DNA from: Octopus sinensis
Lineage: Eukaryota
NCBI RefSeq assembly: GCF_006345805.1
Contig: NW_021836127.1
Span: 124,001 to 188,000, forward strand
Direction: 5' to 3'
Length of the DNA: 64,000 bases
Part shown: one piece after another, positions 1 through 64,000 of the stretch
How positions within the stretch are numbered: the first letter of the stretch is position 1
Layout of the letters: every line of letters starts with the position of its first letter
Translations under genes and position numbers: made by a program
Notes under the pieces: model-generated
Told to the model about the DNA's origin: nothing
Database searches by the model: none
Seen by the model: the letters and a program-made list of their open reading frames with translations, nothing else

Positions 1-1064
1 CGAGGGTCCACCCTTCGGCAGGCCCTCTCCCACCGCGAACTTTCGAGTTCGCGGATTTCTCTTCGGATCTCCCTCTGAAGCCGGCTAATCCAGCCACGAA
101 ACCAAACACGGTTCTCCTCGTAAACGCATTTGTCCCGTAGTCTGGATAGCCGGCGCTTGAACCTAATTTTATTTAAGATCCGGTGAGGGAGCGTGGAATG
201 TGCCTGACCCTGCACTGAGTTTTGTTTGAAATTATCTCGCATGTAATCAGTCAGGGCAGCATTGATTCCATTATCAAGCGCCTCCAACTCACGTATGTTG
301 GCGCAGGTATTCCCCACCAGAAGTGAGGGCAACCTGCTGGCCATGAAACTCTCCAGGTTAGCCCAGGAACCCACCCGGAGGTCAAAGTATCCTGGGACCC
401 TTTGAGGAACTGGCTCACGGAGTTCGTGCAATAGAGGCAGATGGTCGCTCCCAATATCGGACAATAAAATAGTTTTACTAACCCAATTTAGAAGACCGGG
501 ACTGACCAGAGCAAGCCCTAGCCAGTCACGTCCTCCCCTCGCGTCGACGTGGTTTGGCTCGCTCGAAGTCCGGATTTCCAGCCCGAGGTCTTCAACCAGC
601 GTCTTCAGAGCCAAACCATGCGAGTTGGTTACCCTGAAACCAAGATCTTGATGCTTGGCATTCAGGTCCCCAACAACCATGGCCTTAGGATGCTTTTCAA
701 AGAACTCTCGTACGTGCCAGGAGCACGCCGTAAAGTTCTTCGAGTACATCCCACCTAGGTAAAATGTTAACTCGCCTATGCGAATTCTCACTTGGAGGAA
801 TTCACACAAGCTACATGAACATATACCTGGACTCTGCAAGGCAAGGTAGGGCTTGTAGAAGAGGCTAGTTCCTGTGCCACATATTGACCCCTGTTTCCAG
901 GGTATGTGACGACAGTTGTAGCCATCAACTACGTACGGACCCCCCTTTACCTTCGTTTCGTTGACCACCAGAATGTCCGCACTCGTGGTGGCCAACATCC
1001 TCTGAACGGCGTCCCTTTTTCCTTCCAAGGAACGCGCGTTCACCGATATGATGTTGAGCATCAT
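1..1064 (-). mobile_element. LINE (jockey/I-like) ORF2, APE endonuclease domain, open to the window edge
   Basis: Manual minus-strand translation from ATG at 1064 is stop-free to base 1: MMLNIISVNARSL...DILVVNETK...VVGDLNAKH...SDIGSDHLPL, the canonical APE motifs. It is absent from the ORF track because it runs off the edge. Confidence 0.92.
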
Positions 1065-1391
1065 ATCGGTTTTTCGCCAAGGATCTTCTTGGCCTCGGCA
1101 ACGTTGCAGTGTAGCATTTCCTCTACACTGCAATTCATCTCCCTACAAAATTTTAATAGGGAAACGCATAATTGCACCGCAGGACTAATACTGTCCTGCG
1201 GTACACGCTCGCCAGGGGCTGAGTGCAATGGCATCTCCACGTATGGAGGACGCCTTTTCAGCCCCAGGTTGTGCCGGACGGCGCCGCCGTTAGCCGCCTC
1301 AGAAGGCATTGCCGGCTTAGGCAACCAAGCGGACTCGGAAGCTTTCACCTGCTTTGCCAACTTTGTCGGCGAAGGCTGCACCGACCCACAC
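1061..1391 (-). mobile_element. C-terminal remnant of LINE ORF1
   Basis: Track ORF 1061..1504 stops with a TGA that overlaps the ORF2 ATG (ATGA), a typical ORF1/ORF2 junction. No domain recognised. Confidence 0.55.
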
Positions 1392-1437
1392 GAGGGGTAT
1401 GCATTTGGCCCCTGAGGGGTATGCATTTGGCCCCTGA
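1392..1437 (+). repeat. 22-bp tandem duplication at the LINE inversion junction
   Basis: GAGGGGTATGCATTTGGCCCCT at 1392-1413 and 1414-1435, plus GA. Confidence 0.95.
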
Positions 1438-1871
1438 CACTTTTCTGTTTGTCTTTCGCGCGACGATTCTCCCAAGTCTCTTGTATGGGGTGGAGGCGTG
1501 GCACTATTCAAACCAATTCGAAAAAATTTTAAAAAAGTATGAGAAGATCCGACGCTATGCGTTAAAGCTAGCGTACAGATTGGATCTACGCGCGCCGCTA
1601 CCCAGCTGGGCAGAGGGGAAATTTCCACTAATCAAGAATGTCATCCTCGATTCCATCCGAATCTTTCGTCGGAGGTCTCAGGTGTCCGATCTTTTTGTGG
1701 ATCGTGTCCGAAACTCAATCAGAGAGTGACTCTAATCAAAGGCCGGCTCGTATACTCTCTTAGGACGAATCTCGGTAGAGCTCGACTGTCCTTGCAGTCG
1801 TCTCGTTTAACCTCGTCCAACCTTTTCACTAAGTCTCTGATTTGCTTACAATAAAACTTTCCATTCCATTC
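1438..1871 (+). mobile_element. 3' end of LINE ORF2 (post-RT region) with AATAAA and CATT-type tail
   Basis: FRATILPSLLYGVEAW...RYALKLAYRL is a post-RT motif. After a frameshift, RTNLGRAR...LQ* ends in AATAAA followed by CCATTCCATTC. Homologous to 60227-60399. Confidence 0.8.
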
Positions 1872-2192
1872 TGTATCATGTACCAAAAAAACATTTATAT
1901 AATAAAAAAGTATCATTCCGAAATTTTGTTGAGTAATCCAAAAAATATCATTCCGAAATTTTTGTAGTTGACGGGATGTCCCTTTTCCCATTTGAGAGCG
2001 GCCTGCTGAGATACATTCTCTGCTTCACATCTAACCTCGTGTTCTCTGGAAGCTAAATCAGTTCGACTCCCTCGAGCAACCATCTTGTTGTATAGACGTC
2101 AAAAATATTTCTGTACCAGTCTTTTGTTATTTACAATAAAAAATTCTGTTCTGTTATTTGTCATTTTATAATATTTATGTTGACAAAATAGA

Positions 2193-2570
2193 TTTTGAAA
2201 TAGAATTCAAATATTTATTTTGAATTTTCTTCCAAGTCAGAAAGTATAACCACCTAAGCTCGGTACACCCAAGGCCTGTGACATAATAATTTATAAAAAT
2301 AATATAACAATAATTAAATTCGTGTTCAGTTTAAAAAAAAGTCTAAAAAATATAACAATAATGATTAAAATTTGGTAGAAATTGATCATTTTAGATTTTA
2401 GGGCACTAAAATACAAGATCGCCAATTCCGGGAACAAATAAATAAAAGTTTGCCATAAGAATATAAAGAATAGAACTTTCTATCAAAAAATAAGGTGAAA
2501 TTCAATGAATAAAGATAAATGAGAAGATTTCAAAGAAGCGATATAAACAGATTGAAAGAATAAACTAACA
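2193..2570 (+). repeat. Dispersed repeat, second copy at 59391-59770 (weaker similarity continues to about 2850/59930)
   Basis: Colinear near-identity by eye, e.g. GTATAACCACCTA(A/G)GCTCGGTACACCCAAGGCCTGTGACATAATAATTTATAAAAATAAT in both copies. Confidence 0.9.
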
Positions 2571-2989
2571 AGATTAGAAACTGACAGGATTGAAAGAATA
2601 TATAGAAATTAAGTTAATTCAAAAAATCAATATTAATGAAGATTAATTAATTGATAAAATGAAAAAAATTCGCTTGCAAAATAAACTTTATCCAAGATAT
2701 TTTACCAGTAGTCAATTTAATTAATCTTCACAAAAATAGAAAAGCAAAAATATTATAAAAATAAAACATTGATTTCAATAAATAATCAAATAAGAATTAA
2801 AAACAAAAATGCACAACAAAACAACAGAATATGACGTAAACACGTGAAAAATTTATCGTAATTAATTCAATAAGTTAAAAACATTTAGAAAATAAAATAA
2901 ATAAAATTTAATATCTTCAGTCTGTTTGACATCAGCTTCTGTCATTTTAAAAAAACAAACATAATAACACATAAAGAGAGTTAATACAA

Positions 2990-3690
2990 ATTAGAAAATT
3001 ATGACTTGCCAAAAACAGGCTGCACCGCAGATAACAAACAAATTACTTCACAAGATTGCTATAGATACCCTCTAGTACAGCCACCTGGTTTCCCGGTAAT
3101 CATTGGTCTTCTTTCCGACGAGATTCCCGATGACCGAAAGAATCCTCTTCCCCGCAGTCCAATTCACGCCACTCGTCTCCACAGCAATTAGAACAAAATG
3201 GGATGCGTCAGGAATCGACGCGTACTTCCTCCGCTTGTTTTTTCTTTGGCCCGACAAGACGCGAAGCCAGAGCACGACGCAGACTGAGTAACGGTTCCCT
3301 GAGCAAAGGTGTCAGCACAGGTTACATCCCAAACGAGACACTCCCTTTGCTGTGTAAGAATACCGTCATTCCGTCCGGACGCTTGCCGTCTCCGCGATCA
3401 AGACCAGTGAGCTTCAGAACCGAAGGGAAGGCTGCGACATTAAGTCTTAGTTTGACGACGTTGTTCAAACTGGAGTGTCTCGAGGTACGTCCACCACTTG
3501 ACCGACAAGAAATAGGATGGAGGTTATCCGAGACTATCAACTGCCCACACTTGCATGGGTGGGGCTGGCAAAGAATGATTCCGAGTCATAAACAGGTACC
3601 GAGTCGAACTAACTCATCATCCAAAAGTATCCAGCCGAGGATAGTGGGACGGCATTTAACCAGTTTAACCAGTGTGTTGCAGTGGAGAGA
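2990..3690 (-). mobile_element. CRE-type non-LTR retrotransposon 3' part (zinc finger + restriction-like endonuclease), degenerate
   Basis: WLNAVPLSS, CQPHPCKCG, LDRGDGKRPDGMT, FVLIAVETSG, WLY*RVSIAIL. Confidence 0.85.
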
Positions 3691-3789
3691 AATCGAGAGT
3701 GAAAGAAAATTCAGTCAGTTCGAAATGTTAAGAAAAGGGAAAAAGAACAGAATTCACAAAATTTCTCGATTCCGAGAGGAAAGCAAAAA

Positions 3790-4560
3790 TTATTTTAGCA
3801 ACGTTCTCCCTGATCTGATTTCCACGTCAGTTCGGCGTTGGTGTCAGAAATGCCTGTGAAGCATCTGCCTACGGACTGAGGGAACTGGCCAAAAGCCAAC
3901 TCCCAAATCTCGTTTCTCGTTAAGCTTGATGTGTGCAACGCCGTCAACAGTGTTTGCAGGGATCACATCCTGGAAGTCATTTACGCCCGTTGATCGACCG
4001 ATTGTTTACCTATCTTACGCGTGTCCCTCAAATCTTATTTGGGAAAAATTTGCTAATCTCAGTGTCTAGTCTAGTGTTTAGCAGAGGGATCCATTAAGCT
4101 CTTTCCTATTTGCCCTCGCAGTGAACCATATTGCCCAAAAACTGTCAAGCCCGCTCAATTTCTGGTATCTTGACAATATTACCTTGGGTGGTTTGCTTGA
4201 ATCCATACGCAACGATGTTGATGATATTATTTAGGGTTTTTGCCGAATCAGGCTATTCCTTAATCGGAATTCATTTGGGGGTTCTCCCGACTACTCTCTA
4301 TTTGATTAGGCCTTCGCATCCCTTTCTGAAAAGGTTGTCGGTCTCAGATCGACAGATCTGACAAATCTGGTTCTCCTTGGTTCGACAATCTCTAATGGAA
4401 GAATGTCCAGTGCTATCCTAGATATTAAACGTGAGTTAATTCTGACTCTAGAACAAATCTCAGACGTTGAAGTACATGTCCGAATAGTGTAACAAAGGGT
4501 GAACGCTACGTGACGGAGTTTAAAAAAGAATGTTGTATACGCCCAATAATGAACATTTGG
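3790..4560 (+). mobile_element. CRE-type reverse transcriptase fragment, opposite strand to the adjacent RLE part
   Basis: Frameshifted KLDVCNAVNSV, QRDPLSSFLFALAV and LNFWYLDNITLGG (CRE-type YLDD region). Confidence 0.8.
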
Positions 4561-5619
4561 GTTAATTACTAAAAAGATCAAAATAGTATGTAGATAGAAA
4601 TAATTTTAATTCAAAAACCCATAAAAATTTCAAAATAATAAAAAAATCAAAATAATCAAAATAATTAATTTAAAAGAATCAAAATTGACTTGTATCAGGA
4701 TTTCTTTTATGGTAATTCAATTATTTTTGTATTCAATTCAATTATTTTTGTATTCAAAAATGGGAGATTTCTTTTATATCGGACAACCCCTGAGGGTCGC
4801 TTACTCTGCCTTTAGAGCCCAATTTCTTTCAGAACCATGTAGCTTTATACTGTGGCCTAAAAGCCAATGATTATCCATTTGCCTTAATTTGGATGCTAGA
4901 TATGTGTATTTTTTTACGTTTCAAATAACAAACAATAATAGTTGAATAACTTGAAGCACTTATAGTTTTGAAAGTGGTTTGTTAGATTGTGCTACATCTA
5001 AATACGACTATATTCAGAAAGATCAATTCAAAACTAGCATGTATTGAGGCCATCAATTCTAAATTTATGGAGTCTATTTTGGATAATATTGAAAGAAGCT
5101 TCAAAAGAAGCGAGTTTATACTACTCGCAAAAATTTAAGTCACTTTTTAGTAACTGATTACAAGAAAACACTAATTATAATAATTAGAAGTAAAAATTAG
5201 TATCCCGACTCTAATAAGTCCACATAATTTAACTTTTTATTTCACCTGCTTCAATGTGGATAGCCTATATCAGTAATTTTTTAACGTAGGCGATATCGCT
5301 GAAATGGGGCAATGAATTTTATGAGACAGTGCGGTGGATTTTTAATTTAAAGCGTATGATTGGTAATAAAAATTTTAAATATATTCTATTAAATTTTTAC
5401 TAATTCTTAGATATTTTTAACATTATTTTCGAATGTAAACTTATTCGCAAACTTTTTAAAAGTAAGAAGAAAGTGACTGTTTTATTATGTTGCAAGTGGG
5501 TAAAAAATTCTTTCTTTTATTAATTGGGAAATCTAAATCTCCGAGGTGTCTGAAAAATTTCAATCTAGGAGATAATGAAGTTATTTATGCATCTTAAAAA
5601 ATTTATGGATGACAAAGAA

Positions 5620-6060
5620 TTTTCGTCGTAGCGCTGACCGTTTCCCTTTAGGCTTAATGATGTGGTGAGCCGCGCCCTGCATCTGCAGGATTCTCTAATG
5701 TGTTGGAACCATTTGGGTGAATCGAAAGCGCCCAGATGGCACTAAAATATTTCCCTTCGATTACGGGAAATGCCTTTCTAAGACGCGACATGTTCAGAAA
5801 CTTTCTCTTCCGATAATCTGATCTCGCAGTTGCCAAGCTTGGCTTGGCGGCAAGACACATGAGCTCGCAAAATTAAAAAATACTCATCCCCGGCTAGAAA
5901 TCACATTCTTGCGCCAATAGCTGTGAAGACATCCGGGGTCATCAATCCGAAATCGCTTTCTTTTGTCGGCTGGGGACGAAAACCGCTGAGAAAAGAAAAA
6001 ATCCCAACGAGACTCGTGATTTTCTCCAAACTGCCAGGTCGTCTTATGCGCCGGAAGTTC
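5620..6060 (+). mobile_element. CRE-type RLE fragment, degenerate
   Basis: LNDVVSRAL...AGFSNVLEP and PIAVKTSGV recognised across frameshifts. Confidence 0.7.
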
Positions 6061-6167
6061 AATATTCGTTTAGTTGTGATTTTTTTGTTTATATAATCAC
6101 ATTTTCTTTCAAAAGAATTTTCATATAATTTTATAGTTGTAATTTGAAAAATTAACTATTACTACAC

Positions 6168-6400
6168 ATGTCATCTTCGTTACGTCGTGATCTTAAACTT
6201 TCTCAAAAATTTGACATAATCAATTTGATTATCCAAGGAGGTCAAACTCGTGCAGTTCTATCTGCAAGATTAAAGTTTTCTCGGTCTCAAGTTTCACGGA
6301 TTTTGAAAATTAGAGTAGAAATTGAGGACGATGAAAATGCCATGCCCGTGAAAAACGCCAGTTCAGAAGCTATGGGTTCATGGAGATTCACACGCAGTTT
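6168..6400 (+). mobile_element. Tigger/pogo transposase N-terminal HTH fragment
   Basis: RRDLKLSQKFDII...LKFSRSQVSRILK resembles a psq/CENP-B N-terminal HTH. Confidence 0.6.
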
Positions 6401-6658
6401 CTTACTAATAGCTATTTAAAAAGTAAAATGGATATGGACAACTTTATGAAGTAGAAAAAGCTTCCTAAGCCTCTTCATAAGGCTTTCCAGTATAAATGTT
6501 AAGAAATTAATCGATGTTTACTGTAAAGCGATAATCATCTCAACTGTAGTTTTTAGTTCTTAATTAAATACGGTGTTAAACATCTGTAGTGTATTATTTT
6601 CACAAGATTATTTCCCCTCAATCCTGAAACATTCATTATTTTCTCAGCAACAAGTTTT

Positions 6659-7300
6659 TAATCATCCCAAAAATATAGAAAAACCAAATGATTTTTTTAG
6701 AACTAAAAAGGTAATATTCAGGACAGATGATATTCAATCAATTCTGACATTAATTTTCACTTTGCAGAAGATGGTACGAGCCCATAAAAATTAAGAAGAA
6801 ATTTTGAAACGATACATTCTAAATATGTCCATCGTTTCTTGTCATTAACGTTGATTTGCCTGTTAATTTTACAGTTGAGATAGAAAAATGTCGAAACGAT
6901 CATAGTTTTTCCATCCCATTAAAAACAAAACTCAATGATAACAAAGAAAATAAGTTTCAAAGTAAATTTTTGAAAAGAAATTTTAATGTTTTTTATTTGC
7001 TCCTGTGTTTGATATTTGGAATTGTGGAGAAAAAATTATAGCGGAAGGGAATAATACAAAAAATAATACTGAATGGGTTGATGTAAAAGCATCGACAGAA
7101 AAAATTAATAAAGCAATTGGATTCAACGATATAAATGTCAGCGATTTATTTGTTAAATTCCAAATTTTATTAAAATTATCGAATAGTTTTTGCCTACCTG
7201 TCACTATTGCTCCTGTAGAAAGATCGTTTTCCATCAAGAATTCCACTTGGTCAAAAGAAAAAGATCGAATGAAAAAAGAAACCTTCAAATCATTTTAGAA
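6659..7300 (+). mobile_element. hAT transposase C-terminal remnant; 6659-6885 is repeated at 28487-28708
   Basis: LPVTIAPVERSFS..KNSTWSKEKDRMKKE is the hAT dimerisation motif. About 220 bp are shared with 28487-28708. Confidence 0.7.
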
Positions 7301-7899
7301 TTGTAAATTGAACATTCGGATGCCGTGGATTGATTTTTTGAAATAATCAAAAATTTCTAGATAAGTTCATTTAGTTCAAAAATATACTCGAATTTCTTAG
7401 TTAATTTTAATTAAAGATATTTTCATGTTTCTCTGTGAAATTTTTTTGGCAAGCCTCAGTACTGCGATATTACTGACGATATCGTAAAGAACGGACAACT
7501 TTCCTGCCAATAAATCGTATTTATGACATTTCTCGACATCGACCTGCTTAAGGCGGTTTTGGAAAGTGATTCTCACTTTAATGAGAGAAATTTTGTTTTT
7601 AATTTTGTCGTACATAAATATGTCAGGCTTGTTGCACTTAATATTCGTGTCTGTAAGTATTTAAGAATCGATTCGTATTTCGACATTTTTTGATTGATTG
7701 GACAGAATAACTCTTCAATTTTTTAACTTTGCGGATTGCGAACTTCCTACATAGATGCAGGTGAATACATCTCACGACTTTGCTATGTCATAACATAATC
7801 AGTAATAATATTTTAGTCCTGATATAAGGTGCAAGTAAAATTCAGAATCATTACCTAATTTAAATAAATAAAATACATTCAGGTAAGTATTTCGGTTTT

Positions 7900-8550
7900 A
7901 AAACATTTACAGTCAGATCGAGGCTATACAGCGCAGGGATAGACAATAAAAGTCCCGGATGACCGAGTCAAGTAGTCAAGTATGAATCTTAGGGGATATC
8001 CTTTTTGGGCACCACGATATAAAAGAACGATTTTATTTTCAAAAACAAGCGAGGTTGTTAGTCATAAAGAGATCTACTATCTCAGGGGTAATTGCGATGC
8101 AGGTCTGAATAATTCGATTTTTTTGACGCTGTTAAAAGCGTTTTTGAAATCAAGTTTAATAGCGACCAGGGGAAAAACATGAGTTGATTTGAAAAATTTA
8201 CCAGCTACGTGTATTGGGTTTAGCATTTTTGGAATTTCCATGTTCGCTGCAGATTCATCACGTGCTTTGAGGAAGCTTTGGCTGCATTTTTGTCGAAATA
8301 GTTTCCAACAGAAAAAAAATAATATCACTAGCCTTTTTTATCAATAAAAAAAGTTTGCAGAGAAAAAAAGATCACTGGCTAAAGGAGGAATGTCTCCAAT
8401 TCAAATTCGGTTGACCAGACTGGTGATGACCGAAAAAGCGAGAAAATGTAAGGTCCTTGATGTGTTTAAGTCGTAAGGCCCTGAAGTAGTATGTAATTAC
8501 GCCGGGCATTCTCAAAGGGTAGGAAACGGTGGGTGGTCTGGGACAGGTTA
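7900..8550 (-). mobile_element. CRE-type pre-RT/RT fragment
   Basis: SGP..L.HIKDLT, IHVAGKF, IKLDFKNAFNSV and GAQKGYPL. Confidence 0.75.
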
Positions 8551-8693
8551 AAAAGTGTAAAGAAAGTTGTGATATGGTTAGATAAATGAGAAATTTGAAT
8601 TAAAAAGTAAAAAAAAATAGTTACTTAAAAATATTTTTTCCAATTATTTATATACAAATATATTTTAAATTCAGAATTTAAATTTTTAGAAAA

Positions 8694-10386
8694 ATGATAA
8701 TAAATTTTAATAACAAAATTATTCAAATGCATTACGAATTTTGTTCTAATACTGTTAACATAGAAAAGCTAATAACTCATGAAAAAAAAGTTTGGGGAGA
8801 TAAAGTATATTGTCTATTTTCAAATTTTTATAGAATATTATAACCTTTTGTTTATCATTCAAGAATATTTCAGAAAGATTTGAGCCATTATGCCACAAAT
8901 TTCGAATTAAGAATTGGTGCGAAATTTTTAAGATTAAAAAAACAAAAATTAAACCTCATAATGAACTAAATAAATTCAAGATTAATAATAATACAAGTAT
9001 TTTTACATATACTTAATTTTAGAGATAATTCCTCCCTATTTTTGTATCTATGAAGACAGACATGACTTAGTAAACTTTGTTCTCAGTGAATTTTCAGCAC
9101 ACAGCCCAATTCAACTCAATTCAAACATTCCATTTTTGTTTGTTTTTTATATTTATTTAGAAAAAATATTGTTTCGATATTATTACATTATTTTACTATT
9201 GATACATCCATATTTGTTTTAAAGAAACTAATATCAAATCCAAAGTATATGTTTCCTTTATGTTATTATGACTGCGAACTTCTAAACAAAGCCTTTCATA
9301 ATCTTTTTTACCGGAAATCAGTAATAATTACAGTTCAAAAAATAGAACAAATATTTGCATATATTCAAAGAATTTAATGAGTTGAATTCTAGTTATACTG
9401 ATTGGACAATTTTCATATTTAATCTGATTCCTTTTTCTTATTTGGTTTAATAAATAATTAATTTTTTAGTTAAGAGTAATTGATGCTTATTTTATATATG
9501 GAGTAAAAATAATCTTCAAGTTTGGAATTGCACTTTTTTTGATTTTTATTGATTCTGAAAGTAAAATATAAATTTATTAAAATCCAGAAAATGACTTTAA
9601 GATTGAACAAATGGAAATATTTTATAGTTCTTTTAAATTTCATGATCTATTTAAGGTTATTTCAACATATTTCTTACATTAAATTAGATTGCATATTCCT
9701 TGAAATTCACAGATGAAGACATTGAAAACGCATTTGTTCAAGATAATACTATTTTGTTGAAATCAACTAAAATTGATTATATTGAAGAAAATATACAAAA
9801 TCTAAATTCCAAAATTATAAATGTCAATCAAGTGAATATTTTATATTTATACTGCTTAGCTTAAAAAACTATATTCACATATGCCATTTAGAATTGGCTG
9901 TAAATCTCCCCAGTTAAACTTCTGCACTGATGACGATGGATGGAGTTTTCAAACTTTTTATAAAAAATTAAAAATACATCAAGAGTCTATAATTTTATTC
10001 AAAACTAATAAAAACGAGGTAGTTTGTCGAAAAATAATGATTAAGAGCTTTGGGGTTTTCAGTGGATGTAAATTAGATGTTCTAATGACTGAAAAGTGTT
10101 ATCAGGGAAATGGCGAAACTTTCGTGTTTAGACTAAATCCAAATTTTTCTGTACATCACTGGTCAGAAATAGAGAGTAATCAAATGTTTTTTGTCTTGAA
10201 TTCGGAATATTTTTCTGTAGGCGATGGGTTTGAATATTAGTTTTTACAATTAGTTCTATTGAAGCTATTTTTATTTTTAATGATCTACTTTCGGGAACTA
10301 CTCATAGTTGCCTTACGTTCAATAATCCTCCATTGGCTTCAAATGAATTTTCATGTATTAAAATCGAAATTATTGGATTTAGTTAA
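8694..10386 (+). CDS. TBC1D24: TBC domain + TLDc domain protein (TBC1D24/Skywalker-like), multi-exon; start codon uncertain
   Basis: Spliced translation gives NIVSILLHYF, YTDWTIFIFNLIPFSYL|LRVIDAYFIYGVKIIFKFGIAL and TLDc motifs DGWSFQTFY, GNGETFVF and SGTTHSCLTFNNPPL...EIIGFS* (TAA 10384-10386), matching the TBC1D24 architecture from memory. Confidence 0.8.
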
Positions 10387-10799
10387 AAAACAATTTTTTG
10401 TTTTATTATATATATTTTGACTAAAATAATAAGCATATTTCCATCACATATAAAATGACGTTTCAAAAGTTCATCTTAAATACTGAAAAAAGAGAAAAAT
10501 GCAATTTAGAAACATTTTATATAAGGAAAAGACTAGGACTGTGTGGAAAATAAGGAATTTGTTCATCTTTTAAGTTTATTCAACGTGAAGAAGAACATCT
10601 CAATCGGAACTATTTTTATCGGTTCCTGGACGTTGTGTTGCGTTTTTTAAAAAGTCTCCTCCTTGATTTCCAATCTGAATTTAATTTCCATCATCTAATT
10701 TTTGATATTTAGATCCCGTCGTTAAAGAATTCTGGTACTCTTCAGAGTTTTTCTATTTTAATACAAAAGTTGACTAATAAATAAAACAATAAACTAATT

Positions 10800-10960
10800 A
10801 AAGACTTCACGAGACGCTCTACCAGCCTCGCGAATAGCAAAGCCATTCCCTTGGATGATTGACTTTCCAAGAGCCAAGATGACTCTCTTTAGTTGTGTCG
10901 TATCCTGCCTCTCGATCCGCAGTGCGTCTTCGTCGGACTGACCCCTTGGTCCGATATAGC
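10800..10960 (-). mobile_element. CRE-type 3' terminal fragment
   Basis: ...IIQGNGFAIREAGRASRE; related to 44210-44362. Confidence 0.6.
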
Positions 10961-11516
10961 TTTACTAGTTTCTGATTTCATTTCATTAAAAAATAAATAT
11001 TGACCTTAAAAAAATTAAATACTATTTAATTTTGATTTATCATTGCGGTCAATATATTAAGTCTATTAAAATGATAGACTTGTATGTTATCGCTAGTTTC
11101 AGTTTAAAATTATATTTGGTCGAAACTCCGAATTTATTTATAAAATAAGCATTAATTCAAAATAAGCATGTAATCAAATATAGTTTCTAGTCAAAATTAA
11201 AATGACCTCAATTATCCAATAAGGAATCACGATCCGTTTGTCGTCAATATATTACTAGATAAATAAAAATATACAAAGAGTGTAAGAATGAATTTGTATT
11301 TGAACATTATTTTTGATTTTTTATTTGATTAAATATGATTAGTTATTTCCTAAACTTAGTCCAAAGAATATTGACTCTATTAAAAATGTAATAATTTATA
11401 TCAGAAGTTTTCACAAAGAAATTTCTCTCGGCTCAAATATTATAAAAAAATCTCGAGTCGCATAATCAAAAATCTAAATATATTTATAAAATTCCAAACT
11501 TATTATTTTTACATAA

Positions 11517-12060
11517 TTATTCTATGTCTGGCTGAATATTTGACAAGGTAAGTTGAATTTCTAAATCTAAATCCAGTAGATTTTCCCGCTTATTGGTTTT
11601 AATGTTTTGTAACGCGGAAAACCCCTTCTCACAGAAATAAGTTGTTGGAAATTTTAGAATGATTCTCGTTGTTTTAGAATGATCAAAAATATGCCTGTTA
11701 AATATGCAAGTTTTAATTTCCAAATCGAATTGGTGATCAATTCATGAAATTGATAGCATTGTTCTCTCGCGAAAAACTCAACAATCATATCTTTTTATCA
11801 TAGACTCAGGTTAATGCCCTTCCTCAGGATAACCATCCTATTCGATATGTAGGAATAAATTCTTATAACTTGCTTCCATTTCATCACATAAAGAATTAAG
11901 AAGTCTAGAATTTTTAGATTGAGTTTTATATAATTGATCATTTGTATCAAATCATCCAAAACTGATTTCAAAGCAAGCGGACGAGTTTTCAAAACCAATA
12001 CATCACGATGTAAAAAACAATATGTAGAAGGTATTTGATCATTTTGTGCTTTTAGTAAGA
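11517..12060 (-). mobile_element. Buster/ZBED5-like hAT transposase remnant
   Basis: LKSVLDDLIQMINYIK and FPTTYFCEKGFSAL..IKT.KR...LSNIQPDIE. Confidence 0.8.
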
Positions 12061-12388
12061 AACCTGAATTTAGTTATATAAAACACAATATACAAGTTCA
12101 TTAAGTCTTCCAAACATATACTTATTAACACGCACTACACATTATTTTTGCTTAATTCTTTAAATTAATCAATTGAATAATCTTTATATTCCAATGGGTA
12201 GATTCATTTGAAAACATATCCATTCAAATAAGACACTGTGATGAACTATTTCCAGTGCCACAACATTCAAAACCCATAGATAAAAAAGATGATTTGTAAT
12301 AGAACAAACGACGTTTGAGAGACATAATAAATAACAACGTGATTATAATTTATTATAATTTTTTTATAATAAATAATTTTTAAAATAA

Positions 12389-12913
12389 CAACGCGTCTGC
12401 TCGAGGCAACCGGCATCCCGTGCCAGCTGGAGCCCTCTGGCCTTAACAGGGGCGATGGCAAGAGGCCGGACGGCGTCTCGCTCTTCCCGTTCAAGTGCGG
12501 CAAAGCGATCGTCTGGGACGCGACATGCTCTGACACTTTTGCGTCAACATGCCTTCTCGCGTCCGCGATCGAAGCTGGCACAGCGGCGAGGAGGGCAGAG
12601 ACCCGGAAGAAAGACAAGTACGCCTCGCTCGCCGACAGATTCCTCTTTGTGCCTGTTTCAGTCGAAACATCAGGCACATTCGGCCCAGCCACGCTACGTT
12701 TTCTCACCGAGAGAGGCCGTCACCTCGGGAGGATTAGAAACGACCCCCGCGAGGTCAATCGGCTTTTTGAGCGCGTCTCAATAGCCGTACTCAGGGGGAA
12801 CAGTTTCTCTATTCTCTCTGCGGCCAGCAGCTGACTTCCTGTTCCATTTTCTTTTCTTTAGATTAATTTGATTATATTATTTTTTATTATTCAAAAATAA
12901 TTTTTTCAATCCA
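12389..12913 (+). mobile_element. 5'-truncated CRE-type element (RLE domain and 3' UTR)
   Basis: GIPCQLEPSGLNRGDGKRPDG, VWDATCSDTF, FVPVSVETSG and FERVSIAVLRGNSFSIL. Possible AT-rich TSD TTTTTAAAATAA at 12377-12388 and 12914-12925. Confidence 0.88.
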
Positions 12914-13022
12914 TTTTTAAAATAAAAATTTAAAAAATAAGTAAATATAAATCTTCACGCTGTGCAATGTTTGAAAACATCTGATTTATATAAGCGTAAT
13001 ATCTCAATCCAATTGATATTCC

Positions 13023-13896
13023 GGTACATATGTAGTAGTTGGCGGCCACTTTTTAGCGAATTTTAAAAAAACTATATTTTTTTTAGTTAAAAAAAATATA
13101 ATTAAAAATAATACAATATAAAAATAATAAAATCCCACGCTACTTTAATTTAAATGAGAAGTGAGGTCAATCTATTCAATCTACCCACAAATATGTCAGA
13201 AGCTATCAATTTCATGCAATCCAGAGGAATCATCCCAAAAAAAAAGTGTGTCGCAACGGACACCAAATGACTTTAAACGTTGGCAGCTCTCCGGCTTGGA
13301 ATTGCTACAGAAGGGGCTGTCGAAGTAAATCGAGTCTAAAAACTGGTATTTATATCATTAAAACTCAACAGGAACGTGGTTAGCAGGAACCAAAGTACCA
13401 TTCGAAGATATAATCCGGTTTGTCTACCTGTGGGCAAAAATATATCTTCTATGGAGATATGCATGGAAAATCTTGGTTGGGCTTCACATACAACCGTGGA
13501 CTGGTCAATGTACATGCGTGAAATTTGCATGCTATCATTGACATCTCGTCTATTGAAAGGTTTCCAATTATATAATTATTCCTTAGAATGTGGAGTAGCG
13601 CCGTATGGCGTAATAGAAAACAAAGGGGAACAGTCAGACAACACCTTAATAGTTATTTTACGGAGTTCATTTGGCGACAGACAGCCAAAAAGAAAGAATT
13701 TGAAACAATCATGGAGTGCATTGCCTTACATTGTCCCCCAGAATCAAAACTAAAATAAAAAAATAATTAATAATTTTGTATAAAAATAATTAATTTTTTT
13801 ATAGTAATATTATTTAAAAAAGGTAATTATCACCAAAAAAAATATAGTTTTTTTAAAATTCGCTAAAAAGTGGCCGCCAACTACTACATATGTACC
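13023..13896 (+). mobile_element. Merlin (IS1016/IS1595-like) DNA transposon, internally deleted
   Basis: About 60-bp near-perfect TIRs starting GGTACATATGTAGTAGTTGGCGGCC; 8-bp TSD GATATTCC (13015-13022, 13897-13904); remnants EAINFMQSRGII..C.NGHQM and HTTVDWSMYMREIC. Confidence 0.88.
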
Positions 13897-14473
13897 GATA
13901 TTCCATTTATAAAGGATTCACATATATCGTATGTATCCTGAAATATATTCTTTTCATATCAGCTTATCATTTAATTGGTTGTACTTGCAAATTATAATTT
14001 CTAGATTCTATTTGTACACTTATTTAATTTTTTTAAGCTGATAAATTAACATTACAAAACCGATTTTAGTGTTACAGTAAACAGAATAAACATAACTATA
14101 GCATTTTGTAAATCCCCATAGATGACACAATCTTTTCAAATAACAAAAGAAAGTAGTTTCTGAAGACGTCATCGCCCTTTAGTCCTGTCAAATCGAGTTT
14201 AACTATTTATTTACTTTTTATCTAAAATCAGTTTATTGAAATCAAAAAGAGTAAATGTACATCAAAAGTTAAAATTTATAATTTTTAAAACTTAAAACAG
14301 TCGGACATTATGATCGTAATTATAAAAAAACATTCATATTTAAACTAGAAAATTATCCTGAATCTAAGCCCTGGATCTTTAGCCTATGTTTATCAACCAG
14401 CTCTATATAATCAATAAATCATAAAAGAAATATCCATATTAAAATAAAACCAAAATAAATTAGTGTAAATAAA

Positions 14474-17400
14474 TTAAACCGAAAGACTAAATATTTGATT
14501 GAAAGAGTTTCCAACAATTTCACGGGCATTTGCATTAGGACAAATCACATCCACAGATGCTGTCTTTTCATAATACGAAACCACAAGTCTTGCTAGTACC
14601 AACATACCATTGTCAAATTTCATCGATAAATGAAACACATTCCGCCCCAAATCGTCAAAATTTACAAACAAGCTAAAAATATTCAACTTCTTCAACTCCG
14701 CTGACAAAATACCTACAAATCAAACACGAATGTAAGCCTTGATCGGGAAATGGAAGTGTGGGTAAATCGATACACGTTTTATAATCAGGCTGCACATTGT
14801 ACCACCATGAATTCTGATAGTTAGCCAAATTTCCACTCGGGGCAAACAAAACTGCCCCGTGTACTAACGTCTGGATAACTCCTTGGTTCATATTGACCAC
14901 AAACTATCTCAATTGTCCAAAAAGTACCTTTGGATAGATTAAAGTCGGAGATTTTGCCATAAAACATTGCTGAAAACTGATTGCTGTCTCAAAAGACACG
15001 TGATTGTGTGAGTTTGATATAACTTGAGGTTGAAACGGTACAATTAGCCCAAAACTGTCAAGGTTGTCAATTTATACAGCTTCAAACCTATTTTCTGAGA
15101 CTGACACGTTTTTAAACACCAACTGCTGTGCTGAACTTCCAAAAATATCCACTTTGGCAATAATAGCTTCCCCTCTACTCCAGAAAACATCCATTCGTAG
15201 AGACCCTGAACTCACTTTACAACTCCAAGACTACAAATCAATCAATCAACTCAAAAACTAACATAATTGGTCCTTTGAACTTGGCTTTGTGCCTTTACTG
15301 ACATGAACATTGAGTCGTCGTGACTGTAGGGAGGCGGATCAACCAACTCGTCCATGTTTGAGCCAAACTCTCCCATTAAATTGAGGGAGGACGGCTCAAT
15401 ATGTGAACTCTGGGGTCGAATGTATTAAAAAACTAATATTAAACTCACATAATACCAAAGAATCATCCAAAATATTATCAGGAGTCGACTCTGATTTTTT
15501 CGTGTTGTGAGGAATTAGAAACTGTTCGTCAAATCCCAGTAAATCATTCAAAAGATTCCCAGATTGACCACTAACACGAACATTGGTTAAATCAGTTGTA
15601 TTATCCTCACGTCTATAAAGGTTTATAAATTCACTAACGTTCTAGAAACAGTTGCCACGCTATTTTCCTGTCCATATGCAAGAGATGGAGGCTTGTGAGT
15701 AATAGAAGCCATGCTTCCAATGTGTTTTATCATTTCACTGAGTAGCTTTGGGTCAAGTGAGTCAATTTTTTCACTTATGGCTGGCTTTGTACTCAAAATA
15801 ATCTCCTTTGCTGCCTCAGGGTCACTCGACAGGAGTCTCCAGTAAATAAATCCCCGATCTCTTAAATCAGGATTTAGACTGTCCTAATGACTATAAAATG
15901 AAGAAATGTACTTTTGTGCACAAATCCAATATTTTCTCTACCAAATCCTGTCCTGACGGATTCTTGAGATAATATTTGACAACTGAAGTCAGTAGTTGTA
16001 GTTGCACCTGTTTTATTCTAGTTTATTAAACAACCTGAATATCCTCGTCAGAGAATGTCTCGATAAATGAGTTTAGTAGTTCATCTGCATTTTCTATTCG
16101 TTCAGAATACTCTCCGACAATCCAAACCATCGCTGCTCTAAAAGTAACCCCTGATAACCCACCTTGACTCTGGTTCATCCAACAAATCAAAATTCTCACA
16201 AAAATTTCCAATTATACTTTCATATTTATTCGGATATTTTCTAAATATATCCTAAACTAGTTATATCCATCAACCCGAATGACTACTATAGCCTCTTGGA
16301 TGATATAATCGACTTTAGACTTTACAAGTTCCTGCAGAGTGAGGACACACTGTTCTGCCACATCGGGGATCTTAATGGCACAACAACCAATGGCACGGAC
16401 CGACTTTCTTACAAAGTCAATGTCTACTCCTGTGGCGTACCTGAACAGTCATAAACTCACACAAACTCCTTCAATTCAGGCAGAACTCGGCTTATGTTGT
16501 CAATGTTAGTCAGACGTGTTATAATCTCCAGTTTCTCTAATTTTACATAAATCATGTCGTTGTATTTGACAAAGAAATTTGCGACTTCATTACACAACAC
16601 GTTTGGCCTGAAATTTTTAGGGTGGTTAACCTCTTTTGTAGGATTAGATTAATGTTACGTAACCCCACATATTGGATCTCTGAGGGGGCGGAAAGCATAG
16701 TTATGAGAGGATTTGACAGTTTTTTGTCACACGAGCTTAGAAATTCTCATCAGTCAGTCGTTCCATCATCCTCATCATCACTTTAATTGTCGACAGAACA
16801 ACTCCTGCATTCGAATGAGACAACCTCTGAGTAACACGTTCACAAATTCTATATTAATTCCAATGTGGCTACGTTTTGGCCTCTTTTTCTGTGCTTGGTT
16901 GATAGGCGGAGATATAATCCAAAATAGTGATCTGTCCCCATTCTGTACACTCGTTGAGAGCATTCATCAACAGATTAAGTTCACTTTGGGATATTTCTGC
17001 ATTCTTTCCCAAGGAAATCTGCTGCATCTCAGACATGGTGGCCACAGCATTAGCCACGACCTACACAATCAGATAACAGACCACCATAGAATTGGAATCT
17101 GTGAGGTAAGACTTTATATTTGAGAAGCCTTGGTCTTCTACTAGTTTAGGATTCAGTTTGTAGAGTTTTCCAATGCAAAGAACTGCAGTTTTCCTTACAT
17201 AGGGATCACTGTCCTTTAGACATTTACGAAGTGGGTCACATAAATATTCTGTCACACAATTCACATTCATACAAGCCATAGTTCTGATTGCAAGGGCACG
17301 AACGAGGGGAAATGGCTCGTTTGTGTCCTAAAATGAGTGGTGGGATATGACTTTGACAAATGAATTGACTGCCATTATAGCCATGTCGGGGTTTGAGTGG

Positions 17401-17720
17401 GAATAGTTTAACAGATATATATAAACCAGTTTTTTTAATTCCAAATCAGAGGTTTGACTGCAATTCAAAACGTCAACAAACAGGGAACTAAATTACACAC
17501 GTCAGTTATTTTGAAAAAATGTTTTTATTCAAAATATGTCAAGTATGTGATATTTTTGTACCTTACATCTTTTCCTGTGGTCATGAAAAATATCACTTTC
17601 TTTACAGCGTCCTTTCTTTTAAAAGGTTTATCGCTGGTTAATTCTGATTTTATTTCATTTAATTCGCCTATATTTGTTAAATATATATTTTCAACTGTTT
17701 TTGGCGTATGTTGAGGACAT
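14474..17720 (-). CDS. AP1B1: AP-1/AP-2 complex beta-adaptin, multi-exon (AP1B1 and AP2B1 not distinguishable); one apparent frameshift near 16750
   Basis: Spliced translation: [78 protein letters not shown], followed by C-terminal ear domains. Confidence 0.95.
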
Positions 17721-18135
17721 TGGTTTTACACCAGGTTAACGAGAAGATTAATTAGATATTTATTTGATAATTTAAATATTGAATAACGTAAATCTTTATC
17801 AATATATTTAATAATTTAAAAAAAAGAAAAGAAATAATAATAATTAACCGGCGTCCTGGTATTCTCAGTCAAACATAACTTTTGGTTTAAACTTTCAAGC
17901 CTGTCATCTCCGGGTGTTTGATTATTCCTAATTTTTTCCAAAATTGATTCAAATAATATTTTTATTATAATTGAAAATAATATTTTTTTATTTGGAAAAC
18001 CGAATTTAAAAAAATAAATAAAATTATATATCACTTTCATTTGTAACCTGTATTGTACGTACTGTCCGCGTCTCTCTTATTCAAAAAAATTTCAATTTTT
18101 TCCCACCCAAAATTTCAGAAATAAAATATTAACAA
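17721..18135. promoter_or_regulatory. Putative bidirectional promoter between beta-adaptin and INTS1
   Basis: 415 bp between two divergent start codons. No specific motifs proven. Confidence 0.5.
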
Positions 18136-21100
18136 ATGACAGACCGTAAAGTTTATAATAAAAAAAGATTTACAAAACAAGGTTTTTTGGATAAAAACAA
18201 TTTTTTACTATTTTCATAGAAATCAAGAAAAACACAGAATTTATAGCACTCGGTAGATCCTAAATTATTTATAAATAAACAGGAACAAAAATAAACTCAA
18301 AAACATCAGAAAAACTTTTCAAATCCTCGGATTTCACTCCACACATAAAACAAAGCGACAACACCTCAGGATTAAAGAACAAAACTAAAATTGACTTAGA
18401 TTTAGGCTCAGATTCTTTTGGTGTTTTCAATTTTGTTATTTTTAAGTCAACCCTTCCGACCTTATGAAGGAAGCCGACGCTGCCTCGTCCGAACACGCGA
18501 AAAAGATTGCAATTTTGTGTGGAAAAGCAATTCTTTTCCGGTCAGATTTGAATTTCTTTTTCCCTCTGTTTTTTATTGCAAAAAAATATTCCGATATTTT
18601 TCTGGACGAAGAAATATTGAATGTTTGTTTTTTGAGTTTATTTTTGATTTAGTTACTTAAAGATTTGATAAAAAGAGGCGGGAAAAATAGCGAATTGGAA
18701 ACAATTTGTTCTCTGAATGTGATTTTCTGGACTTTAAATAACGTCCAGGAATGGCCTGTTTTTCTTATGGAGGTTTATTTTTTTTATAATTATAAATGTA
18801 GTATTTTCTAGACGATTTTTTATCTGATGATCGCTGGTGTGAGTTGAAACAATGTCAGGGACTGGTCTCTAATCTAATTTCCTCATTCGAACCTATCCAC
18901 CACGCTTTTCAACTCCCAAACCTCATAACCTATCGTCCCTGTATTGTCTAGTAAAACCAATTTCCTAGTATCTATCCAAAGTACCCTCATTTCATCATTT
19001 AATATTTTCCTCGAATCTATGGTCCCTTTTGACAGATATTTAACCACACGGAAACAAGTCGGGGACTTTGTAGTCAGTGCCCTAAGCAGAAATACAAGAG
19101 AGACTACCCCAGCTATGGTAAAATTGGTTGGACTGACGGCTTGTCATGATTCTGTCAAACACTTTTTGTCAGCTTGTTTGGAGCAATGGATTCAGTCCAC
19201 AAAGGCATTGACAGTTTTGTTTACTCTTAGCTTGTCCCTTTAATATTTGAGGCATTTGATGCGTGTTGTATGGCAAAGTGGGAGAATGTCGATTGTGATT
19301 ATTTTCGCGAGTTTATTAAAAATGTCATAAAAATCCGTTTCAAAGCAACTCAGCTGACGTTGGTTGAATCGTCTTTTAAGTTATTTTTTGTATTAAAAAT
19401 ATTTTAGAAAATTATTGGCGGTAAATGGCGATTATTTTGGCCAAATGACGAATTTTATTATTAAATGTGAGGCCAAATCGTTCAGAACTTGCGGAGGGCA
19501 TTTGATTGGTCACTGCTTGTTTGTGAATAGAGAAATATCAACTGATGTATATCTTTGTAATTTACGATTTTAGTGTCTTGTTGATTTTTTTGTGAATTAT
19601 TTGTTCGATAACTCTCAAATTGCTCTTATCAATTTGATTCGAGATTTCCTCAAGCTGCCGCTTTTCAGTGATAACTTTACTTTGCTTTATTCAAAATTGT
19701 TGCTCAGATCGAATGGTCCTGGTTGCATATCGACTTTCTCTTATCATTCATTTGAGGAATACTGCGACATGATTGTTGAAATAGGGTGCTGTGCGATGAA
19801 TGTATTTAGCTCATCCACAAACCTTAAAAGTATTGACTTTTTTATTATTTTTATTAAATTGATTAAATATACTAATTTCAGGATATGGGAAATACATTAA
19901 TACAGTCCGTCAAAGTGTCCTTGAATGGCTAAAAAATATTTCTCTGTCCATTCCTGAATTGTGTAAATCACGTTTTGAGACATGGTTGGTATTTTAGCTT
20001 TAATTTAAAGGATTAAGCGAATTTTCTGCTATGAAGAAATTTGTCGTTACAACTTTTTTACGGACAATTTAAATATAGATTCAAATGGTTATTTATTGAT
20101 TTACTTAACTATTTTAGGTCGATTGGAAATTTGTTTAGTTTCCTCGAATTTGTTAGAAAATTTATTGCTAATTGCCAATAATCCAGTCAAATTGATTAGT
20201 CCCAACGTTGTCCAGGATATTATATTATATTGGCTCATTTTTGCTGAGACTAGCCGGTTTAGTGATTTAAATATTTTATTTAGATCAAACCAAGACTTAC
20301 TTAATGTTGAATATGTACTGGAACTTGTTTTTGACCTTTCATTATATACTCCTCCAATGTAGAATGTTTATTTGTAATATATAAGGGAGACTATCCAAGA
20401 CCTGGAGCGTAGATTTGCTGTCTCTGATCTGTATTGGAGTAGTTGGATGATTGCAATGATTTTGGTAATTTTCTATGCTAAGGATCCGGCCAAATTGGTC
20501 GCAAAGTTCCCCACATTGAGTTCTCTAGTCGAGTTGGTCATATCAGAGTTTTGAATTCCTAAAATTAATATTTTAGTGATTCCTCGGCAATATTTCCTCT
20601 CGAATCTCAGGTTTTATTATTTGAAAATTATTTCTCAGATTCGAGAGCAGGAAATTGTGGATATACTTAATTTAGAGAACAAACTTGCAGGAGAGACAAT
20701 TAACGACCAAAACAGCCACCTCAAAGATTATTTAACTTATTTCAATGTCTAGTATCCAAGCCTATAAAATGATATTTTAGTGGACCAGCGAGACTACCTT
20801 CGTTGAAATTTCGTGCTTTGCTTGATAAAGTTAGAAAGTTGTTAAAACTCGATCATTATATAATCGAAATGAACAACCATTCGTTATTTGTTGAGATTAT
20901 AAATAAAACAGAAGTAATTTTAACAAATATATTTTAGAATCTATCCCGATGTAATGCAATGGTAGACAGTGCCATCAAAATTGATTGTGAGATCACACAA
21001 ATCCTGGATTGTTCATTTCTCATATCATATCTCGTTTTCAAAGTAACACGTGACTGCAAGGATTTTGTATTTTTGTTTAAATAATGAATTAGAGTCTCCC

Positions 21101-24100
21101 TCAGTGTTATTTGCCATTGCTCGTGAATTTAAATGCTCGATGCTGCTGTGATTCGTCGTCGGTCATTCACCATCTTTTTGAATTGTTTACTTTTTTGAGT
21201 CTGCCCGACGAAAGTGATAGATTTCATTCGATTTTGGTATTTTGGCCATATTTGACTTGAGGTACTCGATTTGATATTTGCTGGTGACGTGACGGCAGAA
21301 CACGGAAGTTTTATTTCACAGCTCGAACTGAAATCGTTTTTCGTGGAATGTAAACCAATGATTGTGCGATACATATTCAAGGTTGATAAAATTCACTAAA
21401 TAAAAATATTAGGCAATTTATTCTGAAACGAATAAACAAATGCTAATGAAATATTTGTTCTTTTTGTCGAATCATATATCCATTGTTGGAACTGAAATAA
21501 ATGTTTTGTACATTTCATTATTTTAGTCCCTTACTGATTGGATTATCTCCCATCATATTGTTTTTGATCAACCCCGTCATCATTTAACCAATGAAGTAAT
21601 CCTCAGTCTAGAGAAGGTATATCTCGGGGCGTACCAAGTCATCAAAAACAATGTTAGTTTATTTTTATTTGTTAATTATATTTTCATATGGTGTATTTAT
21701 TTTAGAGAGAGAATGGAAATTCCGATTTTCTAGCTGTTTTTGTTTTTTTGGCTTGTTTAAAGAATTCTGATGGAGAATTAAGTGATTGTTTACAAGATGC
21801 GTGTTTTTCTGAACTAATTTTTCCTCAGTGGCTGGGTATAAAAGTCTTTTTTTCTCACTTAAAAATACTTTATTTTACAGGTTTTAATAGTTTTTAATTT
21901 AATTATTTAATAGTACTTAAATCAATGGATAATGAGACGTGCATAAGACTTCTTTGTTGTAATTTACTCCCAGATTATAAAATTGAATTATTACTACAAA
22001 AATTGGAGCAGAATCGTCATATAGAAGTACATAACGTTCCAATAATATCACAAATTGTACAAAATTGGCAAAATAGAAATAATTCTAAGCTTGGAAGTCA
22101 ATTTATTAACATTTCTACATTCAAAAATAGTTGTTTATCGAGTAATACTTATCAAGTTAGTATTATAGCTAATAAAGACGACACCCACATGGAAATGGAG
22201 TCACATAATGAAAACAAATTAATTTCTGTATTTTATATCAAAAATATTATTTTCAGATAATAAATAATTCGTTTAATGACCATTCAAAGTCAGATTTTAT
22301 TAGTTGTATTACTGTATATTTTTGATTATGATTAATTTTAGGACGAGTCGAGAGGGGCTTATGTGCTTAAGGATATATTGGAGGTTCACCATTTTGTAAA
22401 AAAATCTATTTTAGGCGGTTAATGAACTTGGAATAAAATTATTTGAATTTATCGAGAACCTTGATAACATTGCAGGCATTAAAGTGTCTACATTATGTGT
22501 AGATGTATTATTTAATTATATTGTAAGTATATATTGACTCTTTCACTAATTTAATAGTATGAAGAATATTGGGCGGAATTGGTTTCCGAGTTGCTTATGA
22601 ATTCCGAAACCAATTCGAATTTGTCATTAAAAATAAGAACTAAGCTAATCAAGTATCGACTTGACCCTGAATCCTTTCTTTCTAACGGAGAAATATTTGG
22701 TTTGTTGATTAAATAATATTATTTTGACGACGAAGTGGTTGATGTACAGCTGTGTAAAATGGAATGCGAGGAGGACGTAAATTCATCGAGTTTAGAGAGG
22801 ATATGGAACGAGGGTATTCCTTTAGAAGAGCAGAAATGGAAATTCAACCAACTTCTATCAACAGAGAAATTGGAGGATTTGATTGAATTCGCAGCCAAAA
22901 TTGTTTTCCGTCAAAAAGAATTATCACATAAATATTTAATCGGTTTTATACAAACAATATTTGAACGAGCACAGGTTTTTGTGTAATGTTTATATTACTA
23001 AGAGTGCTAAAATTGAGTGGAGTTTGTGTAAACGAATTCGTCTCGACTATTTGTTGTGGCATTTTATTCGTGCATGTGAGGAAGCTTGTAGTCCTGATTT
23101 AATAAACGCACATTTCACGTTATTATATAGCATTGCAGAATATGATCTGGAGTCACTCAAACTTTGTATATCACAAACTGATAAGTATTGTCTAATTACG
23201 TAATAACTTAGTCCGGGTATCAAAAATAGTCTTTATTCTCTTGCATATATTCGAGCACCTTCTAAATTCCCGCCAAAGTTGTATTCTCAGTCAAATATAA
23301 AAGTATTTTGATTTTTGTTTTGCTAGACTGCTGATTTGTTTATTCGACGGCTTTTAGTTTTGCTTTCCAAACCCGAGACTGGACTAAGAGCCAAAAATCG
23401 AATGCAAAAAGCTTCTCTTTTGTGTAGAAAAATAATCAAATCTTACCCTCAGTTATTCTTAAGGTGAGATTTGTGTACTATTCTGTAAAGATACTTGACT
23501 TTGTTGGGATCCCTAATTTGTGGGCGGGGTAATTTTACATTCAACGAACTCACATCAAAGCATATTTATCATTTTTTTGCACATGTCGTTGGCTTATTGG
23601 ACTATTCGTTGACATTACCTCTGAATATTAACCCAGAGGCAGTCTGCCGGATATTCGATGCTTTTATTATGCTAATTAAAGTATGTTTTAATTTCTATGA
23701 ATATTTATTAACATTTGTTTCAAATTTATAAAAATGCAAATATATTTTTATTATAATACAAAATATGTTTAGACTCAATTGGAGACTAAAAATCCACAAG
23801 GAATAAACGGAATCAAATCAATCGTAGTTAAATTTGTTTATTTGGTAAAGCGACTGCTCTACATGCATCCTCGTGAGACAATTACGACTGCAAAGTTGGC
23901 TTTTCCATGCCTCAAGTTGATTTGCTATAAAGTAATTAAATATTTAGAGAATATATTAACTCTATTTGTCATCCGGGGAGTCTTCTTTCTGAAGTCAATG
24001 CCCTTGAAGTGGCTATATCCATTGATACACGTGGTTCAAATTATTTGAATATTTTTTCTCGCCGGCTGACATTAAAGAAAGACTTGATTCCTAAATTTAG

Positions 24101-24567
24101 TTTTGATTTAAGGAAATCATATAGAGGTATATTTAAACTACTATTTTTTAGATTTTTATAGAAGTTTGCAAGAATTAGATAATATTTCTAAACGCAGGGT
24201 TGACGTCCTTTCCGATATGCAGGTTTTTGCTTTTTGGATAAAATTTAGCCCGAATTGGTGGAATTTTGTAGAAATTCTACAAAACAAGTTCAAAAATTAA
24301 GTTCTCGGTTACTTTCTCGTCAGTTGATGACAAATCCGAATGAAAGACTTGGAAGAGAGTACATAGGTCAACGACTTGATCAAATGGTCAATGAAAGTGC
24401 TAGTTTTGCTGAGATAATGGTTGTTTGTGGGGGTTTTATGGTTTTTTCATAAATTGATAGAGTCGAGCCCAGAATATGTTACTGCTTTATGTGATTTAGC
24501 CATAAGACGGAGCCGGACTATTTCTTTGGGGGACACTATAAGGACGTGTGGACTCAAATTTAATTGA
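18136..24567 (+). CDS. INTS1: Integrator complex subunit 1, multi-exon
   Basis: Spliced fragments match INTS1 landmarks recalled from the human protein: EFIALGTK, LFFIAKKYSDIF, LEQWIQSTKL, NVIKIRFK, ASLLCRKIIKSYPQLFLRYLTLLGSLICGRGNFTFNE...HVVGLL and PEYVTALC. Stop TGA at 24565-24567. Confidence 0.87.
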
Positions 24568-26419
24568 CAATGTGTTTTTATTACCAATATAATTGAATTT
24601 TTACTTTTTACAATTCTAAATTTTGTTTTAACAAAATGTATATTACTGAATTATTATACTCGGTCAACTTGTTTCATGCTATAAATGGATATGCCATTTC
24701 TTTATACAACTGCTACATTGGACTAATCAATATTGATATTCTAGTGATCGTCAAATACAAGTTCCAACAACTTTCAGACTGCATCTCAAACCTGCAAATA
24801 AAGAAAGGTTATATCTAAATCAAAAGTCTTTAAAAGGGGACTTGCCTCGGTTTCTTTAAAAGTGAACTGATGCTCCTCAAGTTCCTGAAAAGTCTAAAAC
24901 GACAGTCGTCAGTATGCTTACGGAAAAAAATTGGTTTAAAGTTGCTTTTCTTCTGTATCGAAGATCCTAAACTTGAGTTAAAATTTTTTGAAGTAGTGTA
25001 TTTGTCTATTTAAATTAGGCTCAGCACAATCTTAATCACTTTGGACCTGACGAATTGTACAGTTTATTAACACTCACTATTTATGGTGCTAGACGTACTG
25101 TTTTGACTTTTGTGGTATCTAAATATGTTTATTTTCATGTAAATTATTAGTTTTATTAATTTTAGTCGAAACAATTTCTTGCGAATAAACAGTAATAATG
25201 TCTATTATCATCCACGAGTGCATCAAAACAGGGGCTTTTAACTTTTTTAAGAGGTTTTCAACTTTTTTTACTCGTAATTTTGTTTGACCTCCGAAATATT
25301 TATTAAAACCCCTTAAAACATTTTTATATAGAACAGACTATCCATAATGAAATAGAATTCTACTAACTATTTAAAATAAATTCACTGTTAACATTCAAAT
25401 CTACAATAAAAACAATTAAATACTAATATGACCCCATGACTGATGTTTTTGCACAGCAATTTGATATCTGACTTATTTGTGTTATTTTTAAACAAATATC
25501 TCATCAATGGACACATTTTTTCATTCTTTATTTACAATTCGATGTAGAATGCTAAATCCACATTCAACAAAGTATGATGTCGGAAAATAGAGCAGAAATT
25601 GTGCTATTTTGTTTCACAATTCATATTTTGCCAAAAAATAACCGACGTTTATGGATCATTATAGTATAGTTTTAATTCTGCATTGAATTTTAACAGAATT
25701 ATTTTTCTTAAATATTTCCTTTTTTTCTCCAGGATTTGATAACAAAAGAATTAATCATCCAAGATGGAATTTCTAATTTAAAGAATATTCTAAATTTTAG
25801 TATTGAACCTTAAGAATACATTCAACTTAGATTAAGCTCGGAAATGAGGAAGGAAAACCAATTCTGAAGAAATTCATCATATTGTGATGCACAATGATTT
25901 TACAAGTGGGAGCATACTATATTCAAAATCAGATGGGAGGAATACGTACACAAGTAGCTAAAATAAAAGGCCTAAAGAGTGGCATGTTACGTATTCGAAT
26001 TTCAAATCTCAAACAAACATGGTTTTATTTTTTGCCATTTCTTTTCTGATTAAATTTTTTTCAGTGTCTATAATAATCCAAACAATACTTTTTGGTAACA
26101 TTAGCAATTTAGAGATTTCTCTAAAACTTTAACCTCTTTGGTAGGCCGTTACAACTTGTTTTATGTCCAAAGAATGATCTTTTTTCGTCGACATGATAAT
26201 TTTAATAATGAGCTAAAAATGAACGTGTATTTTTACTAATCAGAATCTATTAATGAATTTTATTGAAATTACGGCTAATTAATCATTTCACAAAAAGAAG
26301 CTACACAAAGATAATCATTCATATCTTATTGCAGAAAAAAATTCAATATTTTTTTGATAGTCCCATCACTTTTTTCTACATAAAATTTGACATTTTTCAA
26401 TTAAAGTGCAGTTTTTTGT

Positions 26420-26740
26420 GGTACTTCCAACATTCCTCGGCTGCCCTCTCAGCCCATCTGGGCCCACCTGGCGAAGAAGGACCAGGAATTCCGTGACCTA
26501 GCAAACAGGTTTTTGACACTATAATCGCACATCGTCTTCTTCTTCATAAAATGCAGCATACACATGCCGAAACGGCTATACACGCTCCGCTGCCTGCTAT
26601 TCCCATCTTGACATACTATCTTCCATGGAAAACGCCCTGAAATCTTCGACGGAGGCAGTTCTGAACATCCCCACTTTTCCTCAATATCCAGAAGCCGTCA
26701 GCTAGTCCAACAGGCTCGTTATACGTTATATACCTTGTTG
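26420..26740 (+). mobile_element. CRE-type post-RT fragment
   Basis: SHIVFFFIKC..MPKRLYTLRC and DILSSMENALKSSTEAVLNI across frameshifts. Confidence 0.55.
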
Positions 26741-27025
26741 GTTGGGAATCCTACGAGTGATAAAAACAAATAAATGGTACTTGAATATAATTGGAGGATT
26801 TCTCGCCTCCAAGTATGCAATTCTCTACATGAAGAATATGGATGTTGTGCTTATCAAAATGCTCAAAGAAATTACCGTATTTTCTCGATTATAACACGCA
26901 AATTTTTGTTATATAAATAATTCCAATATATGGGATGAGTTTTATAATTAATAACTAAAATAAATTGCAAATTTTCAAAAATAGCATTGTCAAACTAACT
27001 TTGACGTACCGACATTGTGCAGTTT

Positions 27026-27126
27026 CCAATTCAACTCAATTCAAAAATTCCATTTTTGTTTGTTTTTAACATTTATTTATAAAAAATATTGTTTCGATAT
27101 TATTACAGTATTTTACTTTGAATACA
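27026..27126 (+). pseudogene. Captured exon-intron-exon fragment of the TBC1D24-like gene
   Basis: Ungapped match to 9106-9206, 93/101 identical by manual count. It includes the 23-nt intron, whose acceptor AG has become AT. Confidence 0.85.
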
Positions 27127-27327
27127 GCTCGCTGATTAGCTGAACAGCATTGCCTTCCAACTCGCTGATTAGCTGATTTTCAGGGCTTTTACATCATCTC
27201 ATAAAGCAGATCGAAAATCGGCCATCTCTAGCCTTGTACTCGTCTCAACTCACACTCTCTCAGTTCGGTATGGACATTCTACAAGCAACATAGCATCAAA
27301 TTTGATAACAGCTTTAATTTTGATTCA

Positions 27328-27697
27328 CCCTCAGCCCTGTCGATGCGGTGGTACGGTGGACGTGAAAGGCCTTCACCCCCTCTCCTGCCGCCGACCGCAG
27401 GCCGCTTGCCTCGCCATTGAGCAATCAACGACGTAATCTCAAGAGCACTCAATGCTGCAGGCTTTCCCAATGTACTAAAACCCGCCGGATTGGACAGAGC
27501 GGATGGAAAACGCCCGGATAGGATGACTACCTTCCCATTCAAGAATGGCAATTGCCTCATCTGGGATTCCACGTTTGCAGATACGTGGTCCCCATCCGCT
27601 TTATTATCATCTGCATCTTCTTCCGGTTCGACCACTGCCTCCGCGGAAGCCCGCAATGTCAAAAAGTACAAGAATCTTGCCACTCGGCATTCCTTGG
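27328..27697 (+). mobile_element. CRE-type zinc finger/RLE fragment inside the pogo element
   Basis: PCRCGG, INDVISRAL, LDRADGKRPD, LIWDSTFADT. Confidence 0.85.
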
Positions 27698-28269
27698 GGC
27701 TTTTACATCATCTCATAAAGCAGATCGAACATCGAAAGCCGAGACTACCACTGGCCACCTCTAGCCTCGTACTCGTCTCAGCTCACACTCTCTCAGTTCA
27801 GTATGGAAATTCTACAAGCAACATGGCATTAAAACGGAAAAGTTATACCGATGCGTTCAAAAGAAAAGTCATTCAAGTGACAGAGGAATTGGGCAACAGA
27901 GAAGTTGAAAAAAATCGATATTAGTGAAGCTAACATCCGTGATTGGAGGAAGAAGAAAGACTCATTATTGAAAAGGAAAGCAACAGTAAAAGCATCAGGA
28001 CGTGGAAGAAAAAGGAAAATTTTAGGTGAACACTATAGTCGATTACTGGGTTTTTACAGATGTTTTGGCCCAAAATTATTTTCGTGTTATTTTTTGCGCG
28101 TGTTAAAATTGATAAATACGGTATTGGCTTATTAACATTAATTGTTAAGTGCTATACTCGGTGTTTTTTAAATGTATGAAAAACGCAACAGTCACCTAGC
28201 CACGTCCTCAGAATGTTTATCTAAGGAAGCAACTGTCAGCGGAGTTGCACTGTCTCTTGCATGACAGAA

Positions 28270-28450
28270 AGTTATTCTTTGCATTCAAGAGGTTCATGTG
28301 CAATCATTGCAAAAAAACAGGAAAACTGTCGACTATTTGGCCACCTAGTATGCTAAAATGTTAAATAGTAAGTACTTCCGAAGACACAATGAAGTTGTAA
28401 AGTGCATCCATCTACATTTGTACCGAGCCTATGATATTAAGAATGAAAAA
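28270..28450 (+). mobile_element. R4/Dong-like non-LTR zinc-knuckle fragment
   Basis: CNHCKKNRKTVDYLAT...YFRRHNEVVKCIHLHL. Confidence 0.65.
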
Positions 28451-28486
28451 AGATAAAGGCTCACTAAGTTCAGTCTATAATTTTTA

Positions 28487-28708
28487 ATCATCCCGCAAGT
28501 GTCGGAAAAGAAAATGATGTTTTAAGAAAAAAGGTAATATTTAGGTCAGATAATATTTAATCAATTTGGACATTAATTTTCACTTGCAGTAGATAGTACG
28601 AGACCATAAAAATTAAGAAGAAATTTTGAAACGATACATTCTAAATATGTCCAGCGTTTCTTGTCATTAACGTTGATCTGCCTCTCAATTTCACAGTTAA
28701 AATAGGCT
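28487..28708 (+). repeat. Dispersed repeat, copy of 6659-6885
   Basis: Shares CCATAAAAATTAAGAAGAAATTTTGAAACGATACATTCTAAATATGTCCA and colinear flanks. Confidence 0.85.
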
Positions 28709-29659
28709 TATCATCCGTCCCGGATAATGGTGCCTTGTCCCGGATTTATGTGTCCCGGAATGTCCCGGATGATCATATTTATTATTATTTAGTAATGTGG
28801 GATTGTGATCAACTATACAATTATAAAAATTAAACAACAATAAAAATAATTTAATATAACATGTTCCTTAAAAATTATTTGTAATTAGAATGGCGATGGC
28901 GACAAATGATCTACGCTAATATTTTTATGTAACAGCATAAAAACTAAAAACTTAAATAAATAGTTAATAATTTTACGAAAATTCTTCTAGTTGCGCTGTC
29001 AATTAGTGGTCACTTGTGTAAATGATTGTGCTAATGTTGTTATAACTGTCAAGGTTTTTTTGTAAAAATCTGTTAATTGCACCCTCTATTCAAAGTCGGA
29101 AATCTGTTAATTCCACACTTTTTCAAGATCAAATTTGATAACAGCTTTAATTTGATTCATAGTCGATAATGATATATTGGAATTTAATTTTAAAAAGGAA
29201 ATCTGGAAGGTTTTAATGGATCTCATCATGTGAGTTGACGACATGCTTGTCGTTCATTTTAACCAAAATCCGTAAAGTATTTTTTGGCGGGAAGGTTTGA
29301 ATGACCGCGTCATGTGTGTCGAGGACATTCTTGTTGTTCATTTTAACCAAAATTAAGAAAATATTTTCTTAAATTTTTTGGCGGGAATGATTTAAGGACC
29401 TCATTATTGAGGTTATTCTTGATATGTAGTTTTTTTGGTGAAAGATTTTTGGGAAAGCTCGTCATTTGGGGAAAAAGAATTTTGACAGTTATTAGAGACA
29501 AGGATTTTGATAATTTATCTGTACTTTGTAAATTTGAAATTGGTGCCGCACTGACAGATACACAGAAACACACCATACAATTTTATTATTAAGATATCTT
29601 GACTATAACATTTAGCCATGTTTTTAAGCTATCTAATACATACTATACTATTTCAGGTT

Positions 29660-30430
29660 TAAAGTGGAACTTACCAAATGTCAGCTTTGAATACTGATCA
29701 AATATTTTCATTTTGGTTGAGCATAGGGCTATATGGACCCAATCTTGAAATTTTATTTCCGATGAATTTCTTTTCTTTGACAATTTCTTCAATTCCTGAA
29801 TGACATGGACCATTGTCTACTACTAGCACTACTGGGAAATTGTAAGCTTTCCTGGCTTTTTTGGACAAATTCTCAACCATTCATGGGCAGATTCTTTATT
29901 AAAGGATCCACGTTTCAATTCATAATGTACCAATCCAAGAGACCCGATACAACCAATGGAATGTACATTGGCATCTTGTGAACCTGTTGCAACAACATTA
30001 GCCCTTGTTCCTTTTTTTGAATGACCTTTTTTACGGGATATGTGCATGTTGAGATTTGTTTCATCCATAAATAATATCGGAATTTCCTTCGATTGATATT
30101 CCAATAAAGAAATAATAATTTTGTTTTTTTTTCTTTATTTAATTGACTATTGCCTTTTTCTGTTTCATACCTGATATCTTTCAAAGAATAACAGGAAACG
30201 TTTAAGTGGAATCGAATGGTTTCTTTTGACACATTTAAGCTAAAATTCAAATTTAAAAGAATTCTCAAAGTCTCAAAAGTAATCCTCGGGTTAAGTACGA
30301 TCTGTTCGACACAATAATTTTTATGTTGATTAAGAAATTTTTTTCTTTCTTTGAATGTCGTTTAGTTACTTTTGCAATTGATCTTGGCGCTTTTTAACGG
30401 GAGAAAGTTTGATTTAATTCTTCTCATTTT
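29660..30430 (-). mobile_element. IS630-like Tc1/mariner transposase, frameshifted
   Basis: LFMDETN, VLVVDNGPCHS and RLGPYSPMLNQNE; 35 residues between the second D and the E by manual count. Confidence 0.8.
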
Positions 30431-31014
30431 TATGTACTGAAAATGATCTTATAATCATTTTGTTGGCTAATTAAATATGTCAAAACTATTTTTTTAATAA
30501 TTTTTTCCAAGTTTAATTCATTTATAGGAGTTTAAACTTAACACGTTCATCTGTACCAAAACGTTTTCAATTGGGTTAAATTAAATGATTTGGAAGATAT
30601 TCAAATGGGTTGACCTTGTTTGGGTTGACGTTGTTCCAATTATGACATTGCTATCGTTTTGTCAGAAAACATCTTCACTTCTCAGTTTATGAGTTAATCA
30701 ATATAATTAATTTGGTATTTTTATCCGAACTGGTAGTAATTTTTGAGCTTAATAATTATCTCTAAACATTTCTTTATGATGTGCTTTGTCTTTACACAAC
30801 TTTTTCTACAATGAAGGACTATGACTATTTTGAACAAAATGTGTCATTTCCAGACAATTAAAAAATATGTCCTATAATTTTGAAAATCAAGAGCTTATAA
30901 GCAGGAAAAAATAATATTTATAATCCAATAATTAAAAATCCGATTTCGACAATTTGTTAGGTTTAATTTTGTTTAAATAGGTATTATCTCTTCCAAATAT
31001 TTAGAAATAAAATA

Positions 31015-32400
31015 CAGTGCGACCTCGAATTGGGAAAATTTTCCCCAATTTTGAGGTTTTCCGTAAAAAAAGATTTTTCATTAAATTTAAATCCCTTATG
31101 TTCGATATCCTACCTTAATAATATAACAGAGACGGATAACTACAATTTTTATTTTTAATAAAAAAATCAGTTAATTTTAATCGAGTGTTTTGTTTTTTTC
31201 GCATCAAACTCGTAATATTTGCTTTGAATCTAAATATATCAAGTACATTTTCCGGAGTCTCTTGCTTAATAACATTTAGCAGCATTGTGAATGCGCATTC
31301 CGCATTGTTTATAACTTGTTGATCATCCAAATGTTCCAGAAATTGTTCGCTGCAGTCCTCTTCATCATACTGTTATCAAAAATCGCATTTTCCACAATAT
31401 CGGAATCTATCAGACTTTCTCCGATGTCCTCTTTTTCCTGACAGTCATATTCCAAAGCTTTTTCAAAGCAATGTTGTATTGAAGTGTCTGTAATCTTGTC
31501 CCATGCCAATTTCGAACATGAAATAGCATCCAGTATTGTGATTCCCTTTATTGCTTCATCTATTTGTGCTGCAGGATTTTTATCACAAATAATCGTTTTC
31601 ATAATCCAGTTATTGAAATGATTATTAAATGCCTTTATTATCCTTTGGTCACATGGCTGAATTAAGGAACTTTGGAAAAGATATTAGGCCGAAGTTTGAA
31701 AGTTTGAGAGAAACAGCATAACAAGTTGTATTGTCAATTAACAATGCTATTTTCATTCTTTTCTCCCTCATTTCCTCGTTAAATCAAGATAACCAATTTT
31801 CAAAAATATTTTTGTCATCCAGGCTTTGCACGAAGCATCATATTCAATGCCAATTTCTTTCAGATCCACACCTTTTAATACTCTTGGTGACGTCGTACGC
31901 TTAATTATAAGCGGTTTATATTTTTCTCCTGTGTAACTGCAACACAAAAGAAGTGTCATACGTTCTTTTCTTATTTTATGTCCGCTGTGTGACTCATTTT
32001 TTTCAACAAAACTCTTTTTGGAAACAGCTTTATAAAATAATGCAGTTTCATCACAATAGAAGCAGTAAAATCATGATTTGAATTTCTATACGCAATTTTA
32101 CGTGCAATAAGCTTTAAGGTTGGCCCATTAATTGGGAAACCTTTCGACCTGAGATTACGAAAAATCTCGTAAACTTGGGCATTCAATTCGTATCCAATTG
32201 TCCCTTCGGATGTTGAGAAACCTTGAGCTAGGATTCCTTCCCTTTTCTTTTTTAGTTGGTATAGCATTCCTTTAGAAATGTTAAATCCTTCACAAATCAT
32301 TTTATCCTTATGACCCGACTGTATATCCTTGCAAATTCTGATCTTTCACTTTGATTTTATTTTTCTAGGCATTGGCTTTCTAAAATTTATAAAATAATTT
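31015..32400 (-). mobile_element. Tigger-like pogo transposon, degenerate
   Basis: RSKGFPINGPTLKLIARKIA (CENP-B HTH) and TLLLCCSYTGEKYKPLII...KAWMT; a TA|CAGTGCGACCTCG terminus at 31015. Confidence 0.82.
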
Positions 32401-32704
32401 TAAAAATTGATAATTTCAATTTTTTACCAGGTTAATTAGTTAACTAACTAAGTTACCAGGTTAAATAAATTTTAAAATTATTGATTACAAATTTAGAAAA
32501 ACAGATTACAATAAATAAATAATATAAGTTCTAGTGTAATCTTTTTAGTTTTATTTTAATTATTTATTTAAAACGGGTGTGAGAAAAAGTTATCTCATCG
32601 AATATAAATTAAATATTATTAATTAGATTGCTCTTGGTTGAGGTGGTGATCTCCTTTTTTTGCACTAATGTCTTTCTCACGGTTGTTATCCGCTAGATCT
32701 ATTT

Positions 32705-32900
32705 TCAATTTTCATCCTAAACATTAGAGGACTCAATCCAATCTACAAAAAACTTCAACTCGCAAGAGATCTGGAGGGTATCCATCTGTTGCATGCAAGA
32801 GAGAAAAATAACAGAACATGGAAGCTCTAAGATTATAGATTACACGCTTATTCGTCACTACGGCCTGGAGTCTAATTCAACCGAAAATTGGAGAAGAGTG
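32705..32900 (+). mobile_element. LINE APE endonuclease N-terminal fragment
   Basis: FILNIRGLNPIYKKLQLARDL. Confidence 0.5.
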
Positions 32901-33420
32901 TGGTCCGTTTTCCGTTAGTGCAAAAATAATAATATTAATAAGACAAATACAGTTAATCTAACCGACTTTTGCATAAAACAAGAAACTCATCTATGCATGG
33001 TAAATAAATGGAGAAAGAATATAGAGAAATTGACGTTACAATCCAGCTAAGGCTATAGAAAGAAGTCCAGGTCTTGCCAATTTTAAATGATTCAGAAGAT
33101 ATATTTTTTAACTGCGTGCCTCTGTGCAATGTCTTATTTGTTGTCAGAATAGTTATACAAATGTATGTTTTATTACCGGCATGTGATTGTACGGATGTCA
33201 TGGTACAGTCAATTTATTACCTCTATTATTTGCCACTTTCCTTTTTACCGAAAAAATTGAAATTCTGTTTTTGCCTTATTTTTTATTTTGACTAATAGAC
33301 CCGTTGAAAACACAAATTAGCAAATTAATTAAAAAAACATGATAAGATAACATTTAAGTTTCAAAACTCCTTTTTTACTAACTTCATTTTTGCCAATATT
33401 TTGGTCGGTCCCGTTGGTGG

Positions 33421-34919
33421 AAGTCGGTTCAAAAAAAACGTGACCACTTGAAAAATATGTGTTTTTCTTAATTTTTGTATCTTATTTTTAAAAATTTTCA
33501 AAGAATACTAAATTTAAAATCGTTTAATCTACATGATTCATTATTTATTATTTCATGATCGGCTATATTCCCAAGCTAACCAAGTATTTTAAAAAAACCT
33601 TTGTTCAAAAAAAACGTGACCACTTATTTTTGTTACACTTTTTTTTACAATTACTTGATTTTTCTTTAATAAATTAATTTCAAAATAAAGCACGATGTCA
33701 TCTCAAAGTTTCCTGATCAAAAAATATTCAATAGCGGAACACTTAAGGCGAGGATGCTCACAAAGAACAATCGCCAAAGAATTCAATGTTTCAAAATCTT
33801 TTGTGCAGCAAGTCAGCGCGAAAATGAAAAACGGAATGCCTTTTGAACGTGCCGTTGGTTCTGGTCGTCCAGAAAAACTTACTCTGTCGATTAAAAACGC
33901 AATATTGACGAAATATGGTCAAAATCATTTTTCCACTTTACAAGAAATTGCAAATTACATTGAATCTGAGCACAATTTACGACTTTCTCGATCAACAATA
34001 AGGAATGCTTTATATTCTTTTGGACTAGAAAATCGAAAACCGTGTAAAAAACCGTTATTACGACCAGTAAACGTGTTAAAGAGAAAATTATTTGCTGAAA
34101 ATTATTTAGGGATCTCGTTTGAAGATCTAGGCAAAATTATTTTCTCCGATGAAACAAAATTTGAGTTATTTTCAACAAATAAAAGAAATAATGTTCGATA
34201 TTTTCGCGGTGAAAAATATCATTCGGCCAACATTTTACCTACAGTTAAATTTGGAGGAGGAAGTATTCTAGCTTGGGGCTGTATTTCGTCCAATGGAGTA
34301 GGCCGGCTCGTTTTTATTGACGGAATTATGACGGCTGCGCATTATGTGCAAATTTTAGCACAAAATTTAAACCAATCCGCCAGAGAAATGAGTTTAACTG
34401 ACTTTGAGTTTATGCACGACAACGACCCAAAGCATACAGCTCGAGTCACAAGGAAATTTCTTAAAGAAGAAAAAATCAAAACAATTAATTGGCCTGCACA
34501 AAGTCCAGATCTCAATCCAATCGAGCATGTGTGGGCCTATATAAAGTTCCAGTTACGCAATATGGGAAGGCTTGATAAGGAAACTTTAAAGCAAGAAGTT
34601 TTGAAAATCTGGAACAACCTCCCCCCGGAACTAATAAGAAAATATGTTTTAAGCTTCCACAAACGAGTTCTGGAAGTATATAAGGCGAAAGGGAAGCATA
34701 TTAATTACTAATCGAATTTTGGTCACGTTTTTTTGAACAATGTTTTTTTGGAATATGTAGTTACTTTGAAAATGTAGCCGACAGTGACAAAAATAAAAAT
34801 TGAAATGTGTAGATAGAAAGGTTTTAAATTTGGTATTCCTTGGAGATTTTACATAAGAATCTATAAAAATTGAAAAAAACACACATTTTCAAGTGGTCAC
34901 GTTTTTTTTGAACAGACTG
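33421..34919 (+). mobile_element. Tc1-family transposon with IR/DR-type long TIRs
   Basis: Outer and inner repeats GTTCAAAAAAAACGTGACCA at 33427 and 33603, with inverted copies at about 34718 and 34890. The right end is ...ACAGACTG|TA; the left terminus reads AAGTCGG with no TA. Confidence 0.92.
33695..34711 (+). CDS. Intact Tc1 transposase, DD34E, 338 aa
   Basis: HTH, GSGRP, FSDETKF, WGCIS, HDNDPKH and SPDLNPIEHVW; 34 residues between D and E by manual count. Confidence 0.95.
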   Translation: MSSQSFLIKKYSIAEHLRRGCSQRTIAKEFNVSKSFVQQVSAKMKNGMPFERAVGSGRPEKLTLSIKNAILTKYGQNHFSTLQEIANYIESEHNLRLSRSTIRNALYSFGLENRKPCKKPLLRPVNVLKRKLFAENYLGISFEDLGKIIFSDETKFELFSTNKRNNVRYFRGEKYHSANILPTVKFGGGSILAWGCISSNGVGRLVFIDGIMTAAHYVQILAQNLNQSAREMSLTDFEFMHDNDPKHTARVTRKFLKEEKIKTINWPAQSPDLNPIEHVWAYIKFQLRNMGRLDKETLKQEVLKIWNNLPPELIRKYVLSFHKRVLEVYKAKGKHINY

Positions 34920-35110
34920 TAAATAGAAGGTTGACTGTATTGGCCTCAGGACATCAAGAAGGTTTCAAGGTAACTTAGATCGATTATTTAAATTCATCCA
35001 AAGGATATAATTTGTTTAGAATTACCTGTATCTAGGCTATTAGTCTCAAAAAATTGATAGTAAATGAGAATAATTCAATTAATGATTTTATCAGTTTTCG
35101 ATGGTATATA

Positions 35111-35431
35111 CAGGGTTGGCATAAAGTCGCACACGCAAATATCAAAATTTCAAATATGCCAAAATTTTAGATTTGCTCGATCTTAATTCGCTGTCTTTTC
35201 TAATTCATTCTGATAGATTTTAATGAATCTCACTTATTCCGATGACTCATTCTATTCTATAGAGAAATAGAATGAGTCGTCCATCGAGGTCCGTAGGCGT
35301 GACAATCGGATCGAGCATATGAATCATTTAAATCTACTTAAATAAAAATAAGTTGCTGACCTAGTATATGGTTTTTATAAATATAAAAAATTGTGGGTTT
35401 TACTTTGGTGCGAGACTTTATGCCCACCCTG
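35111..35431. mobile_element. Tc1/mariner-type MITE
   Basis: TA|CAGGGTTGGCATAAAGTCGCACAC ... GTGCGAGACTTTATGCCCACCCTG|TA; an internal palindrome at about 35263-35300. Confidence 0.85.
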
Positions 35432-35819
35432 TATAATCGAAAGCAAAAAGGCTTAAAAGGACTCTAATCGGTACTTTGTAAGTGGGTTGAAAAATGTTTC
35501 CATTTGTGCTAAAAGGAGGCAGGAAGGGATACCGATATGGAATTCAGCAAGCCCTCATGAGGCCAAAAAATAAAATAGAAAACGGAGGTCAGATTAAATA
35601 ATGATTCGAGTGATTAATGATGTCAATATTCTAGTCAAACTCGTATTGAAGAATATTTTAGAAAATAAATTTTGAAAATCATTGAATAGGCTCAGTAAAA
35701 AAACTCAGCTGTTCGTTAAGAACGATATTTTGAATTTATATTATTTTAATAGTTTTTCCTTTTATGTGCGGATGCTTTTTTCTACAAAACGTAGATTTGA
35801 TACCAAATGCAAATCATTT

Positions 35820-36400
35820 CAAAAAAGTGACAACTTAAATATTTCTTTCAGAGTTGAATGGACACGTGCTGTTAGTGTGGCTACATCTGGTGCTTCATCA
35901 ATCATTGGGGAAAAAACTGGCGTTGCAACTCAATTCAGAGGATAGGTCAACCTACGAATGGAGGATGTGATTTTTTGATATTTCACTGTATTTTGCACCA
36001 GGAGGTACTCTGCACCAAGTCATTTAAAATAGACCATGTAATGGAGGCAGTCATTTGGACAATAAATTTTATCAGTGCCAGAGGTCTAAATCACCATCAA
36101 TTCGTATTTTCATCGCAAAAAGTGTAATTTCCACCACATCGAATGCTGATTTGAATCGTTACAAGGAGAAAATAGCAGGATTTCTTTGACAATTTGAGAC
36201 ACGTTTTGAAATTTTTCGTGAAATTGAAAAAGAATTTACTGTTTTTCAATCCCCATTCAATAAAAAAGCTTCAAAATATTATAAAAATCATAGTAGGACA
36301 CAAATTTCCTGTTAAATCTAAAAATTCAAAAGTTAATAGCCTGGACTGCGGAATCAAAAATTTGAAATTCTTGCCTCAGACTTAAGGAACAAAAACATAG
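35820..36400 (+). mobile_element. GTF2IRD2/SPIN-like hAT transposase remnant
   Basis: WTRAVSVATSGASSIIG and FHCILHQEVLC...INFISARGLNHHQF. Confidence 0.8.
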
Positions 36401-37804
36401 CAAAGAACTTTGAACTGATTTCTATGAAAAACATTTTATTTATAATTAAGAAAACACTAAACAATCTTATAAACAGCATAGCTAATTTTGTGCGGTATTT
36501 GGGCACTCACGTTGTTATGTGAGAATTATAGACATTTTACATTTTAAGACAATTTATATGATAATTAACTAAATCAGACATTGGTGCACAACTGTCCACA
36601 AATATGTTAAACGTTACAACAAAAAAATTCACATGGCTTAAATTTGACGACGAGCACACCCATCCATTAACATAATTTCATAAAAACGCAAAAATTAAAT
36701 TGAAAATTTCTGTCTCCTGTTCTCGTGAAAGAGAATAGGATCACCTCGAAAAGTTCCAACAAACATGACAGAACCAGATTCAATAAGAAAAAAAAGAGTT
36801 TGAAAACATCGCACTTTTGGTTTTTATTAAAGAAAAGAACCCACCAAAGGAAGAGACAGCAGTAAACATCAAAAAAATACGAGGAAGTTGGGGTTGGACA
36901 CAATATAATAAATTCGGGTAAAATAGATACATAATGGTTATCTCTCCCAAGAAATTTCTCGAAAGCTATGGAGGAAAGGTTTTTATAATTTATAAAATAT
37001 AAAGGTTCGGGTTTAGAAAAAATGAGCAAGAACGAACAGAACTGGTCACCTTTAAAACAAATATAGGGGGTGAGGGGTATGGGTATGGTTACAATTTATC
37101 AAATTTAGGTCGGTTATCAAAAAAATACATAAACTGTGGAAAAAACATGCTGGGAAGCCATATCAAAACACAAAACGAGGGTGGCATAGAAGATAAAAGA
37201 TAGATAAAAGTCGAAGGATATATACATAAAATATAAGCACAAAAGTTTTATTTTTTAATTCTAATCACTTTAAAAAAACAATTTCTGTCCAATTTTCAAT
37301 TAAATATGATAATTACGGTTATTAGACAAACATGCAGAAAACTATTTAAACAATAAATTCCATTACATTTTTGTTATGCAATATATTTATTAAATAAGGT
37401 GTATATAATTTTGGGCCAGAAATTTGATTTTATAATGGCAATAAACAATTTTTAATAATTCAAAATTCGAAAGAAATAAATTGTAAAATCCTTTTACAAT
37501 CCAGGAAATATCAATTATAATATTTAAATAAGACTTCCTGAACTATTATTTCTTTTAAATTTAGAGGTAGAAGAGATAAAAATAGTAAAAACAATTAAAA
37601 GTAAAGAAAAAAATTGCCAACCACGAAATAAAATAAACAAAATACGTGAAAATATTATAATTTTCCAGGGTAGCCAATAAATTATTAGTCACTAAAAACT
37701 AATTTAGTATAATAATAATCGCAAAAATAGTACAAGATAACATTCTTTATTACATTTTTTAACTTAATATTAAATATATTGTAAATCTATGAAACCTTTT
37801 AGAC

Positions 37805-38665
37805 CAGTGGTTTTCAAGAATTTTGAGCCAGGGGCCGCAAAAATCAAATTTTTTATTTATAGGGGCCGCATATTTTTTGTCAACTTAATGAAGATAAGAT
37901 ATTTGTTATTTCAGGTTGAACTGAAGAAAATACATATGATTTTTGTTTTACTGTGTACATGCAATTTAGAGTTGCTTCCTATCGCCGCACATTTGTTATA
38001 TCAATGAATGAAAGAATTTATAAACTACTTTGTCATATTTCAAAATCTGGTACGATATTAGATGTCGAAATCCGCAACATCTGATCTAGATGGATATCCG
38101 TTAGTTCATTGCGGTATTATTTCCTAATTTTAGTATCGTTACTTAGAGGTAACTTGTGTGCAATATCGAAAACAGCGGGCGAACAACATTCCGATGCAAA
38201 TATTTCGATTGCCGTTTTATATAATTCGCCATCAGAATAAGGCTTCATATTTTTAGCCAATGGGTAACTAATTTTGTATGATGCCAGGTTAATATTAGAC
38301 GAATATGTGCCACTTTTAAAAGTGAATGATCGCTTTAAATAATCTTCTTTCATTTATTTTAGTTTTTTCGTCCGAGAAACACCAGTGAATTTGTCATAAA
38401 GAATAGAGTGGGAAGGATAGTGCCGTTCGATTGTATACGTTTTTAAAGTTACAATAATAGAATTGCATATTAGGCAAAAAGCCTTTCCATTGACCTCAAT
38501 AATGAAATATTTTTCTTCCCAGATGAGTTTAAAGATAATAATTTTTCGAAAACGTGTAGAATTTGACATCACAACAACACATAAAAAAACGTGACAAAAA
38601 ATAAAATATTTATAGAAACATAAGCCCCTCAATTAAATCCTAGCGGCCGCACTTGAGAATCACTG
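37805..38665 (-). mobile_element. Non-autonomous hAT (Buster group) element
   Basis: TIRs CAGTGGTTTTCAAG / CTTGAGAATCACTG; perfect 8-bp TSD TTTTAGAC; BED-finger remnant WEEKYFIIEVNGKAFCLIC. Confidence 0.92.
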
Positions 38666-38959
38666 TTTTAGACTATTATCAAAAGTCAATAAAGTGCACA
38701 AAAAGAAATATTTTAACTAAAATGTGAAAGTTTTGTAAATGTAACCTAAGAAAAACTCATTTTATTTGTTTGGTTAGTTAGATGTGAACAATTTTACTTT
38801 CTTACCATTTAACAATTTATAAAGTAAAAAATTTCCTAGTTCATCTTCTATTGCTTCAGGGTTCAAATGGCTTCAAAAAATCGAAAAAATGAGAGTTCAA
38901 TAGGTTTGCCTTTTTACTCCGAGATTAGATCAAAATCGTAGAAAAAAATTGAGGGTCTA

Positions 38960-39170
38960 CGACTCAAAGAAGAAATTCAGAAAAGCGAATTTGTGTTATT
39001 AATTTGGATGTGTCAGGAGGAAGGAACAGGCAATCGTCAATCAGTGTATCAGACAGCAAAATGGGAATAAGTTATCTTATATGTGAATAAATGTGAGGAA
39101 TGCATTTGATTCAGTTGACCATGAATACTTCATCCAAACCCTGCAAAACTCTGGCCTCTGTGTTAGAGTG
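38960..39170 (+). mobile_element. R4-like reverse transcriptase fragment
   Basis: GC..RKEQAIVNQCI...INVRNAFDSVDHEYF. Confidence 0.65.
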
Positions 39171-39389
39171 TAATGTTTGCCCAGAAACATACTATCAATG
39201 TAGAAATTAACTGAATTTCATTAATTTCCACGATTTCACATAAACATGATGTCTTTAATCTACAATGGTTTTTATTTGTTGTTTTACGAGAATGATATTC
39301 TTACATTAGCGATTGATTTGTTCATAAAAAAATATTTTGTCTAAAAAAAATTTTAATCGGGTTGGGTTATCAATAATTTAAAGATAATA

Positions 39390-42082
39390 TGTCACATGGG
39401 TGATCAGACCCCTATGGGCAACCTGGCCTTTACGTGTTTCCATGGCAACTACATAGCAAATATTTACTAAAAGGCCAACTATTAGAAAGGCAAACGATCC
39501 GAACTAATGATTGAACTTTAAATTTTTGAGAAAATGATGTTTTATATTTAAACCATGCTTGCTTTAAAATAGTAAAATTATTTACAACATTAGCAAATTA
39601 TAATGTGAATTATTTTTATTTTTGATAATATAAATTGCAACATTAGCAAATTATAATTTATATCAAATTTTTTGCAAAGTTTGTAACAACTTTAACTCTA
39701 ACCTTAATTCAAACCCTAACGTTGGCAAGTGACAACATAAATATATTCAAAATCTAACCCTAACCTTTACCCAAACCCTAACGTTGGCAAGTGACAACAT
39801 AAATATATTCAAAATCTAAACCTAACCTTAACCCAAACCCTAACGTTGGCAAGTGACAACATAAATATTCAAAATCTAACCCTAACCTTAACCCAAACCC
39901 TAACGTTGGCAAGTGACAACATAAATATTCAAAATCTAACCCTAACCTTAACCCAAACCCTAACGTTGGCAAGTGACAACATAAATATTCAAAATCTAAA
40001 CCTAACCTTAACCCAAACCCTAACGTTGGCAAGTGACAACATAAATATTCAAAATCTAACCCTAACCTTAACCCAAACCCTAACGTTGGCAAGTGACAAC
40101 ATAAATATTCAAAATCTAAACCTAACCTTAACCCAAACCCTAACGTTGGCAAGTGACAACATAAATATTCAAAATCTAACCCTAACCTTAACCCTAACGT
40201 TGGCAAGTGACAACATAAATATTCAAAATCTAACCCTAACCTTAACCCTAACGTTGGCAAGTGACAACATAATATTCAAAATCTAAACCTAACCTTAACC
40301 CAAACCCTAACGTTGGCAAGTGACAACATAAATATTCAAATCTAACCCTAACCTTAACCCAAACCCTAACGTTGGCAAGTGACAACATAAATATTCAAAT
40401 CTAAACCTAACCTTAACCCAAACCTTAACGTTGGCAAGTGACAACATAAATATTCAAAATCTAACCCTAACCTTAACCCTAACGTTGGCAAGTGACAACA
40501 TAAATATTCAAAATCTAATCCTAACCTTAACCCTAACGTTGGCAAGTGACAACATAAATATTCAAAATCTAACCCTAACCTTAACCCTAACGTTGGCAAG
40601 TGACAACATAAATATTCAAAATCTAACCCTAACCTTAACCCTAACGTTGGCAAGTGACAACATAAATATTCAAAATCTAACCCTAACCTTAACCCTAACG
40701 TTGGCAAGTGACAACATAAATATTCAAAATCTAAACCTAACCTTAACCCTAACGTTGGCAAGTGACAACATAAATATTCAAAATCTAACCCTAACCTTAA
40801 CCCTAACGTTGGCAAGTGACAACATAAATATTCAAAATCTAACCCTAACCTTAACCCTAACGTTGGCAAGTGACAACATAAATATTCAAAATCTAACCTT
40901 AACCCTAACGTTGGCAAGTGACAACATAAATATTCAAAATCTAACCCTAACCTTAACCCTAACGTTGGCAAGTGACAACATAAATATTCAAAATCTAACC
41001 CTAACCTTAACCCTAACGTTGGCAAGTGACAACATAAATATTCAAAATCTAACCCTAACCTTAACCCTAACGTTGGCAAGTGACAACATAAATATTCAAA
41101 ATCTAACCCTAACCTTAACCCTAACGTTGGCAAGTGACAACATAAATATTCAAAATCTAACCTTAACCCTAACGTTGGCAAGTGACAACATAAATATTCA
41201 AAATCTAACCCTAACCTTAACCCAAACCCTAACGTTGGCAAGTGACAACATAAATATTCAAATTCTAACCCTAACCTTAACCCAAACCCTAACGTTGGCA
41301 AGTGACAACATAAATATTCAAAATCTAACCCTAACCTTAACCCTAACGTTGGCAAGTGACAACATAAATATTCAAAATCTAACCCTAACCTTAACCCTAA
41401 CGTTGGCAAGTGACAACATAAATATTCAAAATCTAACCTTAACCCTAACGTTGGCAAGTGACAACATAAATATTCAAAATCTAACCCTAACCTTAACCCT
41501 AACGTTGGCAAGTGACAACATAAATATTCAAAATCTAACCCTAACCTTAACCCAAACCCTAACGTTGGCAAGTGACAACATAAATATTCAAAATCTAAAC
41601 CTAACCTTAACCCAAACCCTAACGTTGGCAAGTGACAACATAAATATTCAAAATCTAACCCTAACCTTAACCCAAACCCTAACTCAAAATTAAATGATGT
41701 TTCTGCTGACGATTCTTCAGACATTTTTGACAAAAATTGGAAGCCTTTTTGGCCAACCGGTGTTTGCTTCGAGCATTCATATCCTCCGGGAATATCCCGA
41801 TTAACGCTTCCTTAATTTGATTGTATTCGTTCATATTTCTGACGTAACCCTTAAACCCAGACATCACAAAGTGTGAGTAACCACGCTGTTAAAATTAATA
41901 TACTTTTGGGTAAGCCATTTTTAAAAGATAATTCAAATGTAATTTTAAATTAGAATAATTGATTAATCTACACTCTTCCATATATAAATTGCTATATTCA
42001 ATATTTAATAGCTGTTCTGTGGTTTCCATAGAAACACGTAAAAGGACTGGCTGCCCATAGCGACATAGTCGCCCATGTGACA
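39390..42082 (-). mobile_element. TIR element with TGT...ACA ends (Ginger-like), interrupted by a minisatellite
   Basis: About 65-bp imperfect inverted repeats TGTCACATGGG...TTTACGTGTTTC at 39390-39453 and 42018-42082, with TA on both flanks. Track ORF 41679..41867 (YNQIKEALIGIFPEDMNARSKHRLAKKASNF) resembles the N-terminus of GIN/Ginger integrases. Confidence 0.6.
39698..41683. repeat. Minisatellite of 48/54/60-bp units with telomere-like hexamers (about 35 units)
   Basis: A constant core ACGTTGGCAAGTGACAACATAAATATTCAAAAT followed by a variable number of CTAACC/TTAACC/CAAACC hexamers. Confidence 0.98.
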
Positions 42083-42393
42083 TAAGAAAAGATACAATCT
42101 TTAATTCATTTATTATGAGTACGTTGTTTATGTTCATCAACAGCAGATTTTGTGGAGGCTAAAAGTGCGACCAACGTTCGGTTAATCTGTGGGCCCTTTG
42201 CTAGACCTCCTCGATTCTCCTCCTGTTGTACCAAGATAACCGCGGTCCCCATGACCCACAGGCCTAGGAAATGGACGGTTCAAAGTATTGACGGTAAGTA
42301 TAATGTATTAAGAGCATTAATTTATTATTTAAAGATTTTATTAAATAATTAATTTTTTAATTTAATTTTCAAAAATAATGGTTCTTTGTGCAT

Positions 42394-42963
42394 ATGGAAT
42401 TACTTGTTGATGTATCTATTTCTAATACACTCGATTTGGTTGAAAAACGTCTAAAAGAAATTGTGAATTTTAAAATATAATTATTTTTGTGTAGAAAAAA
42501 GACTATGATTTGTCTGTCGAAAAACTATTGAATAAATATGAGATGAATTTTAAATCTCTTGATGAAGTATTTTTTTAATAATTTTTAAATCGATTCATAA
42601 CATGAATCATTTTTTTGAAAATGAGATTAAATCTAATTTGGAAAATTTGGATAGTAAACTCGAGGACATTTATTCCGAAATTGATATTTTAACTGTTATT
42701 TTAATTTTTTAAATTTTTTTAGAATTTGATGGATGCCTTAAAAAGAAATATTGAAAGCGTCAAAAACGTTCTAATAAAAAGCGAAAAAGATTTCCCAGAA
42801 TATTCTAAATATCCATTTTATAAAAAGTTTCTAAATTTTTTTCAGGTTAGTTTTTCTATAAATATTTTTACAGCTTGGTGAAAGTAGCTTAAATAATTCT
42901 TTAAAAACATTCGAAATGCCGAACTTAATTGATGTGTACTCTATAATCTCACAACTTGACTAA
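42394..42963 (+). CDS. Small coiled-coil protein, possibly BLOC-1 subunit 4 (cappuccino)-like; about 5 exons
   Basis: An open spliced frame with GT-AG introns: MELLVDVS...KLEDIYSEIDILT|NLMDALKRNIESVKNVLIKSEKDF...FEMPNLI..QLD*. Similarity to BLOC1S4 is by eye only. Confidence 0.55.
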
Positions 42964-43189
42964 ATAATTTGTTTTCATTAATTTATTAATATTTTTAACT
43001 ATTTTTTTATTACGGTTTTCTCTGAAAAAATGAGGGAACGCAGTTTCAGTCTGAGGGCGTCTTTATTTCAGAAATGTATAATTATTGTCTATTGCTGACG
43101 AATTATTTTAATGTTTAAAGAATTTCTGAAGCGATAATAAGTGACTGAAATAATATTAATGAATTAAACGGCTGATGCTCTACTGGGCG

Positions 43190-43270
43190 AGAGACTGACG
43201 CGATTGAGAAAGAGTTCGAGCCCACTATCGCGAGGAATATCTGCTCAAAGAGCCATCTCGATTCGCGGGC
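43190..43270 (-). mobile_element. CRE-type 3' terminal fragment
   Basis: Nucleotide similarity to 44430-44515 (GACGCGAT.GAGAAAGAGTT.GAGC...CTATCGC.AGG.ATATC). Confidence 0.7.
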
Positions 43271-43559
43271 GTTAATTAATATGAATTTTTAATTATTAAA
43301 CCGCTCAGAGATAAATTTAAATCTAAAAAGAATATATTTAGATTTGGCAAAGAATATATTTATAGAAAAAAGTGTTATTGAAATTGTAATATATACTTGC
43401 TGCCATTTTTCAAAGATTATACAAATCATAATCTTCTTTATAGCGCTTGCATCTAAGAGATTGTCTTATTCCTGAATAATTATTATAATTAATGTGAATT
43501 ATTGTCTATAAATATAACAAAAATTCATATTTTAGACTGAATTTGGGATTAGAATACAC

Positions 43560-43980
43560 ATCAACCCTTTCAAAAACTTTTTTCCCTCTCGACGCCTCCA
43601 ATAAACACGTGTTTAGGTCGAAACTTGTTCTCCAAATTTTTTTGTCCAGGAACACTACTGATTTATGATTGGAGGCTGCTCAGTTGGTTGGTATGGAGAA
43701 GTGGCCTGCCTGTTCGGCACGGAAGTATTCACGTTTAACCACGTCGAGGTGAGTCGAGTCGACCCGAGTAAACTAATTGTAGTTGGTCACTCTAAACTAA
43801 CTCACATGGGATGGTAATTCTTGAAGGAATGAATTTTTTTATTGCCCCTTTCAACAAAGCCTCAACAAGTCTTACGTGATGGACACTGACGAACGCTTTT
43901 TATATGTTTAGACATCACGCATTCTTTTTTTACTTGCGGAGTTTGGAATTGATTTGCTTAGTTTCATTAATCAATTTTCT
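43560..43980 (-). mobile_element. Possible degenerate Merlin transposase fragment
   Basis: KKECVMSKH...CPSRKTC and HVFIGGVERE are weakly similar to Merlin motifs. Confidence 0.35.
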
Positions 43981-44209
43981 GTTATTTTATTGTTACAGAA
44001 TCTGATAAGTAGTTAATAAGGAAATTGGCCTTCTCAATAGATCTGTACGAACGATTAAATATAAATCTCTCCATTATCTTTGAAACAGGACAAAGTATTT
44101 TAGGAACTTGAGTGATTGTTTCGTACGTGCTTAAAACTTATTCAATTAAAATGTGACTGATATAAAATAACTTGTTAAAAAGTTAAAGATAGCTAAGCTA
44201 ATTAATGGC

Positions 44210-44362
44210 CTCACGAGAGACCCGGCCAGCTTCGCGAATGGCAAAGGCGTTCCCTCGTATCACAGCAATCGACAGACGTTCCAGGAGCTAAGAATACTCT
44301 CTTGAATCGTGGCTTGTCCTTGAAATCCGTCCACCGAGCGAGCGAAGGAAACTGAGTAACTT
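44210..44362 (-). mobile_element. Older CRE-type 3' fragment
   Basis: LLSFLRSLGGRISR...LERLSIAVIRGNAFAI. Confidence 0.75.
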
Positions 44363-44821
44363 TTTTTTTTAATTTCGATAATTTTTTTTCAAAGTAAATA
44401 ACTACAAGTTAATTAATAAAAGCTTCATGGGCGGGAAGCCGACGCGATCGAGAAAGAGTTAGAGCGTACTATCGCAAGGGATATCCGCTCGAAAAACCAT
44501 CTCGATTCACGGGCGTCGCCTGTGATAGCAGACATGCGGGACCCGATCTCCAGAACGAAGCTGATTGCCTTACTGCCCAAGGAACCGGAAGTCTCAACCG
44601 CGAATGGAAGGAATTGGAACTTCTCCGTAAGTGAAGAGTACTTCCGCATCTTTTTGCATTCCGCGGTTGTGACAATGGATCCAGGAGCGGATGAGGAGAT
44701 CAGCAGGTTCTGAGGCGAGAAAGTGTCCACACACGTGGCATCCCAGGTGAAAGGCTTCCCCTGTTTAAGGGAAACACAGTGATCCCGTCCCCCCGATCGA
44801 TCCCAGAGGGTTCAAGCAGGG
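44363..44821 (-). mobile_element. 5'-truncated CRE-type insertion with poly(A) tail and 12-bp TSD
   Basis: FTWDATCVDTF, FLPFAVETSG and WFFERISLAIVRSN; A-tract at about 44361-44370; TSD ACTGAGTAACTT at 44351-44362 and 44822-44833. Confidence 0.9.
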
Positions 44822-44869
44822 ACTGAGTAACTTGTATTTAGAAAAAGTTATAAGTTGATAGTATGAAAT

Positions 44870-45005
44870 AGCCCACTAGTGGACTTACAGAAATTGCATC
44901 GTCTAGCAGAGCAAAGACGTGCGGGAATTGGTTGCAGTTTTCAATTAGCAATAATCGCGCCTCGGTAAAACCTCATTGACTACGATACTGCCACTGCGCA
45001 AAGAT
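44870..45005 (-). ncRNA. U4: U4 spliceosomal snRNA
   Basis: The minus strand reads ATCTTTGCGCAGTGGCAGTATCGTAGTCAATGAGGTTTTACCGAGGCGCGATTATTGCTAATTGAAAAC, nearly the canonical U4 5' half, then an Sm site AATTTCTG and a 3' hairpin AGTCCAC-TA-GTGGGCT. Confidence 0.96.
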
Positions 45006-45299
45006 AATTCGCAAAAATATCGCGGAATAAATAACCATTCAAATAAATTGAAAAATCTATGTTATATTTTCTGCGTTAAAATCATTTTATTATTTAGATA
45101 TTTATTTTAAATAAAGATCTCATATATTATTCTATCCTTTTATTTTAACAAATTAAATCGTTTAGTAAAATTAGAACATCCCAGGGTGATTCCTTTCTTC
45201 TTAACGATTTACCATTTACTTTGTATCTGGACTCTGTAAATAGTTAACTGTTATACAGGAAACGTAGAAAAGACATATTATACGGAGGATGTAGATTCT

Positions 45300-45880
45300 G
45301 TATCATGGGACGTGACCACACTCCAATACCTACTAGAAAATGAATCTTCGGAGCTTGTGATATGGCTTCTCAGCGTAAATGTAATCAAAATTGGAATTAT
45401 GGAAATTAAGAAGAATAGGAAATTATTTACGAAAAAACCTCAGTTATCTACTAGTAGAAACCGAAGATATACTAAAGAGGAAAACACTGGTAACGGAACG
45501 ATGGCCAAACTGAATAAAAGATGGCTAAAAGCCAAAGACTCGGAATTGACTTCAGAAGCGGCCTTTATAACGCGTTTGTAAAACCGATCCTACTGTACAA
45601 CGCTGTGACATAGGAAAATTCCTCCAACGAACTATTGAAACTGGATTGGTTCCATAGAAGGCAACTAGGAAGCTTACTCGAAATGGAGTGGTCGTAAAGA
45701 ATATAAACCACTGATATCTATAACAAGTGTATGTGTTTGTACATCAGCGAAAATGTGGTAGATGCCAGATTGAGGCTATTTAGACATGTAATAAGAATGA
45801 ACTCGGACGCACCTGCTAGCGAAGCGATGGAAGGTTACTTTGACAGTTGCGACAAAGCCTTCCGCAAAAAACCTATTCTT
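45300..45880 (+). mobile_element. RTE-like LINE 3' remnant
   Basis: LYNAFVKPILLYN, KLDWFHRRQL and DARLRLFRHVIRM; related to 51990-52930. Confidence 0.7.
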
Positions 45881-45999
45881 TCGAAATACAATGCAACTAT
45901 ATTGTTTTTATTAATTATTTCAATAATTTATCATTTTTTAACAGGGTTGCTAAAAATCATAATTTTTTGTGATTTAAAACAGATTTTTGTGAAATAAAA

Positions 46000-46760
46000 G
46001 CTTGTAAATAAAGACATGTTTGGCAGCCTTTTCAATTCCAAATTTATTTCGTAAATTCGAATGTAGGAATCCAAAAGTCGACAAGATTGATTCTATTCTA
46101 GCTGTTGGGGCAGCTGGTCCAAGAATTTTTTTGAAAAGTGAAATTTTTTCAGAAATTAACTGTTAATAGTTTGACGACTTCCACAAGCTATAGGATTGTT
46201 TACTCATTAAGTTTGGAGCTAACATGTATTGCTTAAATGGTTTAGCTCTTGCTTTGAAATTAATCAGAGTCGGAAGAGCATATTCATAATGTTTCGCCAA
46301 ACCGGGATGAATCTCTACAGTTACAAGAGATTTCCCAAGATGCTGAGTCCATTAGATTGCAAGTAAGTGGAAAGGTATTAATGCTTGATCAGCCAGAGTT
46401 TTCACTTTTTCTAAGATAGCTGTACATTCATAGTCCATATAAGTCTTTTCAAGTTCCTTCCGAATTTCTACAGAATGACTAATCTTTGTAGAATTATTTT
46501 GCATTTTTTTCCAGAGGTGTCCACAGTGTCAATTAGATAGCTTTCTCTATCCAACGCTACAACCGAAACACAAATAATAGGTTCATTATGAATGTTACTT
46601 CACCGATTCAGCATCATAGATACTGTTTTGTCCTGAAGTCTTTGTCGACAGTCCTCATGTAGTTGGTCGTGCACTTGATCGAGCAATGGACCAACAATTT
46701 GATGACGGAAGGTAAACGATAGCTAGGAAGAAGCATACGGAAAAATTAAAAAAATTGTGT
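46000..46760 (-). mobile_element. Degenerate hAT-like transposase
   Basis: C-terminal ARIESILSTFGFLHSNLRNKFGIEKAAKHVFIY resembles the hAT dimerisation region. Confidence 0.65.
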
Positions 46761-46849
46761 TCGGCAAGCTGGGATTAATTTTTTTAATAAAACCAGTCGG
46801 TATTAAGTTCCAAATATTTAGGACTTTGTATCAAGTCCGAAATATTCTT

Positions 46850-47400
46850 TGAATGGAAGTTGTTTAATTCCTTCTTTATATGAGCTCATATATGTTCGAT
46901 CGGATTTAAATACGGTCATTAAGGCGCCTATGGTAAAAAATTTACTGTACTTTTCTTGAAAAAGATCGCATAGTCATCTTGGAAGAATAACATCGTGTTA
47001 GAAAATAGTCACTGTGCTCCATTTTTTTCTAATTCTCATAAATGGTTACATAATGTGTTAATATAAACTGAAGAATTCATATTTCCGTCTATAAAAGTAA
47101 ACGAGACCATTCCGTAATAAGATAAAAGTCGCAGACCATAACTTTCTAGTAATAAAAGATTGCTTTTTTGAAGGCCTATATTGCCGATTTTTTAAATTAA
47201 AAAATTTGAAACTACATTCATTACTGAAAACTGTCCTCATCCATTCAGTGTTTGGGACAGTAGTAAAATGCTTTGAAAGTTATGGCGTTTTCACAATTTA
47301 TTTTGTTCAAAAATTGTTTCTACATACACGAGCATATATTTGCTCTCTTCTTAAATAATTTGCGATGCATCTTTTTCCTACTGTTTTGCTGGTGAATTTT
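46850..47400 (-). mobile_element. Degenerate Tc1 transposase fragment
   Basis: TVFSNECSF and FQDDYA motifs. Confidence 0.5.
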
Positions 47401-47773
47401 ACGTTGATCATTATGCAATCAGCTGTTTTTGAAGGGTTCTCTTTAACCAGGTTGAGTAAAATAGAAAAATCGTCTTTATTAAAAATTTTTGGTCTCCTTG
47501 AATTTTTAATTTTTTCAGTGGGAACATATTTAATAAATTTTCTGATGAAATTAGCGATAGTTGATCGCGAATATTAAGCTCTCAGATATTTTTTATTGAT
47601 CCCTTTTAACTATCCGGGCTTGAATTTGTTTCTTTTGTTATTATATCAAAGACTCGTAATTTTATAAACCATTTAAAATGTTTAAAAAGTGAAAAAAACA
47701 CCACCTTCACACAAAAAACGGTTTTTAATCAAAGGCGCACATGTAATTAAATTATATGGCACAATACAAAATA

Positions 47774-48405
47774 CAGTCGAACCCCGCCCCAACAAAAACC
47801 CCGCCTTGGGGCACCCTCGGTTTTTGGGGCGATTTTATTTTTTAGTACATTTTTCAGCAATAATTTCCAAGTTTGGAAATTATCAAAACCCCACTATGGG
47901 GCACTTTACTAATTTATTTTAATATTATTACATAATATTTTTTTGAATAATATTATTTTTGAACGTTTGATACTTCTCTTTGTGTAATGCCTTCCAAGAT
48001 TTCTATTGAAACAAAAATTAAAATTGCAAAGTGTCTACAAACTTCTTCTGAAAGAGAAGTTGCAAAAAAATTCAAGATAAGCAAGCCAGCAAAGGCACTA
48101 TTTCCCGAATAAAAAAAGCATTTCTTCTTTCATTAATACCGGATCAGTCATTTCAAGATTAGTTCAAATAGATGAAGTTGAACAAGCTTCTAATGAAACA
48201 AATCAATTTGAAAAACTTGACGAATTAACTTTTAATGCTTTTCGTCGATTGAGGGAAGATTTCTTTTCTATTTCGGGTACATTAATCAAAGCCATTGCGA
48301 AAAAAATATCGACAAAATTGGATTCTCGAACACCTTTTAAAGCCTCAAACGGTTGGCTAGACAGATTTAAGAAGAGACATGATTTTGCTTTTGGCCAATT
48401 GCTGT
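47774..48405 (+). mobile_element. Tigger-like pogo 5' part, truncated by a CRE insertion
   Basis: TA|CAGTCGAACCCCG terminus; REVAKKFKISK and FKASNGWLDRFKKRH. Confidence 0.8.
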
Positions 48406-48409
48406 TGAA

Positions 48410-48640
48410 ACCTCCTGTGTTTTTGGGGCCAAGACGCTTGCCCATCTCAAGAAACTTGGCCGCTTGTGCACCCACCGCTCCAGAGATCCGAGGGAATTTA
48501 TATTCCTCATTCAGAGGATCTCGCTGGCTGTTTTACGCGAGAATTGTCTTTCAATCCTGCGAGCCAGTTCATAATAGCTAGTTTTTTTTTGTTGATTTCG
48601 TTATTTTTAAATAAACCTTTAAGATTAAAAAAAAAATTTT
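48410..48640 (+). mobile_element. Short CRE-type insertion with 5' inversion
   Basis: 48410-48483 encodes SGAVGAQAAKFLEMGKRLGPKNTG on the minus strand. 48481-48570 encodes the continuation RDPREFIFLIQRISLAVLRENCLSIL on the plus strand. An A-tract lies at about 48628. Confidence 0.75.
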
Positions 48641-48877
48641 TTTCAATTCCAGAAAAATGTTAACTAAGGTTAATGTTAACCAAGGTCATCCTAAAATTAT
48701 CTGATAAGTATAGAATTCATTCTTTAGTTTTAATACGGTTTACTATGTTGTTCGTTGATTAACCATTAAGTTATTTTTAATATTTACGAACTGTGAAACT
48801 TAAAAAACTTAGTAAAAATCCCCAAAAATTACAATTAATAACCAAACTCAACAAATTAGTAAAAATCCAAAAGAAAT

Positions 48878-50006
48878 TTACGGACAAATGACAATCTTTC
48901 CAAAAGTGCCAGATGAATGTTCAATAACTTCTTTGTGGGCCTCATTTGCCTGATTTAGCTCAAACGTAGATCCTATGACTGGATTAATTTTTCCTTCATC
49001 AATTAAACGATGAATTTCATTTGCACTTGATTCAATTTCCGACTAGTTAATATATTATATTATTAATAAACATTTTTGGCATTGAGCAAGCACATCCCCC
49101 GGACGGTTAGTTCTCCGGCGAGGATCTGACGTGGATTTATTGCAATATCTCCCCGAGCTCCCACAATCTAAATTTGTCAAAAATATTGAAAACAATTATT
49201 CTTCCTTGAAATGTCGAAATAAAAAAATCGTTAGCAAGATTAACATTTGCTAAACATTCAATAATCAAATCAAATCTCATATTTGCGTCCTAAATAATAA
49301 ATATTTAAAATACGATAATTGTTTGAATATAATCATTTTCTTTATGATTGTAGACCTTTCTAACACCCAGTTTTAAAAGCATAGTTCTCCCAGCATTAGT
49401 CCCTGCAGTCCCATATACTTCCATTCCTGCTGCAAGTGCTATTTCACAGGCGGCTATTCCAACCTAATATTATTCTATAAAACACAAACCGCCCCACTTG
49501 CGCCATGTATAAATACTTTTTCCTGCGGTTTTGCATTTCCACTGTTAGAATAGTGTTAGTAACTAACCAGAAAAAAAGAGCTCGGTGAGCTGAATAGTAA
49601 GGAATGCCTAGAGCTGCCCCTTGTTCAAATGTTAGGTTTGGATGTAACGGCATGACACAGGAGGACTCGGCCACACAGTACTCTGAATAGGTACCATATG
49701 GAGATGTTGCTTTAAAAATATAAACACGATCATTAATCTTGAAATAAAAAATAAATAATGACAAAAAATTACATTTTGATTTTTACAATTAGCTCCTACT
49801 TTAGTAATAATTCCTGCTCCATCAATGCCTGGTGTATAGGGATACGGTTGATTTGGGAAGAATACACCACTCCGAATATATGTATCAACTGGGTTAACTC
49901 CTGCTGCTTTGACTTGGACAAGAACTTGATCTGGGCTGATTTCTGGAATAGGTCGAGTAACAATTTCAATATTTCCAGATGGTTTAGAAACTATACAAGA
50001 CTGCAT
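48878..50006 (-). CDS. CRYZ: Zeta-crystallin-like NADPH quinone oxidoreductase, multi-exon
   Basis: [52 protein letters not shown] and [18 protein letters not shown]. Confidence 0.9.
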
Positions 50007-50253
50007 AACTCAAAAATTTTAATAAAAAATTCTATTAAAAATTATATATTCTATTCTATTTATTATAACAACAATAAATATTTGAAGACCTATATCACTG
50101 CTCTATCAAGGTGAGGATAAAAACGGGACACTAAAAGTTGTCTCCAAAATTTAAAACTGGTTAATTTTTTATTCAAATAATTAGTTTTTAAACCATTAAT
50201 TTAGTAAAAAAATCTTTATTTCAGAAATTAAACCAAAAAAATGAAGTTCAACA

Positions 50254-50730
50254 TTAAGAATACGCTCTAATGTAGGCCCAGGATTGAGATAGCATAAAAA
50301 TCATACTAAACCCTAAAGAAATAAAATTAAATATATACCGGCAATGAAAATTGGCATAACTATTCCAGATTTGATTTTTGAGTTGTGAAAGACATACAAC
50401 TCAGATATAAAATGTAAAAAAGCAATAAAAAATGACATAAAAGTCAAAAATTGCAAACTATATATTAACTAAAATATATATACTTTATATCATGGAACAT
50501 TACAGCAGTGTAGAATCTTATTATACCAGAAAGTGCAGTCCAAACAGAAAATAATCGGCCAGTTAGAGAATTTACTATTTGGAATTATTTTATTGTGATT
50601 AACCTTGGTCGATCGAATTAACATAGAGACGTACTCCCAAATAACGATGAGATTTAAACGATGTAAAACTGCTCATTAAACTGATTAAACCTAAAAGTCC
50701 AATCCAAATTCTGAGAATAAAAAGCATCAT
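50254..50730 (-). CDS. ERG28: Ergosterol biosynthesis 28 homolog, 4 exons (not in ORF track)
   Basis: Spliced: MMLFILRIWIGLLGLISLMSSFTSFKSHRYLGVRLYVNSIDQ|VNSLTGRLFSVWTALSGIIRF...LHFISELYVF...PIFIA|GFSMIFML...*, aligning by eye to human ERG28 (RTFGIWTLLSSVIR, HFLSELFVY). Confidence 0.88.
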
Positions 50731-51989
50731 TTTAATCTAATATAATTATTTTAAAAATAAATTAGACTAGCGTTTAATGCCAACTAAACCTAAGCGCTAA
50801 AATTGTATTTAATAAATATATAATCTATTTAAAATTTAAATATTATTTAGATTTTATTTATAATCTTTAATTCCAAGGGTGTAGATAATCTATAATCACC
50901 AACTACATTCATTATTAGCCATATTATCAAAACAGAGTTCTCAGTTTGTTAATCCTATGTATTTCCTGGACAGAGTGGTTAAGTTATGTTAATATTTCAG
51001 CATTTTAAATTGTTTTTAGTTATTAGCCAAAAGTGAGTTATTTTAGCATTCTACTTTATATTACAATAGTTTTACATCACTGAATTTTAGTGAAACCTAC
51101 AGTCAGTTCCTAACGTAATTTTCAAGATTATTACAGAAACGACATTTAATCAATAGGATAATAAATTTATTTCAAGATAGGATGAACTCACTTGTTTTTT
51201 TCTAATAGTATATAAACAATCCTATGTTATGCGATTTATGATGCCTAGATGGCACAAGCCAATTGATTCAGAGGGCACCTAATTCCTGCCGAAAATGGAA
51301 TTCTAGAACTCTGACCCCAGGGGACATCGTCGTCCCAGGTCTATCACCGTGGGCAGGATCGAACCTTTTTGGAGAAGCTCTGTCGCTTGCAAAGTGCGTT
51401 GGGGATCACGGAGATTATAATTAATTGGTTTACTGTAGTTCTTTGGTCATTAATAAATGTCTTAAATAATAAAATATCTGGAATGTATTTTAGCAATTCA
51501 AATCTAGAGCGCATGCTTAAAGAATGTTTTATATCAACTATTTGACACGGGTTTGTCACACGGTCTGGTTTTACTGAAAAATTTAAAATCCGTTTATTAT
51601 TATCAAACATGTTTGTTATGATTACATTATTAGATTTGGTCTCTCTGCACAGGTTATAAATCTTTTTACCGAATGTATAGATCTATTTTTTAATGTTTAT
51701 CTATTAATCATAGCTGCTTATTATGACTTTCTGGACTGTTTTACAGTTTAAATGACTAATATACTTTATCCGGGGTTTTATAAACTTTCTTTTTACAACT
51801 AGTGTACAGCTCTATCACCATTTACGTGTCTGCAATCACCAAGCTTCTCTATTCGCTGTAGCCTAAATATTATTACTAATTATTTCCAGACATTTTAAGG
51901 AGCTTCATTAGACAAAATCTTTCAATACAAATCATCTTTGTTTTTTTGTTACTGGAAGTTGATATGTAAGCTGTAGAAACATATTTTAT

Positions 51990-52930
51990 CTATTTTTTAA
52001 TTAAAATATCATCCTATATGAAATTTCATGACGAAGAGATCCTCTTAGGCATCCTCTATAAGTTGGAAATTCATTATAACAGAAAAATTCCTTCATGGCG
52101 GCATTCGAAGATGTTTCTTCTTTCATCCGTAAAATATGACCAAAAAGGCGCCAACGAGCTTCAATAACATCCAGACTTATTGGTATACATCCAGTCAGCC
52201 TGTATAATTTTTGTTCGAAATTTCCTTTGCAAAGAATAACCAAAGAGTTTTTTTAGTTAGTTTATATGAAAAGAGTCAAGTCGTTTTATATCTTTCTTTA
52301 AAGTTCCCCATGTGCCTGAGTTGTAAATGACGCATAAACTTTTTTTCTCAATCAAATTGATTGTAATTTTTTGAGTGGTATTATGGCTAAGATCTCCCGT
52401 CGTGTGATATCTTCTGAGTCGCCAAGTAAAGATCCGAGTTTTTTGGTATTCCTCCACTTCTGCTCCACGCGGGTAGGCATTTGTTCGATAGAGGTTAATT
52501 CTGTTTTATCTTCGTTGACTTTGAGAGACCATTTTCTCATAATTGTTTTTGTTTTCTCTGCAATAACGTCTATAAATTCCTGATTTTTAGCGACAAAACT
52601 GACATCCCCGCGTAAATGAGTCCCATTAAGTTATCTTTCAGACATTCGATTTGTTCTCTTAGATCTCTCAAAACTACCTCCAGATATACGATGAATAATA
52701 CAGGTGATAGCGTATCTCTTTTTGGGGTTCCAGCATTGGTAGAAAATGTTATAGACTCCTTAGAATCAACTCTGACATGTAGTTCAGTTTCAGACAATAG
52801 CATATTTATCATGCGCAGACTGTCTTAATCGATAATTCTTCAACATGATGAGTAATTTGCTCCTGTTGATGGTGTCGAAAGCCTTACTCATGTCGACTCC
52901 CAGGATATGAAAGAATCGTTTGGCGCTTAT
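51990..52930 (-). mobile_element. RTE-like LINE reverse transcriptase remnant
   Basis: GVDMSKAFDTINR, GTPKRDTLSPVLFIVYLE, WSLKVNEDKTE and RWRLFGHILRM. Confidence 0.85.
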
Positions 52931-54269
52931 AAAAATTCTCAGTTTTTAGTTTTTGTACTATTTCTGGACATAAAAAGAAATATAAAATGTTATTTCAGAA
53001 ATGTAGCAATTATAAGTGTTTCTTTATGATAAGATACGAATTCTGTTTTTTTAATTTCTATATTTTCTTTGACAGTAATTAGAATAAAATTTACATTGAG
53101 GGCGAAAATAGTTTGAGATTGAAATAGACCGTTGCTTAGACACACATGGTAGCCGAAGAACATATAAAAGAGATTATCAACTCATTTTAAGCCGATAGGG
53201 AAACTCTACTTGCGATATTTTCATGATTCATAAATTGTCGTTGCATCATATACCGCGAGTTCTAATGTTGGCGTACCAATTTCCAAAAATTTAACATCTA
53301 AATTTTATTTGTGTGTTACGTTCCTGACAAGCTTTTAATAACTATTAAAAAATTGTTTTTCCGCTTCCAAAATTGTAATTGAAATCTGTTTTTTTCGTTT
53401 AAGTTACATTTACTTATATTTTATGATACAAGATTTAACGTCGAAAGCGAAAGCATTAGTGGACTTATCAATGCTTAATGTTGATGAATCATTCATTAGT
53501 GTTGATGTATTTTTTAATAAATTAAAATTCTATTCGTTAATTATTACTTTCTGCTCGGTAAGGAAGACATATTTGAGCATTTTTGATAAAGAGTTAAATA
53601 GTTATTTCATTCATTTTGTATTAATGTTATTTTTCATAGAAAATGTTTTTATATTTGTTTATTCCTGCGAAACAAATTTTCCTGCTTTTTTTACCTTAAG
53701 TACCGTCAAATAAAGAAGATTTCAGACTTGGCTCTCTCTTTTTCCACATGCGTGCAAACTTAAAATTTATTGATTGTGTAAATCATTTAATTTAAAAAAT
53801 AAACTCCACTAAGAGGTTTGCTCTCAATATCTTCGGATTTTTTTCCACTGACGAAGTATTCAACTTATAGAGAATTGAGATTTAATTAGATAGTCACGTA
53901 TTTTTTTATTAGATTTTTTAACAATCGAATGTTCAACAATCAGTTTTTTAAAAGGGATATTAACACAGAATTTCTGGAAAAACGTTGACGCTTGCTTATA
54001 TGCGATTTAAAAGCTAATGTCTAAAGCTTCGAGATTAATCAGAAACATAGATGCTTGATCTATCTACACTAATGCTTGCGCTTTCGAAGTTAAAGTTCGG
54101 AAACGGTCCCGTTATAATGAATAAAGAAGAAAATAGCGAACCTGAAATCTGTAGTTATGGATTCTCCTTGCAACATTTGTACCAAAAGATTGTAATCTTT
54201 AGTTGTTTCCACAAAACGGGTGTGACATTGATAAAAAACTATGAAGTATTTAATTTTAAAACTTTAAAT

Positions 54270-55622
54270 CAGGCGTGCGCAAGCTTTTTTGGTTTGCGGC
54301 CGCATAGCATTTTTTTCCTTCTCTTCCACGGCCGCGCATTTTCTGCATTATTTTTTCGATATTAGTATAGTAATTTTTTTTAATTAATAAAAGTGATCGC
54401 ATAAGTTGCCCATTGTCATCGAGACCGAATGAGTTCTTTGAAACAATAGTTCGAGTGTTAATTAAATGAATTTATGATGTTAATTCTTTGATTGAGAGGA
54501 CGCGCGAATAGATAAGCAGTTTCCCCGCAATATCGAGAGCGAAATGCGCTGAAAAAGTTAGCTAGACTCACGTCTCTCGTGCCTCAGTGCCGGCCGTATA
54601 CCCAGACATGCCACCTTGAACAATATTGTTAAGCCACTTTGCAATTTAAACAAGAATGTTTTATTTGGAAGAGTAGCAAAGAAAAAACCATTGTTAAGTA
54701 AAAAAAATACTCAAAAAATATGAAATATCGAAAATATTTGTTGGTATGTATGATGAGAGATGGAGATCAATCATTTTTTCAGACGAGTGTACTTTTAAAG
54801 TTTATTATGCATCAAAAAGAAAAATAATATACCGAAAAAGGGAAAATGAATTCAAAAATCCAAATTATCACCCACTGTTAAGTGTGGTGGCGGAAAAATT
54901 ATGGTCTCGGGATGCTTTTCATATTTTGGAATGGGTTCGTTATGTTTCATCGATGAAAAAATAAACTCAGGACAATATATAAACATTCTTGCTAACAATC
55001 TGGAAAAATCAGCCATTAAAATGGGATTAAACAGCTTCATATTCCAGCAAGACAATGCCCCATGTCATACTTCGAAAACAACAAAGGGGTATTTTTCTGC
55101 AAACAAAATTAATTTAGTCGATTTGCTGGCACAATCCCCCGATATGAATCCATTGGACATATTTGGTCAAAAATTAAATATGAATTATCGAGGGATGATA
55201 CAAAAAATCGACCAAAAAATAAACATCAACAAAAGAATAAAATTCCAATTTATTTTAATCGAAAATTAATAAATTCGATGAAAACTCGTAGTTTAGAGTT
55301 ATATAAATCGAAAGGAAAGCATATTCATTACTGATATTTTATTTTTTGACATTTGTCCGGAATTTTTTGTCTTGAAAAATCGGTTTTTGCTTTATTCTCA
55401 ATATTTTAAAAAGATTTATGGATAAATATTATAAAATTAAAAAATATAGATGATATTAGCATGCTTAAGTTTTTAATTTAATAAAATTGATAATAAAAAT
55501 GACGATTTATTAACTGTCCGGATTTTAATGTCGAGGGGTGTATTTAAGATTAGTTGCTCGATGATCTAATTGTGCCCACGGCCGCACATTCATCGACTCA
55601 CGGCCGCACTTGCGCACCCCTG
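54270..55622. mobile_element. Non-autonomous hAT element carrying a nested Tc1 remnant
   Basis: TIRs CAGGCGTGCGCAAG / CTTGCGCACCCCTG; perfect 8-bp TSD CTTTAAAT. Confidence 0.9.
54601..55540 (+). mobile_element. 5'-deleted degenerate Tc1 element
   Basis: IIFSDECTF, FQQDNAPCHTS and AQSPDMNP; right end ...CGAGGGGTG|TA. Confidence 0.85.
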
Positions 55623-55841
55623 CTTTAAATTCAATAAATCACTATATAAAGATTTACAACTTTATAAAATACATATAATTAAATGAACATGCGGACCCTT
55701 ATCTACTTTTTTCAAAATAAATTTATATAGTGAATTTAGGCTAGGTATGTATTGTTTCTAAATGATGGTGTTCAAAGCATTGTGGTTATTATTGAATATC
55801 TGTCTGCTATGACTTTCTGTCAAAATCCGTACAATAATCTA

Positions 55842-57477
55842 CAGTCAACCCTCTCCATAGTTAACTCCCTCTATAGTGAACAGGCCATATTAATGCAATT
55901 CACAATAACAAATATTACTAATTTAAAAATGTATAATATCATTTATCGAAATATTTTGGTGTTCACTATTAAAGAATAGTTAAATTTAATATTTTTACAT
56001 CGGTATATTTAAAATTCTTTAAATGAATAAATTGCACGTTCTACAGTTGTTAGCATGGTGGGAAATCGAAAACGCCTGCCATTTTTTTTTCAAAAGAAGT
56101 ACACACAGCGTGATTTATTGTTTATTTCAAAATTCTGAAAAATTCTGAAGGAATACTTACTTTTCTAGATGACCAAAAAAGAAGAAAATTTACTTGTCCA
56201 AGTCTCAATCATTCGACAGAGATCTATTTGAATGGTTCGTTAAAAAACGATCATTTGGGTTCATATTCAATGAATATCTTTTGAAGTTGATGTCTTTAAA
56301 AATGGCGAAAGTTTGTATTATTCAAGGATTTCAAGCATCAAATGGATAGCTTAAGAAATTTAAAAATCGATATTGAATTCCTTCCCGTGCTTTGTGTGGG
56401 GAGAATAAAATAGTTAAAACCTCTATGATTGAAAATTTTACAAAAAGTCTCAATAGAAAATTAGAACAATACGAAACTGGATTGTTTTTAATCTTTTGGT
56501 GAACAGAAAATTAGCTGTTGACTCGGAAAAAAATCTGTTGATTTTTGAAAATGATCAAATTGACGACGTCAATTTTACAAAGAACTTTTTGAGAAAACTA
56601 ATACAGCAATATCGAATTGAAGAGGAAGATGAACAAAATTATGTTCCGACACTATATGAAGCTAATGAATATGCGAAGGCACCTGAATTTTTGTTTCTTG
56701 AGAATGATTGTGAACAAAGAGGAAAGTATACGAAATACAAAAAATTTTTGAAAATTATCAAACTAATCATTCTCAAAAAATAACCAATTACGTGATTAAA
56801 CTAAATAATCGTTGTAATTATATTTTAATTATTGTTATTTTGATTCCTTTTTCAAATTTTTTTGTTCACTATAGACCAGGGGTGTCAAACATAGGTGCGG
56901 CTCTCAGCGTACTTTGGCAAACATAAGTGCGGTCTGATTTAATGGCTATAAAATACAAAAAATATTTTTTTTTTTTTTTACATTTAATTAAAATTTTTAA
57001 TTGTATTTTTAAATCGCGTTTTTCAATGTCACGTGCTTCTTCTGGAATAAAAAAGAAACGGTGCTTGAAAGATGAACGGAGAGTGTTTCAAGATAAATGG
57101 GAACTTCTCTATTCTTCCACAAGGGTTGATGGAAAAATACATTGTTTGATATGTAACAAGTTAATCGCTATACCGAAAGAATACAACCTAAAGAGAAATA
57201 ATTGTATCTCAACCTAAAGAAGCATAATTGTATCTAAAAAAAGATTTCAATCCTCTGGAAGCAGCTCTCACTAAAATTAAAGGGCGATGATTGAATAATT
57301 TAGTTTCTTTTATTTTGGTTATTCATCATAATAAATATCAGAATTAATTTTCTCTTAATGAGAAATTATTATGAATGCGGCTCTCGAAGCGAAATGAGTT
57401 TGACACCCCTGCTATAGACAATAGTTAATATGATGTTTTGACGTGGACATTTTGTTCACTATAGAGAGGGTTGACAG
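55842..57477 (+). mobile_element. Tigger/pogo-like element, degenerate, with a nested hAT
   Basis: TA|CAGTCAACCCTCTC and GAGAGGGTTGACAG ends; LFEWFVKKR...FQASNG*LKKFK. Confidence 0.8.
56877..57411 (+). mobile_element. Non-autonomous hAT (SPIN-like) element
   Basis: TIRs CAGGGGTGTCAAAC / GTTTGACACCCCTG; perfect 8-bp TSD CTATAGAC; RVFQDKWE...HCLIC...KEYNLKR. Confidence 0.93.
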
Positions 57478-57681
57478 AACTATTTTAATTTGGATTATGA
57501 ATCATTTAGACAAACTTGTCTTTCTATTAACAATTTTTGTCTTTATTAATCAAGCTCTTAAGACTAAATCATTTAATGTCACGTGCCCAGACCACGTATC
57601 TACAATGGACTTCAGAAGAGATAATTTATCGCTAATCCTAATAAAATTATTCTTAATATTTAAAATTAATCTATTAAATAT

Positions 57682-59454
57682 CATGTCAACCGCCTCTTTC
57701 CGAGCTCCCCTGTCATGCCCTTTCTTTGGCCCTCTTTGTTTTCGAAACTGATAACTTTACTGAATTTCAGTCTCTTAGACAAACTTATCCAAACCTAATT
57801 GTTCTCTCTTCGAATAAGTCCATTGTTAACCGAAGTATTGGTGGTCAAGGCGTATTCTCGAAATTTTCCTGTGCGCCCTTAGCATCACATGAGGTTGACT
57901 TGGACAAACCCTGCAATGTCCCTTTCGAGCGTATGCGTGATGAGGTTAGGGTACACTACCTCACTATTGTTAATGAAGCTCTTGCAGTATTTCTTTTGCC
58001 GGACAACCAAGACTCCTTGTTAGGGCACGGATGGGATGGTCACAATATGTCCTCTAATAAACAATGTTCCAAGAAAATTTTGGAAAGTAAAAGTAAATCC
58101 AAGGTCCAATGTAAATCCAAGAAAACACAGCCCCGACAACGCCGTGCACGCGCAAAAAAGAAAGCGGAAACCTGGGCGGATGGTTATGTCTCCGACAGGG
58201 ATGTAGACAAATTAGCCTCCATTATTGACCAAACCTTCAACAAAAATCGGGACCATGCCGATTCAGCGATAAGGCTTGGAACTCGAGCAGTTTTGTAGGG
58301 GAGCCGCGTTCAAGAGATCTTTTAAAGACTCCAACCGCAGGTAAGTGGGCGCAAGCATTCATGCGGGTGCTATTCCCGATTCGGTATAGCCAGGCCAAAA
58401 ATCCCGAAGCGGTGACTGCGCTAATGGAGCGTTATAACTCAGCTATGGCAAGACTTTCTCCACTGTTCAGTCCTGACCAGAACCTTGTTGCAAAGTTCTC
58501 AATCAAGTATCCGAAGAACACACACTGGATAAACTATGTTGTCTCTTAGACAAGATGTTAGGCCTGAACCCCGCTGATTCTACAGCTGTTTTGAGATTCT
58601 GTACCGTTGGGTTCTATAATTGGGGTAACGCGGTGTTATCTCGTATTATCACCCTCGGAACCGTTCTCAAAACTTCGGAGGAAAGATCACTTCTTATTCA
58701 AGGGCTCTTTGTGCCCACTTTCCGTGATGAGGTGAGAAAAGCTCTTGCACATTTTTGTGAAGTAACCTCGAGTGATCACCTCTGTGTATACCAAAAAGGG
58801 TTGGGCTTAGTGAGAGCTTCTGCCTTTAGCTCCACTTCGTTGCCGGGTTTGTATCTCTTTATGAGCACAATCGGAGGCATGCTAACAGTTACGAAATTGT
58901 TTTATTCGCGAAGTGTTTTGGAGACCGAAGGTCAAATTATTAACGAGGTTTTGTTCAGCTTGATGTACAAGAACTCTGTGCCTGATGTCGGGTGGCTTGA
59001 ATTAACCCCTGAGGAATCAGCTCCTCGACAGGCACAAGAGCGTAGCTTAGCTAAAGAGGCCATTGACGATCCTTCATATTCTTTGACTCCTAGCCAGCAG
59101 AAAATATATGAAGAAATACTCTCTTCTGCGGAATTTAACGCTATAAAAGAATTGAATGCCAGGCCCAAGTCTGTGTATGATGAAGTTTTAATGCGTTTGA
59201 GGAAGAGAATGCGCCTTCATCCTCATTTGACTACCGCTGAATTCGCCATAGTGAAGAATCGTATTAAGACCATAGTCACTCAAGCAAACACAATCCTTTC
59301 TTTCATAAGCAACATGAGTCCTCTTGACCACCCAGAAATCTTGTATCCCGGAGGCATACCGGAATTATCACTTAATCAAATCGCAGAGAAATTTGAAATA
59401 GAGTTCAAATATTTTTTTGAATTTTTTTCCAAATCCGATAGTATAACCACCTAG
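57682..59454 (+). pseudogene. Endogenous viral element, rhabdovirus nucleoprotein (N)-like, frameshifted
   Basis: GC-richer intronless block. LRFCTV...NAVLS, LFVPTFRDEV and VYQKGLGLVRASAFSSTSLPGLYLFMSTIGGML parallel the rhabdovirus N core (RYGT..DCAAL, WI...VADE, PYLIDFGLSSKSPYSS..NP.FHF). Recognised by eye only. Confidence 0.65.
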
Positions 59455-59905
59455 GCTCGGTACACCCAAGGCCTGTGACATAATAATTTATAAAAATAAT
59501 GTAGCAAAAATTAAATTTGTGCTCAGTTTAAAAAAAGTCTAGAAAAAAAATATAACAATAATGATTAAAATTTGGTAGAAATTAATCATTCTAGATTTTT
59601 AGGCGCTAAAATACAAGATCGCCAAATCCGGAAACAAATAAATAAAAGTTTGCCATAAGAATATAAAGAATTGAAGTTTATATCAAAAAATAAGGCAAAA
59701 TTCAATAAATAAAGATAAATGAAAAGATTTCAAATAAGCGATATAAACAGATTGAAAGAATAAACTGACAAATATTACAAAATGATGAAATTTCAGATAA
59801 TTTATTAATTAAAAGAAACTACATCGCAAAATATTCCTTCTAATCCAATTAAATAAAAAAATAAAGATTGATCAAATAATGTAACAAGACAACAAGGTAT
59901 GTCAC
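59391..59905 (+). repeat. Dispersed repeat with LTR-like ends, homologous to 2193-2850
   Basis: TGTGACATA at 59474 and its inverse TATGTCACA ending at 59905; near-identical to 2193-2570. Confidence 0.7.
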
Positions 59906-60226
59906 AAGAGTGCTCACACGTGGCACAATTTATTATGTTTTCTATTAATAATTGGGTAACTAAAAATTAAGATAATTTTAATTAAAACACAATTCTACCT
60001 AATAGCTTATAAACAGTGTAAATACCAGAGGGGATATCTCAATGATGGCAAATTGTGAAACAGACTTGCGAGCAGATTTTGCAGATTAGAGCAGATTGTT
60101 TCCTTGTAACTTTTGCTCAAAGTAATTTTCAAGGAGTTTGTTTAGTTCTAGCCATATTTTTTTTATTTCAGACAGAACCGATTCAGACGAATTATTTTTG
60201 TTTTATATTATTCCGAAAACAACATT

Positions 60227-60399
60227 ATGAATGAATGAATGAAGAATTTTATTGTAGGAAAGAAGAGCGAGACAGAAACTTAGTGCGGAAAGTAATTTTT
60301 GACGAGACGATTGCTTTGGGCATTCGAGCTCTTCCATGGTTCGTCCGCTTTCTCTGTCTATGACTGATGAGACTGATGAAGAAAGAAGAAAGTAGGTTC
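60227..60399 (-). mobile_element. 3' end of a LINE related to the element at 1-1871
   Basis: RTNHGRAR...LQ* with AATAAA and an (ATTC)n tail; aligns to about 1770-1871 (GGACGAA, AGAGCTCGA, TCGTCTCGT, CACTAAGT, TACAATAAAA). Confidence 0.8.
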
Positions 60400-63300
60400 A
60401 TGCTTCTGAGCCTGTATGCTTCTGAGCCTGTATGCTTCTGAGCCTGTATGCTTCTGAGCCTGTATGCTTCTGAGCCTGTATGCTTCTGAGCCTGTATGCT
60501 TCTGAGCATGTATGCTTCTGAGCCTGTATGCTTCTGAGCCTGTATGCTTCTGAGCCTGTATGCTTCTGAGCCTGTATGCTTCTGAGCCTGTATGCTTCTG
60601 AGCATGTATGCTTCTGAGCCTGTATGCTTCTGAGCCTGTATGCTTCTGAGCCTGTATGCTTCTGAGCCTGTATGCTTCTGAGCCTGTATGCTTCTGAGCC
60701 TGTATGCTTCTGAGCCTGTATGCTTCTGAGCCTGTATGCTTCTGAGCATGTATGCTTCTGAGCCTGTATGCTTCTGAGCCTGTATGCTTCTGAGCCTGTA
60801 TGCTTCTGAGCCTGTATGCTTCTGAGCCTGTATGCTTCTGAGCATGTATGCTTCTGAGCCTGTATGCTTCTGAGCCTGTATGCTTCTGAGCCTGTATGCT
60901 TCTGAGCCTGTATGCTTCTGAGCCTGTATGCTTCTGAGCCTGTATGCTTCTGAGCCTGTATGCTTCTGAGCATGTATGCTTCTGAGCCTGTATGCTTCTG
61001 AGCCTGTATGCTTCTGAGCCTGTATGCTTCTGAGCCTGTATGCTTCTGAGCATGTATGCTTCTGAGCATGTATGCTTCTGAGCCTGTATGCTTCTGAGCA
61101 TGTATGCTTCTGAGCCTGTATGCTTCTGAGCATGTATGCTTCTGAGCCTGTATGCTTCTGAGCATGTATGCTTCTGAGCCTGTATGCTTCTGAGCATGTA
61201 TGCTTCTGAGCATGTATGCTTCTGAGCATGTATGCTTCTGAGCCTGTATGCTTCTGAGCCTGTATGCTTCTGAGCCTGTATGCTTCTGAGCCTGTATGCT
61301 TCTGAGCCTGTATGCTTCTGAGCCTGTATGCTTCTGAGCCTGTATGCTTCTGAGCATGTATGCTTCTGAGCCTGTATGCTTCTGAGCCTGTATGCTTCTG
61401 AGCCTGTATGCTTCTGAGCCTGTATGCTTCTGAGCATGTATGCTTCTGAGCATGTATGCTTCTGAGCCTGTATGCTTCTGAGCATGTATGCTTCTGAGCC
61501 TGTATGCTTCTGAGCATGTATGCTTCTGAGCATGTATGCTTCTGAGCCTGTATGCTTCTGAGCATGTATGCTTCTGAGCCTGTATGCTTCTGAGCATGTA
61601 TGCTTCTGAGCATGTATGCTTCTGAGCATGTATGCTTCTGCGCCTGTATGCTTCTGAGCCTGTATGCTTCTGAGCATGTATGCTTCTGAGCCTGTATGCT
61701 TCTGAGCATGTATGCTTCTGAGCCTGTATGCTTCTGAGCCTGTATGCTTCTGAGCATGTATGCTTCTGAGCCTGTATGCTTCTGAGCATGTATGCTTCTG
61801 AGCCTGTATGCTTCTGAGCATGTATGCTTCTGAGCCTGTATGCTTCTGAGCATGTATGCTTCTGAGCATGTATGCTTCTGAGCCTGTATGCTTCTGAGCA
61901 TGTATGCTTCTGAGCCTGTATGCTTCTGAGCATGTATGCTTCTGAGCATGTATGCTTCTGAGCCTGTATGCTTCTGAGCCTGTATGCTTCTGAGCATGTA
62001 TGCTTCTGAGCCTGTATGCTTCTGAGCATGTATGCTTCTGAGCATGTATGCTTCTGCGCCTGTATGCTTCTGAGCCTGTATGCTTCTGAGCATGTATGCT
62101 TCTGAGCCTGTATGCTTCTGAGCCTGTATGCTTCTGAGCATGTATGCTTCTGAGCCTGTATGCTTCTGAGCCTGTATGCTTCTGCGCCTGTATGCTTCTG
62201 AGCCTGTATGCTTCTGAGCCTGTATGCTTCTGCGCCTGTATGCTTCTGAGCCTGTATGCTTCTGAGCCTGTATGCTTCTGCGCCTGTATGCTTCTGAGCC
62301 TGTATGCTTCTGAGCCCGTATGCTTCTGAGCATGTATGCTTCTGAGCCTGTATGCTTCTGAGCCCGTATGCTTCTGAGCATGTATGCTTCTGCGCCTGTA
62401 TGCTTCTGAGCCTGTATGCTTCTGCGCCTGTATGCTTCTGAGCCTGTATGCTTCTCAGCCTGTATGCTTCTGAGCCTGTATGCTTCTGAGCATGTATGCT
62501 TCTGAGCCTGTATGCTTCTGAGCATGTATGCTTCTGAGCCTGTATGCTTCTGAGCCCGTATGCTTCTGAGCATGTATGCTTCTGAGCCTGTATGCTTCTG
62601 AGCCCGTATGCTTCTGAGCATGTATGCTTCTGCGCCTGTATGCTTCTGAGCCTGTATGCTTCTGCGCCTGTATGCTTCTGAGCCTGTATGCTTCTCAGCC
62701 TGTATGCTTCTGAGCCTGTATGCTTCTGAGCATGTATGCTTCTGAGCCTGTATGCTTCTCAGCCTGTATGCTTCTGAGCCCGTATGCTTCTGAGCATGTA
62801 TGCTTCTGCGCCTGTATGCTTCTGAGCCTGTATGCTTCTGAGCCCGTATGCTTCTGAGTATGTATGCTTCTGAGCCTGTATGCTTCTGAGCATGTATGCT
62901 TCTGCGCCTGTATGCTTCTGAGCATGTATGCTTCTGAGCCTGTATGCTTCTGAGCCCGTATGCTTCTGAGCATGTATGCTTCTGAGCCTGTATGCTTCTG
63001 AGCATGTATGCTTCTGAGCATGTATGCTTCTGAGCCTGTATGCTTCTGAGCCTGTATGCTTCTGCGCCTGTATGCTTCTGCGCCTGTATGCTTCTGCGCC
63101 TGTATGCTTCTGAGCCTGTATGCTTCTGAGCCCGTATGCTTCTGAGTATGTATGCTTCTGAGCCTGTATGCTTCTGAGCCTGTATGCTTCTGAGCATGTA
63201 TGCTTCTGAGCCTGTATGCTTCTGCGCCTGTATGCTTCTGAGCCTGTATGCTTCTGAGCCTGTATGCTTCTGAGCATGTATGCTTCTGCGCCTGTATGCT

Positions 63301-64000
63301 TCTGAGCATGTATGCTTCTGAGCCTGTATGCTTCTGAGCCCGTATGCTTCTGAGCATGTATGCTTCTGAGCCTGTATGCTTCTGAGCCTGTATGCTTCTG
63401 CGCCTGTATGCTTCTGAGCCTGTATGCTTCTGAGCCTGTATGCTTCTGAGCATGTATGCTTCTGAGCCTGTATGCTTCTGAGCATGTATGCTTCTGAGCC
63501 TGTATGCTTCTGAGCATGTATGCTTCTGAGCATGTATGCTTCTGAGCCTGTATGCTTCTGAGCCCGTATGCTTCTGAGCATGTATGCTTCTGAGCCTGTA
63601 TGCTTCTGAGCCCGTATGCTTCTGAGCATGTATGCTTCTGAGCCTGTATGCTTCTGAGCATGTATGCTTCTGAGCCTGTATGCTTCTGAGCATGTATGCT
63701 TCTGAGCATGTATGCTGTATGCTTCTGAGCCCGTATGCTTCTGAGCATGTATGCTTCTGAGCCCGTATGCTTCTGAGCATGTATGCTTCTGAGCCTGTAT
63801 GCTTCTGAGCATGTATGCTTCTGAGCATGTATGCTTCTGAGCCTGTATGCTTCTGAGCATGTATGCTTCTGAGCCTGTATGCTTCTGAGCATGTATGCTT
63901 CTGAGCATGTATGCTTCTGAGCCTGTATGCTTCTGAGCATGTATGCTTCTGAGCATGTATGCTTCTGAGCCTGTATGCTTCTGAGCATGTATGCTTCTGA
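60400..64000. repeat. 16-bp satellite (TATGCTTCTGAGCCTG)n, about 225 units, running off the window
   Basis: Continuous tandem array with single-base variants (AGCATG, CGCCTG, AGCCCG, CTCAGCC, AGTATG). Confidence 0.99.

What the first reader, a model, noticed from the sequence alone, without database searches (positions are those of the whole stretch)
26875..28121. Pack-type pogo transposon carrying an exon-intron-exon piece of a neighbouring gene
Seen: inside TA-flanked pogo TIRs, 27026-27126 matches 9106-9206 of the TBC1D24-like gene (93/101, ungapped). The source is coding (PF|LKNIVSILLHYF, matching the TBC domain) and its 23-nt intron is retained, so capture was DNA-level and ran from gene to element. 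Known: gene-fragment capture is well described for plant Pack-MULEs and Helitrons, much less for animal pogo elements. Inference: template switching during gap repair, using a local donor 18 kb away.
Basis: partly seen in the sequence, partly recalled or inferred. Interest (0 to 1): 0.75.

Follow-up and report, generated by a model that had tools for sequence, protein, structure and literature searches.

The report
Pogo transposon carrying a neighbouring gene's fragment
A decayed, non-autonomous pogo transposon really does carry a ~100-base exon-intron-exon copy of a TBC1D24-like gene lying 18 kb away, most likely pasted in during DNA-break repair; this is a clean example of a process already catalogued in animals, not a new one.

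Summary
Window 27026-27126 matches 9106-9206 at 93/101 ungapped, and the genome holds only six copies: element plus gene site, in each of three diverged copies of this region.

The source is coding. Removing eight GT-AG introns of 23-32 nt, including 9138-9160, leaves one open frame of 437 codons. It is colinear with TBC1D24/Skywalker proteins (TLDc 96 bits; TBC part hhalign 98%, E 2.5e-13, across the 23-nt junction).

Transfer ran from gene to element. The source's flanks are unique DNA. At least 25 other TA-flanked copies of this pogo family lack the piece, and the three that span the site carry about 150 nt of different native sequence there. The boundaries of similarity coincide with that replaced stretch, with 6-nt and 3-nt microhomologies.

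The element is a repair mosaic that also holds internal duplications and a fragment of a high-copy repeat. Nothing shows it moved after the capture, because every carrier shares the same flanks.

This fits the single-copy, nearby-donor, microhomology-guided "Pack-TIR" gap-filling class, of which 115 Tc/Mariner cases are published for animals. It is a new member of a known kind.

Side finding: the contig probably belongs to a second, ultrashort-intron animal co-assembled with a 2.7-Gb host.

The parts
26873..26874 (.). Left TA target-site duplicate
   Evidence: Read directly. Most other family copies are also preceded by TA.
26875..26899 (+). Left terminal inverted repeat, CCGTATTTTCTCGATTATAACACGC
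   Evidence: About 20/25 match to the reverse complement of the right end. The same terminus occurs at 30 distinct ends among the loci fetched.
26875..27031 (+). Native left arm of the pogo family
   Evidence: Aligns at 75-88% with family copies on other contigs, for example L014, L016, L017, L044, L045 and L046.
27026..27126 (+). Captured gene fragment: exon part, 23-nt intron, exon part, in sense orientation. Both ends overlap microhomology with native pogo sequence: CCAATT on the left, ACA on the right.
   Evidence: 93/101 identity to 9106-9206. Absent from all other family members; the three that span this site (L044, L045, L046) carry about 150 nt of unrelated native sequence here. Present in all three element copies of the duplicated region.
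27127..27300 (+). Native pogo 5' region resuming at CAGCTCGCTGATTAGCTG. It includes a 19-nt direct repeat (27125-27143 and 27158-27176) and the first copy of the 5'UTR/start-codon segment (27183-27300).
   Evidence: The other element copies hold a longer spacer between the 19-nt repeats that re-uses native pogo sequence.
27301..27696 (+). G+C-rich fragment of a high-copy repeat, probably retroelement-derived, nested or used as filler
   Evidence: At least 211 candidate copies at 79-90% identity on other contigs. Its first 33 nt match at least 255 places.
27697..28020 (+). Second copy of the pogo 5'UTR (27697-27833, about 80% identical to 27183-27300) followed by a frameshifted remnant of the transposase N-terminal helix-turn-helix (ATG at about 27827)
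   Evidence: Pfam on the frame-corrected 101 aa gives BrkDBD 4e-7, HTH_Tnp_1 1.7e-5 and CENP-B_N 4e-4. It is 42% identical to an intact pogo transposase, L077.
28014..28121 (+). Right arm and right TIR (28097-28121). The whole DDE catalytic region is deleted between about 28000 and 28014.
   Evidence: Family copies match 28014-28123. TIR alignment.
28122..28123 (.). Right TA target-site duplicate
   Evidence: Read directly.
9106..9206 (+). Donor segment: exon end 9106-9137 (PIQLNSNIPF + TT), 23-nt intron 9138-9160 (GTTTGTTTTTTATATTTATTTAG), exon start 9161-9206 (A + KNIVSILLHYFTIDT)
   Evidence: The flanks 8700-9105 and 9207-9620 occur only three times in the genome, once per copy of the region.
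8861..10386 (+). Resolved part of the TBC1D24/Skywalker-like gene: 9 exons and 8 introns of 23-32 nt, with stop TAA at 10384-10386. The start codon was not located.
   Evidence: Splicing gives one open frame of 437 codons. TLDc Pfam hit of 96 bits over profile positions 4-169 of 170. Best solved structure is the Drosophila Skywalker TLDc domain, 6r82. The TBC part scores hhalign 98%, E 2.5e-13.

Best explanation
A non-autonomous copy of a pogo-family DNA transposon (26875-28121; TA duplication, about 25-nt TIRs, transposase reduced to a broken N-terminal HTH) suffered a double-strand break or an excision gap. The gap was repaired by error-prone, synthesis-dependent copying that switched templates several times.

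One switch was guided by a 6-nt match (CCAATT) and landed in the TBC-domain part of a TBC1D24/Skywalker-like gene 18 kb upstream on the same strand. About 95 nt of genomic DNA were copied: the end of one exon, its 23-nt intron and the start of the next exon. Synthesis then returned to pogo sequence at a 3-nt match (ACA). About 150 nt of native pogo sequence were replaced.

Other switches duplicated parts of the pogo 5' region and may also account for the fragment of a high-copy repeat at 27301-27696; that fragment could equally be an ordinary nested insertion.

The mosaic then multiplied only because the whole region was duplicated, not by transposition. The captured piece has since decayed neutrally; in the window copy the intron's AG is now AT.

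Shown: the match, its low copy number, the coding and intron status of the donor, the absence of the piece from other family members, and the junction sequences. Inferred: the repair pathway, and what triggered the break.
For: Match and copy number.

Donor embedded in unique DNA.

Donor is exon-intron-exon:
- Eight tiny GT-AG introns restore a 437-codon frame.
- The TLDc hit rises from 60.7 bits (unspliced frame) to 96 bits after splicing.
- The protein is colinear with five TBC1D24-type proteins; the A1-invariant columns P83, P91, L101 and H102 lie inside the piece.
- hhalign of the TBC part alone gives 98%, E 2.5e-13, and spans the 23-nt junction.
- A 21-nt intron in the neighbouring beta-adaptin gene shows that tiny introns are the rule here.

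Direction:
- Seven family members align up to 27031-27046. L044, L045 and L046, which continue across the site, then carry different native sequence and realign at about 27125.
- The limits of similarity to the gene coincide with the limits of that replaced stretch.

Mosaic structure.

No transposition after capture: every carrier shares its flanks.

Agreement with the published gap-filling model: nearby donor, microhomology, single locus (PMC8277862).
Against: - There is no pre-capture allele or orthologous locus lacking the insert, so neither the order of events nor the trigger (excision or internal break) is observed.
- The microhomologies are short (6 and 3 nt) and lie in A+T-rich sequence.
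- The native sequence across the replaced stretch rests on only three fairly divergent family copies (about 75-80% identity).
- Splicing of the 23-nt intron is inferred from frame restoration and homology, not from transcripts.
- Pfam's own RabGAP-TBC model does not reach E 0.1 on the spliced protein.
- The three 'duplicates' could in part be haplotypes or co-assembled strains, although two lie on one contig.
Confidence: 0.8

Rival explanations
1. Reverse direction: the gene's exon-intron-exon stretch was derived from pogo sequence, by exonisation or by conversion from the element.
For: The two loci share sequence, and similarity alone does not give a direction. Native pogo sequence has a weak resemblance (CCAAYT...AATTCAAA) to the start of the segment.
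Against: The segment encodes the best-conserved motif of the TBC part (P..P..LH[YF]) in register with TBC1D24-type proteins. It is continuous with unique flanks at the same identity in all three copies. No other family member has it.
Confidence: 0.03
2. Both loci independently hold a fragment of a third, unrecognised repeat.
For: The region is A+T-rich, the genome search skips very common words (note), and other parts of the element are fragments of high-copy repeats.
Against: All 6 first-look candidates were scored, and they are exactly the 2 x 3 expected copies. The gene copy is coding and in frame. The limits of similarity coincide with the non-native stretch of the element.
Confidence: 0.04
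3. A true mobile Pack element: capture through replication-fork switching, followed by transposition of the cargo-bearing element. This is the multicopy route of Tan et al.
For: TIRs and TA flanks are retained, and there are 3 to 5 copies of the rearranged element. The family has been mobile, with at least 25 loci.
Against: All copies share homologous flanks for more than 1 kb upstream and about 100 bp downstream, so they arose by duplication of the region. The donor is nearby on the same contig in each copy, at 18-27 kb. No autonomous member of the family was found.
Confidence: 0.08
4. Assembly artefact: a chimeric join placed gene sequence inside a repeat.
For: The contig is an unplaced 272-kb piece of a large mixed assembly. 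Two further copies of the element end at contig breaks inside it.
Against: Three separately assembled element copies carry the piece, each with its own substitutions and indels. Captured and donor copies differ at 8 of 101 positions.
Confidence: 0.02

Closest known systems
Single-copy Pack-TIRs of animals made by transposition-independent gap filling (Tan et al. 2021, Nat Commun, PMC8277862), for example Pack-Tigger1 in gibbon
   Same: A TIR element of the Tc/Mariner superfamily with a TA duplication. It holds an internal non-TE insert whose parent lies nearby on the same sequence. There is microhomology at the breakpoints, a modest internal stretch is replaced, and the event is confined to a single locus.
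   Different: The donor distance (18 kb) is just outside their commonest bin (<15 kb). The host organism has ultrashort introns, so a 101-nt insert spans an entire intron. No outgroup locus is available to show the element before capture. Transcription was not tested.
Plant Pack-MULEs, Pack-CACTA and Helitron gene capture
   Same: A DNA transposon carrying an exon-intron fragment of a host gene, copied at the DNA level.
   Different: The superfamily is different (pogo; 2-bp TA duplication rather than 9-10 bp for MULEs; no rolling-circle features). There is one short fragment only, and no amplification by transposition.
Filler DNA and abortive gap repair after P-element, Ac/Ds or Tc1/mariner excision (synthesis-dependent strand annealing with template switching)
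   Same: A mosaic of internal deletion, local duplications and short ectopic inserts joined at microhomologies, with a preference for nearby templates.
   Different: Those cases were observed experimentally. Here the pathway is inferred from the end product alone.
pogo/Tigger group of Tc1/mariner transposons and their MITE-like derivatives
   Same: TA target, short TIRs, a psq/CENP-B-type N-terminal HTH, and many short deletion derivatives of 330-540 bp.
   Different: This copy has no DDE_1 domain, and no autonomous member of its own family was found. The nearest intact transposase in the assembly is only 42% identical over the N-terminus.

Membership tests
pogo/Tigger group (Tc1/mariner superfamily) | 2-bp TA target-site duplication | tested here: met
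   TA at 26873-4 and 28122-3. Most of the 30 family termini are preceded by TA. No empty site is available to prove the duplication.
pogo/Tigger group (Tc1/mariner superfamily) | Short terminal inverted repeats | tested here: met
   About 20/25 match between the two ends. The family consensus is CCGTATTTTCTCGATTWTAACRCGC at both ends.
pogo/Tigger group (Tc1/mariner superfamily) | Transposase with an N-terminal psq/CENP-B-type HTH | tested here: met
   The frameshift-corrected remnant gives BrkDBD E 4e-7 (30.3 bits, above the 23.4 cut-off). CENP-B_N at 20.4 bits is just under its 21.2 cut-off.
pogo/Tigger group (Tc1/mariner superfamily) | HTH_Tnp_Tc5 plus DDE_1 catalytic domain | tested here: not met
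   Deleted in this copy and in the related copies examined, so the copy is non-autonomous. A 444-aa transposase elsewhere in the assembly (L077) is 42% identical over the N-terminus, has a similar terminus (CCGTATTTTCC...), and has HTH_Tnp_Tc5 (8e-13) and DDE_1 (6e-29).
Pack-TIR (Tan et al. 2021) | An internal sequence that is not TE-derived and has a parental copy elsewhere in the genome | tested here: met
   The parent at 9106-9206 lies in unique coding DNA. The insert is absent from other family members.
Pack-TIR (Tan et al. 2021) | Gap-filling signature: nearby donor, microhomology at breakpoints, single locus | tested here: met
   Donor at 17.9 kb on the same contig and strand. CCAATT and ACA at the junctions. 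All carriers share their flanks.
Pack-TIR (Tan et al. 2021) | Element present without the insert at the orthologous locus of an outgroup | not testable with these tools
   No related genome is available. All 3 to 5 copies of the locus already carry the rearranged element.
TBC1D24/Skywalker family (the donor gene) | C-terminal TLDc domain | tested here: met
   PF07534, 96.1 bits, profile positions 4-169 of 170 on the spliced protein. Best PDB hit is the Skywalker TLDc domain, 6r82, at 5e-11.
TBC1D24/Skywalker family (the donor gene) | N-terminal TBC (RabGAP-like) domain | tested here: inconclusive
   Pfam RabGAP-TBC gives no hit at E <= 0.1. The non-TLDc part aligns to a 15-sequence alignment of TBC1D24-length proteins retrieved through their TLDc match at hhalign 98%, E 2.5e-13, over 171 columns. 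The columns R..W, P, P, LH, W, F, L, D, G and K are invariant across the six sequences of A1.

The most novel reading that the evidence does not exclude
The captured sense-strand exon-intron-exon piece sits in the pogo 5' leader, upstream of the old transposase start. It may be transcribed from the element's promoter, or feed the small-RNA silencing that targets the pogo family, and so couple TE silencing to the TBC1D24-like gene. More broadly, in an ultrashort-intron parasite genome, repair of DNA transposons might routinely shuffle complete exon-intron modules.
Probability: 0.05. Interest if true: 0.55.

Novelty: new member of a known kind. Interest (0 to 1): 0.3.

Why it matters
This is a well-resolved case of host-gene capture by a pogo-type element. 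Direction, junctions and donor structure can all be read from the sequence.

- **Retained intron.** The 23-nt intron gives unusually direct proof that the copy was made from DNA.
- **Taxon.** It extends the catalogue of animal Pack-TIRs to an organism with ultrashort introns, a trait so far reported only for myxobolid myxozoans and Dicyema.
- **Mechanism.** It does not change what is known about the mechanism. The fragment is too short and too decayed to make a new gene.
- **Practical side result.** This contig, and thousands like it, seem to come from a second organism inside a host assembly.

Tried and rejected
1. Unspliced Pfam scans. Pfam on X-masked frames of the window 1-14500 (+) and 20 kb upstream found only the TLDc exon and no TBC domain. 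At first this suggested that 9106-9206 was intronic. tblastn with TBC1D24-type proteins then showed colinear short exons, and splicing out tiny introns gave one frame.

2. Ciliate germline DNA. I considered a ciliate origin (tiny introns, TA-bounded insert resembling an IES). I rejected it because the gene ends with TAA exactly where its homologues end. The exons contain no in-frame TAA or TAG. By my recollection the beta-adaptin is also very close to animal sequences; the measured figure is 58% identity to the host's copy on C20.

3. A second nearby filler. 27295-27327 matches 29128-29159 at 32/33 and looked like another local donor. I rejected this because the 33-mer has at least 255 genomic matches, so it is part of a high-copy repeat.

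4. Other cargo in the family.
- The 539-bp insert in the C9457 copy is a high-copy repeat with at least 279 candidates, not a gene fragment.
- No other non-TE cargo was identified, but only this one insert was tested. The extra ~75 bp in L045/L046 and an unassigned ~530 bp in the C12470 copies were not searched.

5. An autonomous member of the family. None was found. The closest copies have ORFs of 161 aa or less.

6. A close homologue of the TLDc exon. The best match in the 1.84-billion-protein library is 41% identical, so no near relative was available for exon mapping.

7. Contigs C6252 and C566. Both end inside the element just after the captured piece, so they cannot show whether they carry it.

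Full report
**Observation**

Window 27026-27126 and 9106-9206 align without gaps at 93 of 101 positions. blastn gives E 3e-37 within the window. A 41-nt core occurs twice against none expected from shuffles.

The element's limits are exact. TA at 26873-4 precedes CCGTATTTTCTCGATTATAACACGC at 26875. The inverted copy ends at 28121 and is followed by TA at 28122-3. About 20 of the first 25 terminal positions match between the two ends.

**Copy number**

The window is C12598:124001-188000 of a 2.72-Gb assembly. The 101-nt piece has six matches in the whole assembly, and all six first-look candidates were scored. They fall into two kinds:

- "Element" copies: the window, C12598:256912 and C12636:65264.
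- "Gene" copies: the window, C12598:237951 and C12636:38471.

Within each kind the surrounding 2-3 kb is 90-97% identical. Between the kinds only the 101 nt match. The whole region therefore exists in three diverged copies, each with a donor and a carrier 18-27 kb apart, and the capture predates that duplication. The 400 nt on either side of the donor occur only three times in the genome, so the donor lies in unique DNA.

**Is the donor coding?**

My first scans argued against it. Pfam on unspliced frames found only a TLDc exon at 9860-10237, with no TBC domain in the window or in 20 kb upstream. That exon is closest to the Drosophila Skywalker TLDc domain, PDB 6r82.

A search of 1.84 billion representative proteins returned TBC1D24-length proteins. 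tblastn with five of them then showed weak but colinear hits at 9168-9254, 9370-9447 and 9470-9544, ahead of the TLDc exon. Reading the DNA showed that each change of frame coincides with a GT...AG stretch of 23-32 nt.

The eight introns are:

| Intron | Length (nt) |
|---|---|
| 8997-9022 | 26 |
| 9138-9160 | 23 |
| 9321-9345 | 25 |
| 9445-9469 | 25 |
| 9561-9587 | 27 |
| 9656-9687 | 32 |
| 9832-9859 | 28 |
| 10228-10253 | 26 |

Removing them yields one open frame of 437 codons. It ends at TAA 10384-6, exactly where the homologues end.

Three results support the spliced model:

- The TLDc hit rises from 60.7 to 96.1 bits and then covers profile positions 4-169 of 170.
- The protein aligns colinearly with five TBC1D24-type proteins. 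The columns that are invariant in that six-sequence alignment include P83, P91, L101 and H102.
- The non-TLDc part alone matches a 15-sequence family alignment at hhalign probability 98%, E 2.5e-13 over 171 columns. The aligned block runs straight across the 23-nt junction.

The donor is therefore made of three parts. Its first part, 9106-9137, is an exon end encoding PIQLNSNIPF. A 23-nt intron follows at 9138-9160. The last part, 9161-9206, is an exon start encoding (L)KNIVSILLHYFTIDT.

Such introns are the rule in this genome. The neighbouring beta-adaptin gene has a 21-nt intron at 17061-17081. A homologous gene on chromosome-scale scaffold C20 has an intron of about 1.9 kb at the same position.

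Only the window's gene copy is open. The two other copies carry frameshifts. These could be real pseudogenisation or assembly errors.

**The carrier**

Genome searches with the two arms of the element found at least 25 further copies of the same family on other contigs. They share the terminus CCGTATTTTCTCGATTWTAACRCGC at both ends and are mostly flanked by TA. Most are MITE-like derivatives of 330-540 bp.

The window copy keeps only a frameshifted N-terminal helix-turn-helix of the transposase, from about 27827. Pfam gives BrkDBD 4e-7 and CENP-B_N 4e-4. This remnant is 42% identical to a 444-aa transposase elsewhere in the assembly that has BrkDBD, HTH_Tnp_Tc5 and DDE_1 domains and a similar terminus. 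It is thus a non-autonomous pogo-group element. No autonomous member of its own family was found.

**Direction and junctions**

Seven family members align with the window element up to 27031-27046. After ...GTGCAATTTCCAAYT they read TTDAATTCAAAATACACGCATATTAAAGATC... L044, L045 and L046 continue for about 150 nt of native sequence, and they realign with the window at about 27125 (CAGCGCTGGTTGATTG against CAGCTCGCTGATTAGCTG).

The window element instead carries the gene-derived piece between these two points. The limits of similarity to the gene coincide with the limits of the non-native stretch. That is expected if the piece was copied into the element, and it would be a coincidence under the reverse direction.

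- Left junction: native pogo and the gene share CCAATT, and AATTCAAA lies a few bases further on.
- Right junction: they share ACA (GATACA|TCC in the gene, CTGACA|GCG in pogo, AATACA|GCT in the element).

All three element copies share a few derived differences from the gene copies. Two of them still have the intron's TTTAG, which the window copy has mutated to TTTAT. This fits neutral decay after a single capture.

**The rest of the element**

It is a mosaic:

- A 19-nt direct repeat at 27125/27158. In the other copies it encloses a longer spacer that re-uses native pogo sequence.
- Two copies of the 5'UTR/start region that are only about 80% identical (27183-27300 and 27697-27833).
- Between these two copies, a 396-nt fragment of a high-copy repeat.
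- Deletion of the whole catalytic region.

This is the product expected from synthesis-dependent repair with repeated template switching.

All carriers share more than 1 kb of upstream flank and about 100 bp of downstream flank. Nothing therefore suggests that the element moved after the capture.

**Comparison with what is known**

Tan et al. 2021 (PMC8277862) described 370 Pack-TIRs in 100 animal genomes. Of these, 115 are Tc/Mariner elements, and one is a Pack-Tigger1. Single-copy cases show a bias to nearby donors (57% within 15 kb), microhomology at breakpoints (1-36 bp, median 2) and small internal gaps. The authors explain them by transposition-independent gap filling.

The present case fits that class in every feature I could test. 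The outgroup test, an element without the insert at the orthologous locus, cannot be done here. This is a new member of a known kind.

**Context noticed on the way**

- Every relative of the window's repeats lies on contigs numbered C49 or higher, and none lies on scaffolds C1-C28. This holds for the pogo family, the G+C-rich repeat, the 33-mer and the 539-bp repeat.
- C20 carries its own beta-adaptin, 58% identical, with 1-4 kb introns at positions where the window's gene has about 21 nt.
- Introns under 30 nt are reported among animals only for myxobolid myxozoans and Dicyema japonicum (PMC13644364).

The window therefore most likely belongs to a second, parasitic or commensal animal co-assembled with the 2.7-Gb host. 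Which animal that is remains an inference.

**Verdict**

The mechanism is probable at about 0.8. The kind of event is already known, and interest is modest.

Noticed in passing
window 8861-10386 (+) and 14400-17725 (-): Genes in this window have ultrashort GT-AG introns of 21-32 nt. There are eight in the TBC1D24-like gene, and a 21-nt one at 17061-17081 in the beta-adaptin gene. Among animals this is reported only for myxobolid myxozoans and Dicyema (PMC13644364).
   Followed up: partly
whole assembly G000; L080 = C20:19934700-19944699: The contig seems to come from a different organism than the chromosome-scale scaffolds. All relatives of the window's repeats lie on contigs C49 or higher and none on C1-C28. 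C20 has its own beta-adaptin (58% identical, local G+C 35%) with 1-4 kb introns at the same positions.
   Followed up: partly
C12598:140878, 245735 and 264561; C12636:55030: The region is multiplied in a complex way. Beta-adaptin has three near-identical copies on contig C12598 and one on C12636. The TBC1D24-like gene and the element have two copies on C12598 and one on C12636. Partial element copies sit at the ends of contigs C6252 and C566.
   Followed up: partly
L003 (C12636:36971-40072) and L006 (C12598:236451-239549): The two other copies of the TBC1D24-like gene carry frameshifts (several in L003, many in L006), while the window copy is open. They are either pseudogenes or poorly polished sequence.
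   Followed up: partly
window 39712-41683: A 54-nt satellite of about 35 copies whose unit contains telomere-like CCCTAA motifs (AACCCTAAC...CTAACCCTAACC). It may be a subtelomere-type repeat lying inside the contig.
   Followed up: no
window 60400-64000: A 16-nt satellite (ATGCTTCTGAGCCTGT) of about 225 copies, G+C-rich with strong AT skew, running off the end of the window.
   Followed up: no
window 33689-34708 (+): An uninterrupted 340-aa Tc1/mariner transposase frame (HTH_Tnp_Tc3_2 plus DDE_3). It may belong to an intact element.
   Followed up: partly
window 3-1142 (-); L009: A LINE-type endonuclease (Exo_endo_phos) frame at the window's start and reverse-transcriptase frames just upstream. 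G+C-rich fragments of a shared conserved segment recur at 3134-3856, 12373-12831, 27301-27696, 44428-44811 and 48383-48571, with no Pfam match.
   Followed up: partly
L029 1579-2117 (C9457:17914-18452): A repeat of about 533 bp with at least 279 candidate copies is nested in another copy of the pogo family. It looks like an abundant short non-autonomous element of the minor genome.
   Followed up: partly
window 29205-29367: A short 84-nt tandem duplication (1.9 copies), 1.1 kb downstream of the element and next to the 33-mer of the high-copy repeat at 29128-29159.
   Followed up: no

Follow-up and report, generated by a model that had tools for sequence, protein, structure and literature searches.

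Fossils of rhabdovirus nucleoprotein (N) genes are common in arthropods, and the recognition of another N-like element would therefore be ordinary in itself. Target-specific LINEs are well known, and non-LTR retrotransposons of this kind occupy multicopy genes such as rDNA (R2), U2 (Utopia) and the SL genes (NeSL). LINE enzymes can jump between templates, and U6-L1 chimeras are products of template switching. Dicyemids are 30-cell parasites. In Aedes, antisense non-retroviral endogenous viral elements (EVEs) lie in piRNA clusters, as described in two reports (PMC6797480; bioRxiv 10.1101/2022.08.22.504762). The rhabdoviruses of parasitic flatworms are exogenous and absent from flatworm genomes, according to PMC9241645.

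The DNA analyzed here (the window) is a stretch of 64,000 nucleotides, positions 124001-188000 of contig C12598 in a 2.72 Gb assembly (G000) of chromosome-size and small contigs. It holds a non-retroviral EVE flanked by host sequence, which is present in DNA reads and shares its contig with intron-bearing genes. The explanation that we favor has, taken as a whole, a little better than an even chance of being right. It is that a patchwork of viral fragments at the start of a histone gene was likely written by a LINE and would be read in antisense, in what is likely a dicyemid.

GC content is 0.444 over 57682-59391, against 0.289 in the left flank and 0.262 in the right. The profile bears out the GC-richer block without intron-like breaks that a sequence-only reading had described. 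Three forward-strand frames span the block (57678-58298, 58229-58549 and 58477-59454), and the last, of 325 amino acids, carries all the motifs quoted in that reading: LRFCTV at 58591, NAVL at 58627, FVPTFRDEV at 58708, GLVRASAFSSTSLPGLYLF at 58804, IGGML at 58870 and YSR at 58903. The right border is real, since multi-copy host sequence begins at 59391/59392. The left border had been placed at an ATG at 58047, but viral DNA begins near 57682, some 365 nt further left. Its left neighbor is a 60-nt piece of a dispersed host repeat (57622-57681, forward strand) with 21 further matches of 89-100% identity in the assembly. This 60-nt motif was considered as a capture signal and dropped, because it belongs to the dispersed repeat. 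No target-site duplication was identified for the element, and Rfam gave no match at 56-61 kb of the window. Further left (56877-57411) is a short element that we take to be hAT-like; it is bounded by terminal inverted repeats and has duplicated 8 nt of its target. Elsewhere in the window there is an unbroken 340-codon frame of a Tc1-type transposase (33689-34711), and a 54-nt satellite with TAACCC-like telomeric units (39712-41677).

The block had been read as one decayed N gene. Its sequence very probably represents instead a chimera of three RNA-virus fragments, comprising a piece of a likely replicase ORF, a central portion of N from one lineage and the greater part of another N. Fragment 1 (57682-58154, forward strand) corresponds by nucleotide and amino acid matches to the C-terminal part of an ORF that we call X, and ends in a basic stretch. 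The ATG at 58047 does not open a single N frame. It lies in frame inside the upstream ORF running from 57678, which matches a different viral protein family. We also rejected the ATG as the start of a separate second ORF, since no stop precedes it. Positions 57733-58153 share 96% of their nucleotides with a copy on C6250. At the protein level the fragment, counted from 57681, has 52% identity to the end of a 491-amino acid ORF in L044, whose family has 17 matches. Another family X copy (L212) has TGSP..NT and YGDD motifs, corresponding to polymerase motifs B and C, and a weak match to RdRP_1 (E = 0.0095, under the cut-off). In a diverged copy (L217) the ORF is joined to the basic tail in one frame, as in the window, with the ATG likewise in frame inside it. 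X thus likely represents the tail of a +ssRNA virus replicase. Searches with X patterns in viral contigs found no relative, and the ESM Atlas gave no match for X.

Fragment 2 (58155-58273, forward strand) is the middle of an N of a second rhabdovirus-like lineage (family C), with 94, 88 and 82% nucleotide identity to copies on C12418, C9068 and C9004 that themselves align to the N core; L069 has a weak match to Rhabdo_ncap (E = 0.01). A 21-nt filler (58274-58294) separates it from fragment 3 (58295-59391, forward strand), an N of family A with both ends missing that was assigned by Rhabdo_ncap, the family profile and hhalign. Fragment 2 covers the same region of N as roughly 58500-58610 of fragment 3. 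Of the two or three frameshifts or stops reported for the supposed single gene, comparison with copy L002 leaves, within the main N piece, a single frameshift near 58510 and a single in-frame gap of 6 nt near 58400. The stop at 58296-58298 sits at a junction between fragments. The length of about 448 codons from the ATG had been taken as typical of N, and is on these sequence comparisons a coincidence. The unbroken sister frame used for the length comparison and for folding, a family B N followed by a P-like ORF (L046:8256-9900 and L047:1-1029, on C6088), has 582 codons, and the N piece in the window aligns to approximately residues 178-526 of it.

Short-read contigs from DNA run X1 cover much of this structure. 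Contig 7 (57668-58274) bridges the junction of fragments 1 and 2 with more than 100 nt on either side, and contig 8 follows fragment 3 over 58296-58990 without gaps, breaks included. The two contigs leave the assembly at 58274 and rejoin it at 58296. They therefore part from it across the 21-nt filler, and the filler junction is unconfirmed. Among the short-read contigs listed, the junctions at 57682, 58274-58296 and 59391 are not bridged. Read depth is 164 on one side of the filler and 162 on the other. Run X1 covers the element and the neighboring gene at similar depth (115-166 and 214-242 respectively), while run X4, from the same sample, contains almost none of the stretch, which is no proof of absence. 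Run X3 yields nothing but short pieces. With regard to putative germline inheritance, the read data give near single-copy depth and allelic differences at the element, along with one 213-nt match in another study.

The homology of the element to N is virtually certain. Its ORF matches the Pfam family Rhabdo_ncap (PF00945) with 19 bits (E = 7.5e-4) against a cut-off of 26, and this is the sole or best family match for it and for five other copies. The sister copies score 13-17 bits, and none reaches the gathering cut-off. We searched a profile of 11 genome copies (A1) against 1.84 billion proteins and obtained three matches. The best-scoring (P0001) was set aside as spurious, being a repeat helicase whose match of 56 positions falls outside the N core. 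The other two (P0002 and P0003) are Rhabdo_ncap proteins (188 and 144 bits), matched with E = 1.3e-5 and 9.6e-5. Alignment to one of these by hhalign gave a probability of 95.8 over 154 columns. The profile comparison thus reaches true N proteins, although the family match itself stays below the Pfam cut-off. The nearest N found is about 25% identical. A wider profile, again of genome copies only (A2), ranked four vesicular stomatitis virus (VSV) N entries first in the PDB (E = 0.35-0.38), with the core aligned at VSV N residues 186-312, including the RYGT and SSKSPYSS regions.

VSV N was also compared at the level of structure, the two-lobed N fold being the feature sought. The AlphaFold model of the 582-residue sister frame (fold A1) is unusable, with pLDDT 35 and no Foldseek match. 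A model of the core of a family B sister copy (A3; pLDDT 49) ranks VSV N first. Its top 10 Foldseek rows are VSV N (best E = 0.006), and all 11 VIA rows with Z of 5 or more are Mononegavirales N (Z = 5.2-6.2). The alignment used for this model contained two true rhabdovirus N rows, and the fold evidence is therefore partly circular. Single-sequence searches with the N of the window found nothing in the protein collection, the PDB or the ESM Atlas features. Profile A1 found no N in the PDB, profile A2 none among 7188 candidates from a 5.8-billion collection, and A1 patterns gave no confirmed relative in viral contigs (24 stretches) or metagenome contigs (360 stretches). These searches bear out a divergent, rhabdovirus-like N fossil with no close relative in the protein collections. 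The one Rhabdo_ncap family match in the assembly, on C9, was discarded as low-complexity noise, in an AT-repeat region with nine stops. Gene-to-gene linkage is absent for the N in the window; membership of the rhabdovirus family is likely.

Further copies and linked viral genes were among the checks that the sequence-only reading had proposed, and dozens of N, P, G and L pieces, which it missed, are present on small contigs. The N core has 36 matches among the 48 candidates scored in the assembly, all on small contigs. Four N lineages are represented. L has 33 matches, four of them on chromosome C23, and the small-contig pieces include several L lineages. For one L piece the best matches have 35-42% identity, and all three that carry a name are rhabdoviruses. 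Rhabdovirus G is found on small contigs above the Pfam cut-off, as are gene-junction signals TGAAAAAAACTAACA. A broken, rhabdovirus-like P?-M-G-L block with TGAAAAAAAC gene junctions occupies L049:1782-7868 on C9340 (reverse strand), where G matches two Pfam families above the cut-off. The Rhabdoviridae gene order N-P-M-G-L, with poly(U) ends and AACA starts, is seen in part, in L049 and in L046/L047, and family A N has no physical link to G or L in viral order. Tandem units on C12441 and C9300 (L111, L112, L121 and L122) contain pieces that resemble the beginning of the P? ORF at 62-81%.

Between the window and L002, pN is 0.049 and pS 0.89, and two family B pairs behave alike; one row pair with L003 was left out of this dN/dS analysis as out of register. 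Such values indicate that the copies go back to separate captures, from viruses whose earlier evolution had been under purifying selection. On this sequence evidence the N, P, G and L pieces represent several rhabdovirus-like lineages and separate captures. A degraded mononegavirus L piece on C23 (L034-L036, 23140149-23141653) lies on a chromosome-size contig with low CpG, and is therefore likely a separate EVE of the mollusc's own. Other RNA-virus fossils were observed at L057:5955-6782, L062:8540-9901, L128:6972-7322 and L011:1922-2797. They include a nodavirus-type methyltransferase above the Pfam cut-off, an RdRp that is presumably partitivirus-like and an ORF that we take to resemble a partitivirus coat. 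Matches to the 'noda' query beyond residue 200 are LINE sequence and were excluded from the counts.

The fossil had been taken for one in the main animal's germline. In its introns, its CpG and its beta-adaptin sequence the contig is unlike the chromosomes, and it is highly likely that it comes from a second animal co-assembled with the mollusc, a dicyemid. The chromosomes carry mollusc haemocyanin, with 35 of 37 matches on C5 and C28. The beta-adaptin gene of the window (15650-17500, reverse strand), which marks the contig as the second animal's, has GT-AG introns of 20-24 nt, in agreement with the tiny-intron animal of the sequence-only reading. Six internal introns are of this size; the first and last two intron calls (20, 16 and 17 nt) were treated as unreliable. 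Gene identity was checked on one exon (17088-17327), which matches Adaptin_N with E = 4.7e-22, and the chromosomal counterpart on C20 is only 61% identical. The CpG observed/expected ratio spans 0.55-1.11 across 37 loci on small contigs. For loci on chromosomes it lies mostly within 0.19-0.68, the exceptions being haemocyanin and histone loci at 0.85-0.99. In the literature consulted, introns this short have been reported among animals only for myxobolids and dicyemids (PMC13644364, PMC6543705, PMC6736024), with dicyemid introns given as a median of 27 nt (PMC6543705) or a mean of 38 nt (PMC6736024).

The published dicyemid 18S primers F3 and R2 (PMC6778094) provide a further marker. F3 has four sites in the assembly, each with one mismatch and all on small contigs. 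At one of the four (L223) R2 also matches exactly, 1398 nt away. Both of the two primer-site copies scanned are SSU rRNA, and the 18S copies are degenerate and lie on contigs other than that of the window. The four copies (L223-L226) are only 81-90% alike over long matches. A beta-adaptin exon at 91% identity (L040) and a GC-richer Piwi-like locus (L203) were also seen, and these differences together hint at more than one parasite species or at decayed copies. On C12598 itself the beta-adaptin exon occurs three times at 100% identity (141088, 245945 and 264771), reflecting either segmental duplication or assembly redundancy.

Three other accounts of the locus and its host can be judged on this evidence. 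A single N gene beginning at the ATG at 58047 and decayed in the main animal's germline would explain the motifs and the coincidence of length. But two lineages each supply the same N region, the ATG falls within a different ORF and the contig is unlike the chromosomes, so that this account is scarcely credible. We consider it very improbable, if a shade less so, that the chimera is an artefact of assembling noisy long reads from a low-coverage contaminant. Host genes do have frameshift-like errors, C12598 has its three identical beta-adaptin exon copies, and the short-read contigs do part from the assembly at 58274-58296. But contig 7 bridges the junction of fragments 1 and 2, depth is even around the filler, analogous chimeras recur on many contigs, and a run from another study holds 58693-58905, a 213-nt match with one difference. 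The second animal might also be a myxozoan or some other small-intron parasite, which has a small chance of being correct. PMC13644364 gives myxobolid introns as 22-27 nt, and the 18S copies are degenerate and on other contigs. Against this, the host in the co-assembly is a mollusc, the renal organs of cephalopods are where dicyemids live (PMC12953835) and both published dicyemid 18S primers match L223. A dicyemid therefore remains the host that we prefer.

To the right of the element lies a broken histone unit. It begins with a non-coding, AT-rich spacer (59392-60061, reverse strand) from a derived histone unit that is present in many copies. The spacer has 40 matches listed, all on small contigs, and in most other copies continues into an H2B-type promoter that this copy lacks. 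We had considered this right-hand repeat as a LINE 3' UTR and rejected that assignment, since the repeat is the histone unit. It is followed by the degenerate first ~30 codons of histone H3 (60062-60155, reverse strand, ATG at 60155), identified by alignment to the intact H3 of L135 (Pfam Histone, E = 1.7e-40). Next comes the H3 5' flank (60156-60227, reverse strand), recognized in the sequence by TATAAAA at 60207-60201 and pointing towards the viral pieces, which are antisense to it. The flank would be expected to act as a promoter. About 760 nt separate it from the viral copy, and it has been interrupted by the 3' end of a LINE, which carries a (CATT)n tail and runs in the direction of the histone (60228-60365, reverse strand; 96-98% identical to the L006 and L008 copies). 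By eye this LINE piece resembles the LINE 3' end at 1730-1871 of the window. A second derived histone unit was observed at 1223-2584, where the H2B-type flank meets a LINE 3' end in antisense in place of a viral piece. A 16-nt satellite fills 60400-64000 (224.6 copies by repeat count, L060) and runs at least 8 kb past the window. Divergent H2B, H3, H4 and H2A genes are clustered on small contigs, with an upstream motif common to them. The H2B genes there (L131-L150) are multi-copy and 53-57% identical to the chromosomal H2B, and many copies of this parasite H2B are broken by retroelements.

We surveyed this arrangement with an exact 27-nt H2B-type flank, which has 35 matches, all on small contigs, and sampled 30 of these. 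On the side that the promoter faces, a viral piece lies within 600 nt in 18 of the 30 copies and is antisense in all 18, although for three of these pieces the match is a distant one (32-36% identity). On the other side, which served as control, this is so in 1 of 30. The remaining faced sides have an intact H2B (4), a LINE-tail junction (2), only LINE pieces (5) or nothing recognized (1). After removal of shared junctions some 15 independent ones are left (sign test, p = 6e-5). The motif was taken from virus-joined copies and inexact native promoters are therefore under-counted, a bias that affects the count of 18 in 30 but not orientation. Outside the sample, two of the five copies stand by H2B on C13428, one after an antisense X piece and two on C13217. 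In the reverse test, 5 of 32 viral loci found by N or L searches (L001, L002, L003, L005 and L017) are joined directly to histone parts. These joins are at the 3' end; there are none at the 5' end in the 32 loci save two weak 53-nt matches. L008 keeps a short remnant of a histone part. There are counter-examples: in L049 an H2B start is followed, after about 1 kb, by the P-M-G-L block in sense orientation, and the P_x-like pieces of L111, L112 and L122 are oriented as the nearby unit.

LINE sequences occur at these same genes. LINE 3' tails lie in sense before H2B in 4 of 21 loci (L132, L136, L137 and L138), before H2A in L115 and before H3 in L001, L061 and L122. Behind the promoter in L179/L096 stand first a LINE 3' end and next family C N, both antisense. 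On C10696 (L057:513-4867), H2B codons 1-27 are in frame with a LINE ORF1, followed by an endonuclease-RT ORF, and at three further loci (L143, L144 and L152) H2B or H3 N-terminal codons are fused in frame to LINE ORF1. Such fusions suggest a LINE that borrows histone promoters. We infer that a histone-targeting LINE is the probable origin of the chimeras. The LINE would cut histone 5' flanks, and the break would prime cDNA synthesis from the promoter side. The enzyme would then switch from LINE RNA, or from one viral mRNA, to the next, so stacking the fragments. Transcription from the retained TATA flank could give antisense RNA against the viral pieces, which the parasite's PIWI might process into small RNAs (piRNAs) against live viruses. 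A PIWI-clade gene is present on the small contig C9497 (L191), closer to Piwi-like 1 (E = 1.3e-24) than to Ago2 (6e-13). From the sequences at hand, this antisense small-RNA role is a possibility to which we give somewhat less than an even chance. More tentative still is the view of the dicyemid histone cluster as a heritable antiviral memory, in which the LINE would repeatedly write rhabdo-, noda- and partiti-like fragments backwards behind scattered histone promoters, and the antisense cassettes would feed PIWI.

The same origin might bring no function at all, if histone 5' flanks are simply hot spots for breaks or LINEs, and antisense orientation follows from the geometry of promoter-side priming on mRNA or from the purging of sense fusions that make viral protein. 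We give this reading a substantial minority share of the probability, and rate a neutral hot spot almost as probable as the feeding of piRNAs. LINE pieces do occur at the same sites, in antisense (L176, L178, L179 and L183) and in sense (L166, L172 and L184), 27 of the 32 viral loci have no join to histone parts, and the histone unit in the window is degenerate. Pulling the other way, viral pieces are the commonest neighbor (18 of 30 promoter copies against 4 with an intact H2B) and PIWI has been kept. Orientation is also stricter for viral pieces (15:0) than for LINE pieces (4:3; p = 0.023, with small numbers and post hoc grouping). A different origin, in which pieces integrated elsewhere were later joined to histone units as DNA by recombination or a rolling-circle element, appears improbable. 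It would account for the hairpin region that the spacer has in common with another dispersed repeat, for chimeras duplicated by descent (L162, L175 and L190) and for the 96% identity of fragment 1 to a copy elsewhere. Shuffling gives no strand rule, whereas some 15 independent junctions lie near one site in one orientation, and the LINE tail that stands end-on to the promoter and continues into N in L179/L096 fits a single cDNA. Writing by a histone-targeting LINE thus remains our preferred origin.

The fossils record at least four N lineages, several L lineages and repeated capture in a likely dicyemid. One study reportedly found rhabdoviruses in cephalopods. The fossils bear on that report, and if our reading is true, some rhabdoviruses credited to cephalopods would be viruses of their kidney parasites. 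They are equally relevant to the spread of rhabdoviruses through spiralian parasites that PMC9241645 proposes. A parasite genome among the small contigs would moreover mislead surveys of EVEs or genes of the host. Our literature search found no report of a dicyemid virus, although the supplements of PMC11097642 may list viruses in dicyemid RNA. In mostly open literature (including 10.1101/2023.11.03.565523, PMC9241645, PMC11727581 and PMC12953835), there was no matching report for host, architecture or co-assembly. The element is of a known kind, a non-retroviral EVE, in a host phylum that is likely new, and its antisense placement behind histone promoters is apparently a new architecture.

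In comparison with known systems, the N in the window resembles that of VSV (PDB 2gic, 3pmk and 7uml) in the alignment of the core, in the G, L and junction signals of its sister pieces and, with the partial circularity noted above, in the ranking of N-type folds. It differs from VSV and other rhabdovirus N in its identity of about 25%, a match below the Pfam cut-off and an unbroken sister N of 582 residues, and neither three protein searches nor two contig collections yielded a close relative. The flatworm rhabdoviruses are likewise divergent and belong to spiralian parasites, and viruses credited to a host there proved to be the parasite's, as PMC9241645 describes; being exogenous they are unlike the fossils here, and the likeness is drawn from descriptions rather than sequences. 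With R2, Utopia, NeSL and the U6-L1 chimeras the locus shares insertion in a multicopy gene, promoter use (L057) and foreign RNA joined to a LINE 3' end. What differs is the target, a histone 5' flank, and the RNA-virus passengers, a combination of which our literature search found no case. There is a likeness of architecture to the EVEs of Aedes, which are short viral fragments made by retrotransposons, stacked, and antisense to transcription borrowed from host genes, with PIWI present in both; the putative cassettes here enter this comparison as sequences. In Aedes the helpers are LTR elements, and transcription runs into the clusters from the 3' end of genes upstream. Here LINEs are the neighbors, and right behind dispersed histone promoters the coding part has given way to the fragments.
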